Source: Pseudomonadota bacterium
GTDB lineage: Bacteria > Desulfobacterota > Desulfobulbia > Desulfobulbales > JAGXFP01
DNA length: 64,000 bases
Assembly (NCBI GenBank): GCA_018823285.1
Contig: JAHJIQ010000013.1
Location: 89,593 to 153,592 of the forward strand
Reading direction: 5' to 3'
This document shows positions 1 to 64,000 of this stretch, one piece after another. How positions within the stretch are numbered: the first letter of the stretch is position 1; each line of letters begins with the position of its first letter. A program made the position numbers and the translations under genes. The notes below the pieces were generated by a model. It was not told where the DNA came from and ran no database searches. It worked only from the letters and a program-made list of their open reading frames with translations.

Positions 1-981
1 AACGGAATAATCGATATTAACCCGCCCTTTCCTGCCAAAATAAAGGTCCTCATTTGCGTCAAGTTTGACCTCTTTTACCGGCCTGAAGATGGAAGCTACC
101 ACCCCCAGAGTCTGATCGGCGGGATCCTTCGCCTTCCCTTTTGCCGGACGGAACATGGAAGCAGCCACTTTCATGGTCTTATCGGCCCAGCTGGTGGTCT
201 GATTGGCCTGGTCTGCAGATCGCTCAACCCGACTTTCTGATCGCTCACCCTGCTGACTCTTGACCCGCTTTACCTGACTTCTCTCAACCCCTTCCCGGTT
301 CCCGGGCGGATCGGTTCGCCTCCCAGGTTCGCCATTCCCCCTGTGGCCTGATTTCTTCTCTTTTGCCGGCCGGAGCGCAGAAGTGACTATTCTCAAAGTC
401 TGGTCGGCCAGAATCAAAGTCTGGTCGCCCAGGTTTTCAGGGGGTCTCACCCGACCCGTTCCCCGAGCCTTGGGAATCCCTGTCTGCCCGGTTCGGTTTT
501 TTGTTTTCACTTTTGCCGGCCGGAACATGGCAGCGGCAACACTCAGGGTCTGATCAGCCCAGCTGATGGTTTGATCGGCCCAGCTTGAGGACTGATCAGC
601 CGGGGGTGTTGCCGGGTCTTCCGGAAGCAAAGGCTGATCGGCTCGCAGGAGCCCCCGGGGAGAGCGCCTGACCTTTTGTATTTTTCCTTGTTTTTTTATG
701 CCGGGTTGGGCAGGGTCTGAGTGGCTCTGGTCGGAAAATGCGCCATCAAGCAGTTCTGCGAAATTCTCTCTGTCCTCGGCTTGCGTACGCTCAAGAAGAT
801 CGACGTCATCATGCATCAGCAAGCGGGAAAGATTCGCGTCGTTGAGCGAGACGACCAGCTTCTTTTTGGCTCCGGACTTCGCCGCCGAGGCCCTGGGAAG
901 ATGCTCTCCGGATTTGCCAGAACCCACTTTAGTCGGTGAAATTTTTTCTTTTCCCGCGGGCTGTTTGTTCTGTCTTTGCAT
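1..981 (-). CDS. hypothetical repeat-containing protein; 3' end runs off the left window edge
   Basis: My own reverse-strand read. ATG at 981..979 (MQRQNKQPAGKEK...) stays open in frame down to position 1 (327 codons). It is absent from the supplied track, probably because there is no stop in the window. Four copies of a module ADQT(L/I)..ADQT....(M/I)FRP(A/V)K appear as DNA repeats near 74-124, 139-213, 360-433 and 509-585. Confidence 0.5.
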   Translation of the reverse strand, partial: MQRQNKQPAGKEKISPTKVGSGKSGEHLPRASAAKSGAKKKLVVSLNDANLSRLLMHDDVDLLERTQAEDRENFAELLDGAFSDQSHSDPAQPGIKKQGKIQKVRRSPRGLLRADQPLLPEDPATPPADQSSSWADQTISWADQTLSVAAAMFRPAKVKTKNRTGQTGIPKARGTGRVRPPENLGDQTLILADQTLRIVTSALRPAKEKKSGHRGNGEPGRRTDPPGNREGVERSQVKRVKSQQGERSESRVERSADQANQTTSWADKTMKVAASMFRPAKGKAKDPADQTLGVVASIFRPVKEVKLDANEDLYFGRKGRVNIDYSV

Positions 982-1000
982 AGCTCTCTCCACCCTGCAT

Positions 1001-3103
1001 CTATTTTGCCGGCAAACTGAAGACTTTACGCAGCGTACTGCCTACTCCATGCTTTTCAATAACGGCAAGCATCTCCTTGTTCCCCTCCGCCAGCTGCCGG
1101 GCCGACTCCTTCTTCATATTCTTTTTGTAAGGCCCTGCCCCGGCCGCAAGAAGGGCCTCTGCCGTTGCAACATGCCCGGCCGCCACCGCGAGCATCAAAG
1201 CGGTATCACCATGCAGATTTTTCAGGTCAACATCAGGATATTCTCCGACCAGCAGCTTAACCACCTGGTGATGCCCGTTCATGGCAGCCGCCATCAGCGG
1301 CGTATTTCCAAGTTTGCTCGCTTTGCTCACCGATGCCCCGGCACGCAACAATTCCTGAACAACATCGCTCCAGCCCTCAGCGGCCGCCATAAACAGCGGA
1401 GTCTGGCCATCAATATCGGCCAGATCGACATCGGCTTTTCCGGTGACCAGCATTTTGATGATTTCCGAATTGCCATTTTCTGCGGCAAACCAGAGAGCTG
1501 TCTGCTCTCCGGGACCAGAGGTATTGACATCGGCGCCGGACTGCAAGAGCGCTTGAACAGTTTCTGCCTGCCCTTCGCGTACGGCAAGCAACAATGGCGT
1601 CAAACCATCCTTGTTCTTGATATTGGCCTTGGCCCCGGCAGCAAGCAATGCAGCCGCTGTTTGCGGATGTTTTCCCGCAACAGCCGCGAACAGCGGCGAG
1701 TTCCCGTCTTCATGCCGCAGATTAACCACCGCTCCGTATTGGATCAGGAGCCGGACAGTCGCCAGCGCCCCTTCCTGCGCGGCCCAAGACAAAGCCGTCA
1801 TCCCGTTTCGTTGTTTGATCTCGGTTTTTGCCCCGGCGGAAAGTAAAAGAGCCACGATCTTGTCATGCCCCTGCCAGGCGGCCCGACTCAGCGCCGTATG
1901 CCCCTCCTCATCCTGCCAGTCAAGCTCGACTCCTTGAGCCAACAGAGCCTCAACAACCTTGATATTCCCGCGCCAGCAGACAACCATCAGGGTAGACCAA
2001 CCCTTGGTGGGGAGAATGTCCTTGCTGGCAATTTTTTTGACGGCAGGCGGAGTCTGCAGATCTTCGGCCAGAATAACCGGCGACCTGTGGCGGTCTTCAG
2101 CTTTTTTCTCAAGAACGGCGCCATGTCGCAACAAAAGACGAACGACCCCTTGATGCCCCCGCATCTCGGCAAGCTGCACGGCGGTCCTGCCCTTTTCATC
2201 CCTGGTATGGATCGCGACTTTGCGGGCCAACAGAATTTTCACCGCATCATCCAACCCTTTACCGGTAGCGACCAGCAGCGGGGTATTGCCGTTGGCATCG
2301 AGACTTTCCGGATCGGCGCCATAATTTATTAGATGAGTCAATGTTTCTGCAAGTTTCTCGGCTTTACCGCCATGGATCAGAGCCAGCAAAGCATCATTGC
2401 CATACCGGTCTCGCATATCGTGGCGCGCCTCTTTCTGCAGAAGGTATAGAACAACTTCGGCATGGGCAAAACTCGCCGCTTCCATGAGCGCGGTCCGCCC
2501 GTTGTCCCCCACATCATTTACATCAATCCCCGCCTCAACATACTGCCGTACTTTTTCAAGCTGGCCTTTCCGGGCCGCCCACCGAAAAGCATCCTCGGCC
2601 AATCTGCCATCCTGCCAGAGATTGAGGTCCCCGCCTTCGTCCTGATCCGCTTTTTTGCGGTCGCTTTCGGCAAAGTACCAGGCCCGTTCATCTTTTCCCG
2701 GGGCTGCTCCACTGTCAGGTCGCGGCGTATCCCACCCTTTTTTAACCATTGCCTCAAGTCCGGCGATGGCATTTTTGTGGCCCTTGTCGGCCGATTTTTT
2801 CATCCACTGATAGGCAAGATAAACATCCTTTTCCACACCCTTCCCCGTCCGGTAAAGACCGCTCAGCTGGTACATCGCCTCGGGATCACCTTCAATGGAC
2901 ATCGGTTTCAGCAGGAGAAACATTTTTTCATAATCCCTGATCCGGGCGGCAGCCTTCACCTCAAGCATTCTCGGATCAATCTTTTCTTCAACACCCGAGT
3001 CTGCGGCACGAGAAGTCGCCACCCCATCAGAACTGGAAAAACCGCAAAGAACAATCAGCGCAACCGCAATATTGATTAGCGCCAGGCGCTTACGGGGTCC
3101 CAT
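1001..3103 (-). CDS. secreted Sel1-repeat plus ankyrin-repeat protein
   Basis: 700-aa ORF with an N-terminal hydrophobic signal-like segment (LALINIAVALIVLCGF). Sel1-like motif (AMYQLSGLYRTGKGVEKDVYLAYQWMKKSADKGH). More than 10 ankyrin-type repeats follow (G.TALM.AA..GH..VV..LL..GA). The start overlaps the upstream gene's stop by 14 nt. Confidence 0.85.
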   Translation of the reverse strand: MGPRKRLALINIAVALIVLCGFSSSDGVATSRAADSGVEEKIDPRMLEVKAAARIRDYEKMFLLLKPMSIEGDPEAMYQLSGLYRTGKGVEKDVYLAYQWMKKSADKGHKNAIAGLEAMVKKGWDTPRPDSGAAPGKDERAWYFAESDRKKADQDEGGDLNLWQDGRLAEDAFRWAARKGQLEKVRQYVEAGIDVNDVGDNGRTALMEAASFAHAEVVLYLLQKEARHDMRDRYGNDALLALIHGGKAEKLAETLTHLINYGADPESLDANGNTPLLVATGKGLDDAVKILLARKVAIHTRDEKGRTAVQLAEMRGHQGVVRLLLRHGAVLEKKAEDRHRSPVILAEDLQTPPAVKKIASKDILPTKGWSTLMVVCWRGNIKVVEALLAQGVELDWQDEEGHTALSRAAWQGHDKIVALLLSAGAKTEIKQRNGMTALSWAAQEGALATVRLLIQYGAVVNLRHEDGNSPLFAAVAGKHPQTAAALLAAGAKANIKNKDGLTPLLLAVREGQAETVQALLQSGADVNTSGPGEQTALWFAAENGNSEIIKMLVTGKADVDLADIDGQTPLFMAAAEGWSDVVQELLRAGASVSKASKLGNTPLMAAAMNGHHQVVKLLVGEYPDVDLKNLHGDTALMLAVAAGHVATAEALLAAGAGPYKKNMKKESARQLAEGNKEMLAVIEKHGVGSTLRKVFSLPAK

Positions 3104-4442
3104 ACTTGGTCTCGATCGTAATCCCGATTTCCTTTAAAAACCCGGTGGGCAGAATGCCTCCGGCGCAAACAATGATCACTTCATTTTGGATTTCCATTGT
3201 CTCGCCACCCTTTTCGATTGTTACGTGGGGGGGAGTGATGCCCTTGACGTTCGAGCTCAACAGGACCTTTAAACGGCCGGCTTTTTCCGCTTCCTCAACC
3301 TTGATTCTGTTTTTCTCCTTGGCGCGTCCGAAGGCATCACTTCTGTAGGACAAAGTCACCGTTGTGCCGGACACGGCGGCGATGCTGGTCGCCGCTTCCA
3401 AAGCGCTATCCCCGCCGCCCACCACCAGCACATGCTTGCCCCGGTGATCATCCGGATCGATCAGGCGGTACACGACCTTGCCGTCATCTTCACCGCAAAC
3501 ATTAAGTTTTCGCGGGGTTCCGGCCCGGCCGATCGCCAGAAGAACAGCTCTCGTCCGATACGTTTCCCTGTTGGTTTTCACCTCGAACTCATCCTGCAGG
3601 GGGGTTATCTTTTCGACACTTTCACGGAAATTGATCTGAATTCCGGTCTTCTCCCGGGCGCTATTCCAGTACTCCAGAAGTTCCTCTTTGGTGGTCTCAA
3701 CAAACTTCGATTCACCAATTCCCGGAAGATAACTTGGGCGGGTCATCACAATTTTCCCTTTTGGATACTTGTAGACCGCGCCGCCAATACCGTCTTCCTG
3801 TTCAATGGTCACATATTTCAGACCATGTTCCTTGGCAAAAAGAGTTGCGGAAAACCCTGCCGGACCGGCACCAACGATGGCCACATCATATCTGTCCCCC
3901 TGACCTATCCCATCAAGATTGCTGATCGTCCTCATGGCCGCCACCCCCTTTTCCAATGCCCGGTGAATCAGCCCCATCCCGCCAAGCTCCCCGGCAATGA
4001 AAAGCCCCTGCACGTTTGACTCGAGATTCTCGTCAATTTTGGGAATATCAACTCCCCGGTTCCTGGTGCCGTAAACAAGGGTGATCGCGTTCCGCGGACA
4101 TACCACCGCACAGGCGCCATGACCAATGCAATAGGCCGGACCGACCAGGTGGGATTTACCGTTAATGATGCCCAGAACAGCATGGGCCCTCTGCTCGGGG
4201 CAAGCGGCCGCGCATGAACCGCAACCAATGCACCGGTTGTGATTAATCACCGGCCACATTGAGGAAGGCTCGGTAAGACCCGCTTCGATCGAGGCCTTCT
4301 GTTCGGCAAGACTCTTCCGGTGCTTCCTGAGCTTGGCTCCTGCATAAAGCAGAAAAATCACCAGCAAGGGCGAGGCATAGATTACAAGTGTGAGTTTTGA
4401 AACAAACATGGGATTAACTGGGCCAAACGCCTGTAATTTCAA
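3090..4442 (-). CDS. membrane-anchored 4Fe-4S ferredoxin domain / FAD-dependent pyridine nucleotide-disulfide oxidoreductase
   Basis: Two Cys clusters (CIGCGSCAAACPE; CIGHGACAVVCPRNA). Dinucleotide-binding motifs (VAIVGAGPAGFSA; VLVVGGGDSALEAA). N-terminal TM helix (LTLVIYASPLLVIFLLYAGA). The track start at 4442 is a TTG; an ATG at 4409 (MFVSKL...) is an equally plausible start. Confidence 0.85.
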   Translation of the reverse strand: MKLQAFGPVNPMFVSKLTLVIYASPLLVIFLLYAGAKLRKHRKSLAEQKASIEAGLTEPSSMWPVINHNRCIGCGSCAAACPEQRAHAVLGIINGKSHLVGPAYCIGHGACAVVCPRNAITLVYGTRNRGVDIPKIDENLESNVQGLFIAGELGGMGLIHRALEKGVAAMRTISNLDGIGQGDRYDVAIVGAGPAGFSATLFAKEHGLKYVTIEQEDGIGGAVYKYPKGKIVMTRPSYLPGIGESKFVETTKEELLEYWNSAREKTGIQINFRESVEKITPLQDEFEVKTNRETYRTRAVLLAIGRAGTPRKLNVCGEDDGKVVYRLIDPDDHRGKHVLVVGGGDSALEAATSIAAVSGTTVTLSYRSDAFGRAKEKNRIKVEEAEKAGRLKVLLSSNVKGITPPHVTIEKGGETMEIQNEVIIVCAGGILPTGFLKEIGITIETKYGTP

Positions 4443-4461
4443 ATTTATTCATAAGGTAAAA

Positions 4462-4478
4462 CAGCAAGCCTCCAGCCG
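4462..4478 (-). promoter_or_regulatory. candidate sigma-54 (-24/-12) promoter for the oxidoreductase/ankyrin operon
   Basis: The reverse complement reads CGGCTG-GAGGC-TTGCT, against the consensus TGGCAC-N5-TTGCW. The GG and GC have the correct 10-nt spacing. It lies about 20-55 nt upstream of the candidate starts, and a sigma-54 activator gene is adjacent upstream on the same strand. Confidence 0.3.
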
Positions 4479-5117
4479 TTCTCTCACGAGCCTGTTTGCA
4501 GTCTCATGTCAGCTTTACAAAACGCCGGTCTCACGAACCAGTCAACAGATGATGGCGGCCATCTCCTGCAGAATCAGGTCATGCTTGCTTACAATATCTT
4601 TTGTCAAATCCTAATAAATCACTCTAAATTGTCAACAAACCCCAACATCTCTAACACAACCCTGATGCAAACACAACAAATGTTCAGCGCCTTCAAGCTG
4701 CTTGGATATCAGGGGATTATGCGATATTTTGCGGAAGAGAAACGATACTCTTTTGGCGGGGACCCCGGTGACGGCACATTGTACCGGTCAAATCGCCAAT
4801 CGGTTATCTGCATGTTAAGGCATCAGAATTATTTCCAGTAATTGCGAGAAAACAGGTGCAAAATCATAAAGTCATTGATGTGGAGAAACGACTCATTGCA
4901 AATCGGACCAAGGTTAACCGGTTTATCTATTATCAATATCCGTGCCAACAATCCCGGAATAAAATAAAGCTCTTCATACCAGGCTCTTATAGATTTGCAG
5001 GAAGGTCTGAAGGCGTGCAGAAGTGACAAGCGACAGGAGCACTCGACGCATCTGTATACCCACAAGTGTCTAAACACCAGCCCGGATCTGATGTTGCGAT
5101 ATGGGCACCAGAGGTAT

Positions 5118-5285
5118 CCTAGTGTCGCGTCAAGGATGAAATGTCATAATATTTCTCCGGCATTTTTTGTGCCGGCAAGGCACGTGTTGGGTTGCATAGC
5201 AGCGCTATGTAACCCAACACGTAACGCAGGAGGCGCGAAAAACGACGGGAAAGATGTGACGGTTCAGAGTTGACGTGACACTAGG
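5118..5285 (+). other. roughly 168-nt nested imperfect inverted repeat (structured RNA or MITE-like element candidate)
   Basis: Outer 16-bp stem 5118-5133 / 5270-5285. Helix 5138-5146 / 5257-5265. Helix 5152-5159 / 5246-5252. Central 18-bp hairpin 5183-5200 / 5204-5221 with a 3-nt loop. It sits in a 930-bp AT-rich non-coding gap. Confidence 0.35.
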
Positions 5286-5373
5286 CAGTATGTGCTTCAG
5301 TTTATGGATTCCTGAGGGCAGAGCATGACTTCATGGAATTGCGACTGCAGGACTTGCAACCCGGGGTGCAGGA

Positions 5374-7137
5374 TTATTCGGCATGCGGACCGTCACCGGT
5401 CTTCTCCCCGATGCCATACTTGAGTATTTTGGTATACAGTGTCGCACGACTTATCCCGAGGAGCCTGGCCGTTTTGGCCTTGTTCCAGTCCGTGCTTTCA
5501 AGCGTTGCACAGATTGTTTCTTTCTCGGGACCGGTGCCCCGGGTGGAGCCCGGAGGATCCTCATGCTTCATAAAGTGCCGGAGAGTCGCGCTTTCCGACA
5601 ACAATTCTTCCGGGAGATGTTGTTGCCGGATCAGTTCACCGTCGCAGAGCGCACAGGCATAATGCAATGTACTTTTCAGCTCGCGGACATTGCCCGGCCA
5701 GTGGTATTCAAGAAAGATCTTCCGGACATTTTCATCCATTCCTTCAATGTTCTTTTTCAGTGCCTCCCGGAATACCCCTATGAAATGACTGGCCAGCAGG
5801 GGAATGTCCTCGACCCGCTCTCTGAGGGGAGGCAGCTGGATCATGAGACCTTTCAGCCGGTAAAAGAGATCCTCGCGGAATCTCTTCTCTCCGACCTTCG
5901 CTGATAAATCCTGATTGGTGGCCGCAATAACTCTTACATCCGCCTTCCGGGTCTCGGAATCCCCTACCACCTCAAACTCCCTGTGCTCAAGAAAACGCAG
6001 CAGTTTGGCTTGAAAAAGGGGAGAAGTGTCTCCAATTTCATCCAGAAACAGGGTGCCGCCCTCAGCCGCCTGGATCCGCCCGACCCTGTCCTTTACCGCT
6101 CCGGTAAAAGAACCGCGAACGTGTCCGAAAAGTTCACTTTCCAGAAGATTCTCAGAGAGGGCCGCACAGTTGACTTTTATCAGAGGATGGGCGGATCGGT
6201 TCCCGGCATAGTGGATTGCATCGGCGATCAATTCCTTTCCCGTACCGTTGGCGCCACAGATGAGGACATTGACATCCAGCTCGGCAGTCCGTTCAAGAAG
6301 ATCATAGATCTTCCGCATTTTCTCGGATTTGCCGATAATATTGTGGTAGCTGTGCTTGCTCAGAAGGGTGTTTTCAAGTTCTACCAGGCGAGTGACATCC
6401 CTGATTACGAGAACCGCCCCGCCAAGCTCATTCTGTTTTCTGATCAACGGAGCAGTGTTCAGGACCAGGGTCCTTTCCGCTCCCCCTTCACAATTACACT
6501 TGACCCGGTATTCTTTGACCGGTTTTCGGGTTTCAAGCGTCTGCAGCAACGGCTGCACACAGGCAACGGTGCCTCTCCCGATCCTTTCCTGGAATGACAC
6601 CCTATCTCCCGACATCCCGGGACAGATCTTGTCCAAGGGCCTGTTGGTATTGATAATCTGCAGCTGATCATCAACTGTGACAATGGTGTTCTCAATACTG
6701 TCAAAAATGGTTTGCAGCAGAAGATGCGACTCTTCCTTCTCACGGACAGCCTCAAGCAGTTCCAGTTGGGTGTTCACCCTGGCCAGCACCTCTTCCATCT
6801 TGAAGGGCTTGATAATATAGTCAACCCCCCCTGCCTCAAAGGCCATGACGATATCCTTGATCTCCGATAAAGCACTGATAAAAATAACCGGGATCCGGGA
6901 GGTTCGTTCATCGGATTTCAGGATGCGACACACTTCATAGCCGCTCATTTCCGGCATCATGATATCGAGCAGGATGAGATCGGGGGGATCCGAGCGAACT
7001 GATTCAAGAGAGGCGATGCCATTGGCGGCGGAAGTCACCTGGTAGCCCTGTCCGGTAAGGATCACCCGCAGAACGTCAAGGTTCACAGGCGTGTCATCAA
7101 CAATCAGAATTCTGTGTGGTTTTATTTGTTCTTTCAT
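5374..7137 (-). CDS. sigma-54-dependent response regulator (REC-PAS-AAA+-Fis HTH, NtrC family)
   Basis: REC domain ([14 protein letters not shown]...[17 protein letters not shown]). AAA+ sigma-54 interaction domain ([17 protein letters not shown]; [15 protein letters not shown]; [11 protein letters not shown]). C-terminal HTH ([22 protein letters not shown]). Confidence 0.9.
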
Positions 7138-7138
7138 C

Positions 7139-8044
7139 TCAGGCTTTCTTCACCGCGTGCCCCCCGAACTCTCTACGCAGGGCGGCCAGCACCTTGTTCT
7201 CGAAGGCATCGGGCTGCCTGGATTCAAAACGTCTGAACAGGGCGCTGGTGATGACCGGGGCCGAAACCCCTGTCTCCACGGCCTGCTGGACGGTCCAGCG
7301 CCCCTCGCCGGAATCGTCGACATAGCCCTTCAGATCGGCAAGTTCGGGGTCCCTGGCAAAGGCATCTTCAAGAAGTTCGAGCAACCAGGAACGGATCACA
7401 CTCCCCCTGTTCCAGAGTTTTGCCAGCTCGGAGTAATCCATCTCCACACCATAGGGAGAGGCTTCGAGGATCGCAAAACCTTCCCCGTAGGCCTGCATCA
7501 TTCCGTACTCGATGCCGTTGTGGATCATTTTGACGAAATGTCCGGCTCCCACCGGCCCGCAGTACATATAGCCGTTTTCCGGAGCCAGAGTTTTAAAGAT
7601 CGGTTCCAGGTATTCGAAGTCGGCCTTTCTGCCGCCAACCATGGTGCAATAGCCGACTTCAAGGCCCCAGATCCCCCCGCTCACTCCGGCATCCACATAG
7701 TGGATTCCCGGCCCGGCGAGAAAATCCGCCCTTCTGATGTCGTCTTTATAGAAAGAGTTGCCACCTTCAATAATGATATCCTCCGGGTCAAGCAGCTCTC
7801 GCAGCTGTTCGACATGGTCGTCCACAGTGCGCCCTGCCGGCAGCATAAGCCACACCACCCGGCGCCCTTCCAGCTTGCCTACGAGATCCGCGAGCGAAGC
7901 GGAACCGATCCCGCCTTCCCGGGCAAGCTCGTCAATCTTGTCCGGCGACCGGTTATAGGCGACAACCTCATGCCCACCCTGTATGAGTCGGCGGGCCATA
8001 TTCATCCCCATCCGGCCAAGACCTACCATGCCGATCTTCATCAC
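7139..8044 (-). CDS. gnd: 6-phosphogluconate dehydrogenase (decarboxylating), short ~300-aa type
   Basis: MKIGMVGLGRMGMNMARRL Rossmann start. Conserved GAGHFVKMIHNGIEYGMMQAYGEG block typical of 6PGDH. The stop lies 2 nt from the start of the downstream regulator. Confidence 0.8.
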   Translation of the reverse strand: MMKIGMVGLGRMGMNMARRLIQGGHEVVAYNRSPDKIDELAREGGIGSASLADLVGKLEGRRVVWLMLPAGRTVDDHVEQLRELLDPEDIIIEGGNSFYKDDIRRADFLAGPGIHYVDAGVSGGIWGLEVGYCTMVGGRKADFEYLEPIFKTLAPENGYMYCGPVGAGHFVKMIHNGIEYGMMQAYGEGFAILEASPYGVEMDYSELAKLWNRGSVIRSWLLELLEDAFARDPELADLKGYVDDSGEGRWTVQQAVETGVSAPVITSALFRRFESRQPDAFENKVLAALRREFGGHAVKKA

Positions 8045-8051
8045 ATTCTCC

Positions 8052-8897
8052 CTATACCATCAACCGGTTGTATTCCTTCTCCAGAAAACCGAGATGCATG
8101 TTTTCCTCTTCGATAAGACGGTAAAAGAGATCTTTCACCGTTGGTTCTGACGCCTGATGGGCCAGCCGGCTGTAGAGGTCCATCGCCTGAGTTTCAAACA
8201 TCATGGCCAACTCAAAAATGTGTTCCAGAGTCAGAAACTCCGGCCTGACCCGGGCCAGAAACTGGGAAACTGACCGCCCCCCCTCCATGGTGTCATCGAG
8301 GATGCCGATCTCCGGAATCGCAGAACGGTCTTCGACCAGATGCCGGTACTCCTCCATCAGCCACGCCTTGTGTTTGTCTTCAAATCCGGCCAGCCTCTCT
8401 AAAAGCCGCGCCTCTTCCGCTCCTTCGGCGAGTGCTGCCAGCCTCGCGTAAAACTTCTGCAACCCGTCTTCAAGGGCATAGGCAAGGACAATCCCGCTTT
8501 GATAATCCCCGTCACTGTCAAGAAGTTCAAGACCCTGAATTTCAGGCCCGGTTGCCTTGCGGCCGAACCATTTCTTGATCCCGCCGGACAGATTATACAC
8601 TTCCTGAAACCCTTTGCCGCTGAGAAACCTTGCCGCGATGGTGCTTCTCCCGCCGGAAGCGCAGTAAACAATAACCGGCTTTTGCGGATCCAGTTCTTTC
8701 AGCTTCTCCGCCAATTCTTTCATCGGGGCCAGAACCGCTCCCGGGAGATGCTCCGCCTCGTATTCCTTTGGCTGCCTCACATCCAGCAGGACGTACTCCT
8801 CAGCCAGATGATCGGCCATGAACTTCCTGACCTGTTCACTATCAAGATCATTTGTCTTAGAAAAAAAAGTCTTTAGATTCATATGCCTACCTTGCAA
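8052..8897 (-). CDS. rhodanese-domain sulfurtransferase fused to a ferritin-like/rubrerythrin-like helical domain
   Basis: Rhodanese active-site loop context (VIVYCASGGRSTIAARFL...NLSGGIKKW). The C-terminal half is helical with E..H-type pairs (EDKHKAWLMEEY; LIEEENMHLGFLEKEY). Confidence 0.75.
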   Translation of the reverse strand: MQGRHMNLKTFFSKTNDLDSEQVRKFMADHLAEEYVLLDVRQPKEYEAEHLPGAVLAPMKELAEKLKELDPQKPVIVYCASGGRSTIAARFLSGKGFQEVYNLSGGIKKWFGRKATGPEIQGLELLDSDGDYQSGIVLAYALEDGLQKFYARLAALAEGAEEARLLERLAGFEDKHKAWLMEEYRHLVEDRSAIPEIGILDDTMEGGRSVSQFLARVRPEFLTLEHIFELAMMFETQAMDLYSRLAHQASEPTVKDLFYRLIEEENMHLGFLEKEYNRLMV

Positions 8898-8905
8898 TCA
8901 CTGTT

Positions 8906-9034
8906 TCAATCCTTGTCCGTCAGAGCGCATTTTCCCTTCATCGGGCAGTCCTTGCAATGCCTGCCCTTGCGGATGTATTTCTCGCAACACTCGTCCTTTT
9001 TCTTCTGTTTCTTCTGCTTCTCTTTATCTCCCAT
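8906..9034 (-). CDS. small Lys/Cys-rich protein (42 aa)
   Basis: Internal Met of the 8906..9175 ORF: MGDKEKQKKQKKKDECCEKYIRKGRHCKDCPMKGKCALTDKD. It lies 8 nt upstream of the rhodanese gene on the same strand. No family recognised. Confidence 0.35.
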   Translation of the reverse strand: MGDKEKQKKQKKKDECCEKYIRKGRHCKDCPMKGKCALTDKD

Positions 9035-9343
9035 AACTGACCCCAATATAGTGAACTCCTGAAACATTACGCAATCTTTAATCCGATAGAACAAACAAAC
9101 TGATAACCAGTACCAATAAACACATTCCCGACAAATCGTCAAACCCCCTGTTTCCCGAGAAAAGTTCCAGCACAAGACAATGTATTACCGTCCAATTTAT
9201 CACCACATATTGTTTATTGAATAATTATCTGAACTGTTGTATTTTACTCCCCTTTTTTTATGGTATTATACAGACAGGTTCATTGAAGCCGTCCGGCTGC
9301 AGTATAGAGCCTGTTCACTAACTTCTATACGGAGGTGTTGTGC

Positions 9344-9877
9344 ATGGAACTTCAGGTTGAAGGACGTCATGTTGACATTCGCAATTCATGGCAGACCAAA
9401 ATCGATGTTGAAAAAGATCGTCTGGACCGTCACCATCCGGGACTGGTTCATAACCTGCGGGTAGCAGTTGAAGCCACCACCAGTCACAAAGAGGGTGGTT
9501 ACGAAGTCAGACTTATTGCCACTGTCCCCAACGACACCCTGATCGTCAAACGCAAAGGGGACGCGGTTAAACCGCTCCTGGTAAAAGCTTTCGACAACCT
9601 TGGCCAGCAGCTTAAAGAGATGCAGCGCAAAAAGAGACAAAGCTCCAAAGGGCAGGAAGGAAGCGGCCCTGAAGTTTTGACCGGCATTATAAAAACAGTC
9701 TCCCCTCCTGAGTCGTTCGGCTTTATCGTCACCGGCGACGGACGGGAAATCTATTTCCATGAAAACGCCTTGAAAGACGCGCAAATCGGCGTCCTGAACG
9801 AAGGCGATGCCGTCACTTTCGGAGAAACCGAGGGTGACAAGGGGCCCTGCGCCAGCTGGGTTAAATTGACCAACTGA
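9344..9877 (+). CDS. hpf: ribosome hibernation factor (HPF/RaiA) N-domain fused to a C-terminal cold-shock domain
   Basis: N-terminal MELQVEGRHVDI....I..K...L.R....L is the sigma-54 modulation protein/HPF pattern. C-terminal FGFIVTGDGREIYFHENAL...LNEGDAVTF...GDKGPCASWV matches cold-shock-domain signatures. GGAGG lies 8 nt upstream of the ATG at 9344. Confidence 0.8.
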   Translation: MELQVEGRHVDIRNSWQTKIDVEKDRLDRHHPGLVHNLRVAVEATTSHKEGGYEVRLIATVPNDTLIVKRKGDAVKPLLVKAFDNLGQQLKEMQRKKRQSSKGQEGSGPEVLTGIIKTVSPPESFGFIVTGDGREIYFHENALKDAQIGVLNEGDAVTFGETEGDKGPCASWVKLTN

Positions 9878-9914
9878 ACCGGGGTCTCAGGCCAGTAAAC
9901 GGAACAAACATACA

Positions 9915-11006
9915 ATGTCTGCATCAGCACAGGTCGATATCGGGCCTGAATATCTTGAAGAAAAAGAAGACACGCTGTCTGAAAAGATCGCCCGGCTCAA
10001 AATTGAGCTGGGCGATGACCTTTTAATCCTCGGTCATCACTATCAGCAGGAAGCGGTCTATAAATTTGCCGACCAGGTCGGCGATTCCCTGAAACTCGCC
10101 CGCACGGCCTCCCGGCAGAAAAGCAGGTATATCGTCTTCTGCGGTGTTCATTTCATGGCGGAAACCGCGGATATTCTCACCTCGCCGGAGCAGGTTGTCC
10201 TTCTCCCCGACCTCCGGGCCGGTTGCCCGATGGCGGATATGGCAAGCATCGATGAGGTCGAATACGCCTGGCAGGATCTGGCAGAAGTCATCGGCGACGC
10301 CTCGGTTATCCCCATCACCTATGTCAACTCTTCTGCCCGAATCAAAGCCTTCGTCGGTGAAAAGGGCGGCTCGGTCTGCACCTCTTCCAACGCGGAGAAG
10401 GTGTTGTCCTGGGCCCTGAACAAGGGGAACAAAGTCATCTTTTTCCCCGATGAACATCTCGGCAGAAATTCCGCCTATGCCCTCGGTATCCCGAAGGATG
10501 AGATCGTTCTCTGGAACAGGGAGGAGCCTTTGGGGGGAAATACTCCGGAAGAGCTTCAGAAAGCAAAAGTCATCCTCTGGAACGGATACTGCACCGTCCA
10601 TATGCAGTTCACTGCGGAGCAGGTCGACAACTGGCGCCGCAAAGATCCGGACATCAAGGTGATCGTTCACCCGGAATGCAGAAACGAGGTGGTCGGCAAG
10701 GCAGACCATTACGGCTCCACCGAAGCCATCATCAGGACCATTTCCGATTCCCCGTCCGGAACCAGCTGGGCGGTCGGCACCGAGATCAACCTGGTCAACC
10801 GCCTCCGCCGGCTGCTGCCCGACAAAAAAATCCACTCCCTGTCACCCTTCCAGTGCCTCTGCTCCACCATGTACCGGATCAAACCTGGGTATCTGCTCTG
10901 GGCCCTGGAAAGCATCCGGAGCGGCCAGGTCGTCAACCGGATCACGGTCGACCAGGAAACTGCGGAAAAGGCGAAGTTGTCCCTGAACAGGATGCTCGAA
11001 ATCTGA
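9915..11006 (+). CDS. nadA: quinolinate synthase
   Basis: 363 aa. Blocks LILGHHYQ, GVHFMAETA, TYVNSSA, FFPDEHLG and CSTMYRI are typical of NadA. Confidence 0.9.
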   Translation: MSASAQVDIGPEYLEEKEDTLSEKIARLKIELGDDLLILGHHYQQEAVYKFADQVGDSLKLARTASRQKSRYIVFCGVHFMAETADILTSPEQVVLLPDLRAGCPMADMASIDEVEYAWQDLAEVIGDASVIPITYVNSSARIKAFVGEKGGSVCTSSNAEKVLSWALNKGNKVIFFPDEHLGRNSAYALGIPKDEIVLWNREEPLGGNTPEELQKAKVILWNGYCTVHMQFTAEQVDNWRRKDPDIKVIVHPECRNEVVGKADHYGSTEAIIRTISDSPSGTSWAVGTEINLVNRLRRLLPDKKIHSLSPFQCLCSTMYRIKPGYLLWALESIRSGQVVNRITVDQETAEKAKLSLNRMLEI

Positions 11007-11067
11007 TAGTTCAAACAGCTTAAACGTTCAAACGCCTAGACGCTTAAACGCTTAAACAACTGAAAAT

Positions 11068-12216
11068 ATGAAAAGAATATATTTCGACAATAACGCCACC
11101 ACCCCGGTATCACCCGAAGTCAAAGCCGCAATGCTCCCCTGTCTTGAAGAGCGATTCGGCAACCCTTCGAGTGCCCACAGAATCGGGGAGGCAGCCGCAT
11201 TGGCCGTGGAAAGAGCCCGAGAGCAGGTCGCCCTACTTTTCAACGCCCATCCCTCCAGAATCTGTTTCACCAGCGGCGGCACCGAAGCCAACAATATGGC
11301 AATATTCAGTGCCGCCGGAGCAAACCCTGACAAAAAACACATTGTCACCTCCAGGGTCGAACATCCTTCAGTCCTTGAGCCTCTCAACCACCTTGCCGGG
11401 TATGGATACGAAATCGAAGTGCTTGAGGTCGACCCCAACGGCGCCCTTGATCTTGACCGGCTGCGATCCACACTCCGCGAGGACACCGCCCTGGTCACCC
11501 TGATGGCGGCAAATAACGAGACCGGGGTCATCTGGCCGATCGGGGAAATCGGCGAAATCTGCAAGGAGAAGGGGGTCCTGTTCCACAGCGACGTCGTGCA
11601 GATGCTCGGCAAAAGCCCGATAGACGTCCAGGAACTGGCAGTCGACTACCTGAGCATGGCCGGACACAAGCTCCACGGCCCGAAAGGGGTCGGCGCTCTA
11701 TTCACCTCAAGAACCGCACCTCTCAGACCGGTCATTTTCGGAGCCGGTCAGGAAAAGGGCAAAAGGCCGGGCACCGAAAATGTTCCCGGGATTGTCGGCC
11801 TCGGCAAAGCCTGTGAAACAGCCGGTGCCAAGCTTGCAGAGTATTCTGTAAATATTCTCGCCTTGCGGGATCGCATTGAAAATTCCATCAGCAGCAATTT
11901 CCCGGATGCGATCATCAATGGCGCCGGTGAGCCAAGGCTTGCCAATACAATCAACGTCTGTTTCGAGCACTGCTCATCCGCCGGTCTGATCCAGGAACTT
12001 GATGAAAGAGGGATTGCGGTCTCGGGCCATTCGGCCTGTCACAGCGGCGACCTGAACCCCTCGCATGTCCTTACGGCCATGCGGGTTCCGGAAACCCACC
12101 TCCATGGCGCCCTGCGCATAAGCCTCAGCAGGATCAACACCGCTGAAGAAGTCGACCGGTTTCTGGAGATTCTCCCGGACATCGTCGAAAAATCACGCCG
12201 GGGTTTCGCCGATTAA
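11068..12216 (+). CDS. cysteine desulfurase (NifS/IscS class V aminotransferase family)
   Basis: MKRIYFDNNATTP start. FTSGGTEANN. PLP-lysine context SMAGHKLHGPKGVGALF. Active-site Cys region GHSACHSG. Confidence 0.85.
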   Translation: MKRIYFDNNATTPVSPEVKAAMLPCLEERFGNPSSAHRIGEAAALAVERAREQVALLFNAHPSRICFTSGGTEANNMAIFSAAGANPDKKHIVTSRVEHPSVLEPLNHLAGYGYEIEVLEVDPNGALDLDRLRSTLREDTALVTLMAANNETGVIWPIGEIGEICKEKGVLFHSDVVQMLGKSPIDVQELAVDYLSMAGHKLHGPKGVGALFTSRTAPLRPVIFGAGQEKGKRPGTENVPGIVGLGKACETAGAKLAEYSVNILALRDRIENSISSNFPDAIINGAGEPRLANTINVCFEHCSSAGLIQELDERGIAVSGHSACHSGDLNPSHVLTAMRVPETHLHGALRISLSRINTAEEVDRFLEILPDIVEKSRRGFAD

Positions 12217-12307
12217 CTTCCTTTATTTGTGAACCGTTTTCAGGTATCTTCAACTCGAAATCTTTCGCGCCAATAAAACGCAAACAACAACTCAAACAGG
12301 ATCAGCC

Positions 12308-14149
12308 ATGTGCGGCATTGTCGGATATATAGGAAAAAGAAAGGTTGTCCCGATTCTTCTGAAAGGGCTGAAAAGCCTCGAATACCGGGGCTACGACTCC
12401 GCCGGACTGGTGTATATCGATGAATCCGGCGGACTCAAAAGACACCGCTGTCAGGGCAAGCTTGCAAATCTTGAAGAGGTCATGGAAGAGCTGACTGTTT
12501 CCAGCACCGTCGGCCTCGGCCATACCCGCTGGGCAACCCATGGCCCGCCGTCAGAAGCAAACGCCCACCCGCATCTGGACTGCACCGGGAGACTGGTTGT
12601 CGTTCACAACGGGATCATTGAGAACTTCCATTCCCTGCGCGATGAACTGAAATCACGGGGTCATGTTTTCAATTCCGAAACCGACACCGAGGTCCTGGTC
12701 CACCTGATTGAGGAGTACCTTGAAGACGATCTGGTCGCAGCGGTCCGGCAGGCCCTGAAAAGAGTCGAAGGCGCTTACGCTCTCGGCATCCTCTGGGCGG
12801 ACAAACCCGATGAACTTGTCGCGGTCAGGAACCACAGCCCTCTGGTCCTTGGTGTCCAGGAGGATGGCGGCTCCTTCATGGCCTCCGATATCCCGGCCAT
12901 TCTTCCCTACACCAAGGAAGTGATCTACCTCGAAGACCGGGAACTGGCGGTCCTGAAAGAAGATGGCCTGACCGTCATGAATCTTGACAGCGGCAAACTC
13001 CAGGAAAAAGAAATACACACCATCACCTGGAACGCCGCGATGGCCGAAAAAACGGGCTACAAACATTTCATGCTGAAGGAGATATTCGAACAGCCTCAGG
13101 CGATTTTAAACACCTTCCGGGGACGGATTGATCCGGAAACCGGTGAGGTGAAAATGGTGGAATCGGCGCTGACCGGAGAGTACCTGCGAGGGATCAGAAG
13201 AATTGTGCTGCTGGCCTGCGGCACCTCCTGGCACGCGGCGCTGATCGCCAAATACTGGCTGGAAAAGTGGGCCTCCATTCCCGTTGAAGTGGATATCGCC
13301 TCCGAATTCCGCTACCGCACCCTTCTCATCGATGAATCGGTGATGGTTGTTCCCATTTCCCAGTCGGGTGAAACCGCCGACACTCTCGCCGGAATGAGGC
13401 GCGCCCGAAAAATGGGGGCACGGATCACCGCCATCTGCAATGTGGTCGGCAGCAGCATGACCCGGGAAGCCGACGGCACCATATACACCCACGCCGGCCC
13501 GGAGATCGGAGTCGCCTCGACCAAGGCGTTTACCAGTCAGCTCACCGCCCTGTTCCTGCTTACCCTGATGATCGGAGCGGCCCGGAACACCATCCCGAAA
13601 AACCAAAGGGTAGAACTGATCCAGGGGCTGATCAGCATCCCGGCAGTGATCGAAAATGAGCTGCCGCGCCTTCAGGAGGCCACCGACCGGATGGCCGAAA
13701 ATTTCGTAAAATGCCGGGATTTCATCTATCTCGGCCGAGGGATAAACTTCCCGGTCGCCCTGGAAGGCGCCCTGAAGCTGAAAGAGATCTCCTACATCCA
13801 CGCCGAGGGGTATCCCGCCGGCGAACTCAAACATGGCCCGATCGCCCTGGTCGACCGGGAGATGCCGATCCTGGCCCTCGCCCCGAAGGACAGTGTCTAC
13901 GACAAGGTCATCTCCAATGTCGAAGAGGTCAAGGCCCGTCACGGCAGACTGATTATGGTCGGCAGCAGCGCCGACAAAAACCTGCAGCGCCTGACCGAAG
14001 AGATCATAACCCTGCCCGAGGTGCATGAAGAACTCAATCCGATTCTCTACTCGATTCCGCTCCAGCTCCTGGCCTATCATATTGCAAACCAGAGAGGCTG
14101 CGACGTCGACCAACCCAGAAACCTCGCGAAAAGTGTCACCGTTGAATGA
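12308..14149 (+). CDS. glmS: glutamine--fructose-6-phosphate aminotransferase (isomerizing)
   Basis: MCGIVGYIG N-terminal nucleophile. Two SIS domains (ISQSGETADTL). C-terminal DQPRNLAKSVTVE. Confidence 0.95.
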   Translation: MCGIVGYIGKRKVVPILLKGLKSLEYRGYDSAGLVYIDESGGLKRHRCQGKLANLEEVMEELTVSSTVGLGHTRWATHGPPSEANAHPHLDCTGRLVVVHNGIIENFHSLRDELKSRGHVFNSETDTEVLVHLIEEYLEDDLVAAVRQALKRVEGAYALGILWADKPDELVAVRNHSPLVLGVQEDGGSFMASDIPAILPYTKEVIYLEDRELAVLKEDGLTVMNLDSGKLQEKEIHTITWNAAMAEKTGYKHFMLKEIFEQPQAILNTFRGRIDPETGEVKMVESALTGEYLRGIRRIVLLACGTSWHAALIAKYWLEKWASIPVEVDIASEFRYRTLLIDESVMVVPISQSGETADTLAGMRRARKMGARITAICNVVGSSMTREADGTIYTHAGPEIGVASTKAFTSQLTALFLLTLMIGAARNTIPKNQRVELIQGLISIPAVIENELPRLQEATDRMAENFVKCRDFIYLGRGINFPVALEGALKLKEISYIHAEGYPAGELKHGPIALVDREMPILALAPKDSVYDKVISNVEEVKARHGRLIMVGSSADKNLQRLTEEIITLPEVHEELNPILYSIPLQLLAYHIANQRGCDVDQPRNLAKSVTVE

Positions 14150-14168
14150 TCAGCCCTCATCCCCACGA

Positions 14169-15644
14169 GTGTCGGCGCAGAACTCTAAAGAGCTGTTTTC
14201 CTACAGCGGCGAAGGCCGCCCGGCCGGGCACCTCAATGTGTTTCTGCCGGGTTGGGGCTTTGACGGACGGATCATCACCCTGCAGGAACAGGTCACCGAC
14301 TGGCTGTTCCCGACAAAAGTGATATCCCCCGAGGACACCCTCCGGGCGCTGGCGGTTTATCTTGAGCAATCCCACATCAATTCCGTCACCCTGGTCGGCT
14401 GGTCGATGGGGGCCAATCTGGCCCTTGACTTTGCCGCAAGGCATCCCGACAAAATCGAGGCCCTTTACCTGCTCGGCATCCGCAGGTCATGGCCGGCAGG
14501 GGTCATCAACCAGATCAGGAGCGACCTTCGGCAAGGCCGGAATTCCTTTCTTCATAATTTTTACCGAAAATGTTTTCTCGGATACCGCAAGGCCCACGAA
14601 ACATTTACCACCGACATCGCCCCCTCCCTGCTCACCAACCTGAAAACCGGGATTCTGGAACAGGGTCTTGACTATCTTGGCGATTACAATCTTGAGAATT
14701 CTCTTTCACTCCTTGCCGGAAGCGCCTTTTCAACCCGGATCATTCATGGCGGCAAGGACATTATCGCTCCTCTGAGCGAAGCTCCGCATTCCGCGAGCAT
14801 CCCTCTCACCATCCTTGAGCATGGCGGGCATCCGGTCTTCCTCGACCCGAACTTTCCCTTTCAGCTGCACAACCGGAAAGCATCGATTCACAGCAAATTC
14901 TGCCGGGCCGCCGACACTTACGACGCCCACGCCATCATCCAGAAGGAAATTGCCGTGCGGATGGGAGAGTTGCTGCCGGCCGAAACCCCGGCCAGGATAC
15001 TGGAAATCGGCTGCGGCACCGGAAATTACACGAAAATCCTCCACACCCGCTATCCCGAAGCAGAGATTACCGCCCTTGATTTTGCCTCCGACATGCTCGC
15101 GAGAGCCAGGGCAAAACTTCCCCCGGGAAGTTCCGTCAGATACCTTTGCCGGGATGCGGAGATTTTTCTGAATGAGTCAGAGGAGCGTTTTGACCTGATC
15201 ACCTCCAACGCCACCATGCAATGGTTTGACAATCTTTTGCAAGCCTGCCGCAACATCAGGTCCTTACTCACCAGCGAGGGGAGGATCCTCCTCTCGATCT
15301 TCGGGCCGAAAAGCATGCAGGAAATGCGGGAAGGACTGGGAGCGATCCTCGGCAGAACCGCTCCGCTGCCGTCGACCTGGTTCCCGGACCATGACACGCT
15401 TGCCACAATATTCGGCCCGCTCTGCAGAGACCTTGAGATCAGGGAATGGCAGACCACCAGAGAATACGAAACCTTAAGCGACCTGCTCGAACATATCCGG
15501 AAAACCGGCACCTCCGGCTGGCACCCGGGGCGCCCGCTGCTCACTCGAAGCCGGATGACCGAACTTGAGAGCTGGTTTGTTGGGAAATACGGCAATTGCC
15601 GTACCACCTATCAGGTGTTCCAGATCAGCGGGAAAAGAAAATGA
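14169..15644 (+). CDS. bioC: bifunctional BioH-like alpha/beta hydrolase / BioC-like SAM methyltransferase
   Basis: N-terminal half has the nucleophile elbow LVGWSMGANLALDFA. C-terminal half has SAM motif I (ILEIGCGTGNYTKIL) and the ATMQWF block typical of BioC. It is followed by bioD. The track ORF starts at 14025 inside glmS; the in-frame GTG at 14169 is my preferred start (uncertain). Confidence 0.7.
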   Translation: MSAQNSKELFSYSGEGRPAGHLNVFLPGWGFDGRIITLQEQVTDWLFPTKVISPEDTLRALAVYLEQSHINSVTLVGWSMGANLALDFAARHPDKIEALYLLGIRRSWPAGVINQIRSDLRQGRNSFLHNFYRKCFLGYRKAHETFTTDIAPSLLTNLKTGILEQGLDYLGDYNLENSLSLLAGSAFSTRIIHGGKDIIAPLSEAPHSASIPLTILEHGGHPVFLDPNFPFQLHNRKASIHSKFCRAADTYDAHAIIQKEIAVRMGELLPAETPARILEIGCGTGNYTKILHTRYPEAEITALDFASDMLARARAKLPPGSSVRYLCRDAEIFLNESEERFDLITSNATMQWFDNLLQACRNIRSLLTSEGRILLSIFGPKSMQEMREGLGAILGRTAPLPSTWFPDHDTLATIFGPLCRDLEIREWQTTREYETLSDLLEHIRKTGTSGWHPGRPLLTRSRMTELESWFVGKYGNCRTTYQVFQISGKRK

Positions 15645-15654
15645 GAGTATTCGG

Positions 15655-16335
15655 ATGACGAACAAAGCCCTGTTTATCACGGCAACCGATACCGGAGTCG
15701 GGAAAACCCTGGTCAGCGGCCTGCTTCTGGAATACCTCCTGAGACGTTCCATCAAAGCCGGGTACCAGAAATGGGTCAGCACCGGCGATGCCGATAACCC
15801 GGCCGATCTTGCGGAATGTATGAAAATCGCCGGGGCACAACCGGCGCCGAATGATCTCGACTCACAGGTCCCGTTCCGCTTCAGCTACCCGGCCTCTCCT
15901 CATTTTGCCGCCGAGATTGACGGCAAAGAAGTCGATGCCGGGATGATCCTGCGGAAATTTGCCGAAATGAACAGCAGGTATGAATTTTTAATTGTCGAGG
16001 GAGTCGGCGGTCTGCTGGTGCCCCTCCGCCGCGACCTGCTTCTCGCCGATCTGCTGACCAAACTTGAGCTCCCCACGGTCATTGTCGCCCGAAGCGGTCT
16101 TGGCACCCTGAACCACACCCTGTTGACAATTGAGGCGCTCCGCAACAGGAAGCTGCCGATTGCCGGGGTTATCTTCACCGATCCGGCGGAAGTTGATGAA
16201 ACCCTGGCCCTTGACAACATACGGACCATCGCGGAAATCGGCCGGGTGGAAATCCTGGGACGCCTGCCCTACAGCAACCACCGCCCGGATCTTATCAGGC
16301 ATTTCAGCCTCATCGGCTCCAGGATGGTGAAATGA
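15655..16335 (+). CDS. bioD: dethiobiotin synthase
   Basis: MTNKALFITATDTGVGKTLVSG P-loop, then IVEGVGGLLVP. Start chosen at the ATG at 15655 within the 15565..16335 ORF. Confidence 0.85.
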   Translation: MTNKALFITATDTGVGKTLVSGLLLEYLLRRSIKAGYQKWVSTGDADNPADLAECMKIAGAQPAPNDLDSQVPFRFSYPASPHFAAEIDGKEVDAGMILRKFAEMNSRYEFLIVEGVGGLLVPLRRDLLLADLLTKLELPTVIVARSGLGTLNHTLLTIEALRNRKLPIAGVIFTDPAEVDETLALDNIRTIAEIGRVEILGRLPYSNHRPDLIRHFSLIGSRMVK

Positions 16336-16588
16336 CGAGACTTCGTTTTTAAAGCGGCTCCCCGCACGAAGCTCAACCCGACCCTTTTCCGAAAGAAAAT
16401 CCGTCCCATCGATTCGCCGGACTCGAAAGCCTGCGGGTAACCGGCACCGAAAATCAATTCCTGCCCACCCGCACCAGCCACTCGCAAACCAGCAAAACCG
16501 CAGTATTTTTTTTATTTGACTTCTCCTCCCCAATCACGAGAGAATTTGTCACGTAACATGTAGTTTCATTAATTCATCCGCAGGGAGA

Positions 16589-18703
16589 GTGCGTCCGGTG
16601 AAGTTGATGGAGAGTCATACCGCTTCGTGTTCAGCAAAAATCATCGGGAATATTGCGTCCTTTTACAGCTCGGTCCGCTCCCGAAAGATTCCCTCATCTT
16701 TTGCCGACGCACGGAAAACCTGCGGCATTATCCAGGGTCTTGCCTCCCTGAAAGAGTCATTAGCGGCGGTAGCGAAATCGCATGAACCCAGCTTCCTGAA
16801 ACTGGGGCAAAACCTCCAGACCATCTACATGAACGCCAACACCCTTGCCGGAAGCACCATCGAGTCGGTCAAGGAAATTTCCGGCGACAACCGGCAAAGC
16901 GCCCTGGCCGGGCTGCGGGACAAAATCCGGATATCCCTGGCCCGAATGGCAGGCGATCAGGCCGCGATCGACAACAACCTGCAGGACCTCGAAACGCAGG
17001 GGCAACATCTCTCAACCCTGACGAACACCAGCCGGGACCTTTACAAAATTGCTTTGTACCTGAAGGTCGCCGGGATCAACATCGGCATTGAAGCAACCCG
17101 CTCCGAAGAGTCGCGGGCCATGTTTTCCCTGACCGCGGAAGAAGTCAGTCAACTCGGGGGCAGGATCATCTCCTTCGCTGAAAATATTGAAGAGGACGCC
17201 TCCCTGGCCCGCAATGTGCAATTGTCGGTTCGGGCGGATATCTCACGGAAACTCGGCAAGTTACGGGAATACGGCGCCGCAGCGGAAACGACCGTCGGGA
17301 ATGCCCTGGCGGTGATTGAGCAACTGCTCCTGAGTACCTCCACAGCCATGGACCAGGCGGCGCTCCACTCCAAATCCATCGCCGCCCATTGCGGCGAAAT
17401 CGTGGTCGGCATCCAGTTCCACGACAGCATGAGCCAACGTCTTGAACACGTCATCGAAACATTTGCTGAAGCAATCACTCTGCTTGCCGATTCCCCTGGT
17501 GAAGACCCTTCGCAGGATCCCCCCCTTCCGCTTGCGGAAAGAATGGCGGCCGCCTACCCCCTCTGCCGGCTCCAGGCCAATCAGATTCAACAGGTGGTTA
17601 CGGAAATCGAATCCCTCCATCAGCAGATATCCCGTTCCTTTGACCTGATCGACCAGATCATCGGGCAGATGGCCGCAGTCCTTTCCGGCCTGTCCGGGGA
17701 CGACCGGGAAGAGCTGTCCGCCCGGCACCCGGGTGACTCATTCGAAAACCTGAAAACCTCCCTCGATGATCTGGTTCTCCTGATGAAACAGGGGGATGAT
17801 CTGATGGAGGATGTCCGCCGGGAGGTCCACGATGCCGCCGAGACCTCCAACCGGCTCCTCTCATTTATGAACAAAGTCAACGCCACGGCGTTTGAAATCA
17901 AGATCCAGGCCCTGAACTCGATCATCAAGGCCGCCCATCTGGGGAACAAAGGGCTGACCCTTGTCGTCCTGGCCCACGAAATTAACACCCTATCCGATAC
18001 CGCAGACACCATTGTTGCAGGGGCGGCGGAAGCGTACCGTCTATTGTCGGACCAGGCGAATAAAAACCTGGTGAACCAGGGAGACGCAGGCCGTGACGAC
18101 ACCTCCCTCAGCACCGCCATCGCAGACATCGAATCCGTCTACGGCCGGTTTAAAACCACCTCGCAATCCGTGGCAGACAAAGCCGAAGCGCTGAGAACCC
18201 TGACCAGGGAAACCAGAACCTCCCTGGATTTCCTGCCGGGCATGGCCGCCCACCTGAATGACTGCCACCGGAAAATGGAAAGCCTCCTCTCCGAGCTGGA
18301 GGAAGAGTGCGGACCTGTCGGCCATGAAACGATCGACGCCGCCATCCGCAATGTTGAGGGCCGCTACACCATGGACCAGGAACGGGTGGTCCATCTGCAG
18401 CTTACGACAGGAATCCCGTCAGAACAATCGCCCATTCAGGCAGATGTCTCCGCCGAACCGGATTCATCGATTGAACTCTTCTCATCCCAGGCGGAAGAGG
18501 ATTCCTCAATCGAACTTTTCGGGACCGACCCCGAAGCAGATTCTTCGGTAGAACTATTCGACGCTCCGCCTGCAGCGGAAAAATGGGAGGAACCACCCAT
18601 CCCCTCGCAGGAAAGCATTGAGCAAAATCGGCCGGCAACGGAATTTTCACAACCGGCCGAAAAGAAGACCGAAGACCTGGGCGATAATGTCGAGCTTTTC
18701 TGA
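16589..18703 (+). CDS. soluble divergent MCP-like chemosensory protein with acidic repeat tail
   Basis: 704-aa ORF with no TM segment. Two segments resemble the MCP hairpin tip (IEATRSEESRAMFSLTAEEVSQL; ALNSIIKAAHLGNKGLTLVVLAHEINTLS). QFHDSMSQRLEHV motif. C-terminal repeats DSS(I/V)ELF x3 plus a terminal DNVELF. It is the first gene of the che operon. The exact start (GTG 16589/16598 or ATG 16607) is uncertain. Confidence 0.75.
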   Translation: MRPVKLMESHTASCSAKIIGNIASFYSSVRSRKIPSSFADARKTCGIIQGLASLKESLAAVAKSHEPSFLKLGQNLQTIYMNANTLAGSTIESVKEISGDNRQSALAGLRDKIRISLARMAGDQAAIDNNLQDLETQGQHLSTLTNTSRDLYKIALYLKVAGINIGIEATRSEESRAMFSLTAEEVSQLGGRIISFAENIEEDASLARNVQLSVRADISRKLGKLREYGAAAETTVGNALAVIEQLLLSTSTAMDQAALHSKSIAAHCGEIVVGIQFHDSMSQRLEHVIETFAEAITLLADSPGEDPSQDPPLPLAERMAAAYPLCRLQANQIQQVVTEIESLHQQISRSFDLIDQIIGQMAAVLSGLSGDDREELSARHPGDSFENLKTSLDDLVLLMKQGDDLMEDVRREVHDAAETSNRLLSFMNKVNATAFEIKIQALNSIIKAAHLGNKGLTLVVLAHEINTLSDTADTIVAGAAEAYRLLSDQANKNLVNQGDAGRDDTSLSTAIADIESVYGRFKTTSQSVADKAEALRTLTRETRTSLDFLPGMAAHLNDCHRKMESLLSELEEECGPVGHETIDAAIRNVEGRYTMDQERVVHLQLTTGIPSEQSPIQADVSAEPDSSIELFSSQAEEDSSIELFGTDPEADSSVELFDAPPAAEKWEEPPIPSQESIEQNRPATEFSQPAEKKTEDLGDNVELF

Positions 18704-18745
18704 CCGCAATATTCCGCTCGCAACGGGCATCCATGGGAGGACAAG

Positions 18746-19093
18746 ATGAAATTGACCATCGAACCGGACGGCAGGCGGGGGACTTTAGTTCTGCGCGGAG
18801 CCCAGACAATCGGGCAGGCGCACGCTTTAAAAGAGAGCCTCCTCGACGCCTTCCAGAAGGTGGAAGAGCTTGAAATCGACATGGACGCCATTACTGAAGC
18901 AGACCTCTCCCTCCTGCAGCTTCTCTGCGCCGCGCACCGGACCTCCCAGGAACTCCGGAAAAAGCTTTTCATAAAAAGGCGCTGGCCGGAAGTCCTGGAA
19001 AAAACGGCCGGATCCGCCGGCTTTTTTCAGCACCGGCGCTGCCAGTTCAATCTGGAAAACGATTGCCTCTGGCGGAAGGAGGGAGGCGAATGA
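18746..19093 (+). CDS. STAS-domain protein (anti-sigma-factor-antagonist-like)
   Basis: 115 aa. LVLRGAQTIGQAHALKESLLDAF....ELEIDMDAITEADLSLLQLLCAA fits the STAS/SpoIIAA fold pattern. GGAGGA RBS. Its stop overlaps the cheY start (ATGA). Confidence 0.75.
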   Translation: MKLTIEPDGRRGTLVLRGAQTIGQAHALKESLLDAFQKVEELEIDMDAITEADLSLLQLLCAAHRTSQELRKKLFIKRRWPEVLEKTAGSAGFFQHRRCQFNLENDCLWRKEGGE

Positions 19094-19458
19094 GCAAAAC
19101 CATCATGACCGTCGATGATTCGGCAAGTGTCCGGCAAATGGTCAACTTTACCCTGAGCGGGGCCGGATACGGCGTTATCGAGGCGGAACACGGCAAGGAC
19201 GCCCTCGCCAAGCTGAAAGCGGCCACGGTCAATATGATCATCACCGACCTGAACATGCCGGAAATGGACGGTATTGAACTGGTCCGCGCCGTCAGAAACG
19301 ATCCCGCCCTGAAATTCATGCCCATCGTGCTCCTGACCACAGAATCCCAGGACACCAAGAAGCAGGAAGGCAAGCAGGCCGGCGCGACCGGCTGGATCGT
19401 CAAGCCGTTCAAACCCGAGCAACTCCTCGGGGTTGTCAAAAAAATTATCGGCAGCTGA
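19090..19458 (+). CDS. cheY: chemotaxis response regulator CheY
   Basis: MSKTIMTVDDSASVRQMV...MIITDLNMPEMDGIELV...TTES...GWIVKPF is the single-domain REC with a CheY-like signature. Confidence 0.9.
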   Translation: MSKTIMTVDDSASVRQMVNFTLSGAGYGVIEAEHGKDALAKLKAATVNMIITDLNMPEMDGIELVRAVRNDPALKFMPIVLLTTESQDTKKQEGKQAGATGWIVKPFKPEQLLGVVKKIIGS

Positions 19459-19485
19459 TATTCCTAATCTTAAGAAAGAGTCGCT

Positions 19486-21615
19486 ATGGATCCACATCAA
19501 ACCGCATACCTGGAAGAAGCCAAAGAACTTCTTGTTGAACTGGAAACCTCGTTGCTGGAGCTCGAGGACACCCCCGATGATCAGGAGCTGATCGGGAGGG
19601 TCTTCCGGGCGCTGCACACCATTAAAGGGTCCGGCGCGATGTTCGGCTTCGACCGGATCGCCGAGTTCACCCATCAGGTGGAAACCGCCTTCGACCTGGT
19701 CCGGTCCGGGAAAATCCCGGTCACCTCCGAGATGATCAACCTCACTTTACGGGCCCGGGACGAGATCAAGGCCATGCTTGAAGAGGCGGAAACCGGCGAG
19801 ACAACGGACCCCGGTTCCGCCGAGGAGATCATCAATGCCTTCATCGCCCTGACCACCGGCGCAGCACCTCCCGCACCGGAGCCCCCGCCCCAGCTTCCTC
19901 CGGCCGAAAACGTCCGGCCCGGGATCATTGCTCCGGATCGGCCGGAGATCAAAGGAAGATTGACCACCTTCAGGATTCTGTTCAAGCCCCGGCGGGAAAT
20001 TCTCCAGACCGGCACCAATCCCATCCTCCTGCTCGATGAGCTGAATGCCCTCGGCGAATGCACGATCATCGTCAATAATGAAAAGATCCCCTCACTCCAC
20101 ACCATCGATACCGAGCAGTGCTATGTGAGCTGGGAAATCCTGCTGACCACCGACCAGGGAATCAACAGCGTCAGGGATGTCTTCATCTTTGTCGAAGACC
20201 TGAGCGAAATCGTGATCGAGGTGCTCGAGGAAGATCTCGATTCCCTGGATGACAGCCAGCAGAAGAGACTCGGCGAAATCCTGATTGAACGCCGTGAAAT
20301 TTCAGCTGAAGCGCTGACCGCCTGCCTCGACAAGCAAAAAAGGATCGGCGAGGTCCTGATCGGCGAGAAACTGATCAGCAACCAGGCCGTTGCCAATGCC
20401 CTGGCCCAGCAGCAGCATTCTTCCAGAGTGCTGAAAAAACAGAAAGAGCTTGCCGAAACTTCAACGATCCGGGTGGAGGCCAATCGTCTGGACAAGCTGG
20501 TCAATCTGGTCGGGGAACTGGTCACCCTGCAGGCCCGCCTGGGCCAGAAGGCCTTCCGGGAAAATGATCCCGACCTCATCTCAATCTCCGAGGAGGCCGA
20601 CCGCCTGACTTCGGCATTACGGAACAATGCGATGAGTATCCGGATGCTGCCCATCGGCAAGACCTTCAGCAAGTTCCGCCGGCTGGTCCGGGACCTCTCG
20701 AAAAACCTCGGCAAGGAGATCATCCTTACCACCGAGGGCGAGGAGACCGAACTGGACAAAACCGTCATCGACAAATTGAATGACCCCCTGGTCCATCTGA
20801 TCCGGAACTGTATCGATCACGGCATCGAACTGCCGGAGGAAAGGATGCATGCGGGCAAAGCAGGCCAGGGGACCATCCATTTAAAGGCTTTCCATTCCGG
20901 GGCCAATGTCTTTCTGCAGATCACCGATGACGGCAAAGGCCTCGACTGCAAGGCGATTCATGCCAAGGGGGTCGAAAAGGGCATCATCCAGGCGGATACC
21001 GTCCTGGCCGAGAAAGAACTCTTCGCCCTCATCTTCGCGCCTGGATTTTCCACCGCCAAAACCGTCTCGGATGTCTCCGGCCGCGGCGTCGGCATGGATG
21101 TGGTGAAAAAGAACATTGACGCCCTCCGCGGCACTATCGAAATCGAAAGCCGGCAGGGCTCCGGGACCACGGTCACCCTCAAACTGCCCCTGACCCTCGC
21201 GATCATCGACGGGCTTCTGGTGCAGATCGGGAAGGGCTTTTTCGTCATCCCGCTCTCCGCAGTCGAGGAATGCCTGGAGGTCACAAGAACGGAGGCAAAC
21301 CAGGCCCTGGAAAGGAGCATGCTCTCCTCCCGGGGGGAAATCCTCTCCTATATCAGCCTGCGCCGGCTGTTTTCCTGTCACGACACCCCTCCGCCCCTGG
21401 AAAAGATCGTGGTGATCGAGGAAAACGGCCACCGGATCGGCCTCGGCCTCGACAGCGTCATCGGCCAGCACCAGACCGTGATCAAGGGGTTGAGCAAGGT
21501 GTATCAGAATGTGAAGGGCCTTTCGGGGGCAACCATCCTCGGCGACGGCACCATGGCCCTGATCCTCGATATCCCGCAACTGGCCCAATGCGTGAAATCA
21601 GAACCGCCATTGTGA
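19486..21615 (+). CDS. cheA: chemotaxis histidine kinase CheA
   Basis: Hpt domain (FRALHTIKGSGAMFGF). Dimerisation/HATPase blocks (HLIRNCIDHGIE; DDGKGLD; GRGVGMDVV; GSGTTVTLKLPLTLAI). C-terminal CheW-like domain. It also contains tandem T2SSE_N/MshEN-like motifs at 20266..20412. Confidence 0.95.
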   Translation: MDPHQTAYLEEAKELLVELETSLLELEDTPDDQELIGRVFRALHTIKGSGAMFGFDRIAEFTHQVETAFDLVRSGKIPVTSEMINLTLRARDEIKAMLEEAETGETTDPGSAEEIINAFIALTTGAAPPAPEPPPQLPPAENVRPGIIAPDRPEIKGRLTTFRILFKPRREILQTGTNPILLLDELNALGECTIIVNNEKIPSLHTIDTEQCYVSWEILLTTDQGINSVRDVFIFVEDLSEIVIEVLEEDLDSLDDSQQKRLGEILIERREISAEALTACLDKQKRIGEVLIGEKLISNQAVANALAQQQHSSRVLKKQKELAETSTIRVEANRLDKLVNLVGELVTLQARLGQKAFRENDPDLISISEEADRLTSALRNNAMSIRMLPIGKTFSKFRRLVRDLSKNLGKEIILTTEGEETELDKTVIDKLNDPLVHLIRNCIDHGIELPEERMHAGKAGQGTIHLKAFHSGANVFLQITDDGKGLDCKAIHAKGVEKGIIQADTVLAEKELFALIFAPGFSTAKTVSDVSGRGVGMDVVKKNIDALRGTIEIESRQGSGTTVTLKLPLTLAIIDGLLVQIGKGFFVIPLSAVEECLEVTRTEANQALERSMLSSRGEILSYISLRRLFSCHDTPPPLEKIVVIEENGHRIGLGLDSVIGQHQTVIKGLSKVYQNVKGLSGATILGDGTMALILDIPQLAQCVKSEPPL

Positions 21616-21690
21616 AATAAAGGAACAGAGAGAGAGTCCACCAACAATATTAATGACAACATCCAACAACCACATCCGGGAGTATTGAGC

Positions 21691-23763
21691 ATGAAGATCA
21701 ACGACATTAAAGTCAGCGTAAAACTCATCGGCGCCTTTCTCATTGTCGCACTCATCGTTGCCATCGTCGGGGTGACCGGCCTGATCACCTGCAACAATGT
21801 CGGCAAAGCGACCGACATCATCCTTGATGAACAGGTCCCCCTGGCGGATGCGACCATGGAGAGCTCCATCGCCCTGATCAGCACCCGGGACCTGATGGGG
21901 GAATTCCTCCTCAATGACAGCAAGGAGACTCTCGATCAGGCCGCCATGGAGTTTGAGAACAATATCAAAAAGCTGCAGGACCAGCTTGCCTTCCTGAAAA
22001 ACAACGGCAACGACGCAATCAAGGAGGCCGTCTCCCAGGCCGAATCGCAGGTGAATCAGTACATCACCGCCGGTCACTCCCTGATGGCCGAACACCGGGA
22101 GAAACTTGCGAAAACCATGGACCGCCAGGCGGCCATGGAGAAACTGGACGCGGAAATCGACTCGATCAAGGAATCCCTTGCAAAATACGAGGAAACCTTG
22201 ACCAGAAACAAGGCAATTGACGAAAAAGTCGATGCGGCCATGGAATCAAAAACCATTATTGTCGAACAGCAGGCCATTGTCGAAGAGTTCATGAGCATCA
22301 GGACCCTTGAAGAATCGTCAGCGCTGCAGCTGTCCTTCAAGGATATGGAAAAACAATTCGACAAGCTGGAGCATCTCCTGCCCAAAGAAACCACCAGGGA
22401 ACACGCCGCATTTTCAGAGAATGCCCACAAAATTTTCAAACTTGGCGCAGAAATCGTGCAGCTGAATACGAACACCAGAACCCAGATGGCCCAGGTAGAC
22501 GAGTTGAGCGGCAAGAGCATCGACCTTGCCGGCAAAATGGAGGAGATTGCCGGCAAAAACATGCAGCTGGCCATGGAATCCGCCGACAGTTCGCAGGGCA
22601 AAGGGCGCTGGATCATCGGGATCATGACCTTCTTGAGTTTTGCCATTGCCTTTCTCCTTGGTTTTTCCCTCTCCCGGCATATTTCCGTGCCCCTGCTGGA
22701 AGCGGTGGATGTCTCGGGGAAACTCAGCAGGGGAGACTTGAGCGTTGAGATTGAAATCAACAGAAAAGACGAAATCGGTCAACTGCTCACCGCCATGAAA
22801 AACATGGTCGCCAAGCTGCGGATGGTGGTCGGCGATGTCTTAAGCGCTTCGAGCAATGTCTCTTCCGGCAGCCAGCAGATGAGTTCGAGCGCCGAAGAGA
22901 TGTCCCAGGGCGCCACGGAACAGGCGGCCGCCGCCGAAGAGGCATCGTCCTCCATGGAAGAGATGGCCTCGAACATCAGCCAGAATGCCGACAACGCCCT
23001 CCAGACCGGCAAGATCGCCGGCAAATCAGCCGAAGACGCCCTCGAAGGCGGCAAAGCGGTGACCGAGACGGTAGCCGCCATGAAGCAGATTGCCGAAAAG
23101 ATCTCGATCATCGAGGAGATTGCCCGCCAGACCGACCTGCTGGCCCTGAACGCCGCCATCGAAGCCGCCCGGGCCGGCGAACACGGCAAGGGCTTTGCGG
23201 TTGTCGCCTCGGAGGTCAGGAAACTTGCGGAACGGAGCCAGACCGCGGCGGGCGAGATCAGCAAGCTCTCCTCCTCCAGCGTCGAAATCGCCGAACATGC
23301 CGGCACCCTGCTCACTTCCCTGGTGCCGAATATCCAGAAAACCTCCGAGCTGGTCCAGGAAATCAGCGCCGCCAGCAATGAGCAGAACACCGGGGCCGAC
23401 CAGATCAACAAGGCAATCCAGCAGCTCGACCAGGTCATCCAGCAGAACGCCGCCGTCGCCGAAGAGATGTCCTCCACTTCCGAGGAGCTGGCCAGCCAGG
23501 CGGAAATGCTGCTTGAGACCGTCGGCTTCTTTAAACTCGACGACCAGGGTTCCGGCCAGATCCGCGGCGAGAGAAGCTATCATCATCAGCATCACACCCC
23601 GCCGAAAAAGACGGCAAAAAGGCAACAGATCGCCCATGTCCCCCATAAAGAAAGCCATGAAGATCCGGCTCAGGGACAGAGTGGAGCAAAAGGTTTTGAA
23701 TTCAACCTCGGCCATGAAGGACCTGCCGGAGACCAGATGGACAATGATTTTGAAAAATATTGA
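21691..23763 (+). CDS. methyl-accepting chemotaxis protein (two TM segments, large helical periplasmic domain, HAMP)
   Basis: Canonical tip [39 protein letters not shown]1 ([21 protein letters not shown]), TM2 ([20 protein letters not shown]) and HAMP. Long unstructured tail ending DFEKY. ATG at 21691 preferred over the TTG at 21685. Confidence 0.95.
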
Positions 23764-23848
23764 AACGGCGTTCACCGCGGATTCCGAAAATGTTCCGGGC
23801 CAACACGCCCGGAACCGCCATTCACATATTTTTTAGGAGAATGTCACC

Positions 23849-24355
23849 ATGAGTGAATCATCTTTGTATCTCACCTTCCGCCTGGAAGATGAACTTTTTG
23901 CCGTGGATGTTTCCCAGGTCCGCGAGGTGCTTGATGTTGCCGCCATCACCAAAATCCCCCGCGCCCTTGATTTTATGCGGGGCATCATCAATATCAGGGG
24001 CACCGTGGTGCCGGTCATCGATCTGCGGACCAAATTCGGCATGACCGAAACCAGACAGACCCTCGATTCGCGGATCGTGGTCATGGAAATCGATCTCGAC
24101 GGCGAGACAACCCTGATCGGGGCGATGGCGGACTCGGTCCATGAAGTCCTCGAACTGGACCGTGACCAGATTGAACCCCCGCCCAGACTCGGCTCGCGCT
24201 GGCGCATTGAATTCATCAAGGGTGTCGGGACCCGGGATGAGGAATTCATCCTGATCCTCGATATCGACCGGGTGTTCTCCGCCGAAGAACTGACCAGGAT
24301 TTCCGCCGTCGACACCAGCGCCCAGGCGGCGCCGGTGGACGATGAAAAAGAGTGA
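23849..24355 (+). CDS. cheW: chemotaxis coupling protein CheW
   Basis: 168 aa. YLTFRLEDELFAVDVSQVREVL......IP....F..G.INIRG.VVPVIDLR is the CheW pattern. Confidence 0.9.
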   Translation: MSESSLYLTFRLEDELFAVDVSQVREVLDVAAITKIPRALDFMRGIINIRGTVVPVIDLRTKFGMTETRQTLDSRIVVMEIDLDGETTLIGAMADSVHEVLELDRDQIEPPPRLGSRWRIEFIKGVGTRDEEFILILDIDRVFSAEELTRISAVDTSAQAAPVDDEKE

Positions 24356-24450
24356 TTGGGACGGGGGTGATCGGTTTGCCGGCGTCATCCAATCCATCCC
24401 CGGCGCTTTCCCAAAAAAGCGAATATGCCGCCGTATCCGCCCCGGAGGCC

Positions 24451-25281
24451 ATGAATGACCGCCTGTTTGCCCGCTTTCAGGCGGTCATCATGGACAAGCT
24501 GGGCATCAAGATCACCAGTGCCAAAAAAACCATGCTCCAGTCCCGCCTGTCGAAGCGGTTACGGTTACGGGGGCTTAAATCCTACGAGGAATATTTTGAT
24601 CTCCTCTTCAAGTCCCCGGCAGGCAGGGATGAAATCCAGGCATTCATAGACGTTATCACCACCAACAAGACCGATTTTTTCCGGGAGCCGCACCATTTCG
24701 ACTATCTCGCCCGCAATGCCTTTCCGCAGATCGTCGGCGGCGGGCGGAGTCTCGACCTGCACCGGGGGATCAATCTCTGGAGTGCCGGTTGTTCCTCGGG
24801 AGAAGAGCCATACACCATAGCCATGGTCGCCAACGAGTTTTTCCGCCTGCGCCAAAATCTCCGCTATACCATCTATGCCAGCGACATCTGCTCCACCGTT
24901 CTCCGGAAGGCCAGAACTGCGGTTTATCCACACCACACCGCAGCACCCATCCCGGTTGACCTGAAAAAAAAATACCTGCTGCGCAGCAAGGACCGCAACA
25001 ATGACCAGGTCAGAATCATTCCGGAACTCCGGGCGAAAATCCGGTTTCTGCAGCTCAACTTCATGGACGACGAGTACCGTCTGCCGACCAAGGTCCAGGT
25101 GATTTTCTGCCGCAATGTCATGATCTATTTCGATCAAGAGACCCAGAAAAAGGTCCTGGCCAGGATGTGCCGCGAGCTTCTGCCGGGCGGCTATCTTTTT
25201 GTCGGGCATTCCGAAACCCTTACCGGCCTCGGGCTGCCTCTGGTTTCCGTCGGCCCTACCATCTACAGGAAGATCACATGA
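24451..25281 (+). CDS. cheR: chemotaxis protein methyltransferase CheR
   Basis: TTNKTDFFREPHHF, NLWSAGCSSGEEPYTIAM, IFCRNVMIYFD. Start chosen at the ATG at 24451 (GGAGG upstream) within the 24352..25281 ORF. Confidence 0.9.
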   Translation: MNDRLFARFQAVIMDKLGIKITSAKKTMLQSRLSKRLRLRGLKSYEEYFDLLFKSPAGRDEIQAFIDVITTNKTDFFREPHHFDYLARNAFPQIVGGGRSLDLHRGINLWSAGCSSGEEPYTIAMVANEFFRLRQNLRYTIYASDICSTVLRKARTAVYPHHTAAPIPVDLKKKYLLRSKDRNNDQVRIIPELRAKIRFLQLNFMDDEYRLPTKVQVIFCRNVMIYFDQETQKKVLARMCRELLPGGYLFVGHSETLTGLGLPLVSVGPTIYRKIT

Positions 25282-25883
25282 GCCCGCGCAATTCTTGTGT
25301 GTCGCAGATCTATCTCAAACCGGCGATGATTTTCTTCGATGCCTCGCCGGCCTGCGTTTCCACGGTGCTCGGCTCCTGTGTGACCCTCACCATGCTCGTT
25401 CGCCGGCTCGAGCTGGCCTCGGTCTGCCACGCCCAGCTCCCTTACTGCAAAACGCCGGGGTCTTGCGCCACCACCTGCAGCGAAAAATATAAATTTGTCG
25501 ATTGTGCGATTACCCGCATGTTGGAAAGCTTTACCGGTTGCGGCGCCGCTCTTTCGGAAATAGAAATCAAGATCTTCGGCGGCGCCGACGGCATCAGGGG
25601 GGACACTCCCGGCGGGCAGTCGATCCGGATCGGCAAAATGAATATCGAAGCAGCCATCCGGACCCTGCGGCAACGGGAGCTGAAACCGGTCAGCGGAGAT
25701 GTCGGCGGGTCAAGAGGACGGAAGATTTACTTCCTCACTCCCACGGGTGACGTCTGGTCTAAAAAACTCTCGGCGGGGGAGCCCTGTCCCAGATACCCGG
25801 AAAATGTCGGCCATCAAAATATCACCCTGGGCGGATTCACCATCTGCCCGGCCACGCAGCAGCAGGATTTCAATTTTTTATAA
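25278..25883 (+). CDS. cheD: chemoreceptor glutamine deamidase CheD
   Basis: VSTVLGSCVTLTM....ASVCHAQLP, then EIKIFGGA and GGSRGRKIYF blocks. ATG at 25278 overlaps the cheR stop. At about 200 aa it is longer than typical CheD. Confidence 0.8.
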   Translation: MSPRNSCVSQIYLKPAMIFFDASPACVSTVLGSCVTLTMLVRRLELASVCHAQLPYCKTPGSCATTCSEKYKFVDCAITRMLESFTGCGAALSEIEIKIFGGADGIRGDTPGGQSIRIGKMNIEAAIRTLRQRELKPVSGDVGGSRGRKIYFLTPTGDVWSKKLSAGEPCPRYPENVGHQNITLGGFTICPATQQQDFNFL

Positions 25884-26978
<1,095 letters not shown>

Positions 26979-27113
26979 GAGAACAAAGGTTCCGTTGGCC
27001 AGCCCGTCTGCCCGTCCCGATCAGCGGGCTTGCGAAGCATCGAAACCTTTCCCCGAAGAGAGAAGGACGCCGGACAAAAACGCCTTCCGGCGCCATGCCT
27101 CGCCGCAAGGAAG

Positions 27114-28184
27114 TTAGTTCGCCCTGATTTGCGGGGCCAGGCTCGCCATCTTGATCTGCATCAGCGTGGGATTACAATCCGGTGCAACCAGGGCAACCAG
27201 CAGGAACTCCCCTTTGCTTCCGGCGCTGCGTGTGGCCAGGGTGCCATCGGTCGACTCCAGGACAATGGAGTCGCATTTTTCCAGTCCGTTTTCGGTTGTT
27301 GTCTGTGACGCCAGCCTGAACAGGTCGGCAATAACCGTCCCGCCGCTGTTGAGGTCGATCGAATTCCCGTTTTTCTCCTCCGCCAGCAACACCCCATTCC
27401 TGTGCAGGATTGCTGCCCCGATATATCCCGCCACTTTTGCCAGCGCCCTGAATATCCCGGCCTGCGGCAATTCCTTTTCTTCCGGCTGGGTCACGGCCCG
27501 GCTTGCGGTTTCATCTTTTCTGCGGCTTGCCTCGAGCAAGAGCCCGACATAGCTCTTTTCAATGCTCAGGACCGGGGGCCTGACATTCCTCCTGCTTTCG
27601 ATATTGCCGCCCCCAAAGGCCATAATCCGGTAAAAAGCCTCCTCTCCTTCAATATCACCGGCAATGGCGTGGACAATATTGCCGCTGTCGAAAAATATCA
27701 TCCCCGATTTTTTTCCGTCACGGATCTTGAGCGCTACAGTATTGCACGACAGGCAATTGAGCTGAATCATGTCTGAGAGCTCAATACCGGCCATGGTACC
27801 GGTAAAGCCTTTCTGTTCGGTCAGAGCCTCGATCACGCTACCACGTAAGAGCTCGATATCATAAGGTTTTTCAATAAAACGAAGACATCCGCCGAGGAGC
27901 GCGTCGCGTTTTATTTCAGCAGTCGGGAAGGCGGTCATTACAATAAAAGCAAGGTCCGGGACTATCGCCGATGCCGCCAGAATCAGTTCCATGCCATTCA
28001 TTCCCGGCATATGAACATCGGTGATCAGGAGACTGATACCTTCCTTTTCAATGATCGACAGCGCCTCTTCGCCGGAGGAGGCGGTGATGATTTCGGCATT
28101 GATCTCTTTACAGTCAAGGCTTAAGGCGAGAATTTTAAGCTCCTCGATCTCGTCGTCTACCAGTAATATTTTTTTCATAGGCAT
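27114..28184 (-). CDS. response regulator with REC, PATAN (DUF4388) and Roadblock/LC7-like domains
   Basis: REC domain (KKILLVDDEIEELK...LLITDVHMPGMNGMELI). DUF4388-like block (GIELSDMIQLNCLSCNTVALKIRDGKKSGMIFFDSGNIVHAIAGDIEGEEAFYRIM). C-terminus resembles Roadblock/MglB (VAGYIGAAILHRNGVLLAEE...). Start ambiguous (28178, 28184 or 28187). Confidence 0.8.
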   Translation of the reverse strand: MPMKKILLVDDEIEELKILALSLDCKEINAEIITASSGEEALSIIEKEGISLLITDVHMPGMNGMELILAASAIVPDLAFIVMTAFPTAEIKRDALLGGCLRFIEKPYDIELLRGSVIEALTEQKGFTGTMAGIELSDMIQLNCLSCNTVALKIRDGKKSGMIFFDSGNIVHAIAGDIEGEEAFYRIMAFGGGNIESRRNVRPPVLSIEKSYVGLLLEASRRKDETASRAVTQPEEKELPQAGIFRALAKVAGYIGAAILHRNGVLLAEEKNGNSIDLNSGGTVIADLFRLASQTTTENGLEKCDSIVLESTDGTLATRSAGSKGEFLLVALVAPDCNPTLMQIKMASLAPQIRAN

Positions 28185-28417
28185 CACCCGATATGTGCAT
28201 GCAACAGCAGATAAAACTTTATGTAATCAGACAAACATTTCCGACCCGACAGGGATTTCAACAGCCTCCCAGAGGACTCCCGGGGGAAGATCAGCCCATA
28301 CCCGGAAAGACTTTTGCCGAACATTTTCCTGATTATAAAAGGATATTACGCACTCCACAGAAGTGTCAAGAATTGAATTCCCGAAAAGACTCTTTTGACC
28401 TGTTTGAACCCATGCCT

Positions 28418-28447
28418 TTGACTTTCCGTATATTCAACCATTATAAT
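28418..28447 (+). promoter_or_regulatory. candidate sigma-70-type promoter upstream of the flagellin gene
   Basis: TTGACT (28418-28423), an 18-nt spacer, then TATAAT (28442-28447), about 90 nt upstream of the flagellin ATG. I could not find a convincing sigma-28 (TAAA-N15-GCCGATAA) motif. Confidence 0.4.
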
Positions 28448-28533
28448 AACATTAGGGCGTATCCTGTTGCTGCCCGGCTCCCGGCTTTTCTCTTAAAGGC
28501 CGGACATATTCCCCCCTCTCTGGAGGATTTACC

Positions 28534-30429
28534 ATGCCACTTAAAATCAATGACCCTTCTTCTCTCTTTGGCTTGAACCGCCTGAACCAGACTCACAAAA
28601 CCCTTTCCAGTTCGCTCGAGAAACTTGCCACCGGCAGCCGCATCAACCGGGCTGCGGATGACGCCTCGGGCATGGCCATTGCCGATGCCCTGGAAAGCCA
28701 GCGAAAGGGATACGTCCAGGCAATCCGCAACGCAACCGATGCGATCTCCATCACCCAGACCGCAGACGGCGCGATCGGCGAAATGACCAGTATTCTCCAG
28801 GAGATCCGGACCAAGGCGATCCAGGCCGCTTCCGACAGCCAGTCCCGAGACTCACGCCAGGCCCTGCAGGCGGATATCAACCGATACCTTGAAGGGCTGG
28901 ACAATATCGCCAGGACCACATCCTACAACGGCCAGAAACTTCTGACCGGCCAGTTCGCAGGGAAATCGTTTCAGGTAGGCGCGGTTTCCGGGGAGACCGT
29001 GCAGATCAGTATCGGAGATATCAGTCTTGGAAAACTCGGCGGAGGATCCGATTCCGGCGATGGAGAACAGGTCTCGCGCACCTATCTTGCCTCGCCCCTG
29101 ACCCTGCAGAATCCCCTGACGACCAGCGCCGAGTCAAGCCTTGAACCGGGTTCAACGTTAACAGCGCGGACGGAACTCGCCGCCGGGTCCTCCCTCGGGT
29201 TCGCTCTGGACAGCGTCAATCTGGGCGCCGATATTTCGACAACCGGCGAATCAGCTCTCGCAGCCGGTTCTACCCTTGGGGCGGGGAGTGTTATCGCAGG
29301 CGGCACAGAGCTCGGCGGCACAGTCACGCTTGCCGCCGACACGACCACAAGCGGGGTGAACACCATTGCCACCGGCTCGACTCTTGCCACCGGGACCATT
29401 CTTGCCGCCGGGACCGTCTTGAGCACCGACATAACCAGTGGCGGCACAACGTATTCCTCCGGGCAGCCCCTTGCCGCAGAGGTCACCCTGACCCAGGACG
29501 CAGCGATAACCGCACCATTGCACCTCGGCCCGGGATCATCCGTCGCCGCCGGCAGCTCCCTGGCCGGAGGTTCCGCCATATCCGGCAATATCACCCTGGC
29601 CGCCACCGCAACCATGACCGGCCCGGCAGTTTTGAAAAGCGGTTCAATCATCGCGGATGCTGCGGGAACAAACATTCTGTCCGGCTCAAGCATCGGAGGC
29701 CGGCTGACTCTTGCCGCCAACACCTCCGTTATCGGGAAGATGACCGTTGCCGCAGGCTCAGAGATCGAGGCGGGGAGCCTCCTTGGGTCAGGATCATCCG
29801 TGGGTGGTCCGGTCGTCACAGGGACCCCGTTCACCCTTGACAACACGATGCACATCGGTGCGGGGTCTCTGCTGGAATCAGGATCGGTACTCAAGGCGGG
29901 AACAGTTCTGGGAAGCGGGGTCAGCGTGGCCGGAGGGCAATCTCCGGGAGCCGGGACCGTCCTGACCGGCGATGTCGTCACCGAGGGCCGGAATTACCTC
30001 GATTCGGGAACGATCCTCGCAAAAGGCTCGACCCTGGCATCCGGCTCAACCATTGCCCCGCAGACATCACCTGTTACTACTGCCGGAGACAGCAGGCCCT
30101 CAGGATTCAGCCGGCTTGCGGAAATCGATGTGACTTCCATGGAAGGCGCCCAGGCGGCCATCGGCGCAGTTGACGAAGCGCTGTCCCAGCTGAACCGGAC
30201 CAGATCGGGCCTCGGCTCCACCCAGAATCAGCTGGTCTCCTCCATCACCAACCTGTCGGTCACCATGGCCAACACCGCAGCCGCCGGATCGACCATTGCC
30301 GATCTGGACTTCGCCGAGGAATCGACCCTGCTCAACAACTTCCAGATCCTGCTGAAAGCGCAGGTGTTCGCCCAGGCTCAGACCAACCGGATCAGAGGCA
30401 GCAATGTCATGAGTTTATTGCAGGGATAA
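28534..30429 (+). CDS. fliC: flagellin with expanded hexapeptide-repeat central domain
   Basis: N-terminal D0/D1 (LEKLATGSRINRAADDASGMAIADAL; ISITQTADGAIGE...ILQEIR). C-terminal D1/D0 (LGSTQNQLVSSITNLS....IADLDFAEEST.L...QIL.QA...AQAQ). Strong RBS GGAGGA. The central ~330 aa is G/S/T/A/L-rich with 6-residue periodicity. Confidence 0.85.
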   Translation: MPLKINDPSSLFGLNRLNQTHKTLSSSLEKLATGSRINRAADDASGMAIADALESQRKGYVQAIRNATDAISITQTADGAIGEMTSILQEIRTKAIQAASDSQSRDSRQALQADINRYLEGLDNIARTTSYNGQKLLTGQFAGKSFQVGAVSGETVQISIGDISLGKLGGGSDSGDGEQVSRTYLASPLTLQNPLTTSAESSLEPGSTLTARTELAAGSSLGFALDSVNLGADISTTGESALAAGSTLGAGSVIAGGTELGGTVTLAADTTTSGVNTIATGSTLATGTILAAGTVLSTDITSGGTTYSSGQPLAAEVTLTQDAAITAPLHLGPGSSVAAGSSLAGGSAISGNITLAATATMTGPAVLKSGSIIADAAGTNILSGSSIGGRLTLAANTSVIGKMTVAAGSEIEAGSLLGSGSSVGGPVVTGTPFTLDNTMHIGAGSLLESGSVLKAGTVLGSGVSVAGGQSPGAGTVLTGDVVTEGRNYLDSGTILAKGSTLASGSTIAPQTSPVTTAGDSRPSGFSRLAEIDVTSMEGAQAAIGAVDEALSQLNRTRSGLGSTQNQLVSSITNLSVTMANTAAAGSTIADLDFAEESTLLNNFQILLKAQVFAQAQTNRIRGSNVMSLLQG

Positions 30430-30492
30430 GAGATAGCACAGAAGGCCCACCGAACAGGAAGCCCCCTGCCGACTGCCTCCTGAACCCTGAAA

Positions 30493-30783
30493 TCACGATT
30501 TTTCTTTTTTCTTCTGCAGGAAAGACCAGATGAACAGCGCCAGACCGGCGATGGAAACGACGATCGCAACCGGCCAGGGAGTGCGGTAACTTCCGGTTTC
30601 CATGGCGGTAACGATAAAAACGGCGGCAATAAAAAGGACAACATAGCTGGCGTTGCGAAGATCATCCCCGGGAATACTGTGGTCTTCTTCGCTCCCCGAC
30701 CCTGCTCCGTTGCCTGCGCCGCAGGACGCCTTCTCTGCATCCCCCAAATCTACACGCCCTTTCTTCTCAGTGGATTCGTCCAT
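30493..30783 (-). CDS. small two-TM membrane protein
   Basis: Internal ATG at 30783 preceded by GGAGGAGAGG. MDESTEKKGRVDLG..., then two hydrophobic helices (YVVLFIAAVFIVTAM; WPVAIVVSIAGLALFIW). No family recognised. Confidence 0.5.
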   Translation of the reverse strand: MDESTEKKGRVDLGDAEKASCGAGNGAGSGSEEDHSIPGDDLRNASYVVLFIAAVFIVTAMETGSYRTPWPVAIVVSIAGLALFIWSFLQKKKEKS

Positions 30784-30865
30784 ATTCAATCCTCTCCTCC
30801 GGAGATCCGGTTTCACCCTACGGGTAGAAGTTTCGCATGCGCAGGCAAGCTGCCCGGCATAAGCT

Positions 30866-31081
30866 TTACTTGCAGCAGCTCTGCCGCTCTTCAGGCACAC
30901 CAAGCTTTTTCAGGATCAGCCCCATCGGGCAGAAGCCGGTGATCCCGAACTGAAAAAGATTGGCGCCGACAAAAGCGGTAAAGAAGTACCAGTAAGGATG
31001 GACCCAGGTCCCCAGAGCAAGACTTGCGAGAATAAAAATACCGGCAATCGAGTGTATCCAGTCATTCACTGTTTTCGTCAT
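30866..31081 (-). CDS. DUF2892 (YgaP-like) small membrane protein
   Basis: MTKTVNDWIHSIAGIFILASLALG.....WYFFTAFVGANLFQFGITGFCPM is the DUF2892 signature. GGAGG RBS. It lies downstream of the ArsR gene. Confidence 0.75.
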   Translation of the reverse strand: MTKTVNDWIHSIAGIFILASLALGTWVHPYWYFFTAFVGANLFQFGITGFCPMGLILKKLGVPEERQSCCK

Positions 31082-31233
31082 GGTGAAACCTCCTGAGAAA
31101 TATCTGAAAGCAGAACTTGTTTGAAAATAATGATAAAGGCGGAGAATGCGAGGCGACCTGAAAGGACAATATCCGCGCTTCAGGAACCGCACACCCCGCC
31201 GGTCCCGAAAGCGACAATGGAAAACCGGCGGGA

Positions 31234-31527
31234 CTATTCCTTGCAGAACAACTTGCGCATGGTAGCGATAAGTTCGAGAATTCTTCTATCTTCAATCTTG
31301 TTGTAGATAAAATTTGCATCCTTGCGTGAGCTGATGATCCCCTGATTTCTCAGGATCGAAAGATGTTGCGAGACATTGGCGTTGGTGGTCTTGACCTCTT
31401 CCCGGATATCGCCCACCGCCATTTCACCATCCTGCAGCATGCAGAGAATCTTCATTCTGATCGGATGGGACATGGTCTTCAACAGGGCCGCCACACTTTT
31501 TACGTCTTCTTCCTTCAAGATCATCAC
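31234..31527 (-). CDS. ArsR/SmtB-family transcriptional regulator
   Basis: LKTMSHPIRMKILCMLQDGEMAVGDIREEV.TTNANVSQHLSILRNQGIISSRKD is the winged-HTH ArsR pattern. Confidence 0.85.
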   Translation of the reverse strand: MMILKEEDVKSVAALLKTMSHPIRMKILCMLQDGEMAVGDIREEVKTTNANVSQHLSILRNQGIISSRKDANFIYNKIEDRRILELIATMRKLFCKE

Positions 31528-31584
31528 CCCTTTTTACTATTTCAGCGTTTAGTTTAATTTCAGCCACAGGAGTTGTCAATGAGA

Positions 31585-32385
31585 TTAAGACCGGGAAACT
31601 GTGACTTTTATCCCCTTCGCCGCCTTCAGTTCACAGGCAGCACTGCCGCCGTTGACGGCAACCTCCAGGTAATTCCGACTGCCGAGCAGGGCCAGCAGGC
31701 GCCCTTTTTCCACATCACTGTATGCACGCCGGAGAGGACCTATGCCCTGCCCCCCGACACCAACAGCCAAACCGCCATCCGCCGGATCATACCCCCAGTC
31801 CATCATATTATCACGACTTATATTGCTGATCAGAGAACCGAAACTGTCGACCGAGACGACCTTTCCGCGAATCTCACCTCTCGCGGAATCAGGCACGGGG
31901 AAGATATCTTGCAGGGAAACGAGTTCCGCCACCCCGATTTCCGGGCCGACCATGGAGGAGGCCAGGCCGCCATCGAGTTTGGCGGCAACCGGAGCAAAGA
32001 TATCGCGCCCGTGAAAGGTCGCGCTGACCGGTTCAAGAAAGTATTCCTCGCGAGAAACAACGTACGCCCGGACCGGGCCAAGCTCATTGAGCAGAAGGGT
32101 CGCCACCCCGTTGTCCGGCACCAGGAACCGATGCCCCGCCGCCTCAACAAGAACAATCCTTCTTCCGGAACCAACCCCCGGGTCCACAACCACCACATGG
32201 ACGGACCCTTCCGGGAACCAGGAAAAGACCGACCGGATCAGAAAGGCTGCTTCGGTGATGTCCTGCGCAGCCAGAGAGTGATTGATATCGACAATCGTCG
32301 CGTGCGGGGAACGTGACAGGATCACCCCTTTCATCACTCCGACATACTCGCTGGTCAGCCCGAAATCAGTGGTCAGTGTGATCAT
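31585..32385 (-). CDS. SAM hydrolase / SAM-dependent halogenase family protein (DUF62)
   Basis: MITLTTDFGLTSEYVGVMKGVI and VVVVDPGVGSGRR blocks. Start at the internal Met (32385) of the 31585..32400 ORF. Confidence 0.8.
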   Translation of the reverse strand: MITLTTDFGLTSEYVGVMKGVILSRSPHATIVDINHSLAAQDITEAAFLIRSVFSWFPEGSVHVVVVDPGVGSGRRIVLVEAAGHRFLVPDNGVATLLLNELGPVRAYVVSREEYFLEPVSATFHGRDIFAPVAAKLDGGLASSMVGPEIGVAELVSLQDIFPVPDSARGEIRGKVVSVDSFGSLISNISRDNMMDWGYDPADGGLAVGVGGQGIGPLRRAYSDVEKGRLLALLGSRNYLEVAVNGGSAACELKAAKGIKVTVSRS

Positions 32386-32403
32386 GCCTGAATATCTCAA
32401 TCA

Positions 32404-33375
32404 TTAATGCACCATTCTGCTGACCCCGACCAGTCTGGCCCGCCTCCCGATCTCCGGGCGCATTTCCTTTAATGCCGCCATGGTTTGCGGATAGGGATGC
32501 CCGATCCCGATCGCCCAGCCCTTCTTCCCGGCCACATCGAGGAGATGGGAGAGCTGTTTTTTGATCTTGCGCTTTTCCCGGTCATTATCGAGAAAGACAT
32601 GCCGCTTGGCGGTCTTTATCCCCATCTCTCGCGCCATGAAATAGCCGACACTGTTTCTGGAGGTCATGCTGTCGAGAAAGAAGAGCTTATGTTCCTGCAC
32701 CATCTCCAGAAAGAGGGCCATCGCCTCCCGGTTCTGGGTGAACCGGGAACCCATGTGATTGTTCACCCCGGTCGCCTGCGGAAGTGCGGCAAGATCTTTC
32801 CGGAACATCGCCCGCATCTCTTCACGATTCATCGAAATAAACAACGCGCCCGGTCCCGGGTCCCAGCGACTGTCGGCCGGCTCCAGCGGAACATGGAGAA
32901 GAACATCGCGTCCTTTCCGGGCGGCCATTCGAGACAGCTTCTCCAGGTAGGGACCCGAGGGCAGAAAAGCGAATGAGAGTTCAAGGTCGAGGTTTAAAAG
33001 CCCCTTCCCTGTTTCAAGCTGATAGCCCATGTCGTCGATCACGATCGCCAGCAGCGGTTTTTCAGCATCGTCCGGCTCTTCTCCCGCCGGTTTTACGGCA
33101 TCACGGTCAAGCAGAAGCTTTTTGTCTCCGGGTTCGACAATGACCGGGGCATGCGGCAAGCCCGGTTCCTCATAGGTGAAAGGCCCGGCTTTGTCCGCGC
33201 CCCTCCCGCCATTGCCGTTTTCGGTCGAATAGGGCTTGATCACCAGGATCACAAAAGCGGCGATCAGGGTCTGGAGGATAACCCCGGCAATGATCACCGG
33301 CACCAGAAGGTTTTTCTTCTTGCGCTTCGAGATCTTTTTCCGCTTATTATTCTGTCTGCCTTTATATACAGCCAT
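32404..33375 (-). CDS. divergent polysaccharide deacetylase family protein (YibQ-like)
   Basis: N-terminal basic region plus a TM segment. LAIVIDDMGYQ, FLPSGPY, LLHVPLEP, GVNNHMGSRFT and GIGHPYP blocks. Confidence 0.8.
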   Translation of the reverse strand: MAVYKGRQNNKRKKISKRKKKNLLVPVIIAGVILQTLIAAFVILVIKPYSTENGNGGRGADKAGPFTYEEPGLPHAPVIVEPGDKKLLLDRDAVKPAGEEPDDAEKPLLAIVIDDMGYQLETGKGLLNLDLELSFAFLPSGPYLEKLSRMAARKGRDVLLHVPLEPADSRWDPGPGALFISMNREEMRAMFRKDLAALPQATGVNNHMGSRFTQNREAMALFLEMVQEHKLFFLDSMTSRNSVGYFMAREMGIKTAKRHVFLDNDREKRKIKKQLSHLLDVAGKKGWAIGIGHPYPQTMAALKEMRPEIGRRARLVGVSRMVH

Positions 33376-33590
33376 GCCACTATTTTCTGCCGGTCAGATT
33401 TTATTACCAACAGTCATGAAGAGAGGGGGAAACAATCCGGGAATCACAACCGTCACCAGGAATTTCATGCACTGCATTACATTATCTGCCACGAAAGAAT
33501 AGTCAACCGAATTGATCCGGGGCCGTCCTGATGGTATACTTTGTGGCACCTTGCATCCCCATAAGATCAACACATCACCGGAGTCATCCC

Positions 33591-34130
33591 ATGTGCGCAA
33601 CCAGATATCTATTTCTCATTCTCTGTCTTCCCCTCATCTTTTTGCCGCCGGCAACAGCAGGAGAAAACCCGGCAGCAGGACGTTTTGTGAAACTGGATGA
33701 ACAGGCTAAAGAGCTTCCCGATGACGCACCGCACTGGGTGATGGTGAAAGACACCGGAAACGGTCTGATCTGGGAGGTCAAAACCGATGACGAATCCGTC
33801 CACAATTTGAACAACGTCTATTCCTGGAAAAAATCAAAAAGTCAGTTCATCAAACAGCTCAACGATGAAAAATTCGGCACCTTTTCCGACTGGCGCCTGC
33901 CGGAAGAAGACGAACTGGGCTCCCTCCTCGACAAAACCGGAGCTCCCCCATACATCAACGACCAATACTTTCCGAAAACCTTGCCGGAACACTATCAGAG
34001 CTGGGTGTTATGCGGAGATGGCCAATCAGTGAACAGCAGCACGATCCATTTCGGCGATCCGCAGAAAGACAGGAAGAAACCACGCGAAATCAGGGTGCGG
34101 GCCGTTCGGGGGCAGACGGCAAAGAAATGA
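33591..34130 (+). CDS. secreted DUF1566 (Lcl C-terminal domain) protein
   Basis: Signal peptide MCATRYLFLILCLPLIFLPPATAGE. The DWRLPEEDELGSLLD motif is characteristic of DUF1566. Start chosen at the internal ATG at 33591. Confidence 0.7.
   Translation: MCATRYLFLILCLPLIFLPPATAGENPAAGRFVKLDEQAKELPDDAPHWVMVKDTGNGLIWEVKTDDESVHNLNNVYSWKKSKSQFIKQLNDEKFGTFSDWRLPEEDELGSLLDKTGAPPYINDQYFPKTLPEHYQSWVLCGDGQSVNSSTIHFGDPQKDRKKPREIRVRAVRGQTAKK
34020..34074. repeat. 55-bp direct repeat, left copy (inside the 3' part of the DUF1566 gene)
   Basis: GGCCAATCAGTGAACAGCAGCACGATCCATTTCGG(C/T)GATC(C/G)GCAGAAAGACAGGA matches 36098..36152 with 2 mismatches by my alignment. Confidence 0.85.
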
Positions 34131-34253
34131 AGCAAAACCCGGAAGAGACGGCAGACATTTCCAATTCCGTCAAAGTCATGGTGGGCAAGGAAACTATGTT
34201 TTGCAAGGGCTGTCAGGGAACCTTAAGTTTTGTGAAATGAATTGCCGATCCAA

Positions 34254-34460
34254 TCAATCCTCACATTGTGACCCGGCGGATTCGCTGCTTACAGAGACCA
34301 CATTCTCAGACCCACAATCGGGACATATCGTTTTGGCTTCATACATTTTTGGTGAGGTGTTTACCAAAACAACTGTTTTTACCATATGACAAAAAGTTTT
34401 CTTGCAATCACAGCAACACTTGATCACTTCGTATCTTCCGTCGCATTTATCACACTTCAT
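34254..34460 (-). CDS. small zinc-ribbon protein (68 aa)
   Basis: ATG at 34460 preceded by GAGGAGAAAGGGG. MKCDKCDGRY...CCCDCKKTFC......ICPDCGSENV has CxxC pairs at both ends. Confidence 0.5.
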   Translation of the reverse strand: MKCDKCDGRYEVIKCCCDCKKTFCHMVKTVVLVNTSPKMYEAKTICPDCGSENVVSVSSESAGSQCED

Positions 34461-34644
34461 CCCCTTTCTCCTCAGAATCACTGATAATAAATCTCATTAT
34501 ACTATAAAATGAATGGATTACGATTTCGTCTGCACATCATATTTTTTGCGTCACTCATGTGTACAGAACTTGCCACGGCATTCTAAATACTGACTCCCTG
34601 GCGGCTTACCGGTTTGAGGGCAAAAAGGCAACCCAGGATTGCAA

Positions 34645-34692
34645 CTCCCCCAGCAGATAGTGAACAGCGCGAGACTCCGAGCTACGCGGAAT
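34645..34692. repeat. dispersed ~50-nt palindromic repeat unit, copy A
   Basis: CTCCCCCAGCAGATAGTGAACAGCGCGAGACTCCGAGCTACGCGGAAT. The CAGCAGATAG(T/C)GAACAGCG(C/T)GAGACTC core recurs at 55304..55378, and a more diverged unit lies at 55216..55265. Confidence 0.6.
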
Positions 34693-34846
34693 GATGAACC
34701 CTTACGGGTACTCGCTCCCCTGAGGAGTGGAAAATTATCGCTTTGCGGATCAGAACTCCCCCCACCTTTTCCTCGGCAAATAACCCAGTGACCACCCTGT
34801 CGCCGCCCTTGACACCCATGGATTTTACGGGTAGCCTGTAAATATC

Positions 34847-36088
34847 ATGGATAAAAAAAGAGCGTTGGAAGAGAAAATCAACCGCCTGCTTGAGATGTTC
34901 CCGGTAGTTGCGGTCATTGGACCCAGGCAGTGCGGCAAGTCAACTATAGTTCGCCGTTTACGGGCTGACTGGAAATATTATGACCTGGAAAGCCCGGACG
35001 ACTATCAGCTGATCAGCAACGACCCGGTAGCATTTTTGTCCCTTAACCCGGAAAGGGTGATCATTGACGAAGCCCAGCAATACCCCGAACTGTTTCGGGT
35101 GCTCCGGGGGGTTATTGATGCCGATCGGAAGCAGAAAGGCCGATTTCTGCTGACCGGCTCAAGCTCGCCGGAAATTGTCAAGGGGATCACCGAGAGTCTG
35201 GCCGGTCGTATTGCCACGATTGAACTGTGGCCATTCAAACAAAATGAATTTTATGAAACCCCTTTTTCAGGCGTCTATGAGAAAATAATCGCTCCTTCCG
35301 TCCGCCCGAAAGACTATTCAGACCTTGCCCCATCTCTCAAGCTGAACCAGAGCATGCATCTCTGGCTCAAAGGCGGCTTTCCCGAACCGCTCGTTGAGGG
35401 TGCGGGGAGTCAAGATTTCTACCGGCAATGGATGGAGAACTACATCATCGATTATGTCGGCCGCGATATCCGGCAGCTTTTCCCCAGGCTCAATATCCAC
35501 AACTTCAGGAGATTTCTCACCCTGCTGGCTCAATTCTCAGGACATCAGCTCAATATGAGCACCATGGCCAGGGCCCTTGAGGTAAGTGTGTCCACGGTCA
35601 AGGATTATCTGGATATCATTCACCAGACATTCCTGTGGAGAAACCTGCCCCCTTTTACCAAGAACCCGCTCAAGAAGATGCAGAAAGCAAAAAAGGGATT
35701 TTTCCGGGACACCGGGATTTTGCACTACTTTCTGAAGATCACGGAACTGGACCGCTTGCTTATTCATCCGGTTGCAGGTTTCTCCTTTGAAAGTTTTGTG
35801 ACCGAAGAGCTGATCAGAGGCCTTCAGACAACAATGACGACCCAGCTGGACTTCACATATTACCGAACGATCGACAAATCAGAAGTGGACCTGGTGATAG
35901 AAGGTCCTTTCGGCATTGTCCCCGTGGAAATAAAACTCCATTCATCTATGGAAAAGCGGAGCTCTTTGCGAGGTCTGGAAAACTTCCTGGCCGACACCGG
36001 GGCTCCATACGGAATTCTGATCAACCGGGGAAAAAGGGTGGAACTTCTCACCGACAAAATCGTGCAAATTCCGGTCAACTATCTCTGA
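34847..36088 (+). CDS. AAA-type ATPase with DUF4143 domain (COG1373-like)
   Basis: Walker A (VIGPRQCGKST) and Walker B (RVIIDEAQ). RFLLTGSS. C-terminal ...YRT...EVDLV.E.....P.EIK pattern typical of the AAA_14/DUF4143 family. Confidence 0.85.
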   Translation: MDKKRALEEKINRLLEMFPVVAVIGPRQCGKSTIVRRLRADWKYYDLESPDDYQLISNDPVAFLSLNPERVIIDEAQQYPELFRVLRGVIDADRKQKGRFLLTGSSSPEIVKGITESLAGRIATIELWPFKQNEFYETPFSGVYEKIIAPSVRPKDYSDLAPSLKLNQSMHLWLKGGFPEPLVEGAGSQDFYRQWMENYIIDYVGRDIRQLFPRLNIHNFRRFLTLLAQFSGHQLNMSTMARALEVSVSTVKDYLDIIHQTFLWRNLPPFTKNPLKKMQKAKKGFFRDTGILHYFLKITELDRLLIHPVAGFSFESFVTEELIRGLQTTMTTQLDFTYYRTIDKSEVDLVIEGPFGIVPVEIKLHSSMEKRSSLRGLENFLADTGAPYGILINRGKRVELLTDKIVQIPVNYL

Positions 36089-36097
36089 TCAGGGACG

Positions 36098-36152
36098 GCC
36101 AATCAGTGAACAGCAGCACGATCCATTTCGGTGATCGGCAGAAAGACAGGAT
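36098..36152. repeat. 55-bp direct repeat, right copy (orphan 3' fragment of a DUF1566-type gene)
   Basis: Matches 34020..34074 with 2 mismatches. It would encode (G)QSVNSSTIHFGD(R)QKDR with no upstream gene body, and it begins 10 nt after the ATPase stop. Confidence 0.85.
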
Positions 36153-36280
36153 TGAATTGACGAGCCGAAATCTTCAAGAGCCGAAGGTCTTTCAGCAGGC
36201 AGATTGTTCCCGGCAGGATGCAGAAATCACAGCTCGGGTCAGAACATTGTTTTGTTACCCAAACCTGTTATTTCAAGACC

Positions 36281-36304
36281 TGACCCCACGTATGACCCCA
36301 CGTA
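36281..36304. repeat. perfect 12-bp tandem duplication
   Basis: TGACCCCACGTA TGACCCCACGTA, located in the gap between the repeat fragment and the 3' end of the PAS gene. Confidence 0.9.
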
Positions 36305-36331
36305 CGTTCTTTCGACATCAGCTATCGTTGC

Positions 36332-37579
36332 TTATTTATCCGGGTAATACTTTTCCATGCATGCCGGACAAATTGTATGGCTGAAATCCACTCCTGAGTG
36401 TTTATGAATATACGATTCAATCTGTTCATAATAACCCGAATCGTTGCGTACATTTTTACAGAAACAACAGATCGGTAATATCCCTCGCAGGGTTGAAATC
36501 TCGGCAAGGGCCTGCCGGAGTTCTCCGATCAATCGCTCCCGTTCATCCTCAGCCTTCCTTCGTTCCGTGATGTCCACGGTGAACCCGGCAAGCATGTTGC
36601 CCGTACCGTTCAAGAATATTGGAAATTTTGTTGTTTCATATATTCTGCCACCCAGTTCTTCAACAATGTTTAAAACCTTTCCCTTGCTTAAGATCTGTTT
36701 ATCATCTTCGATCATGCTCTTTGCCAGATCGGAAGGAAAAATCTCGTCCATGGTCTTGCCTAAAATATCTTCAACGGGCATGCCGAGCAGTTGCTCGTAA
36801 TTTCTACTCAGCATCAATGGCCGAATTTCACTGTCTTTAAAAAAGATATATACCGGACTGTTTTCAAGAAATGCGTTGAAAATAGTCTGAGTTTTCCGCA
36901 GCTCTTCCTCAATCTTCTTACGTTCCGAGATATCGGAAACGATCACGAGAAAATTTGGCTCATCACCTTGGCCGACAATCCTGCAGACCCGGCACCCAAG
37001 AACCCTTTTGATAGAGTCAGGGGTTGTAAGCGTAAGCTCCAGGACCCCTGACCCTGTTTGAATGACCCCGGCAAAGCTTTTCCTGATTGTGTCCCTGTCA
37101 ATCTCCCCAAAATGGTCGCCCAGATTCGTGCCGACAACTTCTTCAGTCGGTCTTTTTGAAAAGGTATGATTGATGAATCGGATATTCGCTTCCTGATCGA
37201 CAATAAGAATGAGATCCGGAGAATTTTCGGTAACGGATCTCAACTTTGCTTCGCTTTCCAGCAAGGCTTGATTTGCCAGAGTCAACTCCCTGGAACGTTC
37301 CTCAACCAGTTCTTCAAGGCGGTCTTGATAAACCTGCAGTTCATTGCGACTTTGCTGGAGGTTTTCGGCAAGGGAACTGTAAGAATAGATCACAACCGGG
37401 GCTATGACACCGGGGCAGAGTGCGGCTACAACAAGAAATTCAGCTAAAAAATCGGGCTCCCCAACCACTAACCAGGAAATAAAGGAGATAAGGACCGAAG
37501 CAATAACACAAAGCACACTCAAAAAAAATGTTGTCCCGGTTTTGCCGTACTTATCCAATGCCTGGTTCAAAAAGCCCAT
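36332..37579 (-). CDS. membrane-anchored PAS-domain sensor with C-terminal Cys/His-rich output motif
   Basis: Two N-terminal TM helices, a coiled coil and two PAS-like modules. C-terminal LRGILPICCFCKNVRNDSGYYEQIESYIHKHSGVDFSHTICPACMEKYY. GGGAGGA RBS. Confidence 0.85.
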   Translation of the reverse strand: MGFLNQALDKYGKTGTTFFLSVLCVIASVLISFISWLVVGEPDFLAEFLVVAALCPGVIAPVVIYSYSSLAENLQQSRNELQVYQDRLEELVEERSRELTLANQALLESEAKLRSVTENSPDLILIVDQEANIRFINHTFSKRPTEEVVGTNLGDHFGEIDRDTIRKSFAGVIQTGSGVLELTLTTPDSIKRVLGCRVCRIVGQGDEPNFLVIVSDISERKKIEEELRKTQTIFNAFLENSPVYIFFKDSEIRPLMLSRNYEQLLGMPVEDILGKTMDEIFPSDLAKSMIEDDKQILSKGKVLNIVEELGGRIYETTKFPIFLNGTGNMLAGFTVDITERRKAEDERERLIGELRQALAEISTLRGILPICCFCKNVRNDSGYYEQIESYIHKHSGVDFSHTICPACMEKYYPDK

Positions 37580-37743
37580 TCGGTTAATCCTCCCATCTCA
37601 TACTCAACATAGGTTACGTTATCATCTGACGATTCACGTTGTCGAGCAGAACGTCGGACCAGAGTTGCTTTTCCTCCTCCGGGTGTTTCCAGAAGAACGA
37701 AAAGCTTGCCCCAATCAAGCAAGGCACAGGAATCCGCGGGACT

Positions 37744-38367
37744 CTAATTCCTGGCAAGCATACTCCAGTTCCAGCTTTTCAGGATTTCAGAGCCGCTCAG
37801 AGTATAAAAATCGACCGTCAGGTCAGGCAGGTTTAAAATGGCACAACTGTGGTTGTACACACTGCTTCCGGGATTAATAACAAGAGTGTTGCCCAACGGT
37901 TCGAAAAACACCTGATGCGTGTGACCGACAATGAGGATCTCTCTTGCAAAGTCATCGAGGGCTTTACTCCAGCGCTGCCTTTGCCGGTCGATTATTCTGC
38001 CATTTTCATCGAGCAATTTTATCCCGCCGTGCTGTGAATTTGGCGGCTGGGCATGCACAACATAAATGCGTTTATTTTCTATGAAATATTCACGGACGGC
38101 AGGTAAGGATCGCAGATAATCCCGGCATTCTGCATTCTGCCCGTTTTTGTCTTCTTCGAGATAAGCTTGATCGTGATTACCGATAATCGCCTCGCAGTCG
38201 TTTTTTACCAGCAGATCAACAGTCGCTTCGAGCTGGTCGTTATACCCTGCAATGTCGCCGACACAGATAATCTTATCGACCCGTCGACGCCTGAATAAAG
38301 CCATCGCTTCCTCAACCGGAGCCGGGCAGGCATGCACATCACTTATGAGTCCGATGCGAAATGACAT
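37744..38367 (-). CDS. metallophosphoesterase (calcineurin-like, YfcE-type)
   Basis: IGLISDVH, VGDIAGY, GNHD, VHAQPP and VGHTH metal-ligand blocks. Confidence 0.85.
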   Translation of the reverse strand: MSFRIGLISDVHACPAPVEEAMALFRRRRVDKIICVGDIAGYNDQLEATVDLLVKNDCEAIIGNHDQAYLEEDKNGQNAECRDYLRSLPAVREYFIENKRIYVVHAQPPNSQHGGIKLLDENGRIIDRQRQRWSKALDDFAREILIVGHTHQVFFEPLGNTLVINPGSSVYNHSCAILNLPDLTVDFYTLSGSEILKSWNWSMLARN

Positions 38368-38519
38368 AACGACATTATAGGTTCATTCCATTCAGTTTCC
38401 AGATCTAAATTAATGATAAAACCTCCGGCAAAATGATCTCCGGCAGAAAGTCTTACTTTGAAGGGTGGCTGATTTTTTGGATGTTACCGGAGCTTCTCGC
38501 GTAGAGACCCCGTGGCGCT

Positions 38520-39305
<786 letters not shown>

Positions 39306-39404
39306 AACACCAACCGGGCTGAAATGAATAGTGACTGAATAAACGCCTGTGCTGATGATTGTATGGCCTGCGGGAAACGAATGCAAGATTTTCACGCCAC
39401 AGGC

Positions 39405-40397
39405 TTATTTGTCCCTGCTGAGCACGTATCCGGCAAGACCTTTGAGGATTTCCTGCTGCACCCCGTCGGCAAAGACCTCAAGCCCCGAAACCCCTTCAGA
39501 AACCAGTGTCTGCGCTTTCTCCCGGGCGTACCTGAATCCGCCGCAGCTCTCGATAACCGCTGTTGCCTCGCCGGTAAGCCGAAGCCTCTCCTGCGGCTCC
39601 TTTGAAAAAATCCCTGCCAGGAAATCCTTGTCACTTTGGGAGCCGTTGCTGCAGGCATAAATCAAAGGCAGGGTCATCTTTCCTTCGGCCAGATCATTGC
39701 CGATCGTCTTGCCGGTTTTGGCAGGGTCACCGAGATAATCAAGCAGGTCGTCAACGATCTGAAAGGCCAGGCCGATGTTTTTGCCATAGGTTCTGATGGC
39801 TTGACGATCTTGATCATCGCCGCCGGCCAGGACCGCTCCGCATTCGCAAGCAGCGGCAATGAGCGCCCCGGTCTTGCCGGAAACGACCTGGAAGTAGATC
39901 TCTTCCGAGGTATCGACCCGGCCCGCCGCCTGCATCTGCAGAAACTCCGCCTCGACCATCGCCTCGGTTGCCCTGCCGACGATGGCCACGCACTCTCTGC
40001 CGCCGACGGTTCCGGCCAGGGTCATCGCCCGGGCATGGAGGAAATCTCCGGCCAGAATCACCGAACTTGTACCATATACCGCATTGGCCGTCGGGCTGCC
40101 GCGCCTTTTTTCCGACCGATCGATCACATCATCGTGGAGAAGGCTTGCGGCATGGAGATATTCAAATACGATGGCCAGCCTGAAGAGCCCTTCCCTGGCC
40201 GGCGCATCCTCCGGCAACAGCATCTGTCCGGCGAGAACCGTGAGCTGGGGGCGGATCCTCTTGCCGCCGTTGAAAATGGCATACCGCAAGACCTCGGGCA
40301 GAAGCCCTTCGGCAACTCCGGCCAGATCCTCTTCCATGACCCGATCGATCGCCCCGGAGGCCTCTTTAAAGTATTGCAGCAGTTCAGGAGTATTCAT
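39405..40397 (-). CDS. polyprenyl diphosphate synthase (IspB-like, long-chain trans-prenyltransferase)
   Basis: First DDxxD region (LHAASLLHDDVIDRSEKRRG) and second (FQIVDDLLDY). ATG at 40397 gives about 330 aa; the track ORF extends to a TTG at 40463. Confidence 0.85.
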   Translation of the reverse strand: MNTPELLQYFKEASGAIDRVMEEDLAGVAEGLLPEVLRYAIFNGGKRIRPQLTVLAGQMLLPEDAPAREGLFRLAIVFEYLHAASLLHDDVIDRSEKRRGSPTANAVYGTSSVILAGDFLHARAMTLAGTVGGRECVAIVGRATEAMVEAEFLQMQAAGRVDTSEEIYFQVVSGKTGALIAAACECGAVLAGGDDQDRQAIRTYGKNIGLAFQIVDDLLDYLGDPAKTGKTIGNDLAEGKMTLPLIYACSNGSQSDKDFLAGIFSKEPQERLRLTGEATAVIESCGGFRYAREKAQTLVSEGVSGLEVFADGVQQEILKGLAGYVLSRDK

Positions 40398-40467
40398 GAT
40401 CGCACACGCATCAATTATTTCTGTATTTCCCGGCAAAGATCCCAATCTATAACCTGGTTTCAATAAA

Positions 40468-42429
40468 TCAAGCCATATCTGAGCCGTTGTCGCGCCAGAA
40501 TGCCCTGACCCCTTCCAGGCTCCGGACTACCGGGCTCGGGGGCAGACTCTGCAGAAAAATCCGCCCATAGCTCTTCCCGAACAACCGGGTATCAAGCACG
40601 GCAAGGGCCCCGCGGTCCTGCATGCTTCGCATCAATCTGCCAAGCCCCTGCCGCAAGGTGAGAACCGCCCGAGGCACCTGATAATCGAAAAAAGGGTTCC
40701 CCCCTTCCTTTCGCACCCTTTCAATCCTCGCCTTCACCACCGGATCGCTCGGCACCTCGAACGGGAGCTTGTCGACAATCACGCAGCTCAAGGACTCGCC
40801 CGGCACATCAACACCCTCCCAGAAAGAGGCGACCGCCAGCAGCACCGAGCTGACATCATTGATGAATGCATCGAGCAGTACCGCTCGTGGCGCCATCCCC
40901 TGGACCAGCACATTATAGGGCAATCGCCCGACCAGATAATCAAAGGTCTGCTGCATCGCCCCCATACTGGTAAAGAGAACCAGGGTCCGCCCGCCGGATA
41001 TCTCGATCAGACTGCAGATCTCCTCCTGAACGGCAGGGGCATAGTGTTCCGTTCCCGGAGAGGGGAAACCTCCACCCGGGACATACAGGCAGCTTCTTCC
41101 CTGATAATCGAACGGGGTCGGCAGAGCCATGGTCTCGGTGTCGGGGGGCAACCCGAGACGGTTCAGAAAAAAGCCGAAGTCTTTTCCGGCCACCAGGGTT
41201 GCCGAGGCGAATACCGCAGCGGAAACCCTGTTATAGAGATGTTCGGACAATTCATCGGCCACTTCAATCGGCGAAGCGGAAAGGACTACGGTCCGCTCTC
41301 TTCGTTCAAGCCAGTAAATCATGGAGTCATCCTGCCCGGAAGTCACTGCCGTCAGGTTCCCCTGCAACTCAGAGCAGCGGCGGAAGAAGCCCCCCCAGAG
41401 TTCCGCGCCCTGCAGCGCATCAAGATTTGCGGCAAGGCTTGAGAAGCAGCCGTCAAGGGCCGCAAGTTCTCCCGGCCAGAAGCTTACGCCCGCCACCGCC
41501 TGGTCAAGATCAAAACGACCCGTCTCAACCGGCAGGATGGACACCAGCCGGTCTGCCTGGGAGGCCAGAGCCCTTGCCAATTGCACCGTCGGCTCCCGCC
41601 GCTCTTTGGGCAGGTCCGCTTCAGCAGCCTGTTCAATATCCCTTGCCAGATCAATGGCCTGGTAATGGCTGAAAGACACCCCGAAATAACGGGTCGCCAC
41701 CTCCTCGATATGATGCGCCTCATCGAACACCACCGCTTCATACCGGGGCAGAACCTCGGCATGACCGTATCGGCGCAGCGCCAGATCCGAGAAGAAGAGA
41801 TGATGGTTCACAATCAGCAGCCGGGAATACGCCGCCTCCTTACGCAACCGGTTGATAAAACATTCGGCGCCGTCCGGGCAGTTGCTGCCGAGACACTGTG
41901 ACGCGGAAGCGGAAACCGCGCTCCACAGGGAGGCCCCGTCGGCCAGCCACTCCAGTTCCGCCCGGTCACCGGAGGTCGTTTCCTGAAGCCATTCGCCGAT
42001 CGCCTCCAGCTCGTCGGTTGTGGCAAAAAGCCGGTGCTGCGGGGTTGCCGCCACCTGGCGCCAGCGATAAAGACAGAGATAATTCTGCCGCCCCTTCACA
42101 CAGGTCACTTCCAGGTTCCGGTCGAGATGCTCGCGAATGAAGGGGATCTCCTTTTCGATGATCTGGTCCTGCAGATTCAGGGTGCCGGTGGAGATCACCA
42201 CCCGCTGCCCCGACAAGGCGGCCGGAACAAGATAGGCCAGGGTCTTGCCGATTCCGGTTCCGGCCTCGGCGACCAGAAGCCCAGGTTCACCATACGCGCG
42301 ACCGGACCGATCTTCCAGGGTTCTCCAAACCGACTCGGCAAGAGCGAGCTGACCGGGACGGAACTCATACCCGGGCAATTTTTCGGCAAGGACTCCCTGT
42401 CGGCCGAATATATCTTTCATGGATCTCAT
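40468..42429 (-). CDS. ATP-dependent DNA helicase, DinG/XPD (Rad3) family
   Basis: Walker A (AEAGTGIGKTLAYLVP). DEAH box (VVFDEAHHIEE). Cys-rich Fe-S segment (QCLGSNCPDGAECF). C-terminal helicase motifs (TLVLFTS; FWEGVD; RQGLGRLMR). Confidence 0.85.
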   Translation of the reverse strand: MRSMKDIFGRQGVLAEKLPGYEFRPGQLALAESVWRTLEDRSGRAYGEPGLLVAEAGTGIGKTLAYLVPAALSGQRVVISTGTLNLQDQIIEKEIPFIREHLDRNLEVTCVKGRQNYLCLYRWRQVAATPQHRLFATTDELEAIGEWLQETTSGDRAELEWLADGASLWSAVSASASQCLGSNCPDGAECFINRLRKEAAYSRLLIVNHHLFFSDLALRRYGHAEVLPRYEAVVFDEAHHIEEVATRYFGVSFSHYQAIDLARDIEQAAEADLPKERREPTVQLARALASQADRLVSILPVETGRFDLDQAVAGVSFWPGELAALDGCFSSLAANLDALQGAELWGGFFRRCSELQGNLTAVTSGQDDSMIYWLERRERTVVLSASPIEVADELSEHLYNRVSAAVFASATLVAGKDFGFFLNRLGLPPDTETMALPTPFDYQGRSCLYVPGGGFPSPGTEHYAPAVQEEICSLIEISGGRTLVLFTSMGAMQQTFDYLVGRLPYNVLVQGMAPRAVLLDAFINDVSSVLLAVASFWEGVDVPGESLSCVIVDKLPFEVPSDPVVKARIERVRKEGGNPFFDYQVPRAVLTLRQGLGRLMRSMQDRGALAVLDTRLFGKSYGRIFLQSLPPSPVVRSLEGVRAFWRDNGSDMA

Positions 42430-42589
42430 TGATCTGTTTCCCGCATCTTTCGCGCCCCCTTCCGCCCTCCATTTCCAACTCCCGGCAAGCCGCTTGACAA
42501 GAGGTTTTTCATTCTGATAGCCTGATTACAGAGAGAGCCGTTACTGCTTCACTAGTCAATGGAAATAATCAATCCAAAGGAGAAAAAAA

Positions 42590-43036
42590 ATGACCGAATA
42601 CAAAAGGATTATGATTCCGGTGGATTTTTCGGAAAATTCCCCCAAACTCCTTCAGGCGGGTGTTGATGTGGCGGAGAAATTCCAGGCCGAACTCTTCATC
42701 GTGTTCGTGGTCCAGAGCTTTGAAGACTACTCCGGATTCTTTGTCCCCCATATGCCGATCGCCCAGTTCGAAGAAGAAATGCTGCAGAGTGCCGAACAGA
42801 AAATGGACAACTTTCTTCACGAAAACCTGAAAACCTCGCTCACCTGTCACCGGAAGGTCCTGAAAGGAGACGTTGCCGAAGAACTCGCCAGGTACGCCGC
42901 AGAAACCAAGGTGGCAATGATCATCATGGGAACCCATGGCTACAAAGGGCTGGAACGGGTCCTCTTCGGGAGCGTGGCCGAAAAAATCGTCAAAACGGCC
43001 CCCTGCCCGGTCCTGACTATCAACCCATACCGGTAG
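42590..43036 (+). CDS. universal stress protein (UspA family)
   Basis: YKRIMIPVDFSE.... and C-terminal MIIMGTHGYKGLERVLFGSVAEKIVKTAPCPVLTI. Confidence 0.9.
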   Translation: MTEYKRIMIPVDFSENSPKLLQAGVDVAEKFQAELFIVFVVQSFEDYSGFFVPHMPIAQFEEEMLQSAEQKMDNFLHENLKTSLTCHRKVLKGDVAEELARYAAETKVAMIIMGTHGYKGLERVLFGSVAEKIVKTAPCPVLTINPYR

Positions 43037-43178
43037 CTAGCTGTTGTCGATCCCCGGCTGCCTCACACCCTGTGCGGCAGCGGAAGAGATTGGCGGACAC
43101 ACGATTGCGGCGTTGGCGACCAGGCCCCCCCCTCATTTCACGCTGCGAACCGACAGTGCCATCTTATCACTCGGTCCG

Positions 43179-44195
43179 CTAACCAAGGCGGGACCTGATG
43201 ATTCCCACCAGACAGCGGTCGCTTGTTCTGACCGGTTTTACCCCGCTGATTTGCCCGAACAGATCCGGCACCGACCCGCCTTCCAGCAAAAAAACCTCCA
43301 TTGAAGAAGAGCCTGCCGGACCGTCGCAGGCAAGATCCTTTCCATGTGCTTCCCAGACATCATGAACACCTGCCGTTGACCGGCCTCCGGCAATAGCAGC
43401 CAGTGCCTGTTGCAATTTCTTCCTGGCCTCTGCCTGGCAGGGATCACCCTCCGCCCCTGCTCTTTCCGGCAGCCCGGCCTCAAAAAGCCTTTCCGGCTCT
43501 CTTCCCATCTTCCTCTCCCATAGATCCAGAAGAAGACCTGCGCAGCCGTCGTTGTCCGTCACCAGAAAGCTGCTTTCCGCCGGATCAAGCGCATGAAGAC
43601 ATCCCCAGGCCGCAAGCAGAACATGTTCATTGAGATGACGCCCGGCAGTCGGTGCTGCCGGAGCCGGAATCAGATCGTCATCCGAATCCTCCACCCCCGC
43701 CTCGTCACCGTGCAGGGCAACAAACAATTCCCGCTCCTTTCTGCGCACATCATTCAGAACCAAACCGACCTCACGCTCCTCATCAGCCAGGATCTCGGCC
43801 AGTTTCAGAATGAGCCGCGCCTGCCACAATCTGTCCGCAGCCTTTCTCCCTCCCTCTTTCCGGGCGTCACCCCGATGGAGCCTGGACACCAGACTCCAGA
43901 CCGAGGATTCATCAACATCATAGCGGGCGGCGGTGGAAATGAAAGAAAGAAGGCCGCCATAATAATCGGCCTGATTGGCTTTGAGATCGGCAAGCATTCT
44001 GACAAAAAGATTTTTCTCCGGTCCGAGAGGGACCGGGGTGTAGGGATGACACCCATCAGGGAAACCACCCTCCGGGGTGATTTCATTCTCAATCACCTGA
44101 TAATACGAAAGACGATCAACCAGCCAGGAGATTTTCCCCGGCAGGTTACCGGGAATAATCGTCCCCGGAAAAAAAAGGGCCTCAAGCATGTTCAT
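43179..44195 (-). CDS. hypothetical protein
   Basis: Long ORF (the track gives 43179..44252). I prefer the ATG at 44195 (MNMLEALFFPG...). No motif I recognise. The central segment is acidic and Ala-rich. Confidence 0.55.
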   Translation of the reverse strand: MNMLEALFFPGTIIPGNLPGKISWLVDRLSYYQVIENEITPEGGFPDGCHPYTPVPLGPEKNLFVRMLADLKANQADYYGGLLSFISTAARYDVDESSVWSLVSRLHRGDARKEGGRKAADRLWQARLILKLAEILADEEREVGLVLNDVRRKERELFVALHGDEAGVEDSDDDLIPAPAAPTAGRHLNEHVLLAAWGCLHALDPAESSFLVTDNDGCAGLLLDLWERKMGREPERLFEAGLPERAGAEGDPCQAEARKKLQQALAAIAGGRSTAGVHDVWEAHGKDLACDGPAGSSSMEVFLLEGGSVPDLFGQISGVKPVRTSDRCLVGIIRSRLG

Positions 44196-44270
44196 ATTCC
44201 ATTTCCCTGTCAAATACGCTAGTTTGTGCTGACCTTTACCAGAAACATTCATATATTGTAATACTTAAAA

Positions 44271-44561
44271 ATGCCGAAACATCGAGAAGCCGCCATTCTG
44301 TTTTTACTGACCACAGTCTACCTGCTCTGCGGACTCCGCTATTTCCCGGACCAGCCCCAGAAAACGGCAGTCAGCACCATCATTCATCTCCTGATGACCG
44401 CCCCGTTTATCATCGGCAGCCTTCTGATGATCAACTCCCTGGTCAGAAAAACAAGCGGTGAAAAGCTGGCCGCAAACAAGCTCGCGAGATTTTACCTGAC
44501 GGGGGGAATTGTCATCGAATTCTTTATCGGGCTTTACAATTACCTGCAGATCAGCGCCTGA
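44271..44561 (+). CDS. small membrane protein (3 predicted TM helices)
   Basis: 96-aa hydrophobic ORF (AAILFLLTTVYLLCGL; IIHLLMTAPFIIGSLLMI; LTGGIVIEFFIGLY). No family recognised. Confidence 0.45.
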   Translation: MPKHREAAILFLLTTVYLLCGLRYFPDQPQKTAVSTIIHLLMTAPFIIGSLLMINSLVRKTSGEKLAANKLARFYLTGGIVIEFFIGLYNYLQISA

Positions 44562-44641
44562 CCGGGAAAAGCGACCAGTTACCGCGCCACACTCCTCCCG
44601 CCTCCACCTTGGGTTCAGGGAGGTATCCCATCTGCCACTGT

Positions 44642-45448
44642 TCAACGGATCATCGAGCTGTCCGGATGGTAGCCGGAAGGGGCCGTTGTATTCGGAAGAA
44701 GAAATGATTTTTTGCCGATCAGGGTCCCCGGGCTGGTGACGGAATTGCACCCGGTCTGGGTCTGATCGCCCAGAACCGCGCCAAACTTGCGTAACCCGGT
44801 ATCAATGGTCTTTTCTGCCGTTCTGACATTCACGTTGCCACTGACAAAACGTAAGTTCGCCATCTTGGTGCCCGCCCCGAGATTCACATGATTGCCGAGG
44901 ATCGTGTCACCGAGATACGCGAAATGGCCGGCCTTGGCATCGTCGAAGAACACCGTGTTCTTGACCTCGGTCACATGCCCCGCCACACAGCGACTGCCGA
45001 TCAGACAATTCCCCCGTAGATAGGCTCCCTGTCTGACTTCGGACATGTCGCCAATGACGGTCGGGGAATGGATCAGGGCCCCCGGCTCAATCAACACCCC
45101 CCGCCCGATCGCGATTCTCTTGCCGATCAGGACCGCACCGGCCATGAGCACACTGGCCCCTTCGAGTCGGTTCGCTCCCCGGAAAACGGCGAGTTTCCCT
45201 TTCGTCGCATCTGCGTACTCAATCCGCAGGTCCTCACCATTCAGGAACTCGCCCCGGTAGAGAACCAGAGTTTCCGCAAGCGGCACGCCACGCCATCCTC
45301 CCGACGGAATTGTGGTGTACTCCTGATCCCCCATATACTCCGCAAGTCTTTTCAGCCCGCACCAGACCGGCTCCCGCTCTGAAAAGAGTTCCCGGTGGGC
45401 AAATCCTGACATTTCAAAAAAAGCCTTGGCTGTTAAGTCCGTTGTCAT
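44642..45448 (-). CDS. hexapeptide-repeat (left-handed beta-helix) transferase family protein
   Basis: Repeated [LIV]G..... hexads across the C-terminal two-thirds (VLIGKRIAIGRGVLIEPGALI...; NCLIGSRCVAGHVTEV; GDTILGNHVNLGAGT). Confidence 0.7.
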   Translation of the reverse strand: MTTDLTAKAFFEMSGFAHRELFSEREPVWCGLKRLAEYMGDQEYTTIPSGGWRGVPLAETLVLYRGEFLNGEDLRIEYADATKGKLAVFRGANRLEGASVLMAGAVLIGKRIAIGRGVLIEPGALIHSPTVIGDMSEVRQGAYLRGNCLIGSRCVAGHVTEVKNTVFFDDAKAGHFAYLGDTILGNHVNLGAGTKMANLRFVSGNVNVRTAEKTIDTGLRKFGAVLGDQTQTGCNSVTSPGTLIGKKSFLLPNTTAPSGYHPDSSMIR

Positions 45449-45575
45449 ATATAGTGTTCCTGAAATGAATATTTTCGTGCAAAAAGAAGCAATTTAACCT
45501 CATACTGTTGCAAAAAAGCGATTTGTTCAAGCTAAAAACTGCAACGGCTTATTATACCCAAGGAGCATATCCCCG

Positions 45576-47945
45576 ATGAACATCAACGATACCATACCCG
45601 AAGGAATTCCCGAGTTCCCCGATTTTGAAGAACACGATATCCCTGAAGTCATGCCGATGATGGCCGTGCGGGATGTTGTTGTCTTCAATTATATGATCAT
45701 TCCTCTTTTTGTCGGCCGGCCGGCTTCCGTCGGAGCCGTCAATGAGGCCCTGACCAAAGACAAGATGATCATGCTTGCCACCCAGAAGGATGCCACCACC
45801 GACGACCCTGGTGTCGATGACATCTATAAGGTCGGCATGGTCTGCATGATCATGCGGACCCTGAAACTCCCCGATGGTCGGCTGAAAGTTCTGGTCCAGG
45901 CCATGAACAAGGCCAAACTTGTGGAATTCCAGCAGACCGATCCTTTCTTCATCGCCAAGGTCGAACTTCTGAACGATAGCGAAGTGAAGGAGATTACCGT
46001 TGAAATTGAAGCCATGATGCGGACCGTCCGTGAGCAGACGGAGAAGATTCTTTCCCTGAAAGGCATCATGTCTTCGGACCTCATGGTCATCCTGAATAAT
46101 ATTGAGGAACCGGGCCGCCTTGCCGATCTGGTGGTCTCAAATCTGCAATTGAGAACGGCTGAATCCCAGTCCGTTCTCGAGATCAACGACCCGGTCGCCC
46201 GCTTACAACTCGTTTCCGAATATCTGAACAAGGAACTTGAAGTCTCCGTCGTCCAGGCCAAAATCCAATCCGAGGCCAAAGAGGAGATGGGCAAGACCCA
46301 GCGCGAATATTATCTTCGCGAACAACTCCAGGCTTTGAAAAAAGAGCTTGGCGATATCGATGAGCGGTCCCAGGAAATCGATGAACTCCGGGAAAAGCTG
46401 GCCAAGAAGAAATTGCCGCCCTTTACCCGGAAAGAAGCGGAAAAACAGCTCAAAAGACTTGAGATGATGCACCCTGACGCCTCCGAGGCAACCACCGTCA
46501 GAACCTATCTCGATTGGATCCTTGACATTCCCTGGCGGAAATCCACCCGTGACCACCTCGACCTGAAAGAGGCAAAAAAGGTTCTGGATGCCGACCATTA
46601 CGGCCTCGACCGGATCAAGGAACGGATCCTCGAATACCTGGCGGTCCGCAAGCTGAACAAGTCCACCAAAGGTCCTATTCTTTGTTTTGTAGGTCCTCCC
46701 GGGGTCGGCAAGACATCCCTCGGGCAGTCCATCGCCAAGGCACTCGGCCGGAAATTTCATCGCCTTTCTCTCGGCGGCATGCGGGATGAAGCCGAAATCC
46801 GCGGCCATCGCCGGACCTATATCGGCTCGATGCCGGGCCGGATCATCCAGGGCTTGAAAACGGTCGGCTCAAACAATCCCGTATTTATGATGGATGAGAT
46901 CGACAAGGTAGGTTCGGATTACCGGGGCGACCCTTCTTCCGCACTCCTTGAAGTTCTTGATCCCGAACAGAATTTCGAGTTTTCCGACCACTATCTGAAC
47001 ATGCCCTTCGATCTGTCGAAAGTCATGTTTATTACCACCGCCAATATTACCGACACCATTCCGGGGCCACTTCTTGACCGCATGGAGATCATTCGCCTTT
47101 CCGGGTACATGCTCGAGGAAAAGATCGAAATCGCCAACAGATATCTTCTCCCGAGGCAGATCAAGGAGAATGGGATCTCGGCCAAAAATATCGTCATCAC
47201 CAATGAGACGATCAAGGAAATCATTACCCATTACACGCGAGAGGCCGGTTTAAGGAACCTTGAAAGAGAGATCGGCAAGGTCTGCCGGAAACTCGCCAGG
47301 CAAATTGCGGAAGGGAAAAAAGGCCCGTTCGCCATTTCCGGCAGGACCCTCAGCAAATACCTGGGCCCCCCGAAACATATTCCGGAAATGGAGAAGGAAG
47401 CCATAGATCAACCGGGACTTGCCACGGGACTTGCCTGGACCGAAGTCGGCGGCGAAGTTCTTTATATCGAGATCTCGATTCTGAAGGGCAAAGGCAACCT
47501 GATTCTGACCGGGCAGCTCGGAGATGTCATGAAAGAATCCGCCCAGGCGGCTTTGACTTTCTGCCGGTCCCGGGCCAAATTGCTGAAACTCAAGGAAGAC
47601 ATCTTTGAAGAGATGGACATTCATGTCCATGTTCCCGCAGGCGCAATCCCGAAAGACGGACCATCGGCCGGGATCACCATTGCCACGGCTCTTTATTCGG
47701 CCCTGTCGGGAAAAAAGATCCGGCAGGATGTGGCGATGACCGGGGAAATCACCCTGCGCGGCAGGGTTCTGCCCATCGGCGGACTCAGGGAAAAAGCACT
47801 CGCCGCTCTGCGGGCCGACATCAGAAGGGTTATTATTCCTTTTCAGAACAAAAAGGATCTTGACGAAATCCCCAAGGACCTCAGGGACCAGATGGAGTTC
47901 ATCCCGGTTAAAAACATTATGCAGGTCTTCACCCATGTTTTCTAG
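45576..47945 (+). CDS. lon: ATP-dependent Lon protease
   Basis: LON N-domain, AAA+ domain (GPPGVGKTSLGQSIA; FMMDEIDK) and protease domain with the catalytic Ser context (PKDGPSAGITIATAL). AAGGAG RBS. Confidence 0.95.
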   Translation: MNINDTIPEGIPEFPDFEEHDIPEVMPMMAVRDVVVFNYMIIPLFVGRPASVGAVNEALTKDKMIMLATQKDATTDDPGVDDIYKVGMVCMIMRTLKLPDGRLKVLVQAMNKAKLVEFQQTDPFFIAKVELLNDSEVKEITVEIEAMMRTVREQTEKILSLKGIMSSDLMVILNNIEEPGRLADLVVSNLQLRTAESQSVLEINDPVARLQLVSEYLNKELEVSVVQAKIQSEAKEEMGKTQREYYLREQLQALKKELGDIDERSQEIDELREKLAKKKLPPFTRKEAEKQLKRLEMMHPDASEATTVRTYLDWILDIPWRKSTRDHLDLKEAKKVLDADHYGLDRIKERILEYLAVRKLNKSTKGPILCFVGPPGVGKTSLGQSIAKALGRKFHRLSLGGMRDEAEIRGHRRTYIGSMPGRIIQGLKTVGSNNPVFMMDEIDKVGSDYRGDPSSALLEVLDPEQNFEFSDHYLNMPFDLSKVMFITTANITDTIPGPLLDRMEIIRLSGYMLEEKIEIANRYLLPRQIKENGISAKNIVITNETIKEIITHYTREAGLRNLEREIGKVCRKLARQIAEGKKGPFAISGRTLSKYLGPPKHIPEMEKEAIDQPGLATGLAWTEVGGEVLYIEISILKGKGNLILTGQLGDVMKESAQAALTFCRSRAKLLKLKEDIFEEMDIHVHVPAGAIPKDGPSAGITIATALYSALSGKKIRQDVAMTGEITLRGRVLPIGGLREKALAALRADIRRVIIPFQNKKDLDEIPKDLRDQMEFIPVKNIMQVFTHVF

Positions 47946-47963
47946 ACCTGCGCCCATGCCGGC

Positions 47964-48995
47964 ATGAAAGCAAAGGACACTCGACTTAAATTTTTAGTTG
48001 CAGTTGTTCTGCTAGCGGGACTCCTTCCCCTTTTCCTGATCACCACCATCAGTATCTACGGCTTTGCGTCAGGCCCACTTCCCGGGAACTCTGAAGTCGC
48101 ACTGGTTATTTCGCCCGACTCAAGCTTCAGAACCATTACCGCAAAACTTGCGGATGCAAAGGTGATCACACCTGATATCCGGTTTCGACTGCTTGCCGGT
48201 TTCATGGGCGTCACCGGCAGGCTTCGTGCCGGTGAGTACATATTCAAAGGCGGCCAGAACCCTTATCAGGTCCTCCGGCTTCTCCACCAGGGATCCATGG
48301 TTCAGAGAGCCTTGACCATACCGGAAGGGGCGACCCTGCAGCAGATTGCAGCCATTCTGGATCATGGCGGGTGGGTGAAAAAAAACCAGTTTCTGAAGCT
48401 CTGCAAAAGCAGGGAATTTATCTCCGGACTGGACCTCTCCGTCGACAGCCTGGAAGGGTATCTTTTCCCGGACACCTATTTTTTTGAGCGGGGAGGCGTT
48501 TCTCCGGAGAAGATTATCACCACAATGGTCCTGAGAATGCGCGAAATCCTGTCGGAAATTCGGGAAGAACATGACAATCTCAACGGATTTGATCTGCACA
48601 AGTTGCTCACGCTGGCCTCAATCGTCGAAAAAGAAACCGCCCAACCTGACGAACGCCCCCTGATTGCCCGGGTTTTTCTGAACCGCCTGAAAAAAGGGAT
48701 GAAACTGCAGACTGACCCGACAGTCATCTACGGCATTGAGAATTTCAACGGCAACCTGACCCGCAGCGATCTGCAGACCCCAACTCCTTACAACACATAC
48801 CTGTTTAAGGGTTTGCCGCCCGGACCGATCGGCAACCCCGGTAAAGCCGCCATCCTGTCGGTTTTGAACCCAGCCCAGGGTGCTTATTATTATTTTGTTT
48901 CAAAAAATGATGGTTCGCATTATTTTTCCAAAACACTGTCTGAACACAATCAAGCCGTTGCCAGATTTCAGAAACGGCTCTATTCAAGGAAATAA
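47964..48995 (+). CDS. mltG: endolytic murein transglycosylase MltG (YceG-like)
   Basis: N-terminal TM segment. LEGYLFPDTY, LASIVEKE and DPTVIYG blocks typical of the YceG/MltG family. Confidence 0.9.
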   Translation: MKAKDTRLKFLVAVVLLAGLLPLFLITTISIYGFASGPLPGNSEVALVISPDSSFRTITAKLADAKVITPDIRFRLLAGFMGVTGRLRAGEYIFKGGQNPYQVLRLLHQGSMVQRALTIPEGATLQQIAAILDHGGWVKKNQFLKLCKSREFISGLDLSVDSLEGYLFPDTYFFERGGVSPEKIITTMVLRMREILSEIREEHDNLNGFDLHKLLTLASIVEKETAQPDERPLIARVFLNRLKKGMKLQTDPTVIYGIENFNGNLTRSDLQTPTPYNTYLFKGLPPGPIGNPGKAAILSVLNPAQGAYYYFVSKNDGSHYFSKTLSEHNQAVARFQKRLYSRK

Positions 48996-49008
48996 GGAGA
49001 GCACTTCA

Positions 49009-49437
49009 ATGACTTCCATCAGCATACCCCGCGACAACCGCGGCTTTTCTCTGCTTGAGATTATGATCGTTATGGTTATCATCGGGCTGATCGCCGCCAT
49101 GATCGGCCCCGAGTTATGGGGGCGCCTCGGAACCGCCCAACAGAAAGCCGCCAAGACCCAGATCGAGATGCTGCTCACCTCCCTTGATGCGTATCGTCTG
49201 GATGTCGGCAGCTACCCATCACAACAGGAAGGCCTCAACGCCCTGGTAACCAACCCAGGCGCCAACGGGTGGTCCGGTCCCTATCTTGCCAAAGGCTTTG
49301 TCCCCGACGACCCCTGGAAGCATCCTTACATGTACCAGAACCCGGGACAACACGGTGAGGTCGACATCTATTCCCTCGGCAGCGACAACCGCCCAGGCGG
49401 GACCGGGGTTGACGCCGACGTTGTCAGCTGGGAATAA
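49009..49437 (+). CDS. gspG: type II secretion system major pseudopilin GspG
   Basis: Prepilin leader ...NRG/FSLLEIMIVMVIIGLIAA. GspG body (AKTQIEMLLTSLDAYRLDVGSYPS..EGL.AL; DPWKHPYMYQNPGQHGEVDIYSLGSDN.PGG). Internal ATG at 49009 of the 48880..49437 ORF. Confidence 0.85.
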   Translation: MTSISIPRDNRGFSLLEIMIVMVIIGLIAAMIGPELWGRLGTAQQKAAKTQIEMLLTSLDAYRLDVGSYPSQQEGLNALVTNPGANGWSGPYLAKGFVPDDPWKHPYMYQNPGQHGEVDIYSLGSDNRPGGTGVDADVVSWE

Positions 49438-49457
49438 ACAAACCCGACCGACTTCCA

Positions 49458-49483
49458 CATCCCTGCCGACTCCGGCAGGGATG
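49458..49483 (+). terminator. stem-loop downstream of gspG (possible terminator, no U-tract)
   Basis: CATCCCTGCCG-ACTC-CGGCAGGGATG is a perfect 11-bp stem with a 4-nt loop, starting 21 nt after the gspG stop. The following sequence is not T-rich. Confidence 0.4.
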
Positions 49484-49698
49484 CTGTCTCCGCCTTCCCA
49501 ACCTTCCCCTGCCATACAATAGCGCTTCACCAAAATCTTGCATTTCTGCAAACAGTGCTCCGTTTCTTCTCATCTTTCACCTTTAGAATTTCTCCAGAGT
49601 TAGAAAACATTTCTTCTGCGGAGTGCCTGTGTTTCGCCACCGTTCATACTCCTCCCCATGATCAACGAAAGCAATGCACGCCAGACACACCGGATGAT

Positions 49699-49731
49699 AG
49701 TTTGATAATCAAATAAATTGCTTATCAAACT
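49699..49731. promoter_or_regulatory. perfect 10-bp inverted repeat; candidate MarR operator
   Basis: AGTTTGATAA-N13-TTATCAAACT, about 60 nt upstream of the MarR-family gene start. Confidence 0.5.
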
Positions 49732-49788
49732 ATCCCCCGGTATACTTATCACAACATCACCAAATCATGCCGGAGCACAGGACGACCC

Positions 49789-50229
49789 ATGAACCCCCAA
49801 AATGAGCTGTCATCTCTAACCGAGCTGATCTTCACTCTGCATAACCGGGTTACGGTCTGGAAAACCATTTCTGCATCCAACACCGGTCTCTCCCCTTCAC
49901 AGTCGAATGCCCTGGAAATCATCGGCCACAACTATTCCCTTAAAATGAAGGAACTTGCCTCCCAACTCGGCGTGAGCACAGGGACCCTGACCGCGACAAT
50001 CGATCGTCTTGAAAAGAAAAAACTGGTTGTCAGAAAAAACTCAGAACATGATCGGCGTTCAATAATGCTGTATCTTACGGAAAATGGACGCGCTCTTTTT
50101 CTCGACAACTACAAAAAACAGCTGGAATTCACAAGAGCCATGACGACATCTCTGACCGCAGCCGACAAAAAGGCCCTTTTATCCGCGTTGGATTGCATTG
50201 TCGGCAAGCTACGGGAAATGACACCATGA
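49789..50229 (+). CDS. MarR-family transcriptional regulator
   Basis: 146 aa. LSPSQSNALEIIGHN.SLKMKELASQLGVSTGTLTATIDRLEKKKLVVRK....DRR is the winged-HTH MarR pattern. Confidence 0.85.
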   Translation: MNPQNELSSLTELIFTLHNRVTVWKTISASNTGLSPSQSNALEIIGHNYSLKMKELASQLGVSTGTLTATIDRLEKKKLVVRKNSEHDRRSIMLYLTENGRALFLDNYKKQLEFTRAMTTSLTAADKKALLSALDCIVGKLREMTP

Positions 50230-51638
50230 CGGACTACAGCAAAAAGTGGCTGAGATTCATCATTGTCGCGACCGGGGTATTCATGTCCACCTTGGACAGC
50301 TCCATGGTGAATATCGCCTTACCTTTTATCATGAAGGATTTCCAAAGCCCGATGGCAACCACCGGCTGGGTGGTGCTGATCTATCTTCTGACCATTACCT
50401 CCACCCTGTTGTTCTGGGGGCATCTGGCAAACAAATACGGCAGAAGCATGATCTACGGCATCGGGATGCTCATTTTCGGAATTGCCTCCTGGGCCTGCGC
50501 CCTGTCCACGTCATTGGCCTCTCTGATTGTTTTCAGATGCCTGCAGGCCCAGGGTGCTTCAATGATGATGGCAATCGGCCCGGCCATCGTCAAGGAGAGC
50601 TTCCCTCCCGAGCAGCTCGGCCGGGCGCTTGGCCTGATCGGCGTGGCAGTCTCTCTCGGCCTGATGTCCGGCCCTTCTCTGGGGGGAATATTTATTGAGT
50701 ATTTTTCCTGGCGAGCCCTGTTCTACATCACAGTTCCTGTAGGCATTCTCTTTGCCATCCTTGCAAGAAGAATGCTTCCTGCAAACCACTCGCACGCAGC
50801 CGATGAAACTATTGACTGGATCGGCGCCATTACTCTGGCCGGATCACTGTGCGCTTTTACCTATACCATGACCAGAACAGCCGAGCGGGGCTTGACACCT
50901 GTTACTCTTTCTCTTCTGCTGGTTCTTGCAGCGGTTCTCTTACTCATATTTATCAGAACAGAACATCGCTCTGCCAATCCGGTATTGCCCCTGTATCTTT
51001 TCAAAGACCGTTTCTTCAGCTTCGGCATCTTAAGTGCGGTCCTCTCTTTTACCACCCTTTTTACGGCAATCATGCTGATTCCATTCTATCTCGACCGTCT
51101 TCTGGAGTTACCCCCGGTAAAAATCGGCCTGGTAATGATGATCATTCCGGCATCGATCATGATTGTCGCCCCCTTCTCCGGATGGCTTTCCGACAAGGTC
51201 GAGCGCCGGTTCGTCGCCAGTGCCGGACTGCTGATCGGGTCCTGCGCCATGGCATCATTGACCGGGATCACCGCTGAATCCGGCTGGCTTGACATCAGCT
51301 GGAAGCTGGCATTGCTTGGCGGCGGCCAGGCAATGTTTCTGTCACCCAACAGCGCCGCAGTCCTTTCAGGAACAAACGGTCGCTTTACAGGTACCGCAGC
51401 GGCACTTCTCGCCACCAGCAGAAATCTCGGCATGCTCCTCGGTGTCGCTCTGGCGACACTGGTATTTACGGTGGTATTCGGGAAGCTGACCGGCGGCCTC
51501 GACATGAAAGACTCTTCGGCACTACACCGCGCCGAATTCATTACCGCAATAAGAAGCGCCTTTGTGATGGCTGCTACAATCGGAACTGCCGGGATGATCT
51601 TTTCATTCTGCAGGGGACGCAAGACTGTGGAGAAGTGA
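50226..51638 (+). CDS. MFS transporter (DHA2/EmrB-like, ~14 TM)
   Basis: FMSTLDSSMVNIALPFI start typical of the DHA2 family, with many hydrophobic helices. ATG at 50226 overlaps the MarR stop (ATGA). Confidence 0.9.
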   Translation: MTDYSKKWLRFIIVATGVFMSTLDSSMVNIALPFIMKDFQSPMATTGWVVLIYLLTITSTLLFWGHLANKYGRSMIYGIGMLIFGIASWACALSTSLASLIVFRCLQAQGASMMMAIGPAIVKESFPPEQLGRALGLIGVAVSLGLMSGPSLGGIFIEYFSWRALFYITVPVGILFAILARRMLPANHSHAADETIDWIGAITLAGSLCAFTYTMTRTAERGLTPVTLSLLLVLAAVLLLIFIRTEHRSANPVLPLYLFKDRFFSFGILSAVLSFTTLFTAIMLIPFYLDRLLELPPVKIGLVMMIIPASIMIVAPFSGWLSDKVERRFVASAGLLIGSCAMASLTGITAESGWLDISWKLALLGGGQAMFLSPNSAAVLSGTNGRFTGTAAALLATSRNLGMLLGVALATLVFTVVFGKLTGGLDMKDSSALHRAEFITAIRSAFVMAATIGTAGMIFSFCRGRKTVEK

Positions 51639-51748
51639 CCGGAACGACCTTTCTGTACAATAAAACCCTCCACTTTCCGACTTGTCTATGGGGTGATTTA
51701 CTGTCATAAAATGGTTCATAGTCATAGTGGCATTCCATGATGAGAATT

Positions 51749-51892
51749 CAGAAGTCAGTAGCCAGAATCCAGAATGACTGATTTTTTCACCCTTCGGGTA
51801 TAAGTCTCGATGTCTCGCTGGCGAGCTTATCGGTACGAGCAGACAAGCTGCTCAACTCAGCTTTAAGCTTTTCTCCTGGCTCCTGACTTCTG
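51749..51892. repeat. 144-bp element bounded by imperfect ~22-bp terminal inverted repeats
   Basis: Left arm CAGAAGTCAGTAGCCAGAATCC. The reverse complement of the right arm is CAGAAGTCAGGAGCCAGGAGAA. The interior has several short hairpins (e.g. GAGCAG-ACAAG-CTGCTC). It lies in a non-coding gap after the MFS gene. Confidence 0.5.
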
Positions 51893-52042
51893 CCTTCTTG
51901 CGGGATACAGGCACCAAAAAATCGCCAAAACCCCTTTATTATCTGGAGATTATCCTAACTCAGAAAGTTGAGTAATATCTCTTTTTCAAATCGACCGTCA
52001 AGACAAACCGGAGACAATACTTTTAGAGCGTTGGGGGGCAGT

Positions 52043-53131
52043 TCATGCCTCGATGTCAACCAGCGATACTTCACGGAACCGCCCTTTCTTCTCCGCAGTT
52101 TCCTTCATGATTTTTTTCAGTCCGCCATCACATTGTCGACAATTCAAACTCACACGGGCAAAACCGTTTTCATGAAGCAATTTCCTGAGTTCATTGAGGT
52201 TTGCTCTCAGAAAGTCCCGGACTTTTTTATCACCAACCAGAAAACTGCCTATGAGCTCCTCCGGACCAACCTCCAACGAGAGATGAATTTCGCCAAGCCG
52301 GCTCATTTCCAGGAAAAAATCTAAACAGTAGCCGCCTGCAATGCCGCCGGCAGCCCCCTCCTTTCGTTCGGCAAAGAACATCCACTGCCCCCAGCCTTCA
52401 GAAGCCGAGAAAAAACAGGGGAAAACGAAAAAATCCGAAGGCTCGCTCACCGACGCCGACTGGTTAAACACCTTCAGACTTTCAAGAAAACGACCCATCC
52501 TGACCAGACCATCGACATTGTCATGACCGGCTCTGTTTTTCAGGATGCCAGGATTCCCTTCCAAAAGTTCCTGCCAGGCATCAGCCTGTTTCCTGTCATG
52601 AAAATATCCCGCCTCACTCCCGAATACCGACAGGGACTTGAGCATCATCAGGATCTTCCCGGAGTCACTGTCCTCATTCACCCCTGCCCCGGCGAGAAGC
52701 ATCAGCACCTCTTTCACCATTGCCCCCCTGTCGCCCGGCAGTTGATCAACCTGGTAACTCCCGGACAAAAAAGGCTCCAGCAGCTTCAGGGCTTCGCCAA
52801 TTCTGCCGGTATGAGAAAAAAGGTTCCTGAGCAGATCCGCCATGGCCATTTTCCGGACTGCCAGGGACAGGCTCGGCGGGTCGCCCTCTTTGATAACTTC
52901 CAGCACAACCTCGGCTCCTGCCGGAAAGGAGACCTCGCTTCTGGCGGTGATGATTCCACCCTCGGTTTTTAGCTGCAGCAGCCCATCTTTTGCCGCGCCA
53001 AGAACCGTGGCCCTTAGTAACTGACCGGCTTTGAACCCGGGCCCGGAGCGCAAAGCGCCACCGGGTCCCCGATCAATAGCGGAAATCGAAACCTTCAGAA
53101 CCTGCAAAGGAATGCGGGAAGAAATCTTCAT
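52043..53131 (-). CDS. FliK-like (flagellar hook-length control C-terminal domain) protein
   Basis: C-terminal GEIHLSLEVGPEELIGSFLVGDKKVRDFLRANLNELRKLLHENGF resembles the Flg_hook domain (L.P..LG.v.v........f.......r..l...l..L...L...G). N-terminal AGQLLRATVLG....LLQL is also FliK-like. It sits immediately downstream of the hybrid kinase. Confidence 0.6.
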   Translation of the reverse strand: MKISSRIPLQVLKVSISAIDRGPGGALRSGPGFKAGQLLRATVLGAAKDGLLQLKTEGGIITARSEVSFPAGAEVVLEVIKEGDPPSLSLAVRKMAMADLLRNLFSHTGRIGEALKLLEPFLSGSYQVDQLPGDRGAMVKEVLMLLAGAGVNEDSDSGKILMMLKSLSVFGSEAGYFHDRKQADAWQELLEGNPGILKNRAGHDNVDGLVRMGRFLESLKVFNQSASVSEPSDFFVFPCFFSASEGWGQWMFFAERKEGAAGGIAGGYCLDFFLEMSRLGEIHLSLEVGPEELIGSFLVGDKKVRDFLRANLNELRKLLHENGFARVSLNCRQCDGGLKKIMKETAEKKGRFREVSLVDIEA

Positions 53132-53140
53132 CTTGATGAA

Positions 53141-55087
53141 TCAGGAATTGTGCAGCAAGGAAACCGGAAGATAGACCACCACATCGAGACCGCCGGAAGC
53201 GCTTTTCTTGATCTCGGAAAAGCCGCCATGATTTTCAAGCACCTTTTCCACCATGGTCAGCCCCATCCCGGTCCCATAGGTCTTGGTGGTAAAGAAAGGG
53301 TCTGCCGCTTTTTCGATATAATCTTCAGACATCCCGATCCCGGTATCGGAAACGGAGACAATGACCCAATCACTTGTTTTACTGACTACCACTTTCAGGA
53401 AGCCCCCTTCCGGCATAGCTTCCACAGCGTTTTTGAAAAGATGCAAAAAGATCTGCCGGATCTGCTTGGGATTTACGACAACCTTGAGTTCCTGATCATC
53501 ACACTCCAATTCCCACCTGATCTGCTGCTTCTGCATATCCTGCTGGACCAGCATCATGGTTTTTCGCAGCAATCCGTAGAGCACCACAGGCTCCCGACTT
53601 TTCTCATCCTGCTGCTCGGTGTAATCGCAGAGATCATCAAGTATCTTTTCCAGACGGTCTGTTTCAGTGCTGATCACCTCGAGAAACTTTTTCTGCTCCT
53701 CGGTTGCATACTTCCGGTTCAGGATCCTCGCAGATCCGCCGATGGAGGTGATGGGATTCCTGATGGAATGAACAAGCTGTGCCGCCATCTGCCCCAGAGC
53801 GGAATATCGATCAGCTTCAATCAACAGGTCCTTGTTTTTATCAAGTTCCTCATTCAGGCTTTCCAGTTCCTCGATCTTAAGCTGCTGATCACGGTAGAGA
53901 TGGCTGTGTTCAATGGCAAGGCTTGCCTGGCTGGCAAAAAGCTCAAGAGAACCGATGTGGTTGTCGCTAATCGGCTGCCGGGTGACAAAATTGTCGGCGA
54001 TGATCACCCCGAAAGGGCGGCTCGGCGAGAACAGTGGCACAATTACAAAAGTATCTTCATTCAACAGCTCCATCAGCTGATGGGGAACCTGGATCGCTCC
54101 GGAAGCGGCATCATAGCGTCGTTCAACGGCCTCCGGCCAGATACTCTCGCCAAGCAGACTTTCCTGGGAGCGTCTTTCCAGTGGCACCGGCAGACTGCCG
54201 TTGTCCCGGGAAACCCGGATGCTTCTCCTTTCCCGGGCTGCCTTGATCAGGATGTTATCAATGTCGTCAGCGGGAATCCTCAACTCTTTGATGATCCGGT
54301 TCACTTCGCTGTCGGCGCCATTGCAACTGCTCCGAAATTCGTTGACTATCTGCAGGAAGCTTAACGACTTGTCCTGCATCTCGGCCCAGATCTTCCCGGC
54401 ATCATCCCTGCAATCCGGACCGATAGCAAGCCTGCCCTCAAGATACCGGTTATCGTCATCAAACATGGCCAGAAAGGCCCGGTTAAAGCGCAGACCTTCG
54501 TTTGCGGTAATGCCCACCAGAACCGCCTGCAGAATCTCATCGAGTTCCACCGTACTCAGGTAGGCATGATTCATTTTTACGGAGAGCTGATGCAGTACAT
54601 GAATCCTGAAATGGGCTTTTTCAAGATCCTCATGATATTTGCGATTTTCAAAAATCAGACGCCTTTTTTCAAGCGTCTTCTTCACCACGATGAGGATTTC
54701 ACTGAACTGAACCGGCTTGGAGAGATAATCATCCGCACCCTCCCGGATACAGTCGAGAGCAACCTTGAGATCGGCAACCCCTGTCAGCATGATGACCGCC
54801 ACATCAGGATACTTCTCATGAATCTGGGGAAGCAGGGAACGGCCGTCAATATCAGGCAACCCGATATCAAGAAGAACAAGGGCAACTCCGCCCTTATCCA
54901 TCGCCTGGAGAAGCTCTTCAGCGTTGGAAAAATCACCTACTGAAAGGCCCTGGTCTTCCAGAAAGATCTTGAGAGGCTCACGAATGGACGGATCATCATC
55001 GACGATAAATATCTTCTCTCCAGGACCCAATAACTGCCCTGTTGCGAGAGAGGCGTGATGACGAAGTCCGGAAAAATTTCCAACCAT
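53141..55087 (-). CDS. hybrid sensor: REC-GAF-histidine kinase
   Basis: REC domain (IFIVDDDPSIREPL...LVLLDIGLPDIDG). Central GAF-like region. H-box (AAQLVHSIRNPITSIGG). HATPase_c domain (VSDTGIGM; TKTYGTGMGLTMVEKV). Confidence 0.9.
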   Translation of the reverse strand: MVGNFSGLRHHASLATGQLLGPGEKIFIVDDDPSIREPLKIFLEDQGLSVGDFSNAEELLQAMDKGGVALVLLDIGLPDIDGRSLLPQIHEKYPDVAVIMLTGVADLKVALDCIREGADDYLSKPVQFSEILIVVKKTLEKRRLIFENRKYHEDLEKAHFRIHVLHQLSVKMNHAYLSTVELDEILQAVLVGITANEGLRFNRAFLAMFDDDNRYLEGRLAIGPDCRDDAGKIWAEMQDKSLSFLQIVNEFRSSCNGADSEVNRIIKELRIPADDIDNILIKAARERRSIRVSRDNGSLPVPLERRSQESLLGESIWPEAVERRYDAASGAIQVPHQLMELLNEDTFVIVPLFSPSRPFGVIIADNFVTRQPISDNHIGSLELFASQASLAIEHSHLYRDQQLKIEELESLNEELDKNKDLLIEADRYSALGQMAAQLVHSIRNPITSIGGSARILNRKYATEEQKKFLEVISTETDRLEKILDDLCDYTEQQDEKSREPVVLYGLLRKTMMLVQQDMQKQQIRWELECDDQELKVVVNPKQIRQIFLHLFKNAVEAMPEGGFLKVVVSKTSDWVIVSVSDTGIGMSEDYIEKAADPFFTTKTYGTGMGLTMVEKVLENHGGFSEIKKSASGGLDVVVYLPVSLLHNS

Positions 55088-55215
55088 AATAAATTCTGCC
55101 CAGCAAACAGGAATGATTGTTTAATATTCTATCTACAGGCTATGTGGCCGACGGAGTATAGTCAAGGAAAATCACCGGCCATCGCAAAGTGCAGCCCTTT
55201 TCACCGGAATTGAAG

Positions 55216-55265
55216 CTCCCCGCGGCAGATCAGCAAACGGAGTGCGACTTCGAGCCACGGGGAAT
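55216..55265. repeat. dispersed palindromic repeat unit, copy B1
   Basis: CTCCCCGCGGCAGATCAGCAAACGGAGTGCGACTTCGAGCCACGGGGAAT, closed by the stem CCCCGCGG/CCACGGGG (one mismatch). Confidence 0.55.
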
Positions 55266-55303
55266 CTCCGTATGGAAGGTTACTTACATCAGATTCGCTC
55301 ACT

Positions 55304-55378
55304 AACCCCGCAGCAGATAGCGAACAGCGTGAGACTCGGAGTCTCCTTTGCAGTCGCTTACCTCGAGCTGCGGGGAAT
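55304..55378. repeat. dispersed palindromic repeat unit, copy B2
   Basis: AACCCCGCAGCAGATAGCGAACAGCGTGAGACTCGGAGTCTCC...GAGCTGCGGGGAAT, closed by a perfect 9-bp stem CCCCGCAGC/GCTGCGGGG. It shares a ~30-nt core with copy A at 34645..34692. Confidence 0.6.
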
Positions 55379-55560
55379 GCGTTTCGCTATGCATGTTCAA
55401 GGGAAGAGACATCCCGGTTGAACTTCTTGTGCCGATCAGGAGTGAATGGGTGTTCCGCTCCCCCTCTCCATCAACTCATCCAAAAACAAAATGCACCTCC
55501 GGACGATCCGGAGGTGCATTTTATGAACTTCAAGGCAAACCTTCTATCGCCGGTGCAGAA

Positions 55561-56817
55561 TCACATCGGCACAATAAATTTATTGGTATCTTCATTCCAT
55601 TTCACAATCAGGAACCATGCAGCCATTGCCAGCGAAATCAATAACAGGGTTCCGCCATAACCGAGAAAAGTATCCGGCATGTAGACAAATTTCCCAAGCT
55701 TGCCGCCAAAAACAAGAAGCTTGTCGGTGTCGGCATCCGACAGAAATTCAGCCCATGCTGTCTGGCCTTCCACATCCCCGCTATTAAACCAGGCGGTCAT
55801 GATTGAATTGGAGATCCCGAAAAACGGCACAACGATCCACAATTTAATCTGGCCCTCGCCAACACGCCACAAGGTACCGGTACCGCACCCTCCGGCAAAC
55901 ATGGCGCCCAGGGCAAAAATAAACCCACCGACCACCCCACCCCAACCAAAGGTCCCGCGGACATAATGGATAGGAGACTGAAGTCCGGCAGCCTTCACTA
56001 CAGCGATACCGATAGCCAGCAGAAGAACACTTAAGGCAACGGATTTGGCCATGGTGCAGTCACCGGTCATATGCGGCTCACGGAACCCCTGGATCATGCA
56101 CCAGCGGCCACGCTGCATCGCATATCCAAGACCGGCAGCAATGACGAGCATCCCGCTCATCTTGGCCAGATCTTCATTGCCGGAATAATTGTATGCTCCG
56201 TAAATCAGGCCGCCAATGGCAAGAAGCCCGAGAACAATCTGCAGCGCCGAAGGAAGCTCAATGGTTTTGGCGCCGCCGCTACCCCAGGTAATATGCTCCA
56301 TCTCCCAGTAAAGATATTTCAAACCGGTCACAGCGCCAAGCACAAGACCGATCATCATCGCAAAACCGTGCGCGGAAAGATTGCCGATCGCATTGTAAAA
56401 CCCGCCGACATTACAGCCACCGGCCAGAGCTGCGCCAACTCCCATCAGGCCACCCGCAATTACCGCCTTGACCATCTCCAGAACAGGAGGAATACGGAAA
56501 GCAAAATTGTTACCGAGGCAGGCAGAGACAAAGGCACCGCCAATAAAGCCAACGCCGATCACCGAACCGCTGTTTTTCAGAACATGGGAAGGAGCTTCAC
56601 CATCAAACATCCCGAACGGATCAAAACCCATCCCGTAGATGATCCAGTCACCCCAGTTCCGAATCGCTCCGACCGCGCCCCAGGGACGAGACCAGGCCAG
56701 CATCAGCACGCTGAGAAAGGCAATGATAATGCCTACCGTATAAGCGTCCCACTCGTCCTGACAGAGAGACTTGTACAGCCCTTTGACTTTGCTCCCCATA
56801 ACACTTCCCTCAGCCAT
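55561..56817 (-). CDS. YeeE/YedE-family sulfur-compound transporter (two sulfur-transport domains)
   Basis: Polytopic membrane protein with the duplicated motif context GGCNVGG / GGCGTGTLWR characteristic of YeeE/YedE. ATG at 56817 with a GGAGGA RBS (the track start at 56823 is a TTG). Confidence 0.85.
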   Translation of the reverse strand: MAEGSVMGSKVKGLYKSLCQDEWDAYTVGIIIAFLSVLMLAWSRPWGAVGAIRNWGDWIIYGMGFDPFGMFDGEAPSHVLKNSGSVIGVGFIGGAFVSACLGNNFAFRIPPVLEMVKAVIAGGLMGVGAALAGGCNVGGFYNAIGNLSAHGFAMMIGLVLGAVTGLKYLYWEMEHITWGSGGAKTIELPSALQIVLGLLAIGGLIYGAYNYSGNEDLAKMSGMLVIAAGLGYAMQRGRWCMIQGFREPHMTGDCTMAKSVALSVLLLAIGIAVVKAAGLQSPIHYVRGTFGWGGVVGGFIFALGAMFAGGCGTGTLWRVGEGQIKLWIVVPFFGISNSIMTAWFNSGDVEGQTAWAEFLSDADTDKLLVFGGKLGKFVYMPDTFLGYGGTLLLISLAMAAWFLIVKWNEDTNKFIVPM

Positions 56818-57213
56818 ATCCAATTCCTCCTCGTCTCATTTGATATATTGTTGAACCGGAAACAATAATGATCCCTGTTCCATAGCCGGATCCCCGATTA
56901 TGAACGAACGTTCATTTTTCTTACTCTTGACTGTATAATTTGTCAAGTTTGTCAGCACCTGTACCCATAATGTGTGAACGGAAAAATTTTCTGCTAATCC
57001 TCACCTCGAGCAATTTCTTTTAAAAATCAAACATTTATCACAATTGGGCTTCGCGGTTCGTTAGTTTTCATGTTTCACAACGTAAGTTCCGCCCTTCGGA
57101 TTACTGTGCCACAATGTATCAGGAATAATTATTGAAAACTTATCCGTTTCAGCATGCATATCATTATTCACCGCATATAATAATTTCAGAATGAATTGTC
57201 ATTCATTTACACC

Positions 57214-57242
57214 TTGACAGGCTCCCGGAATCTTGGTAGAAA
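57214..57242 (+). promoter_or_regulatory. candidate sigma-70 promoter for the tusA-dsrE-like operon
   Basis: TTGACA (57214-57219), a 17-nt spacer, then TAGAAA. It is immediately preceded by a small palindrome AATGAA-TTGTCA-TTCATT (about 57190-57208) that could be an operator. Confidence 0.3.
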
Positions 57243-57363
57243 AAATCCTTGCGATCATCTGGAATCACCTATCAATGGTATCAACAATATGAGGTGACAC
57301 CGAGCTGTACTTTTCAAGAATAGCTTGCGCCACCAAATCAACAATGAATGTAAGGAGGAAGAT

Positions 57364-57621
57364 ATGAGCGGAACCAAAACAGCCCCTGCCGGGATCAATG
57401 CAGACCGCACTCTCGATGCCAAAGGCTTAAGCTGCCCCATGCCGATGCTTCGCACCAAGAAAGAGATCGACAAGATAAACTCCGGCCAGATACTCGAAGT
57501 TCTTGGCACCGACCCCGGCTCAAGAAATGATCTCCCCGGCTGGTGTGAGCGGAGCGGCCATGAGTTCCTTGGCGAGAAGGAAGATTCAGGCTTCTTCCGT
57601 TTTTATATCAAGAAGGGATGA
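57364..57621 (+). CDS. tusA: TusA/SirA-family sulfurtransferase
   Basis: LDAKGLSCPMPMLRTKKEI (CPxP active-site motif). AAGGAGGA RBS. Internal ATG at 57364 of the 57325..57621 ORF. Confidence 0.85.
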   Translation: MSGTKTAPAGINADRTLDAKGLSCPMPMLRTKKEIDKINSGQILEVLGTDPGSRNDLPGWCERSGHEFLGEKEDSGFFRFYIKKG

Positions 57622-57714
57622 GGTAAAACTTCCTCCTGTTTTTAACAGGTGGCAATTCTGTGGCGCATTATCTAAACAGATGGTGCGCCAGCACTTTTTT
57701 ATCTGGAGGGAAAA

Positions 57715-58032
57715 ATGGCTAAGAGTTTAGGTATCTTCGTAACCAACCCCGATAACTTCCGGCATGTTATGGGAATCACCAAAGCTGCCAAGGCGAAAGG
57801 CTCGAAGGTCAAGGTATTCTTTACCTGGACTGGAACCCATTGCGCAAAGAAAGAGGCAGAATTCCCAGCCCTTTGCAAACTGGCCGACGATGTCTCCATC
57901 TGTCTGGACAGTTATGGCAAACAGGGGTACGACAGGAATGATGTCCCCGCTGGTCTGGAACCGTCAAAAATGGCCACCCAGGCACAGCACGGGGCGATCA
58001 TTGAAGACTACGACTGTTATATCAGTTTATAG
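57715..58032 (+). CDS. DsrE/DsrF-like sulfur-relay family protein
   Basis: 105 aa. LGIFVTNPD........AAKAKGSKVKVFFTWTG and SICLDSY resemble the DsrE-fold pattern. Good RBS (GGAGGG). Confidence 0.6.
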   Translation: MAKSLGIFVTNPDNFRHVMGITKAAKAKGSKVKVFFTWTGTHCAKKEAEFPALCKLADDVSICLDSYGKQGYDRNDVPAGLEPSKMATQAQHGAIIEDYDCYISL

Positions 58033-58044
58033 GAGGCTGATCAG

Positions 58045-58347
58045 ATGGAATATAAAAAAGTATGCTTCATGTACAGAAACAAAGACTACACCATGGATGG
58101 CATTCGTTCCGCTCTCGGTCTTGCGGTAGAGAACATGTACGCATACGGTGTTGTTCTCGACAACGAAATCCCGGCGCTTGATGAAAACCAGCAGGAGAGC
58201 ATTGAAATGCTCCGGGACATGGAAGGTGAAGTCTACTCCACCGTTCAGGCCAATGTTGACAAAAGTGGCTTTGAGGCTATCACCATTGAGGAACTTGGCG
58301 AGAAACTTCGTGAAATGACCAACATCGTTCCCTACGGAATCAAATAG
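58045..58347 (+). CDS. DsrE/F/H-like small protein
   Basis: 100 aa. KKVCFMYRNKDYTMDGIRSALGLAVENMYAYGVVL fits a DsrF-like alpha/beta start. AGGAGG RBS. Translationally close to its neighbours. Confidence 0.5.
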   Translation: MEYKKVCFMYRNKDYTMDGIRSALGLAVENMYAYGVVLDNEIPALDENQQESIEMLRDMEGEVYSTVQANVDKSGFEAITIEELGEKLREMTNIVPYGIK

Positions 58348-58367
58348 GAGCTTAGGAGATAAACACC

Positions 58368-58541
58368 ATGAAAATACTCAATGTATATCGATCCGAGCCT
58401 GATGCAACCACCAAAAAACTGGTTGAGATCGTTACCAGGGACCGGGAAGCCGACAGCTTCAAGCTCAATGTAGACGCTCCAGACTACGATAAGCTGGTCG
58501 ACAAGATCTTTGCCGCCGATCAGACCATCTGCTGGTGGTAA
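58368..58541 (+). CDS. small ORF (57 aa), possible DsrH-like third subunit
   Basis: Not in the supplied track (below its length cutoff). ATG at 58368 preceded by AGGAG. MKILNVYRSEPDATTKKLVEIVTRDREADSFKLNVDAPDYDKLVDKIFAADQTICWW. Followed by a strong terminator. Confidence 0.45.
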   Translation: MKILNVYRSEPDATTKKLVEIVTRDREADSFKLNVDAPDYDKLVDKIFAADQTICWW

Positions 58542-58570
58542 AAGATTTCAGGCAAAACTGCTGACGCGAA

Positions 58571-58612
58571 AACGCCCGCCCCTTGGATTCAAGGGGTGGG
58601 CGTTTTTATTTT
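58571..58612 (+). terminator. Rho-independent terminator (possibly bidirectional)
   Basis: AACGCCCGCCCCTT-GGATTC-AAGGGGTGGGCGTT is a 14-bp stem with one G-U pair, followed by TTTTATTTT. It lies between convergent genes ending at 58541 (+) and 58637 (-). Confidence 0.8.
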
Positions 58613-58636
58613 ACCCTTATGCATGATCGCTCACCG

Positions 58637-58969
58637 TCAGGCCTTTATCTTCTCCTCCTTGAGCATTCGATCCACAAATCGCAACAAGTGATCCCTTTGG
58701 GCATCCGTCGCATAGCATATACATGAACAGTGCAGGTTGCTCTCGCTTCTGACCAGAAACTCGAACGCCACTGAATTCCTGCCCAGCTCAATCCCGAAAT
58801 AGAACGGGCCGCAATCACCATGACCCAGCTGGGCCGGGCCAAGCAGGTCGTCCGGGACGGCAAGCCAGAACATCCCAGCGATCGAAGCACTCTTTACGGT
58901 TCTTTTCAGATACGAATCTATATTGGCCTGCTCTTCTATGGAAAGGCCGTCTATCAACAACTGACGCAT
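58637..58969 (-). CDS. hypothetical Cys/His-containing protein downstream of the secretin
   Basis: 110-aa ORF starting 4 nt after the secretin stop. Contains ...GHGDCGPFYFGIELG...NLHCSCICYAT.... No family recognised. Confidence 0.55.
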   Translation of the reverse strand: MRQLLIDGLSIEEQANIDSYLKRTVKSASIAGMFWLAVPDDLLGPAQLGHGDCGPFYFGIELGRNSVAFEFLVRSESNLHCSCICYATDAQRDHLLRFVDRMLKEEKIKA

Positions 58970-58972
58970 AGC

Positions 58973-61270
58973 CTATTGTTTTTTCCCTTGATTGAGTTTT
59001 TTACGCAGATCAATCATCTTTTTCTCAAAATTCGCGGCGTACTGGGCCAGCACATCTTCCGTCTCAATCACATAGGGCGTTATCATAACCAGCAGCTCGG
59101 TTTTATCTTTGACCTCTTTCTGATATTTGAAAAACCACCCCAGAATCGGGATGTCTTTCAGAAAGGGAACACCGCTGTCGACCAGATTCACATTATTTTC
59201 AATCAGGCCACCCATGAAGATCGTCTGCCCGTCGCGAACCGCAAGCTTTGTTTTGAGTTCCCGATTTGAAATAATCGGAGACTCTGTTCCACTTAAGGTA
59301 TTGGTGGAAGCGGAACTGACCTGCTGATTGATATCGAGGATGATGATCCCGTCATAATTGATCTTGGGGGTCACATCGAGAATGACTCCGGTATCCTTGT
59401 ATTGAATGGTCTGGTTGAGATTGGATGAGTTGATATCCCCGGTCTGACTGGTGACAATAGGGACCTGCTGACCGACATTGACGGTGGCAGTCTCGTTGTT
59501 GAGCACCATGACCTGGGGCGAGGAGAGAATGGTCAGTTCGGTGTCATCGGCAATGGCATTCAGAATACCCATCGCCTCTCCGGCGGAATTCAGCACACTG
59601 TAGGTGAACCCGGCCGCAACCGATTGCAGGCTGTCATGATTGATAGGACTACCACTCTCACCATTGGCGATCTGGCTCAGGTTGCTGAAATACTTATTGG
59701 TATATTTTGTCCCATCCAGCTTCAGCCGCCCGGTTTCCTTCATCCCCCACTCGATACCCATGGCCCAGGAGTCGTTCAGGTTCACCTCGGCTACCATCAC
59801 CTCAATCAGGACCTGCCTCGGAATATTATCCAGCCGTTCCAGGAGTTTGGTCAACCGGACATAGTCGGCCGGATGGGCTCGCAACAAAATGATATTCCTG
59901 CTGTCATCGGCAATAATCACCGGCTCTCCTGCGAAACGCAGAGATTCACCGGTTTCGCCGCTTTTCTTTGACGCCCCGGTTTTACGTACCGCCGTCGATT
60001 TGGCAGGCTTAGTGATTGCCGTTGGGGTGGCAGAGGAGTCTTTCTCTTCACTGCTCTTTGCGCTGGACTTCGCCGCGCTCGACCCGGTGGTGACGCTTGG
60101 ACTGGAACTGATCAGTTCATTTACCAGGGAAGCCAGATCGGAGGCCACCGAATTCCTTACATTGTAAATATAGATGTTGTCGCGCCCTTCGCTCGGCACC
60201 ACATCGAGTTCCGTCACCCAGCGGGTTGCGCTGTCAAGCAGCTCCTGGTTGCTGCTCACCAGAAGGAGAGAATTCACCCGCTCAAGGGCCAGTACGGAAA
60301 CGCCGTCATACCCTTTGCTGTTGACCTGCAGCGAGCTCAGGATCTCAACCAGCTCATCCTTCAGTTCGAAAATCGGCGCCTTGTCGATTCTGACCAGCCG
60401 CACCCTGAGGCTTGAGAGGGGGGAAACATCAAGTCGGGCCAGGATCGTCAGCACATCCAGAACCTTACTCTCATAATCACTGACAAACAGGGTGTTTGGA
60501 TTTTCAAGGGTGAACATTTCACCCTGCTCCGAAAGATAGGGTTTCAGAAGTTTTACCGCTTCGGCCACCGGAATGTGCATGACCGGGACAATCTGGATCA
60601 TGATGCTTGGCGACTCTTTCAGGGAATCGGCCTGATCCGGCCCCTGGACCATTTCCGAGGATGGCTTTTTGGCACTGAAAATATAGTTGTAATCTCCTTC
60701 ACTGCGGATATCGAGGCCGTTGATATTGAGGAGTTTTTTGAATACCGCATAAAGCTGCGACATCGGTATTTTCTTTCCGGATCGGATGTTGACCACCCCC
60801 TTGACCTGCGGGTCGATGATATAGCTGATATCAAGGATCTCGGCGATCACCTGGATCACCTCATAGACATCGGCATTGTCGAAATTCAGGAGAACTCCCT
60901 CACCGGGAGCGACTTCCATCGATGGTTCAGGAGGCGGCTGGGCACCCTTGATCTTTTTCAGGTAGGGGTTACGTCCGTCAACCCGGCTCGGGATATCCCG
61001 GACCGGCACCGTTTTGATCGCCGTTTCAGAAACCTCGTCTTCCGGGACTTTTTCTTCCTCTTCAACGACCGGGGCAGGTTTTTCAATGCCCTTGCTGATT
61101 TCGGCAAGATCGAATATGCCGTCAGCTCCGTCTCCACCTGAAAAATAGGCGCATCCCGACAAGGTTGCGGTGGCAAGAAAAACCACTATTCCGGCGACAA
61201 AATATTTAAAGCAGAGCTGCGCTGCTTTACTGCTCAAACGAAACTTATGCCCTTGGGGTACAAAACACAT
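58973..61270 (-). CDS. secretin (GspD/PilQ/MshL-type outer-membrane channel), lipoprotein form
   Basis: Lipobox ATLSGC. N-domain repeats. Secretin core (TPKINYDGIIILDI; VPFLKDIPILGWFFK; LLVMITPYV). Ser/Thr/Ala/Lys low-complexity insert at about 59945-60115. Confidence 0.9.
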   Translation of the reverse strand: MCFVPQGHKFRLSSKAAQLCFKYFVAGIVVFLATATLSGCAYFSGGDGADGIFDLAEISKGIEKPAPVVEEEEKVPEDEVSETAIKTVPVRDIPSRVDGRNPYLKKIKGAQPPPEPSMEVAPGEGVLLNFDNADVYEVIQVIAEILDISYIIDPQVKGVVNIRSGKKIPMSQLYAVFKKLLNINGLDIRSEGDYNYIFSAKKPSSEMVQGPDQADSLKESPSIMIQIVPVMHIPVAEAVKLLKPYLSEQGEMFTLENPNTLFVSDYESKVLDVLTILARLDVSPLSSLRVRLVRIDKAPIFELKDELVEILSSLQVNSKGYDGVSVLALERVNSLLLVSSNQELLDSATRWVTELDVVPSEGRDNIYIYNVRNSVASDLASLVNELISSSPSVTTGSSAAKSSAKSSEEKDSSATPTAITKPAKSTAVRKTGASKKSGETGESLRFAGEPVIIADDSRNIILLRAHPADYVRLTKLLERLDNIPRQVLIEVMVAEVNLNDSWAMGIEWGMKETGRLKLDGTKYTNKYFSNLSQIANGESGSPINHDSLQSVAAGFTYSVLNSAGEAMGILNAIADDTELTILSSPQVMVLNNETATVNVGQQVPIVTSQTGDINSSNLNQTIQYKDTGVILDVTPKINYDGIIILDINQQVSSASTNTLSGTESPIISNRELKTKLAVRDGQTIFMGGLIENNVNLVDSGVPFLKDIPILGWFFKYQKEVKDKTELLVMITPYVIETEDVLAQYAANFEKKMIDLRKKLNQGKKQ

Positions 61271-61297
61271 ATCTCACCTTCGTTATTAGAATCTTCA

Positions 61298-62152
61298 TTA
61301 CTGAACTGCCCGACCATGCGGGAAATCGCTGCCTGCGGTCGGCGGCGGGGGCGCCATCATCGACGGATCAAGCCTTAACAGCCGCTGTGACCTCCGCTGG
61401 AGCAGATCGGCCGGCGGCCCAGGCGGTTTACTCGGCGCACCGGAACCCGTTTCCGGTGTTGGCGCGGTATTTCTCGGGGTTACTTCGGTCGGCGGCTCAG
61501 GAGCCCTGGTTACAGCAGGGGGAGAGGCAACAGGGCTCGCCTCAGCTGCCGCTGCGCGCGTCGGCTGGCCGGCACGTCCCCTGACCACAACCCGGGACTT
61601 GTTCTGGTCATGGAGAAATTTTTCAATTTTCTCCCCGTCCTTTTCGAACACGATCCGGTCTTCCTCGACCCTGGCCACCACAAAACCCATAAAAAGAGCG
61701 CCCTGGTCAAGCTGTTCGTGCTGCAGCACCGAGGCCGCTCTCCCCTTTACAGGAGCTCTGGTTCTGGAGCCTTTTTCCACGTTTGCCGGCGCGGCCGGAT
61801 AAGCAACGAGGGCTTTCCGCAGTTCGCCGATAATCACCGACCCTTCGTAGAAAACCTCCTCAAGATCGGTCGAGCTGACAATTTCCGGTTCCTTTTTGCC
61901 GTCGCTCGTGAACTCGTCAAGATCACTTTCATCCAGCTCCCGATCCTCAACAAAAACATATCCTTGATTCAGATCGGGCAAGGGTTTGGCTATCTCCGGA
62001 TTAAAAACCATTGCTTCGGGCACTTCACTCTCTTCCTTTGCCTGGCTCTCAACCACAGGTTTTTCATCAGGCGTCCATGGCCCGCTTAAACCAATGCGCA
62101 TGATGATCATCAGGCTCAAAAGGAGAAGTATCAAATGGGTAAATCGTGTCAT
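61298..62152 (-). CDS. GspC/PilP-like periplasmic protein with Pro-rich tail
   Basis: N-terminal TM/signal segment (LILLLLSLMIIM). Segment LDQGALFMGFVVARVEEDRIVFEKDGEKIEKFL resembles the secretin-interacting beta-domain of PilP/GspC. The C-terminal ~90 aa is Pro/Ala-rich. Confidence 0.5.
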   Translation of the reverse strand: MTRFTHLILLLLSLMIIMRIGLSGPWTPDEKPVVESQAKEESEVPEAMVFNPEIAKPLPDLNQGYVFVEDRELDESDLDEFTSDGKKEPEIVSSTDLEEVFYEGSVIIGELRKALVAYPAAPANVEKGSRTRAPVKGRAASVLQHEQLDQGALFMGFVVARVEEDRIVFEKDGEKIEKFLHDQNKSRVVVRGRAGQPTRAAAAEASPVASPPAVTRAPEPPTEVTPRNTAPTPETGSGAPSKPPGPPADLLQRRSQRLLRLDPSMMAPPPPTAGSDFPHGRAVQ

Positions 62153-62195
62153 TTCACCTGCTCAATGTCCGTCCGTTCCGTTTGCCCGGCCGGAC

Positions 62196-62780
62196 TCACT
62201 CGGAATTCTTCAGGAAATAATAACTCTTGAATTCTATAAAAATCTTGAGCCCCGCTTTTTTATACGGCTTCAAGGTAAAACTCTCAATTTTGAAAAACTG
62301 CTGTGAACTGTAAATGTCGCTCAGAAAATCGATAAACTGCTGCTGGGTCCCGGCAAGTCTCGCCTTGATTATAACCTCCTCAAGGGGGACTGCGCCAGCG
62401 TCACCTTCCCGGTTCCGATCAACGGCCTGCCGGGTTGGCCGGATCGATTCAGACTCGAGCCCCGCTTTCATGACCAGATTCTGAATCCGGATCTGCATGG
62501 CCGAGGCGATCTCCTCATCGGAAACACCGGTGAAAAATGCTTTCTCCACCTGCGCTTTCACTTTAAGATTTTTTTCGAGCTCTTCCTTCAGCTGATCGAT
62601 CTGTCTGGCATTGAAACGGTACTGTTCGACACGCTCGGCGGTGCTCTCCGCCTCGGCGACCCTGGTCTGGTAGGCAGTATTGACCCAGCGGACAAGATTC
62701 AGCACCAGCAGCAGCACGGCGGCAACGATAAGAATGGCACGACGTCGGTGCCGGTTGTAGTATTTTGCCAGACTGATCAT
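62196..62780 (-). CDS. GspM/PilO/MshJ-like inner-membrane assembly protein
   Basis: 194 aa. N-terminal TM segment (ILIVAAVLLLVLNLV), a coiled coil, then an alpha/beta C-domain. Its start overlaps the upstream gene's stop. Confidence 0.55.
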   Translation of the reverse strand: MISLAKYYNRHRRRAILIVAAVLLLVLNLVRWVNTAYQTRVAEAESTAERVEQYRFNARQIDQLKEELEKNLKVKAQVEKAFFTGVSDEEIASAMQIRIQNLVMKAGLESESIRPTRQAVDRNREGDAGAVPLEEVIIKARLAGTQQQFIDFLSDIYSSQQFFKIESFTLKPYKKAGLKIFIEFKSYYFLKNSE

Positions 62781-63919
62781 GGCAGTCCGATCTCCACCTG
62801 AAAATAGGTTCTGTTCTTTCTCCGGCTCGTGGACTTGAGCCTGGTTTCTCCCAGAACCTGAAGTTTTTCGGTCAACTCACCGACGTTATCCGTATACCCC
62901 TGGATGACCACAACCTTCTCCTTGCCGTTCAACTGCAACTGGTCGAGATAAGAGGTCTCGGGCAGTTCTTCAGTCAGCCGGGTCAGAAAGGAGATCAGGT
63001 CGGTATTGGCTTCCAATCCCTGAACCCCGGCCAGAAAATCCTTGTTCTTCTTGATCTCACGCCGGAGTTCGCTGACTTCCATCATCACCGGCGCCAACCG
63101 GGCGATTTCAGCCTCGGTTTCACTGATCACCCCGTCGATCTGCCGGAGCTTATACCCGGTTACAAAGATCAGGGCAAAGAGATTTACGGCCAGGAGGGCG
63201 ATGATTGCCATCCTCGTATAATCCGGCCTCCGGTAAGAGGCCGGCAGCATGTTGAAATCCTTGAGAACCGGAGAAGCGCTCAGGAGGTCGCTGCTCGGCT
63301 GAAACCGGCTGGCAGCCGGCCTCGCGGTATGATAAAGGCTTTCCGTGCCGCAGAGTTCGGCGGTTTTGGCAAAGCTGAGGTCCGGATGGCACAACATCCG
63401 GTCTTCGAGAACCGTCCCCGAAAAAACAAAAACCTTGGTGAACTTGCCGGGCATTACCAACGCCCATTTTTCTTTGCCCAACTTGTTCGTGACATAACGC
63501 TGGCTTTCCGGATACAGCCCCCTGACCTGGAAGCCGGCCGCGATAATCTCTTCAATGGAATTGGCCAGAAGACCTGCCCGGGCGGCAAAGATCGTTGTTT
63601 TATACAGTTCACCCGCCCGCTGCGCAGAATAGCTGTACAACACCTCATCTTCCCGAAAAGGGGTGATCAGGCCAAGCTGGAACTTCACGGCTTCAGCAAT
63701 GTCGGGGGTTCTGACCGGAAGAGATATCGAGGTCGCGAAAATCAGCTCTTCGGAAACGAACAGGTTGACGGAGGTCGAGGTGATTCCGTGCCGGTCGGTG
63801 AAACCGTGCAGGCATTCCCCGCCGTCGAGACCCTCGCCCCGGAATTCCTGGACGGTCTTCCCTCGGCCATAGCTCACGGTAAAGCCATCAGCCTCGATTA
63901 TGACCTCAAGACCACTCAT
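62777..63919 (-). CDS. GspL / PilM-PilN-fusion (MshI)-like assembly protein
   Basis: 380 aa. A cytoplasmic ~230-aa domain, one TM segment (MAIIALLAVNLFALIFVTGY), then a PilN-like periplasmic coiled coil and domain. Confidence 0.55.
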   Translation of the reverse strand: MSGLEVIIEADGFTVSYGRGKTVQEFRGEGLDGGECLHGFTDRHGITSTSVNLFVSEELIFATSISLPVRTPDIAEAVKFQLGLITPFREDEVLYSYSAQRAGELYKTTIFAARAGLLANSIEEIIAAGFQVRGLYPESQRYVTNKLGKEKWALVMPGKFTKVFVFSGTVLEDRMLCHPDLSFAKTAELCGTESLYHTARPAASRFQPSSDLLSASPVLKDFNMLPASYRRPDYTRMAIIALLAVNLFALIFVTGYKLRQIDGVISETEAEIARLAPVMMEVSELRREIKKNKDFLAGVQGLEANTDLISFLTRLTEELPETSYLDQLQLNGKEKVVVIQGYTDNVGELTEKLQVLGETRLKSTSRRKNRTYFQVEIGLP

Positions 63920-64000
63920 GAATAATATACCCTCCAGGACAGGTAGCGAATCCTGCCCCCATTGCTGCTGACCAGAACCCTGACCCTGCCCCCTCTTTTT
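63916..64000 (-). CDS. 3' end of an upstream gene in the secretion/pilus operon (partial)
   Basis: The reverse frame is open from the window edge (...GRVRVLVSSNGGRIRYLSWRVYYS*). Its TGA overlaps the next gene's ATG (ATGA). Too short to identify. Confidence 0.35.
   Translation of the reverse strand, partial: KRGGRVRVLVSSNGGRIRYLSWRVYYS

Follow-up and report, generated by a model that had tools for sequence, protein, structure and literature searches.

A chemosensory operon and its leading gene

The window, by which we mean the whole 64,000-nucleotide stretch of DNA analysed, contains a chemotaxis operon whose first gene (16589..18703, on the + strand like every feature described below) encodes a relative of methyl-accepting chemotaxis proteins (MCPs) with two signalling hairpins. 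The reading frame, its leading position in the operon and the lack of a transmembrane helix, all proposed in a first-pass annotation of the sequence, were confirmed; the maximum Kyte-Doolittle mean over 19 residues is 1.13, and the three segments which that annotation quoted (aa 158-192, 435-473 and 276-288) are exact translations. The frame gives 704 aa from the GTG at 16589 and 698 aa from the ATG at 16607. The ATG is probably the true start, since the identical protein at NCBI has 698 aa and 133 of 155 homologues start at the corresponding Met.

In domain searches, the genes that follow fall in the order STAS-CheY-CheA-MCP-CheW-CheR-CheD-CheB. A STAS (anti-sigma-factor-antagonist-like) gene (18746..19093) is succeeded by cheY (19063..19458), which encodes a single receiver domain and the proposed substrate, and whose listed TTG start, overlapping the STAS gene, is probably too far upstream. 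Next come cheA (19486-21615), an MCP gene (21685-23763) whose product has 4HB and HAMP domains and a C-terminal DFEKY, a cheW for a single-domain protein of 168 aa (23849-24355), cheR (24352-25281), cheD (25167-25883) and cheB (25896-26978). As originally noted, the operon includes CheD, and domains of CheZ, CheC and CheX are absent from it; a single-sequence search, which is a weak test, found none of these three elsewhere in the window.

The leading gene belongs to a family that is both large (2,358 clusters at E<1e-30) and uncharacterised, with most of its members in Desulfobacterota. They run into the thousands, and the only annotation that any of them has is 'methyl-accepting chemotaxis protein'. 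Cultured hosts of family members include Desulfospira joergensenii DSM 10085, Malonomonas rubra DSM 5091, Syntrophorhabdus aromaticivorans UI and Geotalea sp. SG265. No description of it was found in the literature on DxxxQ/CheZ-like proteins, on 40+24H or on CheY phosphatases of Desulfobacterota. A cheY lies no more than 1.6 kb downstream of the family gene in 64 of 71 loci (90%), and an order of the X-STAS-Y-A type was seen across 80 loci, of which only two include CheX and in which neither CheC nor CheZ recurs. The first-pass annotation had suggested asking whether orthologues always sit upstream of STAS-cheY-cheA; this holds well for cheY and only in part for STAS, which adjoins the family gene in 44 of the 71 loci.

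Two signalling hairpins and a conserved tail

Both halves of the protein are homologues of the MCP signalling hairpin and, as judged from profile comparisons, arose by an internal duplication. Indeed, when family profiles were compared with hhalign, the N-terminal half matched canonical MCPs at E 5.7e-11 with the tip in register, the C-terminal half matched MCPs at 2.7e-16, and the halves matched each other at 4e-15 over 238 columns, again with their tips in register. In the window protein itself, Pfam MCPsignal (PF00015) matches aa 400-486 at 1.5e-7 with 31.8 bits, short of the 34.6 required for gathering, which relatives exceed (46-69 bits), and hairpin 2 matches MCPs in the PDB at 1.8e-5. 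Both tip-like segments, which had been aligned by eye, are thus genuine homologues of the MCP tip beyond chance. The accompanying remark that two tips in one chain are unusual did not stand, as DosM of F9 systems is a published precedent (PMC7534058, PMC9321776).

An AF2 model of the protein (pLDDT 83, pTM 0.68) gives the helix-turn-helix hairpin that had been sought at each tip-like segment. Hairpin 1 (aa 36-300, 16694..17488; pLDDT mostly >90) comprises helices 36-98 and 105-169, a turn at 170-172 and a helix at 173-300. A variable, Pro-rich linker (aa 301-314, 17489..17530) leads to hairpin 2 (aa 315-607, 17531..18409), with helices 315-369 and 384-450, a turn at 451 and helices 452-495, 505-574, 579-590 and 596-607. 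In the model, the pTM of 0.68 and a low rmsd to folded cohesin hint that the hairpins may pack side by side; a Foldseek search of the model against the PDB returned only weak generic matches to long coiled coils and MCPs.

Tip 1 (aa 158-192, 17060..17164) is collinear with the canonical MCP tip by alignment and hhalign, and its N164, E168, R171, F179 and E185 correspond to Tsr N381, E385, R388, F396 and E402. In tip 2 (aa 435-473, 17891..18007), identified through Pfam, PDB matches and the family alignment, N443 and G455 are invariant and the canonical E, R and F are replaced by K447, H450 and L458. Away from the tips, the family alignment revealed three further conserved elements: a stripe E66-F69-G73-L76 on the N-terminal arm (aa 58-86, 16760..16846); a stripe L-Q329-x-x-Q332-L at the start of hairpin 2 (aa 325-343, 17561..17617); and a near-invariant cap motif R-Y-T-M-x-x-E-R-x-[IV]-H after helix 4 (aa 592-602, 18362..18394). 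A resemblance of RYTMxxER to the N-helix of CheZ (YVVQMTAQAAER) was considered and dropped, as the Pfam coordinates do not support it. No methyl-accepting E/Q-E/Q pair in an A-S/T context is conserved in an alignment of 136 sequences.

The protein ends in an acidic tail that is disordered in the AF2 model (aa 608-704, 18410..18700). A motif scan located three internal copies of D-S-S-[IV]-E-L-F, with their [IV]ELF cores at 18470-18481, 18509-18520 and 18548-18559, and the chain terminates in KTEDLGDNVELF (18665..18700), for which the family logo reads (D/E)4-[LF]-G-D-N-[VI]-E-L-F-COOH. Across the family an acidic tail with a median of 52 aa precedes a near-invariant peptide ending in F; the motif G-D-N-[VI]-E-L-F closes 151 of 155 members, and position 2 of the terminal pentapeptide N-x-E-L-F is V in 116, I in 28 and F in 7. 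The motif is found on 74 of 82 family ORFs as compared to none of 508 other che ORFs, and neighbouring MCPs bear a different pentapeptide, [ED]F[EK][KR][YF], in 42 of 53 cases. The loci with a downstream cheY include some without an adjacent STAS gene or cheA, in which the tail is kept, and the motif also persists in loci without a nearby cheR. The tails gave no CheZ match against Pfam and no profile-level match to the CheZ C-terminus. A likeness of GD[NS][VI] to the FliM N-terminus was set aside as coincidence.

Similarity of a receptor helix to the CheZ active site

A block at the tip-distal end of hairpin 1 (aa 264-292, IAAHCGEIVVGIQFHDSMSQRLEHVIETF, 17378..17464), supported by the family alignment, hhalign, Pfam and shuffle tests, appears to present a helix face, [GAS]-x-x-F-[H/Q]-D-x-x-x-Q, that is the CheZ active-site motif. 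From the geometry of the hairpin, the N-arm stripe of aa 58-86 would lie opposite this block, at a comparable distance from tip 1. Within the block, D279-x3-Q283 (17423..17437) aligns with CheZ D143/Q147, and hhalign, hmmsearch and the Pfam coordinates agree on this register. The correspondence runs from E270-I-V-V-G274-I-Q-F277-H278-D279-..-Q283-.-I285 to CheZ E134-I-M-M-A138-Q-D-F141-Q142-D143-..-Q147-.-I149, such that the family block E-I-V-V-[GAS]-I-Q-F-[H/Q]-D-x-x-x-Q-x-I has its counterpart in E-I-M-M-A-Q-D-F-Q-D-L-T-G-Q-V-I, the active-site helix of CheZ. The published signature of CheZ is AxxFQ together with DxxxQ (PMC7750401).

Among 155 family representatives sharing <50% identity, Q276, D279 and Q283 are invariant (155/155), and the block as a whole is as conserved as tip 2. 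Position 274 is [GAS] in 124 of 136 sequences, F277 is found in 77%, and H278 in about 92-93% with Q in another 5%; seven or eight members with Q at 278 have exact FQDxxxQ. By heptad analysis H278 falls in the hydrophobic stripe, and the same heptad reasoning would leave D279 and Q283 exposed. H287 is conserved in 98% of the family; its near-invariance, like that of Q329, Q332, Y593-H602 and E66, is left unexplained by a CheZ mechanism. The first-pass annotation had named two computable outcomes as speaking against its proposal of an array-resident phosphatase or scaffold, namely placement in a characterised family with one ordinary signalling domain and variation of the DxxxQ residues among orthologues. 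Neither was found: both tips are genuine MCP-tip homologues, and the D/Q pair does not vary.

Judged from sequence comparisons, the similarity to CheZ is real but modest. As a bare pattern DxxxQ is not beyond chance, with four occurrences in the window protein against 2.3 expected. The F-x-D-x3-Q likeness originally noticed does extend to about 15 aligned positions and is detectable at the level of the family, but the window protein has no match to Pfam CheZ, either at full length or as an isolated segment. When 39 isolated segments were compared with the 24,736 families of Pfam, CheZ was the sole family that more than two of them matched (15/39), the best at E 8.6e-7 and 29.5 bits, where the gathering score is 30.7. 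This count includes noise, since matched control segments from hairpin 2 also match CheZ (E 0.011 and 0.065, in a different part of the profile), which we take as the noise floor and for which we discount the raw count. At full length, the relative P0025 matches positions 80-153 of the CheZ profile (1.3e-6, 28.9 bits), where E. coli D143/Q147 correspond to about positions 129-133, and public annotation already holds precomputed matches to both PF00015 and PF04344 for P0025, P0285 and P0291 (3 of 120 relatives). Most relatives lie below the Pfam CheZ threshold, and none of those scanned scores above 30.7 bits.

Shuffle tests gave a p of about 3e-4: an HMM of the family segment scores 11.1 bits against E. 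coli CheZ, a value equalled by one of 3000 global shuffles, by none of 3000 window shuffles and by no reversed CheZ. When the protein was divided into ten segments, 236-300 was the only one to stand out against shuffled CheZ. The similarity spans only about 60 residues, and hhalign against enteric CheZ was weak (E 0.025-0.09, probability <=2%), with a CheZ profile that is too shallow because the E. coli CheZ search gathered enterobacterial sequences only, at >=79% identity. A search of PDB sequences with the family profile did not retrieve CheZ and ranked TALE repeats (VVAIASHDGGKQALETV) first; therefore, HD...Q-type matches can arise by chance.

A candidate CheY phosphatase and its relation to known systems

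Many chemosensory systems have no assigned means of ending the signal, for example those of Geobacter and its relatives, which lack cheZ; in Geobacter genomes the gene was found absent by BLAST (PMC2577667). Similarly, clusters of the F7/F8 type contain no gene for a phosphatase (PMC7184735). The first-pass annotation had missed both the tail peptide and the presence of a cheY just downstream in 90% of loci, which fit a CheZ-like role. By its sequence the protein is a soluble chemoreceptor derivative with two tandem full-length signalling hairpins, and in many sulfate- and metal-reducing bacteria it may supply the CheY phosphatase that is otherwise missing. We give roughly even weight to the reading that it is an array-docking, CheZ-type phosphatase of CheY~P. 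Because both hairpin tips are under strong selection, the most likely partner of the protein is the CheA/CheW array of the F7/F8-type system whose genes follow, which it would either join or bind from outside. This docking, the binding of CheY by the tail and catalysis, like any role of the STAS protein, are steps that we infer: the tail peptide, of which the window protein has four copies, would capture CheY~P as the C-terminal peptide of CheZ does, D279 and Q283 would enter the active site of CheY and hold the water for hydrolysis in place, in the manner of CheZ D143 and Q147, and the signal would be terminated near its place of production.

The CheZ-like block aligns with a conserved motif on the C-arm of ordinary MCPs and could be structural. 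The whole protein might then serve structure or sensing alone, as a double-signalling-domain receptor of the DosM kind that stabilises or nucleates cytoplasmic arrays or stands in, as one chain, for a receptor dimer, with FHDxxxQ, Q329/Q332 and RYTMxxERxxH forming a non-catalytic polar junction or a cap for a ligand or metal. Two complete MCP hairpins with conserved tips, the DosM precedent itself (PMC7534058, PMC9321776), the tip-distal placement of segments 58-86, 264-292, 325-343 and 592-602, all rich in His, Glu, Asp and Gln, and CheZ similarity that falls below the Pfam threshold in most members are consistent with such a receptor. However, the genomic context is not that of F9, as there is no triple CheW and the genes run X-STAS-Y-A instead of DosM-W3-B..R-Y-A; in addition, F9 was found in only 2 of 54 Desulfobacterota. 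A DosM-like role would also leave unexplained the match specific to CheZ, confined to a single one of the ten segments in the shuffle tests, as well as the conserved tail peptide and the tight pairing with cheY. We regard this role as the main rival, possible but less likely than the phosphatase reading. The DosM-like and phosphatase readings are compatible with each other.

Two narrower proposals concern the tail and the H278-D279-x3-Q283 motif. The C-terminal peptide might be a variant of the pentapeptide that tethers CheR and CheB, recruiting adaptation enzymes instead of acting on CheY, as it follows a signalling domain and a flexible linker in the manner of pentapeptide MCPs, shares N, E and F with NWETF (N-V-E-L-F vs N-W-E-T-F; PMC2577667) and is encoded in an operon with cheR, cheD and cheB. 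Position 2 is nonetheless mostly V or I, where the known classes xWxxF and x[FY]xx[FY] need an aromatic residue (PMC2577667), conserved EE/EQ methylation pairs are absent, and the motif is kept where cheR is not nearby. Moreover, MCPs of the same clusters already bear the bona fide [ED]F[EK][KR][YF] (42 of 53, and DFEKY in the window), which implies that the two tail motifs have different partners, and tethering is accordingly improbable. Still more so is a HisKA_3-type H-box with His278 as phosphoryl acceptor in a phosphate sink or phosphorelay, in place of a CheZ-type hydrolase. The spelling H-D-x-x-x-Q is indeed that of the HisKA_3 H-box, e.g. NarX H399-D-S-I-A-Q (PMC3510030), and the block is part of a helical bundle, but hhalign leaves the block unaligned with the NarX DHp, for which reason we rejected homology to this H-box. 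In addition, Pfam HisKA_3 and HATPase_c gave no match and an ATPase domain is absent, H278 sits in the hydrophobic stripe, and about 7% of members have Q, Y or R in its place, while the D and Q of the motif are constant.

Array-docking tips, an invariant CheZ-type D/Q pair and a private docking peptide in combination make the family a concrete and testable phosphatase candidate. If the phosphatase reading is true, the family would join CheZ, CheC/CheX/FliY and CheW:CheZ as a fourth architecture among CheY phosphatases, one that places the enzyme inside the array by design and bears on the origin of CheZ. If it is false, the family would still define, outside F9/DosM, a second lineage of receptors with a double signalling domain, and a far more widespread one. 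More tentatively, and with a probability we put well short of even, it might be the long-missing CheY~P phosphatase of CheZ-less F7/F8-type systems in Desulfobacterota and scattered other phyla, with its CheZ-type site on a receptor signalling helix, where the conformational changes that control CheA could also switch the phosphatase, and CheZ itself might derive from a chemoreceptor hairpin; because the helix that bears the block is demonstrably a homologue of the MCP C-arm, the family could be a living intermediate of such a descent.

The closest architectural parallel is DosM (V. cholerae VC1403, of F9 cytoplasmic arrays), which is likewise a soluble protein encoded in a che cluster, with tandem MCP signalling domains and no sensory domain. 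Unlike the gene studied here, that of DosM precedes one for a triple CheW, with the order DosM-W3-B..R-Y-A (F9 criteria, PMC9321776; compared by description), and DosM is classed as 44H and is rare in Desulfobacterota. DosM is also an extended rod, reaching across two CheA/CheW baseplates. The present family lies upstream of (STAS)-cheY-cheA, among single-domain CheW, CheD and 34H-type pentapeptide MCPs. Similarly, F7 'stage 1' clusters (V. cholerae cluster III, M. alcaliphilum) share STAS-cheY-cheA ... cheR-cheD-cheB without a cheZ in the cluster (PMC7184735), but have Aer2-like 36H receptors and an McpA-like receptor, and no double-hairpin protein has been described upstream of their STAS gene. 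NarX (HisKA_3) resembles the block in having, right after a His on a bundle helix, an acid with an amide four residues away, and the NarX-type acid and amide are needed for dephosphorylation of the response regulator (PMC3510030); the family has no detectable homology to NarX and lacks a kinase domain. The CheW:CheZ fusion of F17 also joins a CheZ module to an array-resident protein, as is proposed here, although in F17 the fusion partner of CheW is recognisable as a CheZ domain, whereas here the CheZ-like block is inside a receptor-type helix.

With CheZ (PF04344) itself the family shares [A/G/S]-x-x-F-[Q/H]-D-x-x-x-Q with a flanking E-I-hydrophobic-hydrophobic and an I at +6, an active-site motif borne on a long antiparallel helical hairpin, a disordered linker leading to a short, conserved terminal peptide whose last residue is Phe, and a gene paired with cheY. 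It differs in being about three times larger, with MCP-homologous hairpins and extra invariant motifs that have no CheZ counterpart, in having His before the D in about 92% of members where CheZ has Gln, and in its tail, GDNVELF, which is not recognisably the CheZ peptide DDLLDSLGF.

A duplicated receptor hairpin

The gene that heads the chemosensory operon (16589..18703, + strand) encodes 704 aa from a GTG, and its translation was identical to all three stretches quoted in the first-pass annotation. Because the identical NCBI protein (MBU0479578.1, "MAG: methyl-accepting chemotaxis protein") has 698 aa, the N-terminal Met is equivalent to ATG 16607 in 133/155 homologues, and the upstream sequence is compatible with this codon, the true start is probably ATG 16607. 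The GTG (window 16589-16609) adjoins a purine run, AGGGAGA. As had been claimed, the protein is without a TM helix, the top 19-residue Kyte-Doolittle mean being only 1.13.

The annotation had also picked out two receptor-tip-like segments by eye. Single-sequence searches detect tip 2 only: Pfam MCPsignal was matched at 1.5e-7 over aa 400-486, slightly under its gathering score, and PDB chemoreceptors were matched down to 1.8e-5. Detection of both halves requires family profiles, with which hhalign matched the N-half (aa 36-300) to 48 canonical MCPs at 97% probability (E 5.7e-11) and the C-half (aa 315-610) at 98.7% (E 2.7e-16), and aligned the halves to each other over 238 columns with their tips in register (98.5%, E 4e-15). 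On these alignments both halves are clearly MCP signalling domains and the protein a duplicated receptor hairpin. An AlphaFold2 model (136-sequence alignment, mean pLDDT 83, pTM 0.68) predicts hairpin 1 at aa 36-300 (helices 36-98 and 105-169, turn 170-172, helix 173-300), a Pro-rich linker (301-314), hairpin 2 (helices 315-369 and 384-450, turn 451, helices 452-495, 505-574, 579-590 and 596-607) and a disordered tail (608-696). With arms of ~130 residues, each hairpin is as large as a whole receptor cytoplasmic domain of 36-38 heptads. The architectural description, two MCP hairpins in one soluble chain, is secure. The high pTM, the pLDDT >90 reached in a monomer model and the rmsd of 22 Å to a folded cohesin elbow versus ~100 Å to extended Tsr hint that the hairpins, rather than lying end to end as in DosM of F9 systems, pack side by side with their tips at the same end, as a single-chain mimic of the receptor dimer; monomer prediction could also produce such packing as an artefact.

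The two tips have not diverged alike: residues equivalent to N381, E385, R388, F396 and E402 (Tsr numbering) persist in tip 1, and tip 2 retains N381 (as N443) and the glycine turn, with K, H and L replacing E385, R388 and F396. No methylation-type EE/EQ pairs are conserved in the family alignment, and the window protein is probably a receptor relative that is not methyl-accepting.

At E<1e-30 an exhaustive profile search returned 2,358 cluster representatives, with full-length matches for all of the top 150, and a scan of genomes identified 299 species with relatives. These are mostly Desulfobacterota (Desulfobacteraceae, Desulfobulbaceae, Geobacteraceae, Desulfuromonadales, Syntrophus, Syntrophobacter, Syntrophorhabdus, Desulfovibrionaceae), with scattered members in Planctomycetota, Lentisphaera, Ignavibacteriales, Synergistia, Bacillota and Vulcanimicrobiota. 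Source annotations read "methyl-accepting chemotaxis protein" or "hypothetical"; we found no NCBIfam model specific to the family and no description of it in the searchable literature. The conserved blocks are both tips, aa 264-292, E66-F69-G73-L76, L-Q329-x-x-Q332-L, R-Y-T-M-x-x-E-R-x-x-H (592-602) and the C-terminus. Among 155 representatives of <50% mutual identity, Q276, D279, Q283 and N443 are invariant (155/155), and H278 is 92% conserved (Q in 8, Y in 3). The R-Y-T-M-x-x-E-R-x-[IV]-H motif (window 18362-18394, + strand), a short helix after a Pro/Gly break, is conserved like the tips, with Y593, E598 and R599 each >97%; no known family or function accounts for this conservation.

The CheZ-like block of the first hairpin

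The bare DxxxQ pattern is uninformative, occurring 4 times in the window protein against 2.3 expected. The CheZ-like DxxxQ seen in the first-pass annotation nonetheless held, as the invariant D279 and Q283, and the resemblance proved wider than was seen there. The family consensus, E270-I-V-V-[G/A/S]274-I-Q-F277-[H/Q]278-D279-x-[M/T]-x-Q283-x-I285-x-x-[I/V]288, was set by every alignment method in the same register against E134-I-M-M-A138-Q-D-F141-Q142-D143-L-T-G-Q147-V-I149-K-R-M152 of E. coli CheZ; the CheZ family-wide signature is A-x-x-F-Q next to D-x-x-x-Q (PMC7750401).

When 39 isolated ~105-aa segments were scanned singly against all 24,736 Pfam families, 15 matched CheZ, and every other family was matched by at most two. 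The best match (E 8.6e-7, 29.5 bits against a gathering score of 30.7) covered profile positions 89-152, and the family D and Q land at ~129-133, as do D143/Q147 of E. coli CheZ, whose residues 17-214 occupy positions 3-203. Two full-length relatives matched CheZ, P0025 at 1.3e-6 (second family after MCPsignal) and P0073 at 0.0014, and public precomputed annotation, an independent source, places PF00015 and PF04344 on P0025, P0285 and P0291. In the reverse direction a family-segment HMM scored E. coli CheZ at 11.1 bits, reached by 1/3000 global shuffles, 0/3000 window shuffles and no reversed CheZ (maximum 2.6 bits); among ten tiling segments only 236-300 was singled out (1/3000 and 2/3000 shuffles), the other nine having p >= 0.007. 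The window protein's own segment had no Pfam match to CheZ, hhalign against a shallow enteric CheZ alignment gave E of 0.025-0.09 only, and the family profile did not retrieve CheZ from PDB sequences, where TALE repeats ranked first by chance. Matched control segments from hairpin 2 hit a different part of the CheZ profile at 0.011 and 0.065, a noise floor against which the weaker of the 15/39 matches count for less. The active-site signature is present, but scores stay below the Pfam threshold for CheZ membership; on our reading, the block resembles CheZ significantly and specifically over ~60 residues, and is not demonstrably a CheZ domain.

In alignments the CheZ-like helix also pairs with I..A(S)xEQxxGIxQV, a motif conserved in the C-arm of ordinary MCPs, and with the corresponding helix of hairpin 2, so the site is embedded in a receptor-homologous helix. 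Heptad analysis places I271, I275, H278, I285 and I288/289 in the hydrophobic stripe and V272, Q276, D279 and Q283 on the flanking face, which fits a partly exposed D279/Q283 pair.

Operon and genomic context

Downstream lie genes for STAS, CheY, CheA, an MCP (4HB + HAMP), CheW, CheR, CheD and CheB, and a domain scan of the STAS-to-CheB products agreed with the earlier statement that the operon has CheD but no CheZ, CheC or CheX. The cheY start as listed (TTG 19063) creates a 31-nt overlap with the STAS gene and probably lies upstream of the true one. CheA (19486-21615, + strand) has Hpt, dimerisation, ATPase and CheW-like domains, and Pfam detected no P2 (CheY-binding) domain in the 220 residues that separate P1 from P3 (aa ~103-325); should P2 really be missing, CheY might need another protein to dock near the array. 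Directly after cheB lies a REC-DUF4388-Roadblock/LC7 gene on the opposite strand (27114-28187, -), a candidate partner of the system in output or regulation, followed by a gene for a 631-aa flagellin (28534-30429, +; Flagellin_N aa 14-140, Flagellin_C aa 543-629), whose proximity makes a link to flagellar motility plausible. The central variable region of this flagellin matches Hexapep and LbH_EIF2B (hexapeptide-repeat/left-handed beta-helix; aa ~397-468), an unusual insert. The upstream genes (12308-16335, +) are metabolic, have no relation to the che operon and may form a set for biotin synthesis; they encode a GlmS-like protein (GATase + SIS), an alpha/beta-hydrolase-methyltransferase fusion (14025-15644, +) and an AAA_26 protein (15565-16335, +) similar to dethiobiotin synthetase.

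Across 71 loci with enough downstream sequence, cheY lies within 1.6 kb downstream of the family gene (X) on the same strand in 64 (90%) and a STAS gene within 1.6 kb downstream in 44 (62%). The commonest order is X-STAS-cheY-cheA (39 loci); four loci (Geobacteraceae, Malonomonas, Pelovirga) have X-cheY-STAS-cheA, the divergent P0015 subfamily has REC-X-STAS-REC-CheA, and several Desulfobacteraceae loci have X-cheY-cheW/cheB with no adjacent STAS gene or cheA and the tail motif kept. When the ORFs left unassigned at these loci were clustered, neither CheC nor CheZ recurred, and CheX was confirmed in 2/80. Since the clusters carry CheD and 34H-type pentapeptide MCPs, they correspond to types F7/F8 of the published classification; ancestral F7 clusters, which lack cheZ, are known to begin with STAS-cheY-cheA (PMC7184735). 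Six loci have a 144-aa ORF family without Pfam match directly upstream of X (e.g. L018 9445-9879), absent from the window. At L083-L085 and six other loci (e.g. L003 6117-6740), one short (~200 aa) CheR-like gene and one metallo-beta-lactamase-fold gene after cheA replace the full cheW-cheR-cheD-cheB set, and at L083-L085 X is preceded by genes for a cytochrome P460 and a REC protein.

The C-terminal tail, function and known systems

The chain ends in (D/E)4-[L/F]-G-D-N-[V/I]-E-L-F-COOH in 151/155 members, after a disordered tail of 29% Asp + Glu (median 52 residues after RYTMxxER). Extra internal copies occur in one third of members, the window protein having three (DSSIELF, DSSIELF, DSSVELF) besides the terminal one. 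The motif is found in 74/82 family ORFs and 0/508 other che ORFs from 80 loci, and a Pfam scan of the tails gave no matches. Like CheZ, these proteins have a bundle, a flexible linker and a short terminal peptide ending in Phe, which in CheZ binds CheY. The same layout describes a CheR/CheB-tethering pentapeptide, and N-V-E-L-F indeed has N, E and F in common with N-W-E-T-F. However, Trp and Tyr are absent from position 2, where Phe occurs in just 7/151, the protein is without methylation sites, and a 34H-type pentapeptide, [ED]F[EK][KR][YF] (PMC2577667), is already present on 42 of the 53 complete ordinary MCP ORFs at loci L002-L081, including DFEKY on the window MCP (21685-23763, +); all this argues against tethering, and two distinct terminal motifs in one system imply two distinct partners. 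CheR in these clusters is without the three Gly of the E. coli pentapeptide pocket (K-K-Y-L-L-R-S-K-D-R versus Q-R-Y-F-M-R-G-T-G-P).

The most likely function, to which we give an even chance, is that of an array-docking CheY~P phosphatase of CheZ type, in which the tail would recruit CheY~P. The main alternative, possible if rather doubtful and compatible with a phosphatase, is that the protein serves as a scaffold or receptor and that its conserved module distal to the tips has a structural or ligand-binding role; this would better account for the other invariant His, Glu and Gln (H287, Q329, Q332, Y593 through H602). Through this family it becomes directly testable how deltaproteobacterial systems without CheZ terminate their signals, a long-standing question.

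The block has a look-alike of the same chemistry in the HisKA_3 H-box (H-D-x-x-x-Q; NarX) (PMC3510030); homology was not detectable by hhalign against NarX, and of the three residues His varies most. Two tips, which the first-pass annotation called unusual, are present and have a precedent in DosM of F9 systems, a soluble chain with two signalling domains spanning two baseplates (PMC7534058). By description, however, the family is set apart from DosM: F9 is defined by DosM and triple CheW in the order DosM-W3-B..R-Y-A, is classed 44H and occurs in only 2/54 Desulfobacterota (published classification), all unlike the family clusters. Fusion of CheZ to an array protein is likewise known, as CheW:CheZ in F17 (published classification). 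The novelty is the union in one family of a double-domain receptor and a CheZ-type site, both of known kinds.

Follow-up and report, generated by a model that had tools for sequence, protein, structure and literature searches.

A soluble chemoreceptor-like protein combining a CheZ-like DxxxQ helix with repeated C-terminal ELF peptides, candidate tethers for a CheY4-type response regulator

Introduction

What could a chemoreceptor-like protein bind with four short, almost identical peptides placed along and at the very end of a disordered acidic tail? The question is raised by gene X, located in a window of 64,000 nt (the whole stretch of DNA analysed herein; GCA_018823285.1, contig JAHJIQ010000013.1, positions 89,593-153,592) from a Pseudomonadota bacterium (Desulfobulbales; JAGXFP01). 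We approached it through the architecture of the protein, the conservation of its tail and helical body among relatives, and the genes that accompany it.

Gene X and its operon

The longest open reading frame of gene X starts with the GTG at 16589, while the start adopted by NCBI is the ATG at 16607, and all four ELF motifs lie in the frame of this ORF (16589/16607..18703). The operon comprises the following genes.

16607..18703, + strand: gene X, predicted soluble MCP-like protein, 698 aa; P0001 is 100% identical
18746..19093, + strand: STAS-domain protein, 115 aa (Pfam STAS_2, E 3.8e-9)
19090..19458, + strand: CheY of the CheY4 type, 122 aa from the ATG at 19090 (Pfam Response_reg, E 6e-27)
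19486..21615, + strand: CheA, with Hpt, dimerisation, ATPase and CheW-like domains (Pfam)
21685..23763, + strand: canonical transmembrane MCP (4HB-HAMP-MCPsignal), with the aromatic pentapeptide DFEKY at its end (23746-23760)
23849-24355, + strand: cheW, single domain, 168 aa (Pfam)
24352-25281, + strand: cheR (Pfam)
within 25167-25883, + strand: cheD (Pfam)
25896-26978, + strand: cheB (Pfam)

The STAS protein is encoded in the same reading frame as X, with a stop codon between them. In gene set, gene order and the possession of a CheY4-type CheY, the operon was in good agreement with the F7 cluster (cheY-cheA-cheW-aer2-cheR-cheD-cheB plus STAS), whereas the second receptor, which is the PAS-HAMP protein Aer2 in F7, is here the transmembrane 4HB-HAMP MCP, whose DFEKY end had been correctly recognised in a first-pass annotation of this DNA. 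A Pfam scan of the operon identified no gene for CheZ, CheC or CheX, and Pfam found no canonical P2 domain in its CheA.

X contains no transmembrane segment, and is hence predicted to be soluble, because the maximum of a 19-aa Kyte-Doolittle window reached only 1.13 (2.84 in the neighbouring MCP). Its AlphaFold2 model was all-helical (mean pLDDT 73), and in a Foldseek comparison with the PDB the only matches were unspecific long coiled coils and the cytoplasmic domains of MCPs (2CH7, 3G67 and 3ZX6, probability 0.9-1.0), so that Foldseek was unable to discriminate CheZ. The following segments were assigned along the protein.

17048..17176, + strand: first signalling-tip-like hairpin, aa 148-190 (...GINIGIEATRSEESRAMFSLTAEEV...), with an AlphaFold2 turn at aa 164-169
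17402..17449, + strand: CheZ-like helix, aa 266-281 (VVGIQFHDSMSQRLEH), containing D273 and Q277
17888..18004, + strand: second signalling-tip-like segment, aa 428-466 (...ALNSIIKAAHLGNKGLTLVVLAHEI...); Pfam MCPsignal at aa 400-486, E 1.5e-7
18362..18394, + strand: conserved RYTMDQERVVH motif, aa 586-596, closing the helical body
18410..18700, + strand: disordered acidic tail, aa 602-698 (AlphaFold2 pLDDT 30-45)

Two tip-like segments were recognised by alignment, of which Pfam detected one, below threshold; AlphaFold2 modelled the first turn only, and since it placed no turn at the second segment, the geometry there is uncertain. Within the RYTMDQERVVH motif the Y, T, M, E and H were invariant (alignment A2). 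X is similar, by description, to DosM (F9, V. cholerae VC1403), both being soluble, lacking a sensor domain and carrying two signalling-tip-like segments. The definition of F9 systems requires, besides DosM, a protein of three concatenated CheW domains (PMC9321776); since the CheW of this operon has a single domain, an F9/DosM assignment was rejected.

Relationship to McpA-like receptors

In hhalign comparisons, X 84-280 was aligned tip on tip with the single hairpin of the Vibrio VCA1088-type receptor (probability 96.7%, E 4.2e-10), and X 324-598 with the hairpin of the McpA-like protein from a Pseudomonas sp. HR96 plasmid (probability 97.6%, E 3.5e-12), the RYTMDQERVVH motif falling on TYATSEQRANH of the latter. 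By these profile alignments X is homologous to the McpA-like receptors (McpA/CttP PA0180, VCA1088 and SO_2117) but soluble and two-hairpin; kinship is judged here by hhalign, while the original definition is the orthologous group containing PA0180 at E<=1e-30.

The two kinds of protein share the C-terminal motif, a QFxDxxxQ helix some 115 aa past the tip, and a place in a cheY-cheA-...-cheR-cheD-cheB cluster that also encodes STAS and a CheY4-type CheY. In contrast to the transmembrane region and single hairpin of the McpA-like receptors, X has no transmembrane segment and two hairpins or tip-like segments, of which hairpin 1 keeps QFHDxxxQ and hairpin 2 keeps RYTMxxERxIH and the tail, often with several motif copies. 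As far as its sequence tells, X is a soluble chemoreceptor-like coiled-coil protein and a two-hairpin relative of the F7-type McpA-like receptors. The X family comprises at least 2,249 cluster representatives at E<=1e-30; identity between X and its relatives was only 18-42%, and its taxonomic range covers mainly Desulfobacterota, Verrucomicrobiota, Planctomycetota and others, rather than Gammaproteobacteria.

The ELF motif as a conserved peptide

The tail of X (aa 602-698) contains 25 D+E against 4 K+R, as well as 11 P, and carries four copies of the motif.

18461..18481, + strand: internal copy 1, DSSIELF
18500..18520, + strand: internal copy 2, DSSIELF
18539..18559, + strand: internal copy 3, DSSVELF
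18677..18700, + strand: terminal motif LGDNVELF (DNVELF at 18683-18700), followed by TGA at 18701-18703

Tail peptides with the motif include EKKTEDLGDNVELF and PDSSIELFSSQ. The first-pass annotation had placed three internal motifs exactly 39 nt apart and a fourth at the C-terminus, and both its coordinates and its sequences were exact. Its description of these copies as tandem 39-bp repeats was borne out for the period, which is exactly 39 nt, but not for the DNA itself: Tandem Repeats Finder reported no repeat in the motif region, and only an 11-nt core (TCGAACTTTTC) is common to the four copies, at spacings of 39, 39 and 141 nt. Of the 21 nt that encode the motif, 4-5 differ from one copy to another, which alters at most one amino acid; the codons differ synonymously only, except for one I/V change, and the 18-nt spacers are unrelated, with 10/18 positions different. 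Considering that the spacers and synonymous sites have diverged while the motif peptide stays, the ELF repeat is, on this codon pattern, a peptide motif maintained by selection and not a recent DNA duplication.

The motif also occurs far more often than expected by chance. Among 62 non-redundant relatives of X, the density of [IVL][EDSV]L[FWY] was 30.2 per 1000 aa in the tails versus 0.084 in the bodies, an approximately 360-fold enrichment. The tails are 25 to 175 aa long, and their C-terminal hallmark is [LFMY]-[GD]-[DE]-N-[VI]-[ED]-L-F, in which G, N, V, L and F were invariant (alignment A2). Loss of the motif from orthologues, which had been named beforehand as a refuting case, was rare: the N[VI][ED]LF ending was kept by 61/62 genome relatives and by about 145 of the 150 best representatives. 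The comparison of copy number in relatives, also proposed in the first-pass annotation, gave 1 to 8 copies spaced by 8 to 13 residues, with internal copies in 29-43% of the family members. The general idea of docking-type peptides in several copies on a disordered acidic tail accordingly holds, the terminal motif being nearly invariant and the internal copies recurrent in many lineages; the multivalency is less unusual than had been supposed, with internal copies in this fraction of the family and the terminal motif already known in McpA-like receptors.

These data also bear on the possibility that the tail has no dedicated ligand, and is either an entropic acidic spacer or a tag at the C-terminus that directs degradation or localisation, the internal copies being by-products of tandem duplication. 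In Desulfomicrobium-type relatives the copies are detectable as 24-nt DNA tandem repeats with 81-88% matches, which does indicate duplication-prone DNA. In the window, however, the peptide was kept while synonymous sites and spacers diverged, and internal copies are incapable of acting as C-terminal tags. Together with the tail enrichment of the motif and the retention by independent lineages of internal variants that differ around a common core (xDLW, xIELF and DNVELF), this renders a tail with no ligand very improbable.

A CheZ-like DxxxQ helix in the body

The CheZ family is characterized by the signature AxxFQ-DxxxQ and by a layout of bundle, linker and C-terminal CheY-binding helix (PMC7750401). 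The catalytic DxxxQ of this signature was matched in X, except for the His at position -1. Q270, D273 and Q277 were invariant in 150/150 profile-selected representatives, position -5 was G/A/S in 139/150, and position -2 was F/I/L/V; position -1, immediately before the Asp, was His in 138/150 in place of the conserved Gln of CheZ, which counts against the comparison.

When central segments of X family members were searched against Pfam, CheZ (PF04344) was the top-ranked family, matched by 24 of the 46 segments (best E 6.3e-6), and all these matches were in a single register that placed DxxxQ on the active-site positions of CheZ. Of 42 control segments, drawn from the canonical MCPs encoded in the loci of these X proteins, every one matched MCPsignal, and CheZ was absent from the 25 most-matched families. 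Comparison of X profiles with E. coli CheZ or an enterobacterial CheZ alignment by hhalign put the QFHDxxxQ of X on E. coli DFQDLTGQ in the right register, with a weak pairwise P of 0.006-0.1. The hydrophobic periodicity around DxxxQ matched that of CheZ at register 0 (r=0.53) and at no other shift (all <=0.23), which predicts for the Asp and Gln the same polar-face position that they have in CheZ.

The similarity was nevertheless sub-threshold, the best family member scoring 26.6 bits against a gathering score of 30.7, and neither the segment of the window's own X nor the two McpA-like proteins taken singly gave a Pfam CheZ match. The CheZ profile could not be sharpened, since the homologue search for CheZ found relatives all at >=71% identity. 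In addition, canonical MCPs have a D-x-x-x-Q of their own, which is part of their conserved LDQVTQQNA stretch and differs in its distance from the tip, and the DxxxQ motif of X may be descended from that stretch. Addition of the tails to the central segments did not raise the CheZ HMM score, and the X peptide is thus regarded as analogous to the CheZ C-peptide, with no detectable homology.

Two other roles for this region were considered and rejected. An H-box of the HisKA_3 type (HDxxxQ) with H272 as phospho-acceptor was dismissed since H272 is replaced by Q/Y/D/R in 12/150 representatives and no HisKA_3 match was obtained; a metal or ligand site made of buried His/Glu residues (H272, E280, H281, E592 and H596), as an account of the invariant positions, was dismissed for D273 and Q277, which the heptad and hydropathy register puts on the polar face.

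Overall, X and CheZ have in common a helical bundle with an exposed A/G/S-x-x-F-x-D-x-x-x-Q, followed by a flexible linker and, at the C-terminus, by an acidic amphipathic peptide whose last residue is Phe. They differ in the sub-Pfam-threshold score of X, in its His for Gln before the Asp, in its MCP-like body with signalling tips, in the peptide itself (DDLLDSLGF in CheZ, GDNVELF in X), and in the number of peptides, which is one in CheZ and up to 8 in the X family.

Coupling of the helix and the tail

The C-terminal motif of McpA-like receptors has already been described (Ortega 2020; PMC7184735), and its role is termed "important yet unclear" in the literature. It reads [DET][IVL][ED]L[FY], position 2 being non-aromatic (PMC7184735 Suppl. 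Table 12). The NVELF end of X fits a motif of this type, with no aromatic residue at position 2. Our literature search found no prior description of a link between the receptor tail motif and a CheZ signature. What is new here, by comparison of sequences, is the invariant [AGS]xQFxDxxxQ helix common to X and the McpA-like receptors, which matches the CheZ active-site AxxFQDxxxQ.

The helix and the V/I-type tail occurred together in 23 MCP-tip ORFs, while 83 sister MCPs have neither, 54 of the latter ending in the aromatic pentapeptide [DE]FE[KR][YF]. The pairing was present in all three gammaproteobacterial McpA-like receptors examined, and in 120/120 Vibrio VCA1088-type representatives, in which ALQFxDxxxQ lies exactly 115 aa past the tip and the C-terminus is GE[VI]E[LFM]F.

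Candidate ligands of the tail

Within 9 kb of X in 40 loci, genes were found for CheY in 39, CheA in 39, STAS in 36, CheR in 28, CheB in 27 and CheD in 19. The CheY4-type CheY, tied with CheA, was the most constant neighbour, and CheY proteins of the operon type were 67-88% identical between loci, far above the 18-42% identity of X to its relatives. The closest solved structure to the operon CheY was V. cholerae CheY4 (4HNR/4H60, E 4.4e-36), a member of the F7 cluster in which the McpA-like receptor has EVELF at its C-terminus. Owing to a different alpha4-beta5-alpha5 face, CheY4 fails to bind FliM (PMC3774744), and this leaves the face available to some other ligand.

The first-pass annotation had likened the ELF peptides primarily to the pentapeptides that tether CheR and CheB (NWETF/GWEEF), in which case X would be a receptor-like scaffold recruiting the adaptation enzymes. 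The two types of peptide do share the extreme C-terminal position after a flexible linker and an aromatic last residue, and cheR and cheB are present in the X operon. This analogy found no support. NVELF, SIELF and SVELF all have an aliphatic V/I at position 2, and hence depart from the tethering consensus, defined as x-[HFWY]-xx-[HFWY] (PMC7184735); in P. aeruginosa McpA (EVELF), according to the account of Garcia-Fontana 2014 given in PMC7184735, Val at position 2 prevents binding of all four CheRs. CheR and CheB are also less constant neighbours than CheY, and in one distant clade CheR is truncated and CheB is missing from the neighbourhood. Moreover, the sister MCPs mostly have aromatic pentapeptides of their own, as with DFEKY in the X operon, and no receptor of these clusters carries both types. 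Tethering of CheR or CheB is accordingly improbable and already largely refuted. The analogy with the CheY-binding C-terminal peptide of CheZ, which had been drawn more loosely, proved to be the better one in view of the invariant CheZ-like DxxxQ helix in the same protein.

STAS and CheA are nearly as constant neighbours as CheY, and the McpA-like genes of F7 clusters also adjoin a STAS gene, both of which weigh against CheY as the ligand. The xELF peptides might instead bind the downstream STAS protein, whose recruitment to or release from the receptor would be a partner-switch step; the STAS gene adjoins X in most loci. The motif is however kept with no STAS gene nearby in loci L013, L075, L083, L047 and L078, and binding to STAS does not account for the strict association between tail and DxxxQ helix. 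We also know of no STAS domain that reads short C-terminal peptides. In Shewanella, the STAS protein CrsA is already partnered with CrsR (PMC9855816). Taken together, we consider a STAS ligand unlikely.

The constancy of CheA, the MCP-like tips of X and the lack of a Pfam match to a canonical P2 domain would likewise fit docking of the peptides on CheA (a P2-like region at aa ~160-250, or P5) or on CheW, anchoring or cross-linking X in the kinase array. The model for such docking is E. coli CheZ, which is recruited to CheA-short, but through its hairpin region and not its C-peptide; no acidic-hydrophobic peptide at a C-terminus is known to bind CheA or CheW. Contact with the array would already be given by the tips, and the coupling with DxxxQ would again be unexplained. 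A CheA or CheW ligand is on these grounds quite unlikely.

Proposed mechanism

Since X carries the CheZ catalytic signature, the peptides are likeliest to tether the neighbouring CheY and not the methylation enzymes. That they tether CheY to the CheZ-like site on X is a proposal that our analysis leaves evenly balanced. In CheZ, the amphipathic C-terminal peptide, which ends in Phe, binds the alpha4-beta5-alpha5 face of CheY. In X, the MCP-like tips would probably put the protein in or near the CheA/CheW array, with the invariant [G/A/S]-x-Q-F-H-D-x-x-x-Q helix, matching the active site of the CheY~P phosphatase CheZ, presumably exposed midway along the bundle. The flexible acidic linker that follows the body and ends in ...GDNVELF would reproduce the CheZ layout. 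The terminal xVELF peptide would dock its putative ligand, the CheY4-type response regulator encoded two genes downstream, and the docked CheY would be held beside the DxxxQ site for dephosphorylation by the presumed phosphatase activity. The three internal DSS[IV]ELF copies would be extra docking sites that raise the capture rate and the local CheY concentration, and would give avidity or rebinding with no need for simultaneous occupancy.

Implications for F7-type systems

The F7-type systems of P. aeruginosa, V. cholerae and Shewanella have no defined output, and the role of the McpA-like receptor and its C-terminus has been left open (PMC7184735, PMC7534058). The tail motif is now linked with a CheZ-like DxxxQ helix that is invariant in the same proteins and with a CheY4-type regulator inherited along with them, and the question of the McpA tail is thereby made concrete and cheaply testable. 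A broader proposal, which we consider possible and somewhat short of even, is that the whole x[VI]ELF receptor clade, that is, the X family together with the McpA-like receptors of P. aeruginosa, V. cholerae and Shewanella, consists of receptor-embedded CheZ-type phosphatases. If so, the receptor hairpin would carry the DxxxQ catalytic helix, 1-8 C-terminal peptides would tether the CheY4-type regulator, and the conformation of the receptor in the array would directly set CheY~P turnover in the F7/F8-type "alternative function" systems. The conserved C-terminus of McpA, the lack of cheZ, cheC and cheX in the clusters, and the failure of CheY4 to bind FliM would then be explained. Such a protein would represent a new build of response-regulator phosphatase, inside a receptor and with a variable number of substrate tethers, and the 1-8 copies at 8-13-residue spacings would provide a natural series on tether valency versus signalling kinetics.

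C-terminal tail and its motif copies

X, the 698-aa product of the gene at 16607-18703 (+), carries an acidic, proline-rich tail (aa 602-698, by composition) with AlphaFold2 pLDDT values of 30-45, and the tail was thus predicted to be disordered, in good agreement with the first-pass annotation. The motif copies also lay exactly as described there: GAT TCN TCN ATY/GTA GAA CTN TTC was read at 18461, 18500 and 18539, encoding DSSIELF, DSSIELF and DSSVELF with a period of 39 nt, and GAT AAT GTC GAG CTT TTC TGA at 18683-18703, encoding the terminal DNVELF and the stop, all four copies being in the frame of a single ORF that starts at GTG 16589 or ATG 16607 and ends at 18703. The description as tandem 39-bp repeats, however, held for the period only: TRF detected no DNA tandem repeat at the tail, the copies shared only an 11-nt core, and the 18-nt spacers differed at 10 of 18 positions. 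The 21-mers coding the motifs differed at 4-5 positions between copies, with 0-1 amino-acid changes. The tail repeats are thus no usual DNA tandem repeat; what is conserved is the peptide. The hydrophobic residues of the terminal octapeptide, at -7, -3, -1 and 0, are compatible with a short helix that has them on a single face, and the last four residues are helical in the AlphaFold2 model.

Family and copy number

An initial protein search gave 16 relatives of X (23-42% identical), nearly all with the C-terminus [LFYM]GDNV[ED]LF. In an alignment of X with its relatives, the C-terminal G, N, V, L and F were invariant, as were QFHD...Q...H (aa 270-281) and YTM..E...H (aa 587-596). A genome scan identified at least 408 X loci, mostly in Desulfobacterota, the others being in Verrucomicrobiota, Lentisphaerota, Planctomycetota, Nitrospirota, Acidobacteriota and Synergistota, and an exhaustive profile search (E<=1e-30) yielded 2,249 cluster representatives. 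Far from lacking the ELF motif, 61 of 62 non-redundant genome relatives carried it terminally, as did about 145 of the 150 best representatives, which were selected by profile with no motif pattern used. Among the 62 relatives, motif density per 1000 aa was 30.2 in tails versus 0.084 in bodies; that the tail peptides have no specific ligand was judged very improbable.

Comparison of copy number among the same relatives, as proposed previously, revealed a range of 1-8 (one copy in 35 proteins, two in 8, three in 9, four in 3, five in 5 and eight in 1), and 40 of 138 best representatives had at least two. Desulfomicrobium-type proteins repeat an internal DDNVELF with an 8-residue period, their DNA still being recognisable as a 24-nt tandem repeat, Geobacteraceae proteins have internal xDLW and xELW, and X itself has DSS[IV]ELF. 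Since internal variants differ by lineage, multivalency is recurrent and independently evolved, and no one-off; the device is therefore not as unusual as it had been taken to be.

A distant clade (L001-L003; GCA_002328035.1 and two Logan assemblies) has an X of 597-598 aa ending in YGDNVDLF, with the gene order RR-X-STAS-CheY-CheA-short CheR (202 aa, lacking the N-terminal domain)-metallo-beta-lactamase; genes for a cytochrome P460 and two hybrid kinases are found 5' of these, and CheB, CheD and CheW were not seen. In a Synergistia MAG (L064, 12000-12115), the X homologue passes at its 3' end into an N stretch (masked or a scaffold gap) immediately past two DNVELFG copies; in L065 this gene is truncated by a contig end.

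Operon and gene neighbours

No transmembrane segment was found in X, and its Pfam match to MCPsignal was weak (aa 400-486). The AlphaFold2 model was all-helical, and its Foldseek matches were MCP cytoplasmic domains. In this model aa 378-489 form one unbroken helix; the break falls in a variable insertion (aa 490-497) and not at the MCP-tip-like GNKG (aa 428-466, window 17888-18004). The genes of the operon run X, STAS, CheY, CheA, transmembrane MCP, CheW, CheR, CheD, CheB, with cheZ, cheC and cheX absent and unrelated biosynthetic genes on the 5' side. Other features are as follows.

19486-21615 (+), CheA
21685-23763 (+), canonical MCP, confirmed to end in the aromatic pentapeptide DFEKY
27114-28187 (-), Response_reg + DUF4388 + Roadblock/LC7 gene, directly past cheB in convergent orientation
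28534-30429 (+), flagellin of 631 aa, downstream of the operon

The Response_reg-DUF4388-Roadblock/LC7 protein may serve the chemosensory system as an output or a partner. The flagellin has an unusual insert, its variable middle matching hexapeptide/left-handed beta-helix repeats (Hexapep E 2e-11). CheA contains an MshEN-type c-di-GMP-binding motif, RLGEILIERREISAEALTACLDKQKRIGEVLIGEKLISNQAVANAL, at residues 261-309 (about nt 20266-20412), past the P1/P2-like region and ahead of P3; the match to NCBIfam NF053729 (E 6.5e-10, 38.7 bits, cut-off 38) suggests that this CheA may be regulated by c-di-GMP.

Genes within 9 kb of X (40 loci, each with 8 kb or more on either side)
Gene: loci
CheY4-type CheY: 39/40
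CheA: 39/40
STAS: 36/40
MCP: 36/40
CheW: 30/40
CheR: 28/40
CheB: 27/40
CheD: 19/40

The usual gene order was X-(STAS)-CheY-CheA. Among candidate ligands of the tail peptides, the STAS protein was considered an unlikely one, and CheA or CheW still less likely. Between loci CheY was 67-88% identical, and X to its relatives only 18-42%. The nearest solved relative of the operon CheY is V. cholerae CheY4 (4HNR/4H60, E 4.4e-36), an F7 regulator encoded with VCA1088 (C-terminus EVELF). CheY4 fails to bind FliM owing to steric and electrostatic differences in its alpha4-beta5-alpha5 face (PMC3774744).

CheZ-like helix

The invariant stretch [G/A/S]-x-Q-F-H-D-x-x-x-Q of X resembles the CheZ signature A-x-x-F-Q-D-x-x-x-Q, which in E. 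coli CheZ reads AQDFQDLTGQ with catalytic D143 and Q147; the residue preceding Asp is His in X and Gln in CheZ. When each of 46 X-family segments was compared with all Pfam, CheZ ranked first with 24 matches (next family, 6), the best being E 6.3e-6 and 26.6 bits, below the Pfam threshold, and the register was constant in every match listed (profile position = segment position + 75). The segment of the window's own X gave no CheZ match, and adding the tail peptide brought no gain in score. All 42 control segments, cut from the corresponding position of canonical MCPs encoded at the same loci, matched MCPsignal, CheZ being absent from their 25 most-matched families. hhalign placed QFHDxxxQ on DFQDLTGQ weakly (P 0.006 to 0.1). 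Column-averaged hydropathy from -24 to +28 of Asp correlated with that of CheZ in register 0 (r=0.53) and at most 0.23 at all other shifts within +/-7, which puts D and Q of X on the polar side of the helix, in line with CheZ.

Q270, D273 and Q277 were invariant in 150/150 profile-selected representatives. A-L-Q-F-x-D-x-x-x-Q was found in all three McpA-like proteins examined and in 120/120 Vibrio VCA1088-type representatives, V. cholerae included, all of which end in GE[VI]E[LFM]F and have the DxxxQ helix exactly 115 residues past the tip Asn. The D-x-x-x-Q of canonical MCPs, in LDQVTQQNA, is probably unrelated and lies an estimated 94 or so residues past the tip Asn versus 115 in X. Besides D273 and Q277, H272, E280, H281, E592, H596, E60 and F63 are invariant or nearly so (window 17402-17449, 18362-18394); by distance from both tips, these residues should lie at one bundle level, and a second function, e.g., metal or ligand binding, is possible.

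Co-occurrence of DxxxQ helix and C-terminus in all MCP-tip ORFs of the fetched loci
Helix; C-terminus: ORFs
Present; V/I-type tail: 23
Present; other: 1 (an artefact of the regex)
Absent; V/I-type tail: 3 (proteins truncated or missed by the regex)
Absent; aromatic pentapeptide [DE]FE[KR][YF]: 54
Absent; neither tail type: 29

The aromatic pentapeptide ends 54 of 83 sister MCPs in related clusters (L008-L091). Two receptor-tail classes thus coexist in these clusters, the aliphatic class always being accompanied by the DxxxQ helix.

Relationship to McpA-like receptors

McpA-like receptors, e.g., PA0180, VCA1088 and SO_2117, are encoded with F7 clusters and share a C-terminus (EVELF, EIELF, DIELF, TVELF) described as 'highly conserved' and of 'important yet unclear' role, which fails the pentapeptide pattern x-[HFWY]-xx-[HFWY]; with Val in the second position, none of the four CheRs of P. 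aeruginosa is said to bind (Ortega et al., 2020, PMC7184735). The later literature gave no function for this motif, and nothing further was found on the motif strings or on CheZ-like receptors. The pentapeptide analogy drawn earlier was therefore not supported, X also having an aliphatic residue at that position, and with CheR at 28/40 and CheB at 27/40 loci, their binding to the tail seemed quite improbable.

The McpA-like genes used for comparison came from entries deposited as plasmids. The VCA1088 orthologue of Vibrio sp. THAF191d, on a record of 1.85 Mb, ends in EEGEVELF (cluster cheY4-cheA-cheW-cheW-aer2-cheR-cheD-cheB-mcpA), and on plasmids of Pseudomonas sp. HR96 and of Aeromonas sp. 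BC14, MCP genes immediately 5' of cheY-STAS-cheA-... encode C-termini DITFF and DVTFF. The X profile matched the Vibrio protein through hairpin 1, with QFHD on QFTD (hhalign 96.7%), and the HR96 protein through the putative hairpin 2, with RYTMxxERxIH on TYATSEQRANH (97.6%). From these matches, X is a relative of McpA-like receptors that is soluble and appears to have two hairpins, its terminal motif being theirs. A DosM/F9 system was ruled out, since that class is defined with a triple CheW and the operon has a single one.

Just 3' of the Vibrio McpA-like gene, the protein at L087 24458-26152 combines response regulator, PP2C/SpoIIE-like phosphatase and anti-sigma-kinase-like domains (assigned by eye); it resembles CrsR, in keeping with the partner-switch module of Shewanella che1. 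Alphaproteobacterial STAS-CheY4-like-CheA clusters on Methylosinus (L090) and Sphingomonas (L091) plasmids lacked both X and McpA-like genes across the 18 kb fetched, and their MCPs end in a different conserved near-terminal motif (...GEDxxDAEFRRG or ...EDVEFGHAA).

Candidate ligand and proposed mechanism

CheZ consists of a bundle with DxxxQ and, joined to it by a 30-residue linker, an amphipathic C-terminal peptide with Phe as its last residue; this peptide binds the alpha4-beta5-alpha5 face of CheY, as known from CheY-CheZ peptide structures. On the neighbour counts, the CheY4 kinship, this precedent and the octapeptide face, CheY was therefore ranked the likeliest ligand of the tail peptides, with about an even chance. 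Of the docking-peptide interpretation, the CheZ-type tether is thus retained, given the coupling of helix and tail and a CheY nearby at 39/40 loci, and the CheR/CheB type is not.

From the observed features, coupling, homology and synteny, we infer that the tips of X would place it at the CheA/CheW lattice, where the exposed DxxxQ helix may dephosphorylate CheY~P and the tail peptides may keep CheY near. Since the copies are 8-13 residues apart and CheY is 14 kDa, they would not all be occupied simultaneously; extra copies would instead raise capture and rebinding of CheY. X, and by extension McpA-like receptors, would then be a receptor-shaped CheZ analogue. While the terminal motif was already known, no earlier description appears to exist of the soluble two-hairpin family, its recurrent multivalency or the CheZ-like link.

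Follow-up and report, generated by a model that had tools for sequence, protein, structure and literature searches.

The window analyzed here, a stretch of 64,000 nucleotides, contains a flagellin gene whose 631-aa product carries a hexapeptide-repeat outer domain between two conserved terminal segments (Table 1). The protein is deposited at NCBI as MBU0479588.1 and MBU1737252.1, where it is labeled "hypothetical protein". In Pfam searches with the window protein, Flagellin_N (PF00669) matched aa 14 to 140 with 135.9 bits (cutoff, 26.6; E = 1.3e-39) and Flagellin_C (PF00700) matched aa 543 to 629 with 59.2 bits (cutoff, 23; E = 5.1e-16), which agrees with the conventional D0/D1 flanks described in the initial annotation. 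NCBIfam flagellin models scored 160 to 260 bits on the same protein, staying below their full-length equivalog cutoffs because the insert differs. The FlgL (HAP3) model TIGR02550 reached 70.1 bits, below its cutoff of 127.2 and below the flagellin models, which rules out FlgL identity. A Foldseek search with the full-length model returned the filaments of H. pylori, V. cholerae, C. jejuni, and Salmonella (E = 5e-16 to 1e-8), a result that is dominated by D0/D1 and is uninformative on the insert. Judged by its N- and C-terminal domains and by these matches to filament structures, the window gene is a structural flagellin, and its product is predicted to polymerize into filaments. A pseudogene or an assembly artifact can be dismissed: the ORF is intact, a Shine–Dalgarno sequence is present, and an identical protein was recovered more than once, from NCBI MAG contigs as well as from a Logan assembly made independently.

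Table 1 Position and supporting evidence of the features at the flagellin locus (coordinates of the window)
Feature	Position	Strand	Evidence or remark
Chemotaxis operon: MCP, STAS, CheY-like, CheA, MCP, CheW, CheR, CheD, CheB	16589-26978	+	Pfam on identical contig; CheB also matched in window
Response regulator REC-PATAN(DUF4388)-Roadblock	27114-28187	-	Response_reg 5.7e-17; DUF4388 3.6e-13; Robl_LC7 20.7 bits (GA 23)
Sigma-70-like promoter candidate TTGACT-18 nt-TATAAT	28418-28447	+	Consensus scan, 11/12; ~87 nt upstream of ATG
Shine–Dalgarno GGAGG	28523-28527	+	Read from sequence
Flagellin gene, intact ORF, 631 aa	28534-30429	+	ORF list; Pfam Flagellin_N and Flagellin_C
N-terminal D0/D1 segment, aa 1-170	28534-29043	+	Flagellin_N; AlphaFold helices 8-32, 45-99, 105-128
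Central hexapeptide-repeat outer domain, aa ~181-524 (core repeat 186-515)	29074-30105	+	Periodicity; Hexapep; PDB profile matches; AlphaFold strands
C-terminal D1/D0 segment, aa 531-631	30124-30426	+	Flagellin_C; AlphaFold helix 536-630
FliK-domain ORF	52043-53131		22 kb from flagellin gene

The flagellin gene is monocistronic, as its upstream neighbor is divergent and its downstream neighbor convergent. The divergent neighbor encodes the REC-PATAN-Roadblock regulator named in the initial annotation, with its Roadblock domain slightly under the cutoff, and the che operon that had been reported to adjoin the locus lies upstream of the flagellin gene; both are recorded here as context only. No flagellar genes flank the flagellin gene, as had been noted, and the FliK-domain ORF is well removed from it. 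Searching the window by tblastn revealed no homologue of CsrA, FliW, FlaG, FliS, FliD, or Maf, and the window encodes neither a second flagellin nor a glycosyltransferase. It is common for a flagellin gene to lie apart from the rest of the flagellar genes, and the orphan position, which had been presented as unusual, is not unusual by itself. The observation of a sigma-70-like rather than a sigma-28-like upstream motif was upheld by a candidate with 11/12 agreement to the consensus. No match to the sigma-28 promoter TAAA-N15-GCCGATAA, a consensus of E. coli type that may not suit this lineage, was found at ≤3 mismatches in the 346 nt upstream, and no match to the sigma-54 consensus was found upstream of the flagellin gene. 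The two closest homologues, L006 and L009, likewise "short" and orphan, also have a TATAATAA box in their upstream regions. Transcription of the window gene would probably start from this sigma-70-type promoter.

The coordinates and peptide strings given for the repeat in the initial annotation were both located in this ORF, in which nt 29090 to 30080 correspond to aa 186 to 515 (~330 aa). The local period-6 power of aliphatic residues was 0.82 compared with 0.19 ± 0.05 in 1000 shuffles (z = 12.2; 0/1000 reached 0.82), and the autocorrelation of the central domain had its maxima at lags of 6, 12, 18, and 24. When the register was traced, hexad position 1 was aliphatic in 50 of 58 hexads, and the position profile of the domain read L/I/V - A/G - A/G/S - G - S/T - T/S/V. 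The proposed hexapeptide consensus [LIV]-[GAED]-x-x-[STAV]-x matched 29 times, as compared with 13.1 ± 3.0 times in shuffles (maximum of 24 in 2000 shuffles), and the Hexapep profile (PF00132), a check that had been suggested at the same time, scored 43.5 bits on the window protein against a cutoff of 27, so the consensus was borne out. An ordinary Hexapep protein is encoded elsewhere in the window, at 44642 to 45448. The description of the repeat as "strict" does not hold, as six register shifts occur, with in-register blocks of 41, 74, 76, 46, and 91 aa, and the longest uninterrupted run of perfect-consensus hexads is five. The self-similarity of the central domain peaked at a super-repeat of 36 to 38 aa, with no peak at 18 aa, the length of one coil of a left-handed beta-helix (LbH), and its repeat units are divergent at the protein level. 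Gly, Thr, Ala, Ser, and Leu account for 70% of the domain, a low-complexity composition that inflates weak profile matches.

A profile search of the PDB pointed to one type of protein. All 60 matches listed, out of 100 at E ≤ 1, were LbH proteins, including LpxD (the best, E = 1e-6), gamma-carbonic anhydrases, GlmU, PglD, DapH, and eIF2B-epsilon. In a single-sequence search of the PDB, 20 of 21 matches were LbH proteins as well, the exception being monalysin, which was marginal (E = 0.82). Structure prediction, which had been recommended for residues ~185 to 515, placed strands of 2 to 3 residues each 6 aa over ~300 aa of the AlphaFold insert model, but with moderate confidence (mean pLDDT = 69.9, pTM = 0.48). 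The pLDDT was 71 to 95 in two blocks, aa ~244 to 384 and ~434 to 504, and ≥70 for 198 of 356 residues, with ~20% of the residues below 50; aa ~388 to 426 and 175 to 193 were poorly modeled, and the model of the whole protein departs in details from that of the domain alone. Comparing the insert model with the PDB by Foldseek gave no LbH or other significant match (best E = 0.029, TM ~0.1), and no significant match was found in BFVD. The beta-helix put forward in the initial annotation is likely, given the LbH-type sequence profile and the regular strands, although the fold is unconfirmed because Foldseek found neither LbH nor any other fold. The bactofilin-type repeats that had also been suggested for checking gave no Pfam match (PF04519) at E ≤ 0.1, and no bactofilin was present among the listed PDB sequence or structure matches.

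Because the insert starts and finishes at D1, its two termini have to come back to each other, and the solenoid would most likely be arranged in two or more side-by-side segments and not as one straight rod. A single straight helix of ~18 coils would not bring the insert ends together, a point that the initial annotation missed.

It is conceivable, though we consider it unlikely, that the insert is a beta-solenoid other than the canonical triangular LbH, with a different or new architecture based on the 36- to 38-residue unit, such as a two-layer coil, a coil with fewer or more faces, or a right-handed coil resembling that of bactofilins. Such an architecture would be consistent with the lack of a Foldseek match to LbH despite locally confident segments, with a super-period of 36 to 38 aa in place of an 18-aa signal, and with the ends-together topology of a D1 insertion, which we infer to disfavor a simple straight helix. 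However, positions 1, 2, and 5 of the hexad profile follow the LbH consensus, and the listed PDB profile matches, all of them LbH, include no bactofilin or other solenoid family. Moreover, repetitive 3Di strings may be under-detected by Foldseek.

An exhaustive HMMER search with the insert identified 61 clusters that carry the domain, ~45 of which are flagellins, including annotated flagellins of cultured Desulfobacterota such as Desulfospira joergensenii DSM 10085 (WP_022664654.1), and the domain is not unique to the window protein. All named family members belong to Desulfobacterota or Thermodesulfobacteriota; their sources are Desulfospira, Desulfurivibrio, Thermosulfurimonas, and Desulfobacterales MAGs, and D6Z3H3 and A0A7C3GRR9 are among the members. 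A whole-protein search of GTDB genomes returned only three distant flagellins (Macromonas, Chthoniobacteraceae). Hexapep matched in 28 and LbH_EIF2B in 26 of 43 flagellin-type relatives. The relatives range from 495 to 1340 aa in length, with several of 800 to 1340 aa. At least one of them, P0004, lies in a classical locus with the order FlgL-CsrA-FliW-flagellin-FlaG-FliS-FliD, and another, P0007, adjoins an MptE/Maf-like gene. Flagellins are O-glycosylated at Ser/Thr by Maf enzymes (PMC11339370, PMC4065374). The conserved columns of the family alignment are exclusively Gly, Ser, and aliphatic. Conserved His, Asp, Cys, or metal ligands that could serve as catalytic residues are absent from the alignment, and an enzymatic LbH acyltransferase insert was rejected on this ground.

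The same alignment bears on whether the central region has a fold at all. Its strongly biased composition, the ~20% of residues with pLDDT < 50, the pTM of 0.48, and the lack of a structural neighbor by Foldseek in the PDB or BFVD would also suit a low-complexity, largely flexible glycosylation spacer rich in Ser, Thr, Gly, and Ala, whose hexads arose by recent tandem duplication. We regard such a spacer as improbable, however, because relatives of only 31 to 48% identity retain the aliphatic, Gly, and Ser residues at their periodic positions, which is unexpected of a disordered region, because the strands are regularly spaced and the pLDDT is ≥70 for 198 of 356 residues, and because the repeat units differ from one another when compared at the protein level.

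It is equally hard to credit that the protein is a flagellin-like export of the flagellar type III system and not a major subunit, that is, a minor or specialized filament segment or a secreted adhesin comparable to Campylobacter FlaC. This would account for the orphan position and the sigma-70-like promoter, and the absence of flanking flagellar genes, the promoter shared with two other "short" orphan homologues, and the placement of "long" relatives in flagellar loci are all in its favor, whereas the full-length D0/D1 that scores as flagellin over FlgL, the lack of a second flagellin within the window, and the general tendency of flagellin genes to be unlinked stand against it.

Comparing the window protein with known flagellins, both likeness and difference become clear. 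Giant flagellins with large outer domains have been described (Thomson et al. 2018, PMC6248924), and an AlphaFold survey of flagellin outer domains comprises 682 clusters (Fields et al. 2024, PMC11532411). Similar to the large-outer-domain flagellins, the window protein has a D0/D1 core with a variable insert separating the N-terminal half of D1 from the C-terminal one, and its relatives likewise reach up to 1340 aa via repetition of the insert. However, the insert here is of LbH type by its profile, whereas those of the flagellins in PMC6248924 and PMC11532411 are Ig-like, beta-barrel, DE-region, peptidase, or pectate-lyase-like. Hexapeptide repeats and left-handed beta-helices are absent from both papers, and a flagellin outer domain of hexapeptide type was not found in the searchable literature. 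The statement in the initial annotation that known flagellin variable domains include no hexapeptide helices can be kept to this extent, but a beta-helical outer domain of the right-handed, pectate-lyase-like kind (cluster #35) was already part of the 2024 survey (PMC11532411). Flagellinolysin offers a further parallel in that a domain from an unrelated family is inserted as the flagellin outer domain; there it is an active HExxH protease, whereas the module here appears to be purely structural, and the flagella_HExxH model matches the window protein in the D1 region only.

With LbH proteins of the PF00132 type (LpxA, LpxD, GlmU, DapD, gamma-carbonic anhydrase, CcmN, and eIF2B-epsilon), the window protein shares the consensus in long tandem arrays. 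It differs from them in that the repeat is embedded in a flagellin, lacks conserved catalytic residues, and has a 36- to 38-aa super-repeat. In addition, the trimer that forms the active sites of LbH enzymes is not in evidence for the window insert, and the predicted insert model superposed on none of the LbH structures.

We favor, with a probability of roughly 0.6 for the reading as a whole, a structural flagellin that bears a non-enzymatic, Ser/Thr-rich solenoid coat, probably O-glycosylated. The N- and C-terminal helices would build the conserved D0/D1 filament core, and the solenoid segments would be displayed on its surface. The resulting coat, thick and rigid, could alter the diameter, stiffness, and surface chemistry of the filament. 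Expansion of the repeat within this small family would have given rise to the 800- to 1340-aa "giant" flagellins, with the window gene as the putative minimal "short" form. A more far-reaching version, which we put forward tentatively and with considerable doubt, is that flagellins restricted to the Desulfobacterota/Thermodesulfobacteriota lineage coat their filaments with a hexapeptide beta-solenoid of 36- to 38-residue units that has no detectable PDB neighbor, being either the first structural, non-enzymatic LbH of a filament or a new architecture, and that the "short" orphan paralogues are alternative flagellins placed outside the sigma-28 hierarchy via sigma-70-type promoters.

How thick and stiff a filament is, its surface charge, its adhesion, and its antigenicity are all determined by the flagellin outer domains, the majority of whose structural classes are uncharacterized. 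The domain described here adds an outer-domain type so far undescribed to a very diverse protein family; it overturns no concept, as the diversity of outer domains, including beta-helical inserts, is already established. If the hexapeptide beta-solenoid is correct, it would bring to this repertoire a rod-like, repetitive scaffold that is lengthened by extra repeats, and would represent a rare use of LbH as a purely structural extracellular element. It may be of interest to those studying flagellar mechanics in sediment anaerobes or engineering displayed scaffolds. The idea is directly testable in the cultured carriers Desulfospira joergensenii and Desulfurivibrio alkaliphilus.

The repeat is not confined to flagellins and also occurs in giant non-enzymatic proteins, one of them with a tail-fibre-type S74 chaperone domain. 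The fibrous hexapeptide-repeat proteins P0034 and P0039 (C-terminal Peptidase_S74) belong to the same repeat family as the window insert (E = 1e-9 to 1e-12) but have no flagellin termini, and they are uncharacterized metagenomic proteins. It is possible that fibrous proteins of this type were the evolutionary source of the flagellin insert.

The repeat that the initial annotation placed at 29090-30080 lies within one intact open reading frame, where it covers residues 186-515 of the encoded protein. This protein carries Flagellin_N at residues 14-140 (Pfam, 1.3e-39) and Flagellin_C at residues 543-629 (5.1e-16), and it scored up to 260 bits against NCBIfam flagellin models. As its score for FlgL, the hook-filament junction paralogue, was 70 and under the cutoff of 127, the protein is assigned as a flagellin and not as a junction protein. 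An assembly artefact is ruled out, as the identical protein appears both in an independent Logan assembly and in NCBI MAG contigs, where its entries MBU0479588.1 and MBU1737252.1 bear no annotation beyond 'hypothetical protein [Proteobacteria bacterium]'. A Shine-Dalgarno sequence, GGAGG, is located 6 nt 5' of the ATG.

The central domain of this flagellin (the insert, residues ~181-524) contains a real hexapeptide repeat. Within residues 186-515, the period-6 local power of aliphatic residues was 0.82 compared with 0.19 ± 0.05 in 1000 shuffles (z = 12.2), with autocorrelation maxima at lags 6, 12, 18, and 24, and no period-6 signal was found in the flanking D0/D1 core. By a Viterbi register trace, 50 of 58 hexads begin with an aliphatic residue, and the position profile reads L/I/V - A/G - A/G/S - G - S/T - T/S/V. 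Moreover, the published consensus [LIV]-[GAED]-x-x-[STAV]-x matched 29 times, against 13.1 ± 3.0 in 2000 shuffles with a highest value of 24. The Hexapep search proposed in the initial annotation found PF00132 between the flagellin domains at 43.5 bits, exceeding the curated cutoff of 27, together with a sub-threshold LbH_EIF2B match. The six-residue aliphatic period was thus correctly recognized, but the repeat is not strict as had been stated: six register shifts leave in-register blocks of 41, 74, 76, 46, and 91 residues. In addition, BLOSUM self-similarity is maximal at lag 36, not 18, in this protein and its relatives, and anchor motifs in the relatives are spaced 36-38 residues apart.

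The sequence evidence consistently points to the left-handed beta-helix (LbH) class. In a PDB profile search with the insert family, a comparison also made in a single-sequence version, all 60 matches listed of the 100 at E ≤ 1 were LbH proteins, including LpxD (1e-6), gamma-carbonic anhydrases, GlmU, PglD, DapH, CcmN, and eIF2B-epsilon. AlphaFold2 gave a mean pLDDT of 63 for the full-length protein and of 69.9 for the insert alone (pTM 0.48), in which residues ~244-384 (pLDDT 71-90) and ~434-504 (79-95) form confident blocks. DSSP assigned strands of 2-3 residues once per six residues along ~300 residues of the insert-alone model, the pattern that a hexapeptide solenoid would be expected to give. 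However, Foldseek returned nothing significant for this model in the PDB (best E = 0.029, TM ~0.1) or BFVD, and no LbH protein was among the matches listed; possible reasons are a geometry that departs from the canonical one, a model that is elongated or badly packed, or the weakness of the method on repetitive 3Di strings. Overall, we consider a beta-solenoid of LbH sequence type likely (probability about 0.6-0.7), with canonical LbH geometry as an unconfirmed candidate; the initial interpretation is partly supported, its LbH-type repeat being real and its beta-helix fold a likely one. Since the insert leaves and re-enters D1 via two short, low-confidence linkers in the model (residues 171-187 and 511-525), we infer that its ends must be close. 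Adjacent ends would be incompatible with a single unbent helix, which at ~18 coils would span ~85 Å, whereas two or more antiparallel sub-helices would allow them and would fit the two confident blocks.

The insert is not a one-off domain. Among 1.84 billion representatives, exhaustive HMMER searching with the insert detected no more than 61 clusters sharing the repeat at E ≤ 1e-3, ~45 of which are flagellins or flagellin fragments by local phmmer with the N- and C-terminal segments of our protein. Many flagellin-type members are 800-1340 residues long, with the repeat region in one to several copies; 28 of 43 match Hexapep, 26 match LbH_EIF2B, and 29 contain Flagellin_IN, which our protein lacks. 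Named members are restricted to Desulfobacterota and include Desulfospira joergensenii (WP_022664654.1, 1339 aa), Desulfurivibrio alkaliphilus (D6Z3H3, a weak match), Thermosulfurimonas dismutans (A0A7C3GRR9), and Desulfobacterales or Desulfobacteraceae MAGs; the family is open to testing in cultured species. The two closest relatives, P0003 (48% identity) and P0006 (~50%), are short forms encoded by orphan genes like ours. The repeat is also carried by giant Hexapep-rich proteins that are not flagellins, P0034 (1247 aa) and P0039 (1796 aa, from a Logan contig), the latter with a C-terminal Peptidase_S74 intramolecular-chaperone domain. Such domains are typical of phage tail fibres and tailspikes, which suggests that the hexapeptide repeats serve as fibre shafts, and giant fibre-like proteins of this kind may be the origin of the flagellin insert.

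Conserved columns of the family alignment contain only Gly, Ser, and aliphatic residues, with no conserved candidate catalytic residue, and an LbH trimer forming acyltransferase active sites is not expected on a filament lattice. Ser and Thr make up 29% of the insert, which is best read as a structural Ser/Thr-rich coat, probably glycosylated. Surface Ser/Thr residues of flagellins are O-glycosylated by Maf enzymes (PMC11339370, PMC4065374), and the gene of the family member P0007 adjoins one for an MptE/Maf-like TPR protein. Repeat number would set the coat length across the family, and filaments so coated would differ in diameter, stiffness, and surface chemistry.

The initial observation was largely correct apart from the strictness of the repeat. 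The pectate-lyase-like fold is a right-handed beta-helix. A 2024 AlphaFold survey, which sorted 16,948 outer domains of flagellins into 682 clusters, noted a pectate-lyase-like fold in cluster #35 (PMC11532411). A beta-helix in an outer domain is therefore no novelty in itself, and two UniProt entries from the insert family probably lie unremarked among those clusters. Our literature search found no description of a hexapeptide-repeat outer domain in a flagellin, and such a domain is mentioned neither in a flagellin-diversity survey (PMC7018530) nor in the giant-flagellin paper (PMC6248924). The flagellin thus represents an outer-domain class so far undescribed.

Features of the window and of related loci
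Feature	Position	Strand	Details
Flagellin gene	28534-30429	+	intact ORF, 631 aa; ORF list, Pfam/NCBIfam
REC + DUF4388/PATAN + Roadblock gene	27114-28187	-	5' of flagellin; Pfam, Roadblock slightly under cutoff
che operon, complete	CheB last, end 26978		beyond the REC-PATAN-Roadblock gene; Pfam
Candidate promoter TTGACT-18-TATAAT	28418-28447		sigma-70-like, 11/12 consensus
Upstream regions sharing a -10-like box	window 28188-28536; L006 1-194; L009 3302-3454		
FliK/Flg_hook hook-length-control ORF	52043-53131	-	362 aa; 36.6 bits, cutoff 29.8
Hybrid REC-HisKA-HATPase kinase	53141-55087		directly upstream of the FliK-domain ORF
FlgL-like gene	L008 2365-5832	+	1155 aa; Flagellin_N match only
Hexapep/LbH protein	44642-45448	-	268 aa; 56 bits
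Ankyrin-repeat protein	1001-3103	-	700 aa; Ank_2, 332 bits; Sel1 repeat
Secretin, GspD/PilQ-like	58973-63919	-	Secretin, 173 bits; 3' of three ORFs

Both neighbours named in the initial annotation, the regulator and the che operon, are in place, and a convergent gene on its downstream side leaves the flagellin gene monocistronic. The 346 nt upstream of the flagellin gene include the predicted sigma-70-like motif and no sigma-28 or sigma-54 consensus; these promoter boxes are consensus matches, which say nothing on use. The window gene and its two closest short homologues (loci L006 and L009) share the -10-like box TATAATAA. Long forms, which measure 800-1340 aa and contain Flagellin_IN, sit among flagellar genes (L008) or beside a glycosylation gene (L007). 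In this small sample, the pattern hints at two differently regulated subfamilies. L008, the locus of P0004 (1328 aa), reads FlgL-like/CsrA/FliW/flagellin/TPR/FlaG/FliS/FliD; its unusually long FlgL-like protein, encoded upstream of P0004, may indicate that outer-domain expansion reached the hook-filament junction protein too. As had been noted, flagellar genes do not neighbour our flagellin: no second flagellin and no homologue of CsrA, FliW, FlaG, FliS, FliD, or Maf was found in the 64-kb window. The FliK-domain ORF, distant from other flagellar genes, indicates that flagellar genes are present elsewhere in the organism, and as unlinked flagellin genes are common, orphan status alone is unremarkable.

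The window also encodes an ordinary Hexapep/LbH protein, presumably an acyltransferase-type enzyme, which is unrelated to the insert. Another of its proteins consists nearly entirely of ankyrin repeats, which is unusual in bacteria. Three ORFs 5' of the secretin gene (284, 194, and 380 aa) had no Pfam match, and this region is possibly a divergent operon for pilus or secretion assembly.
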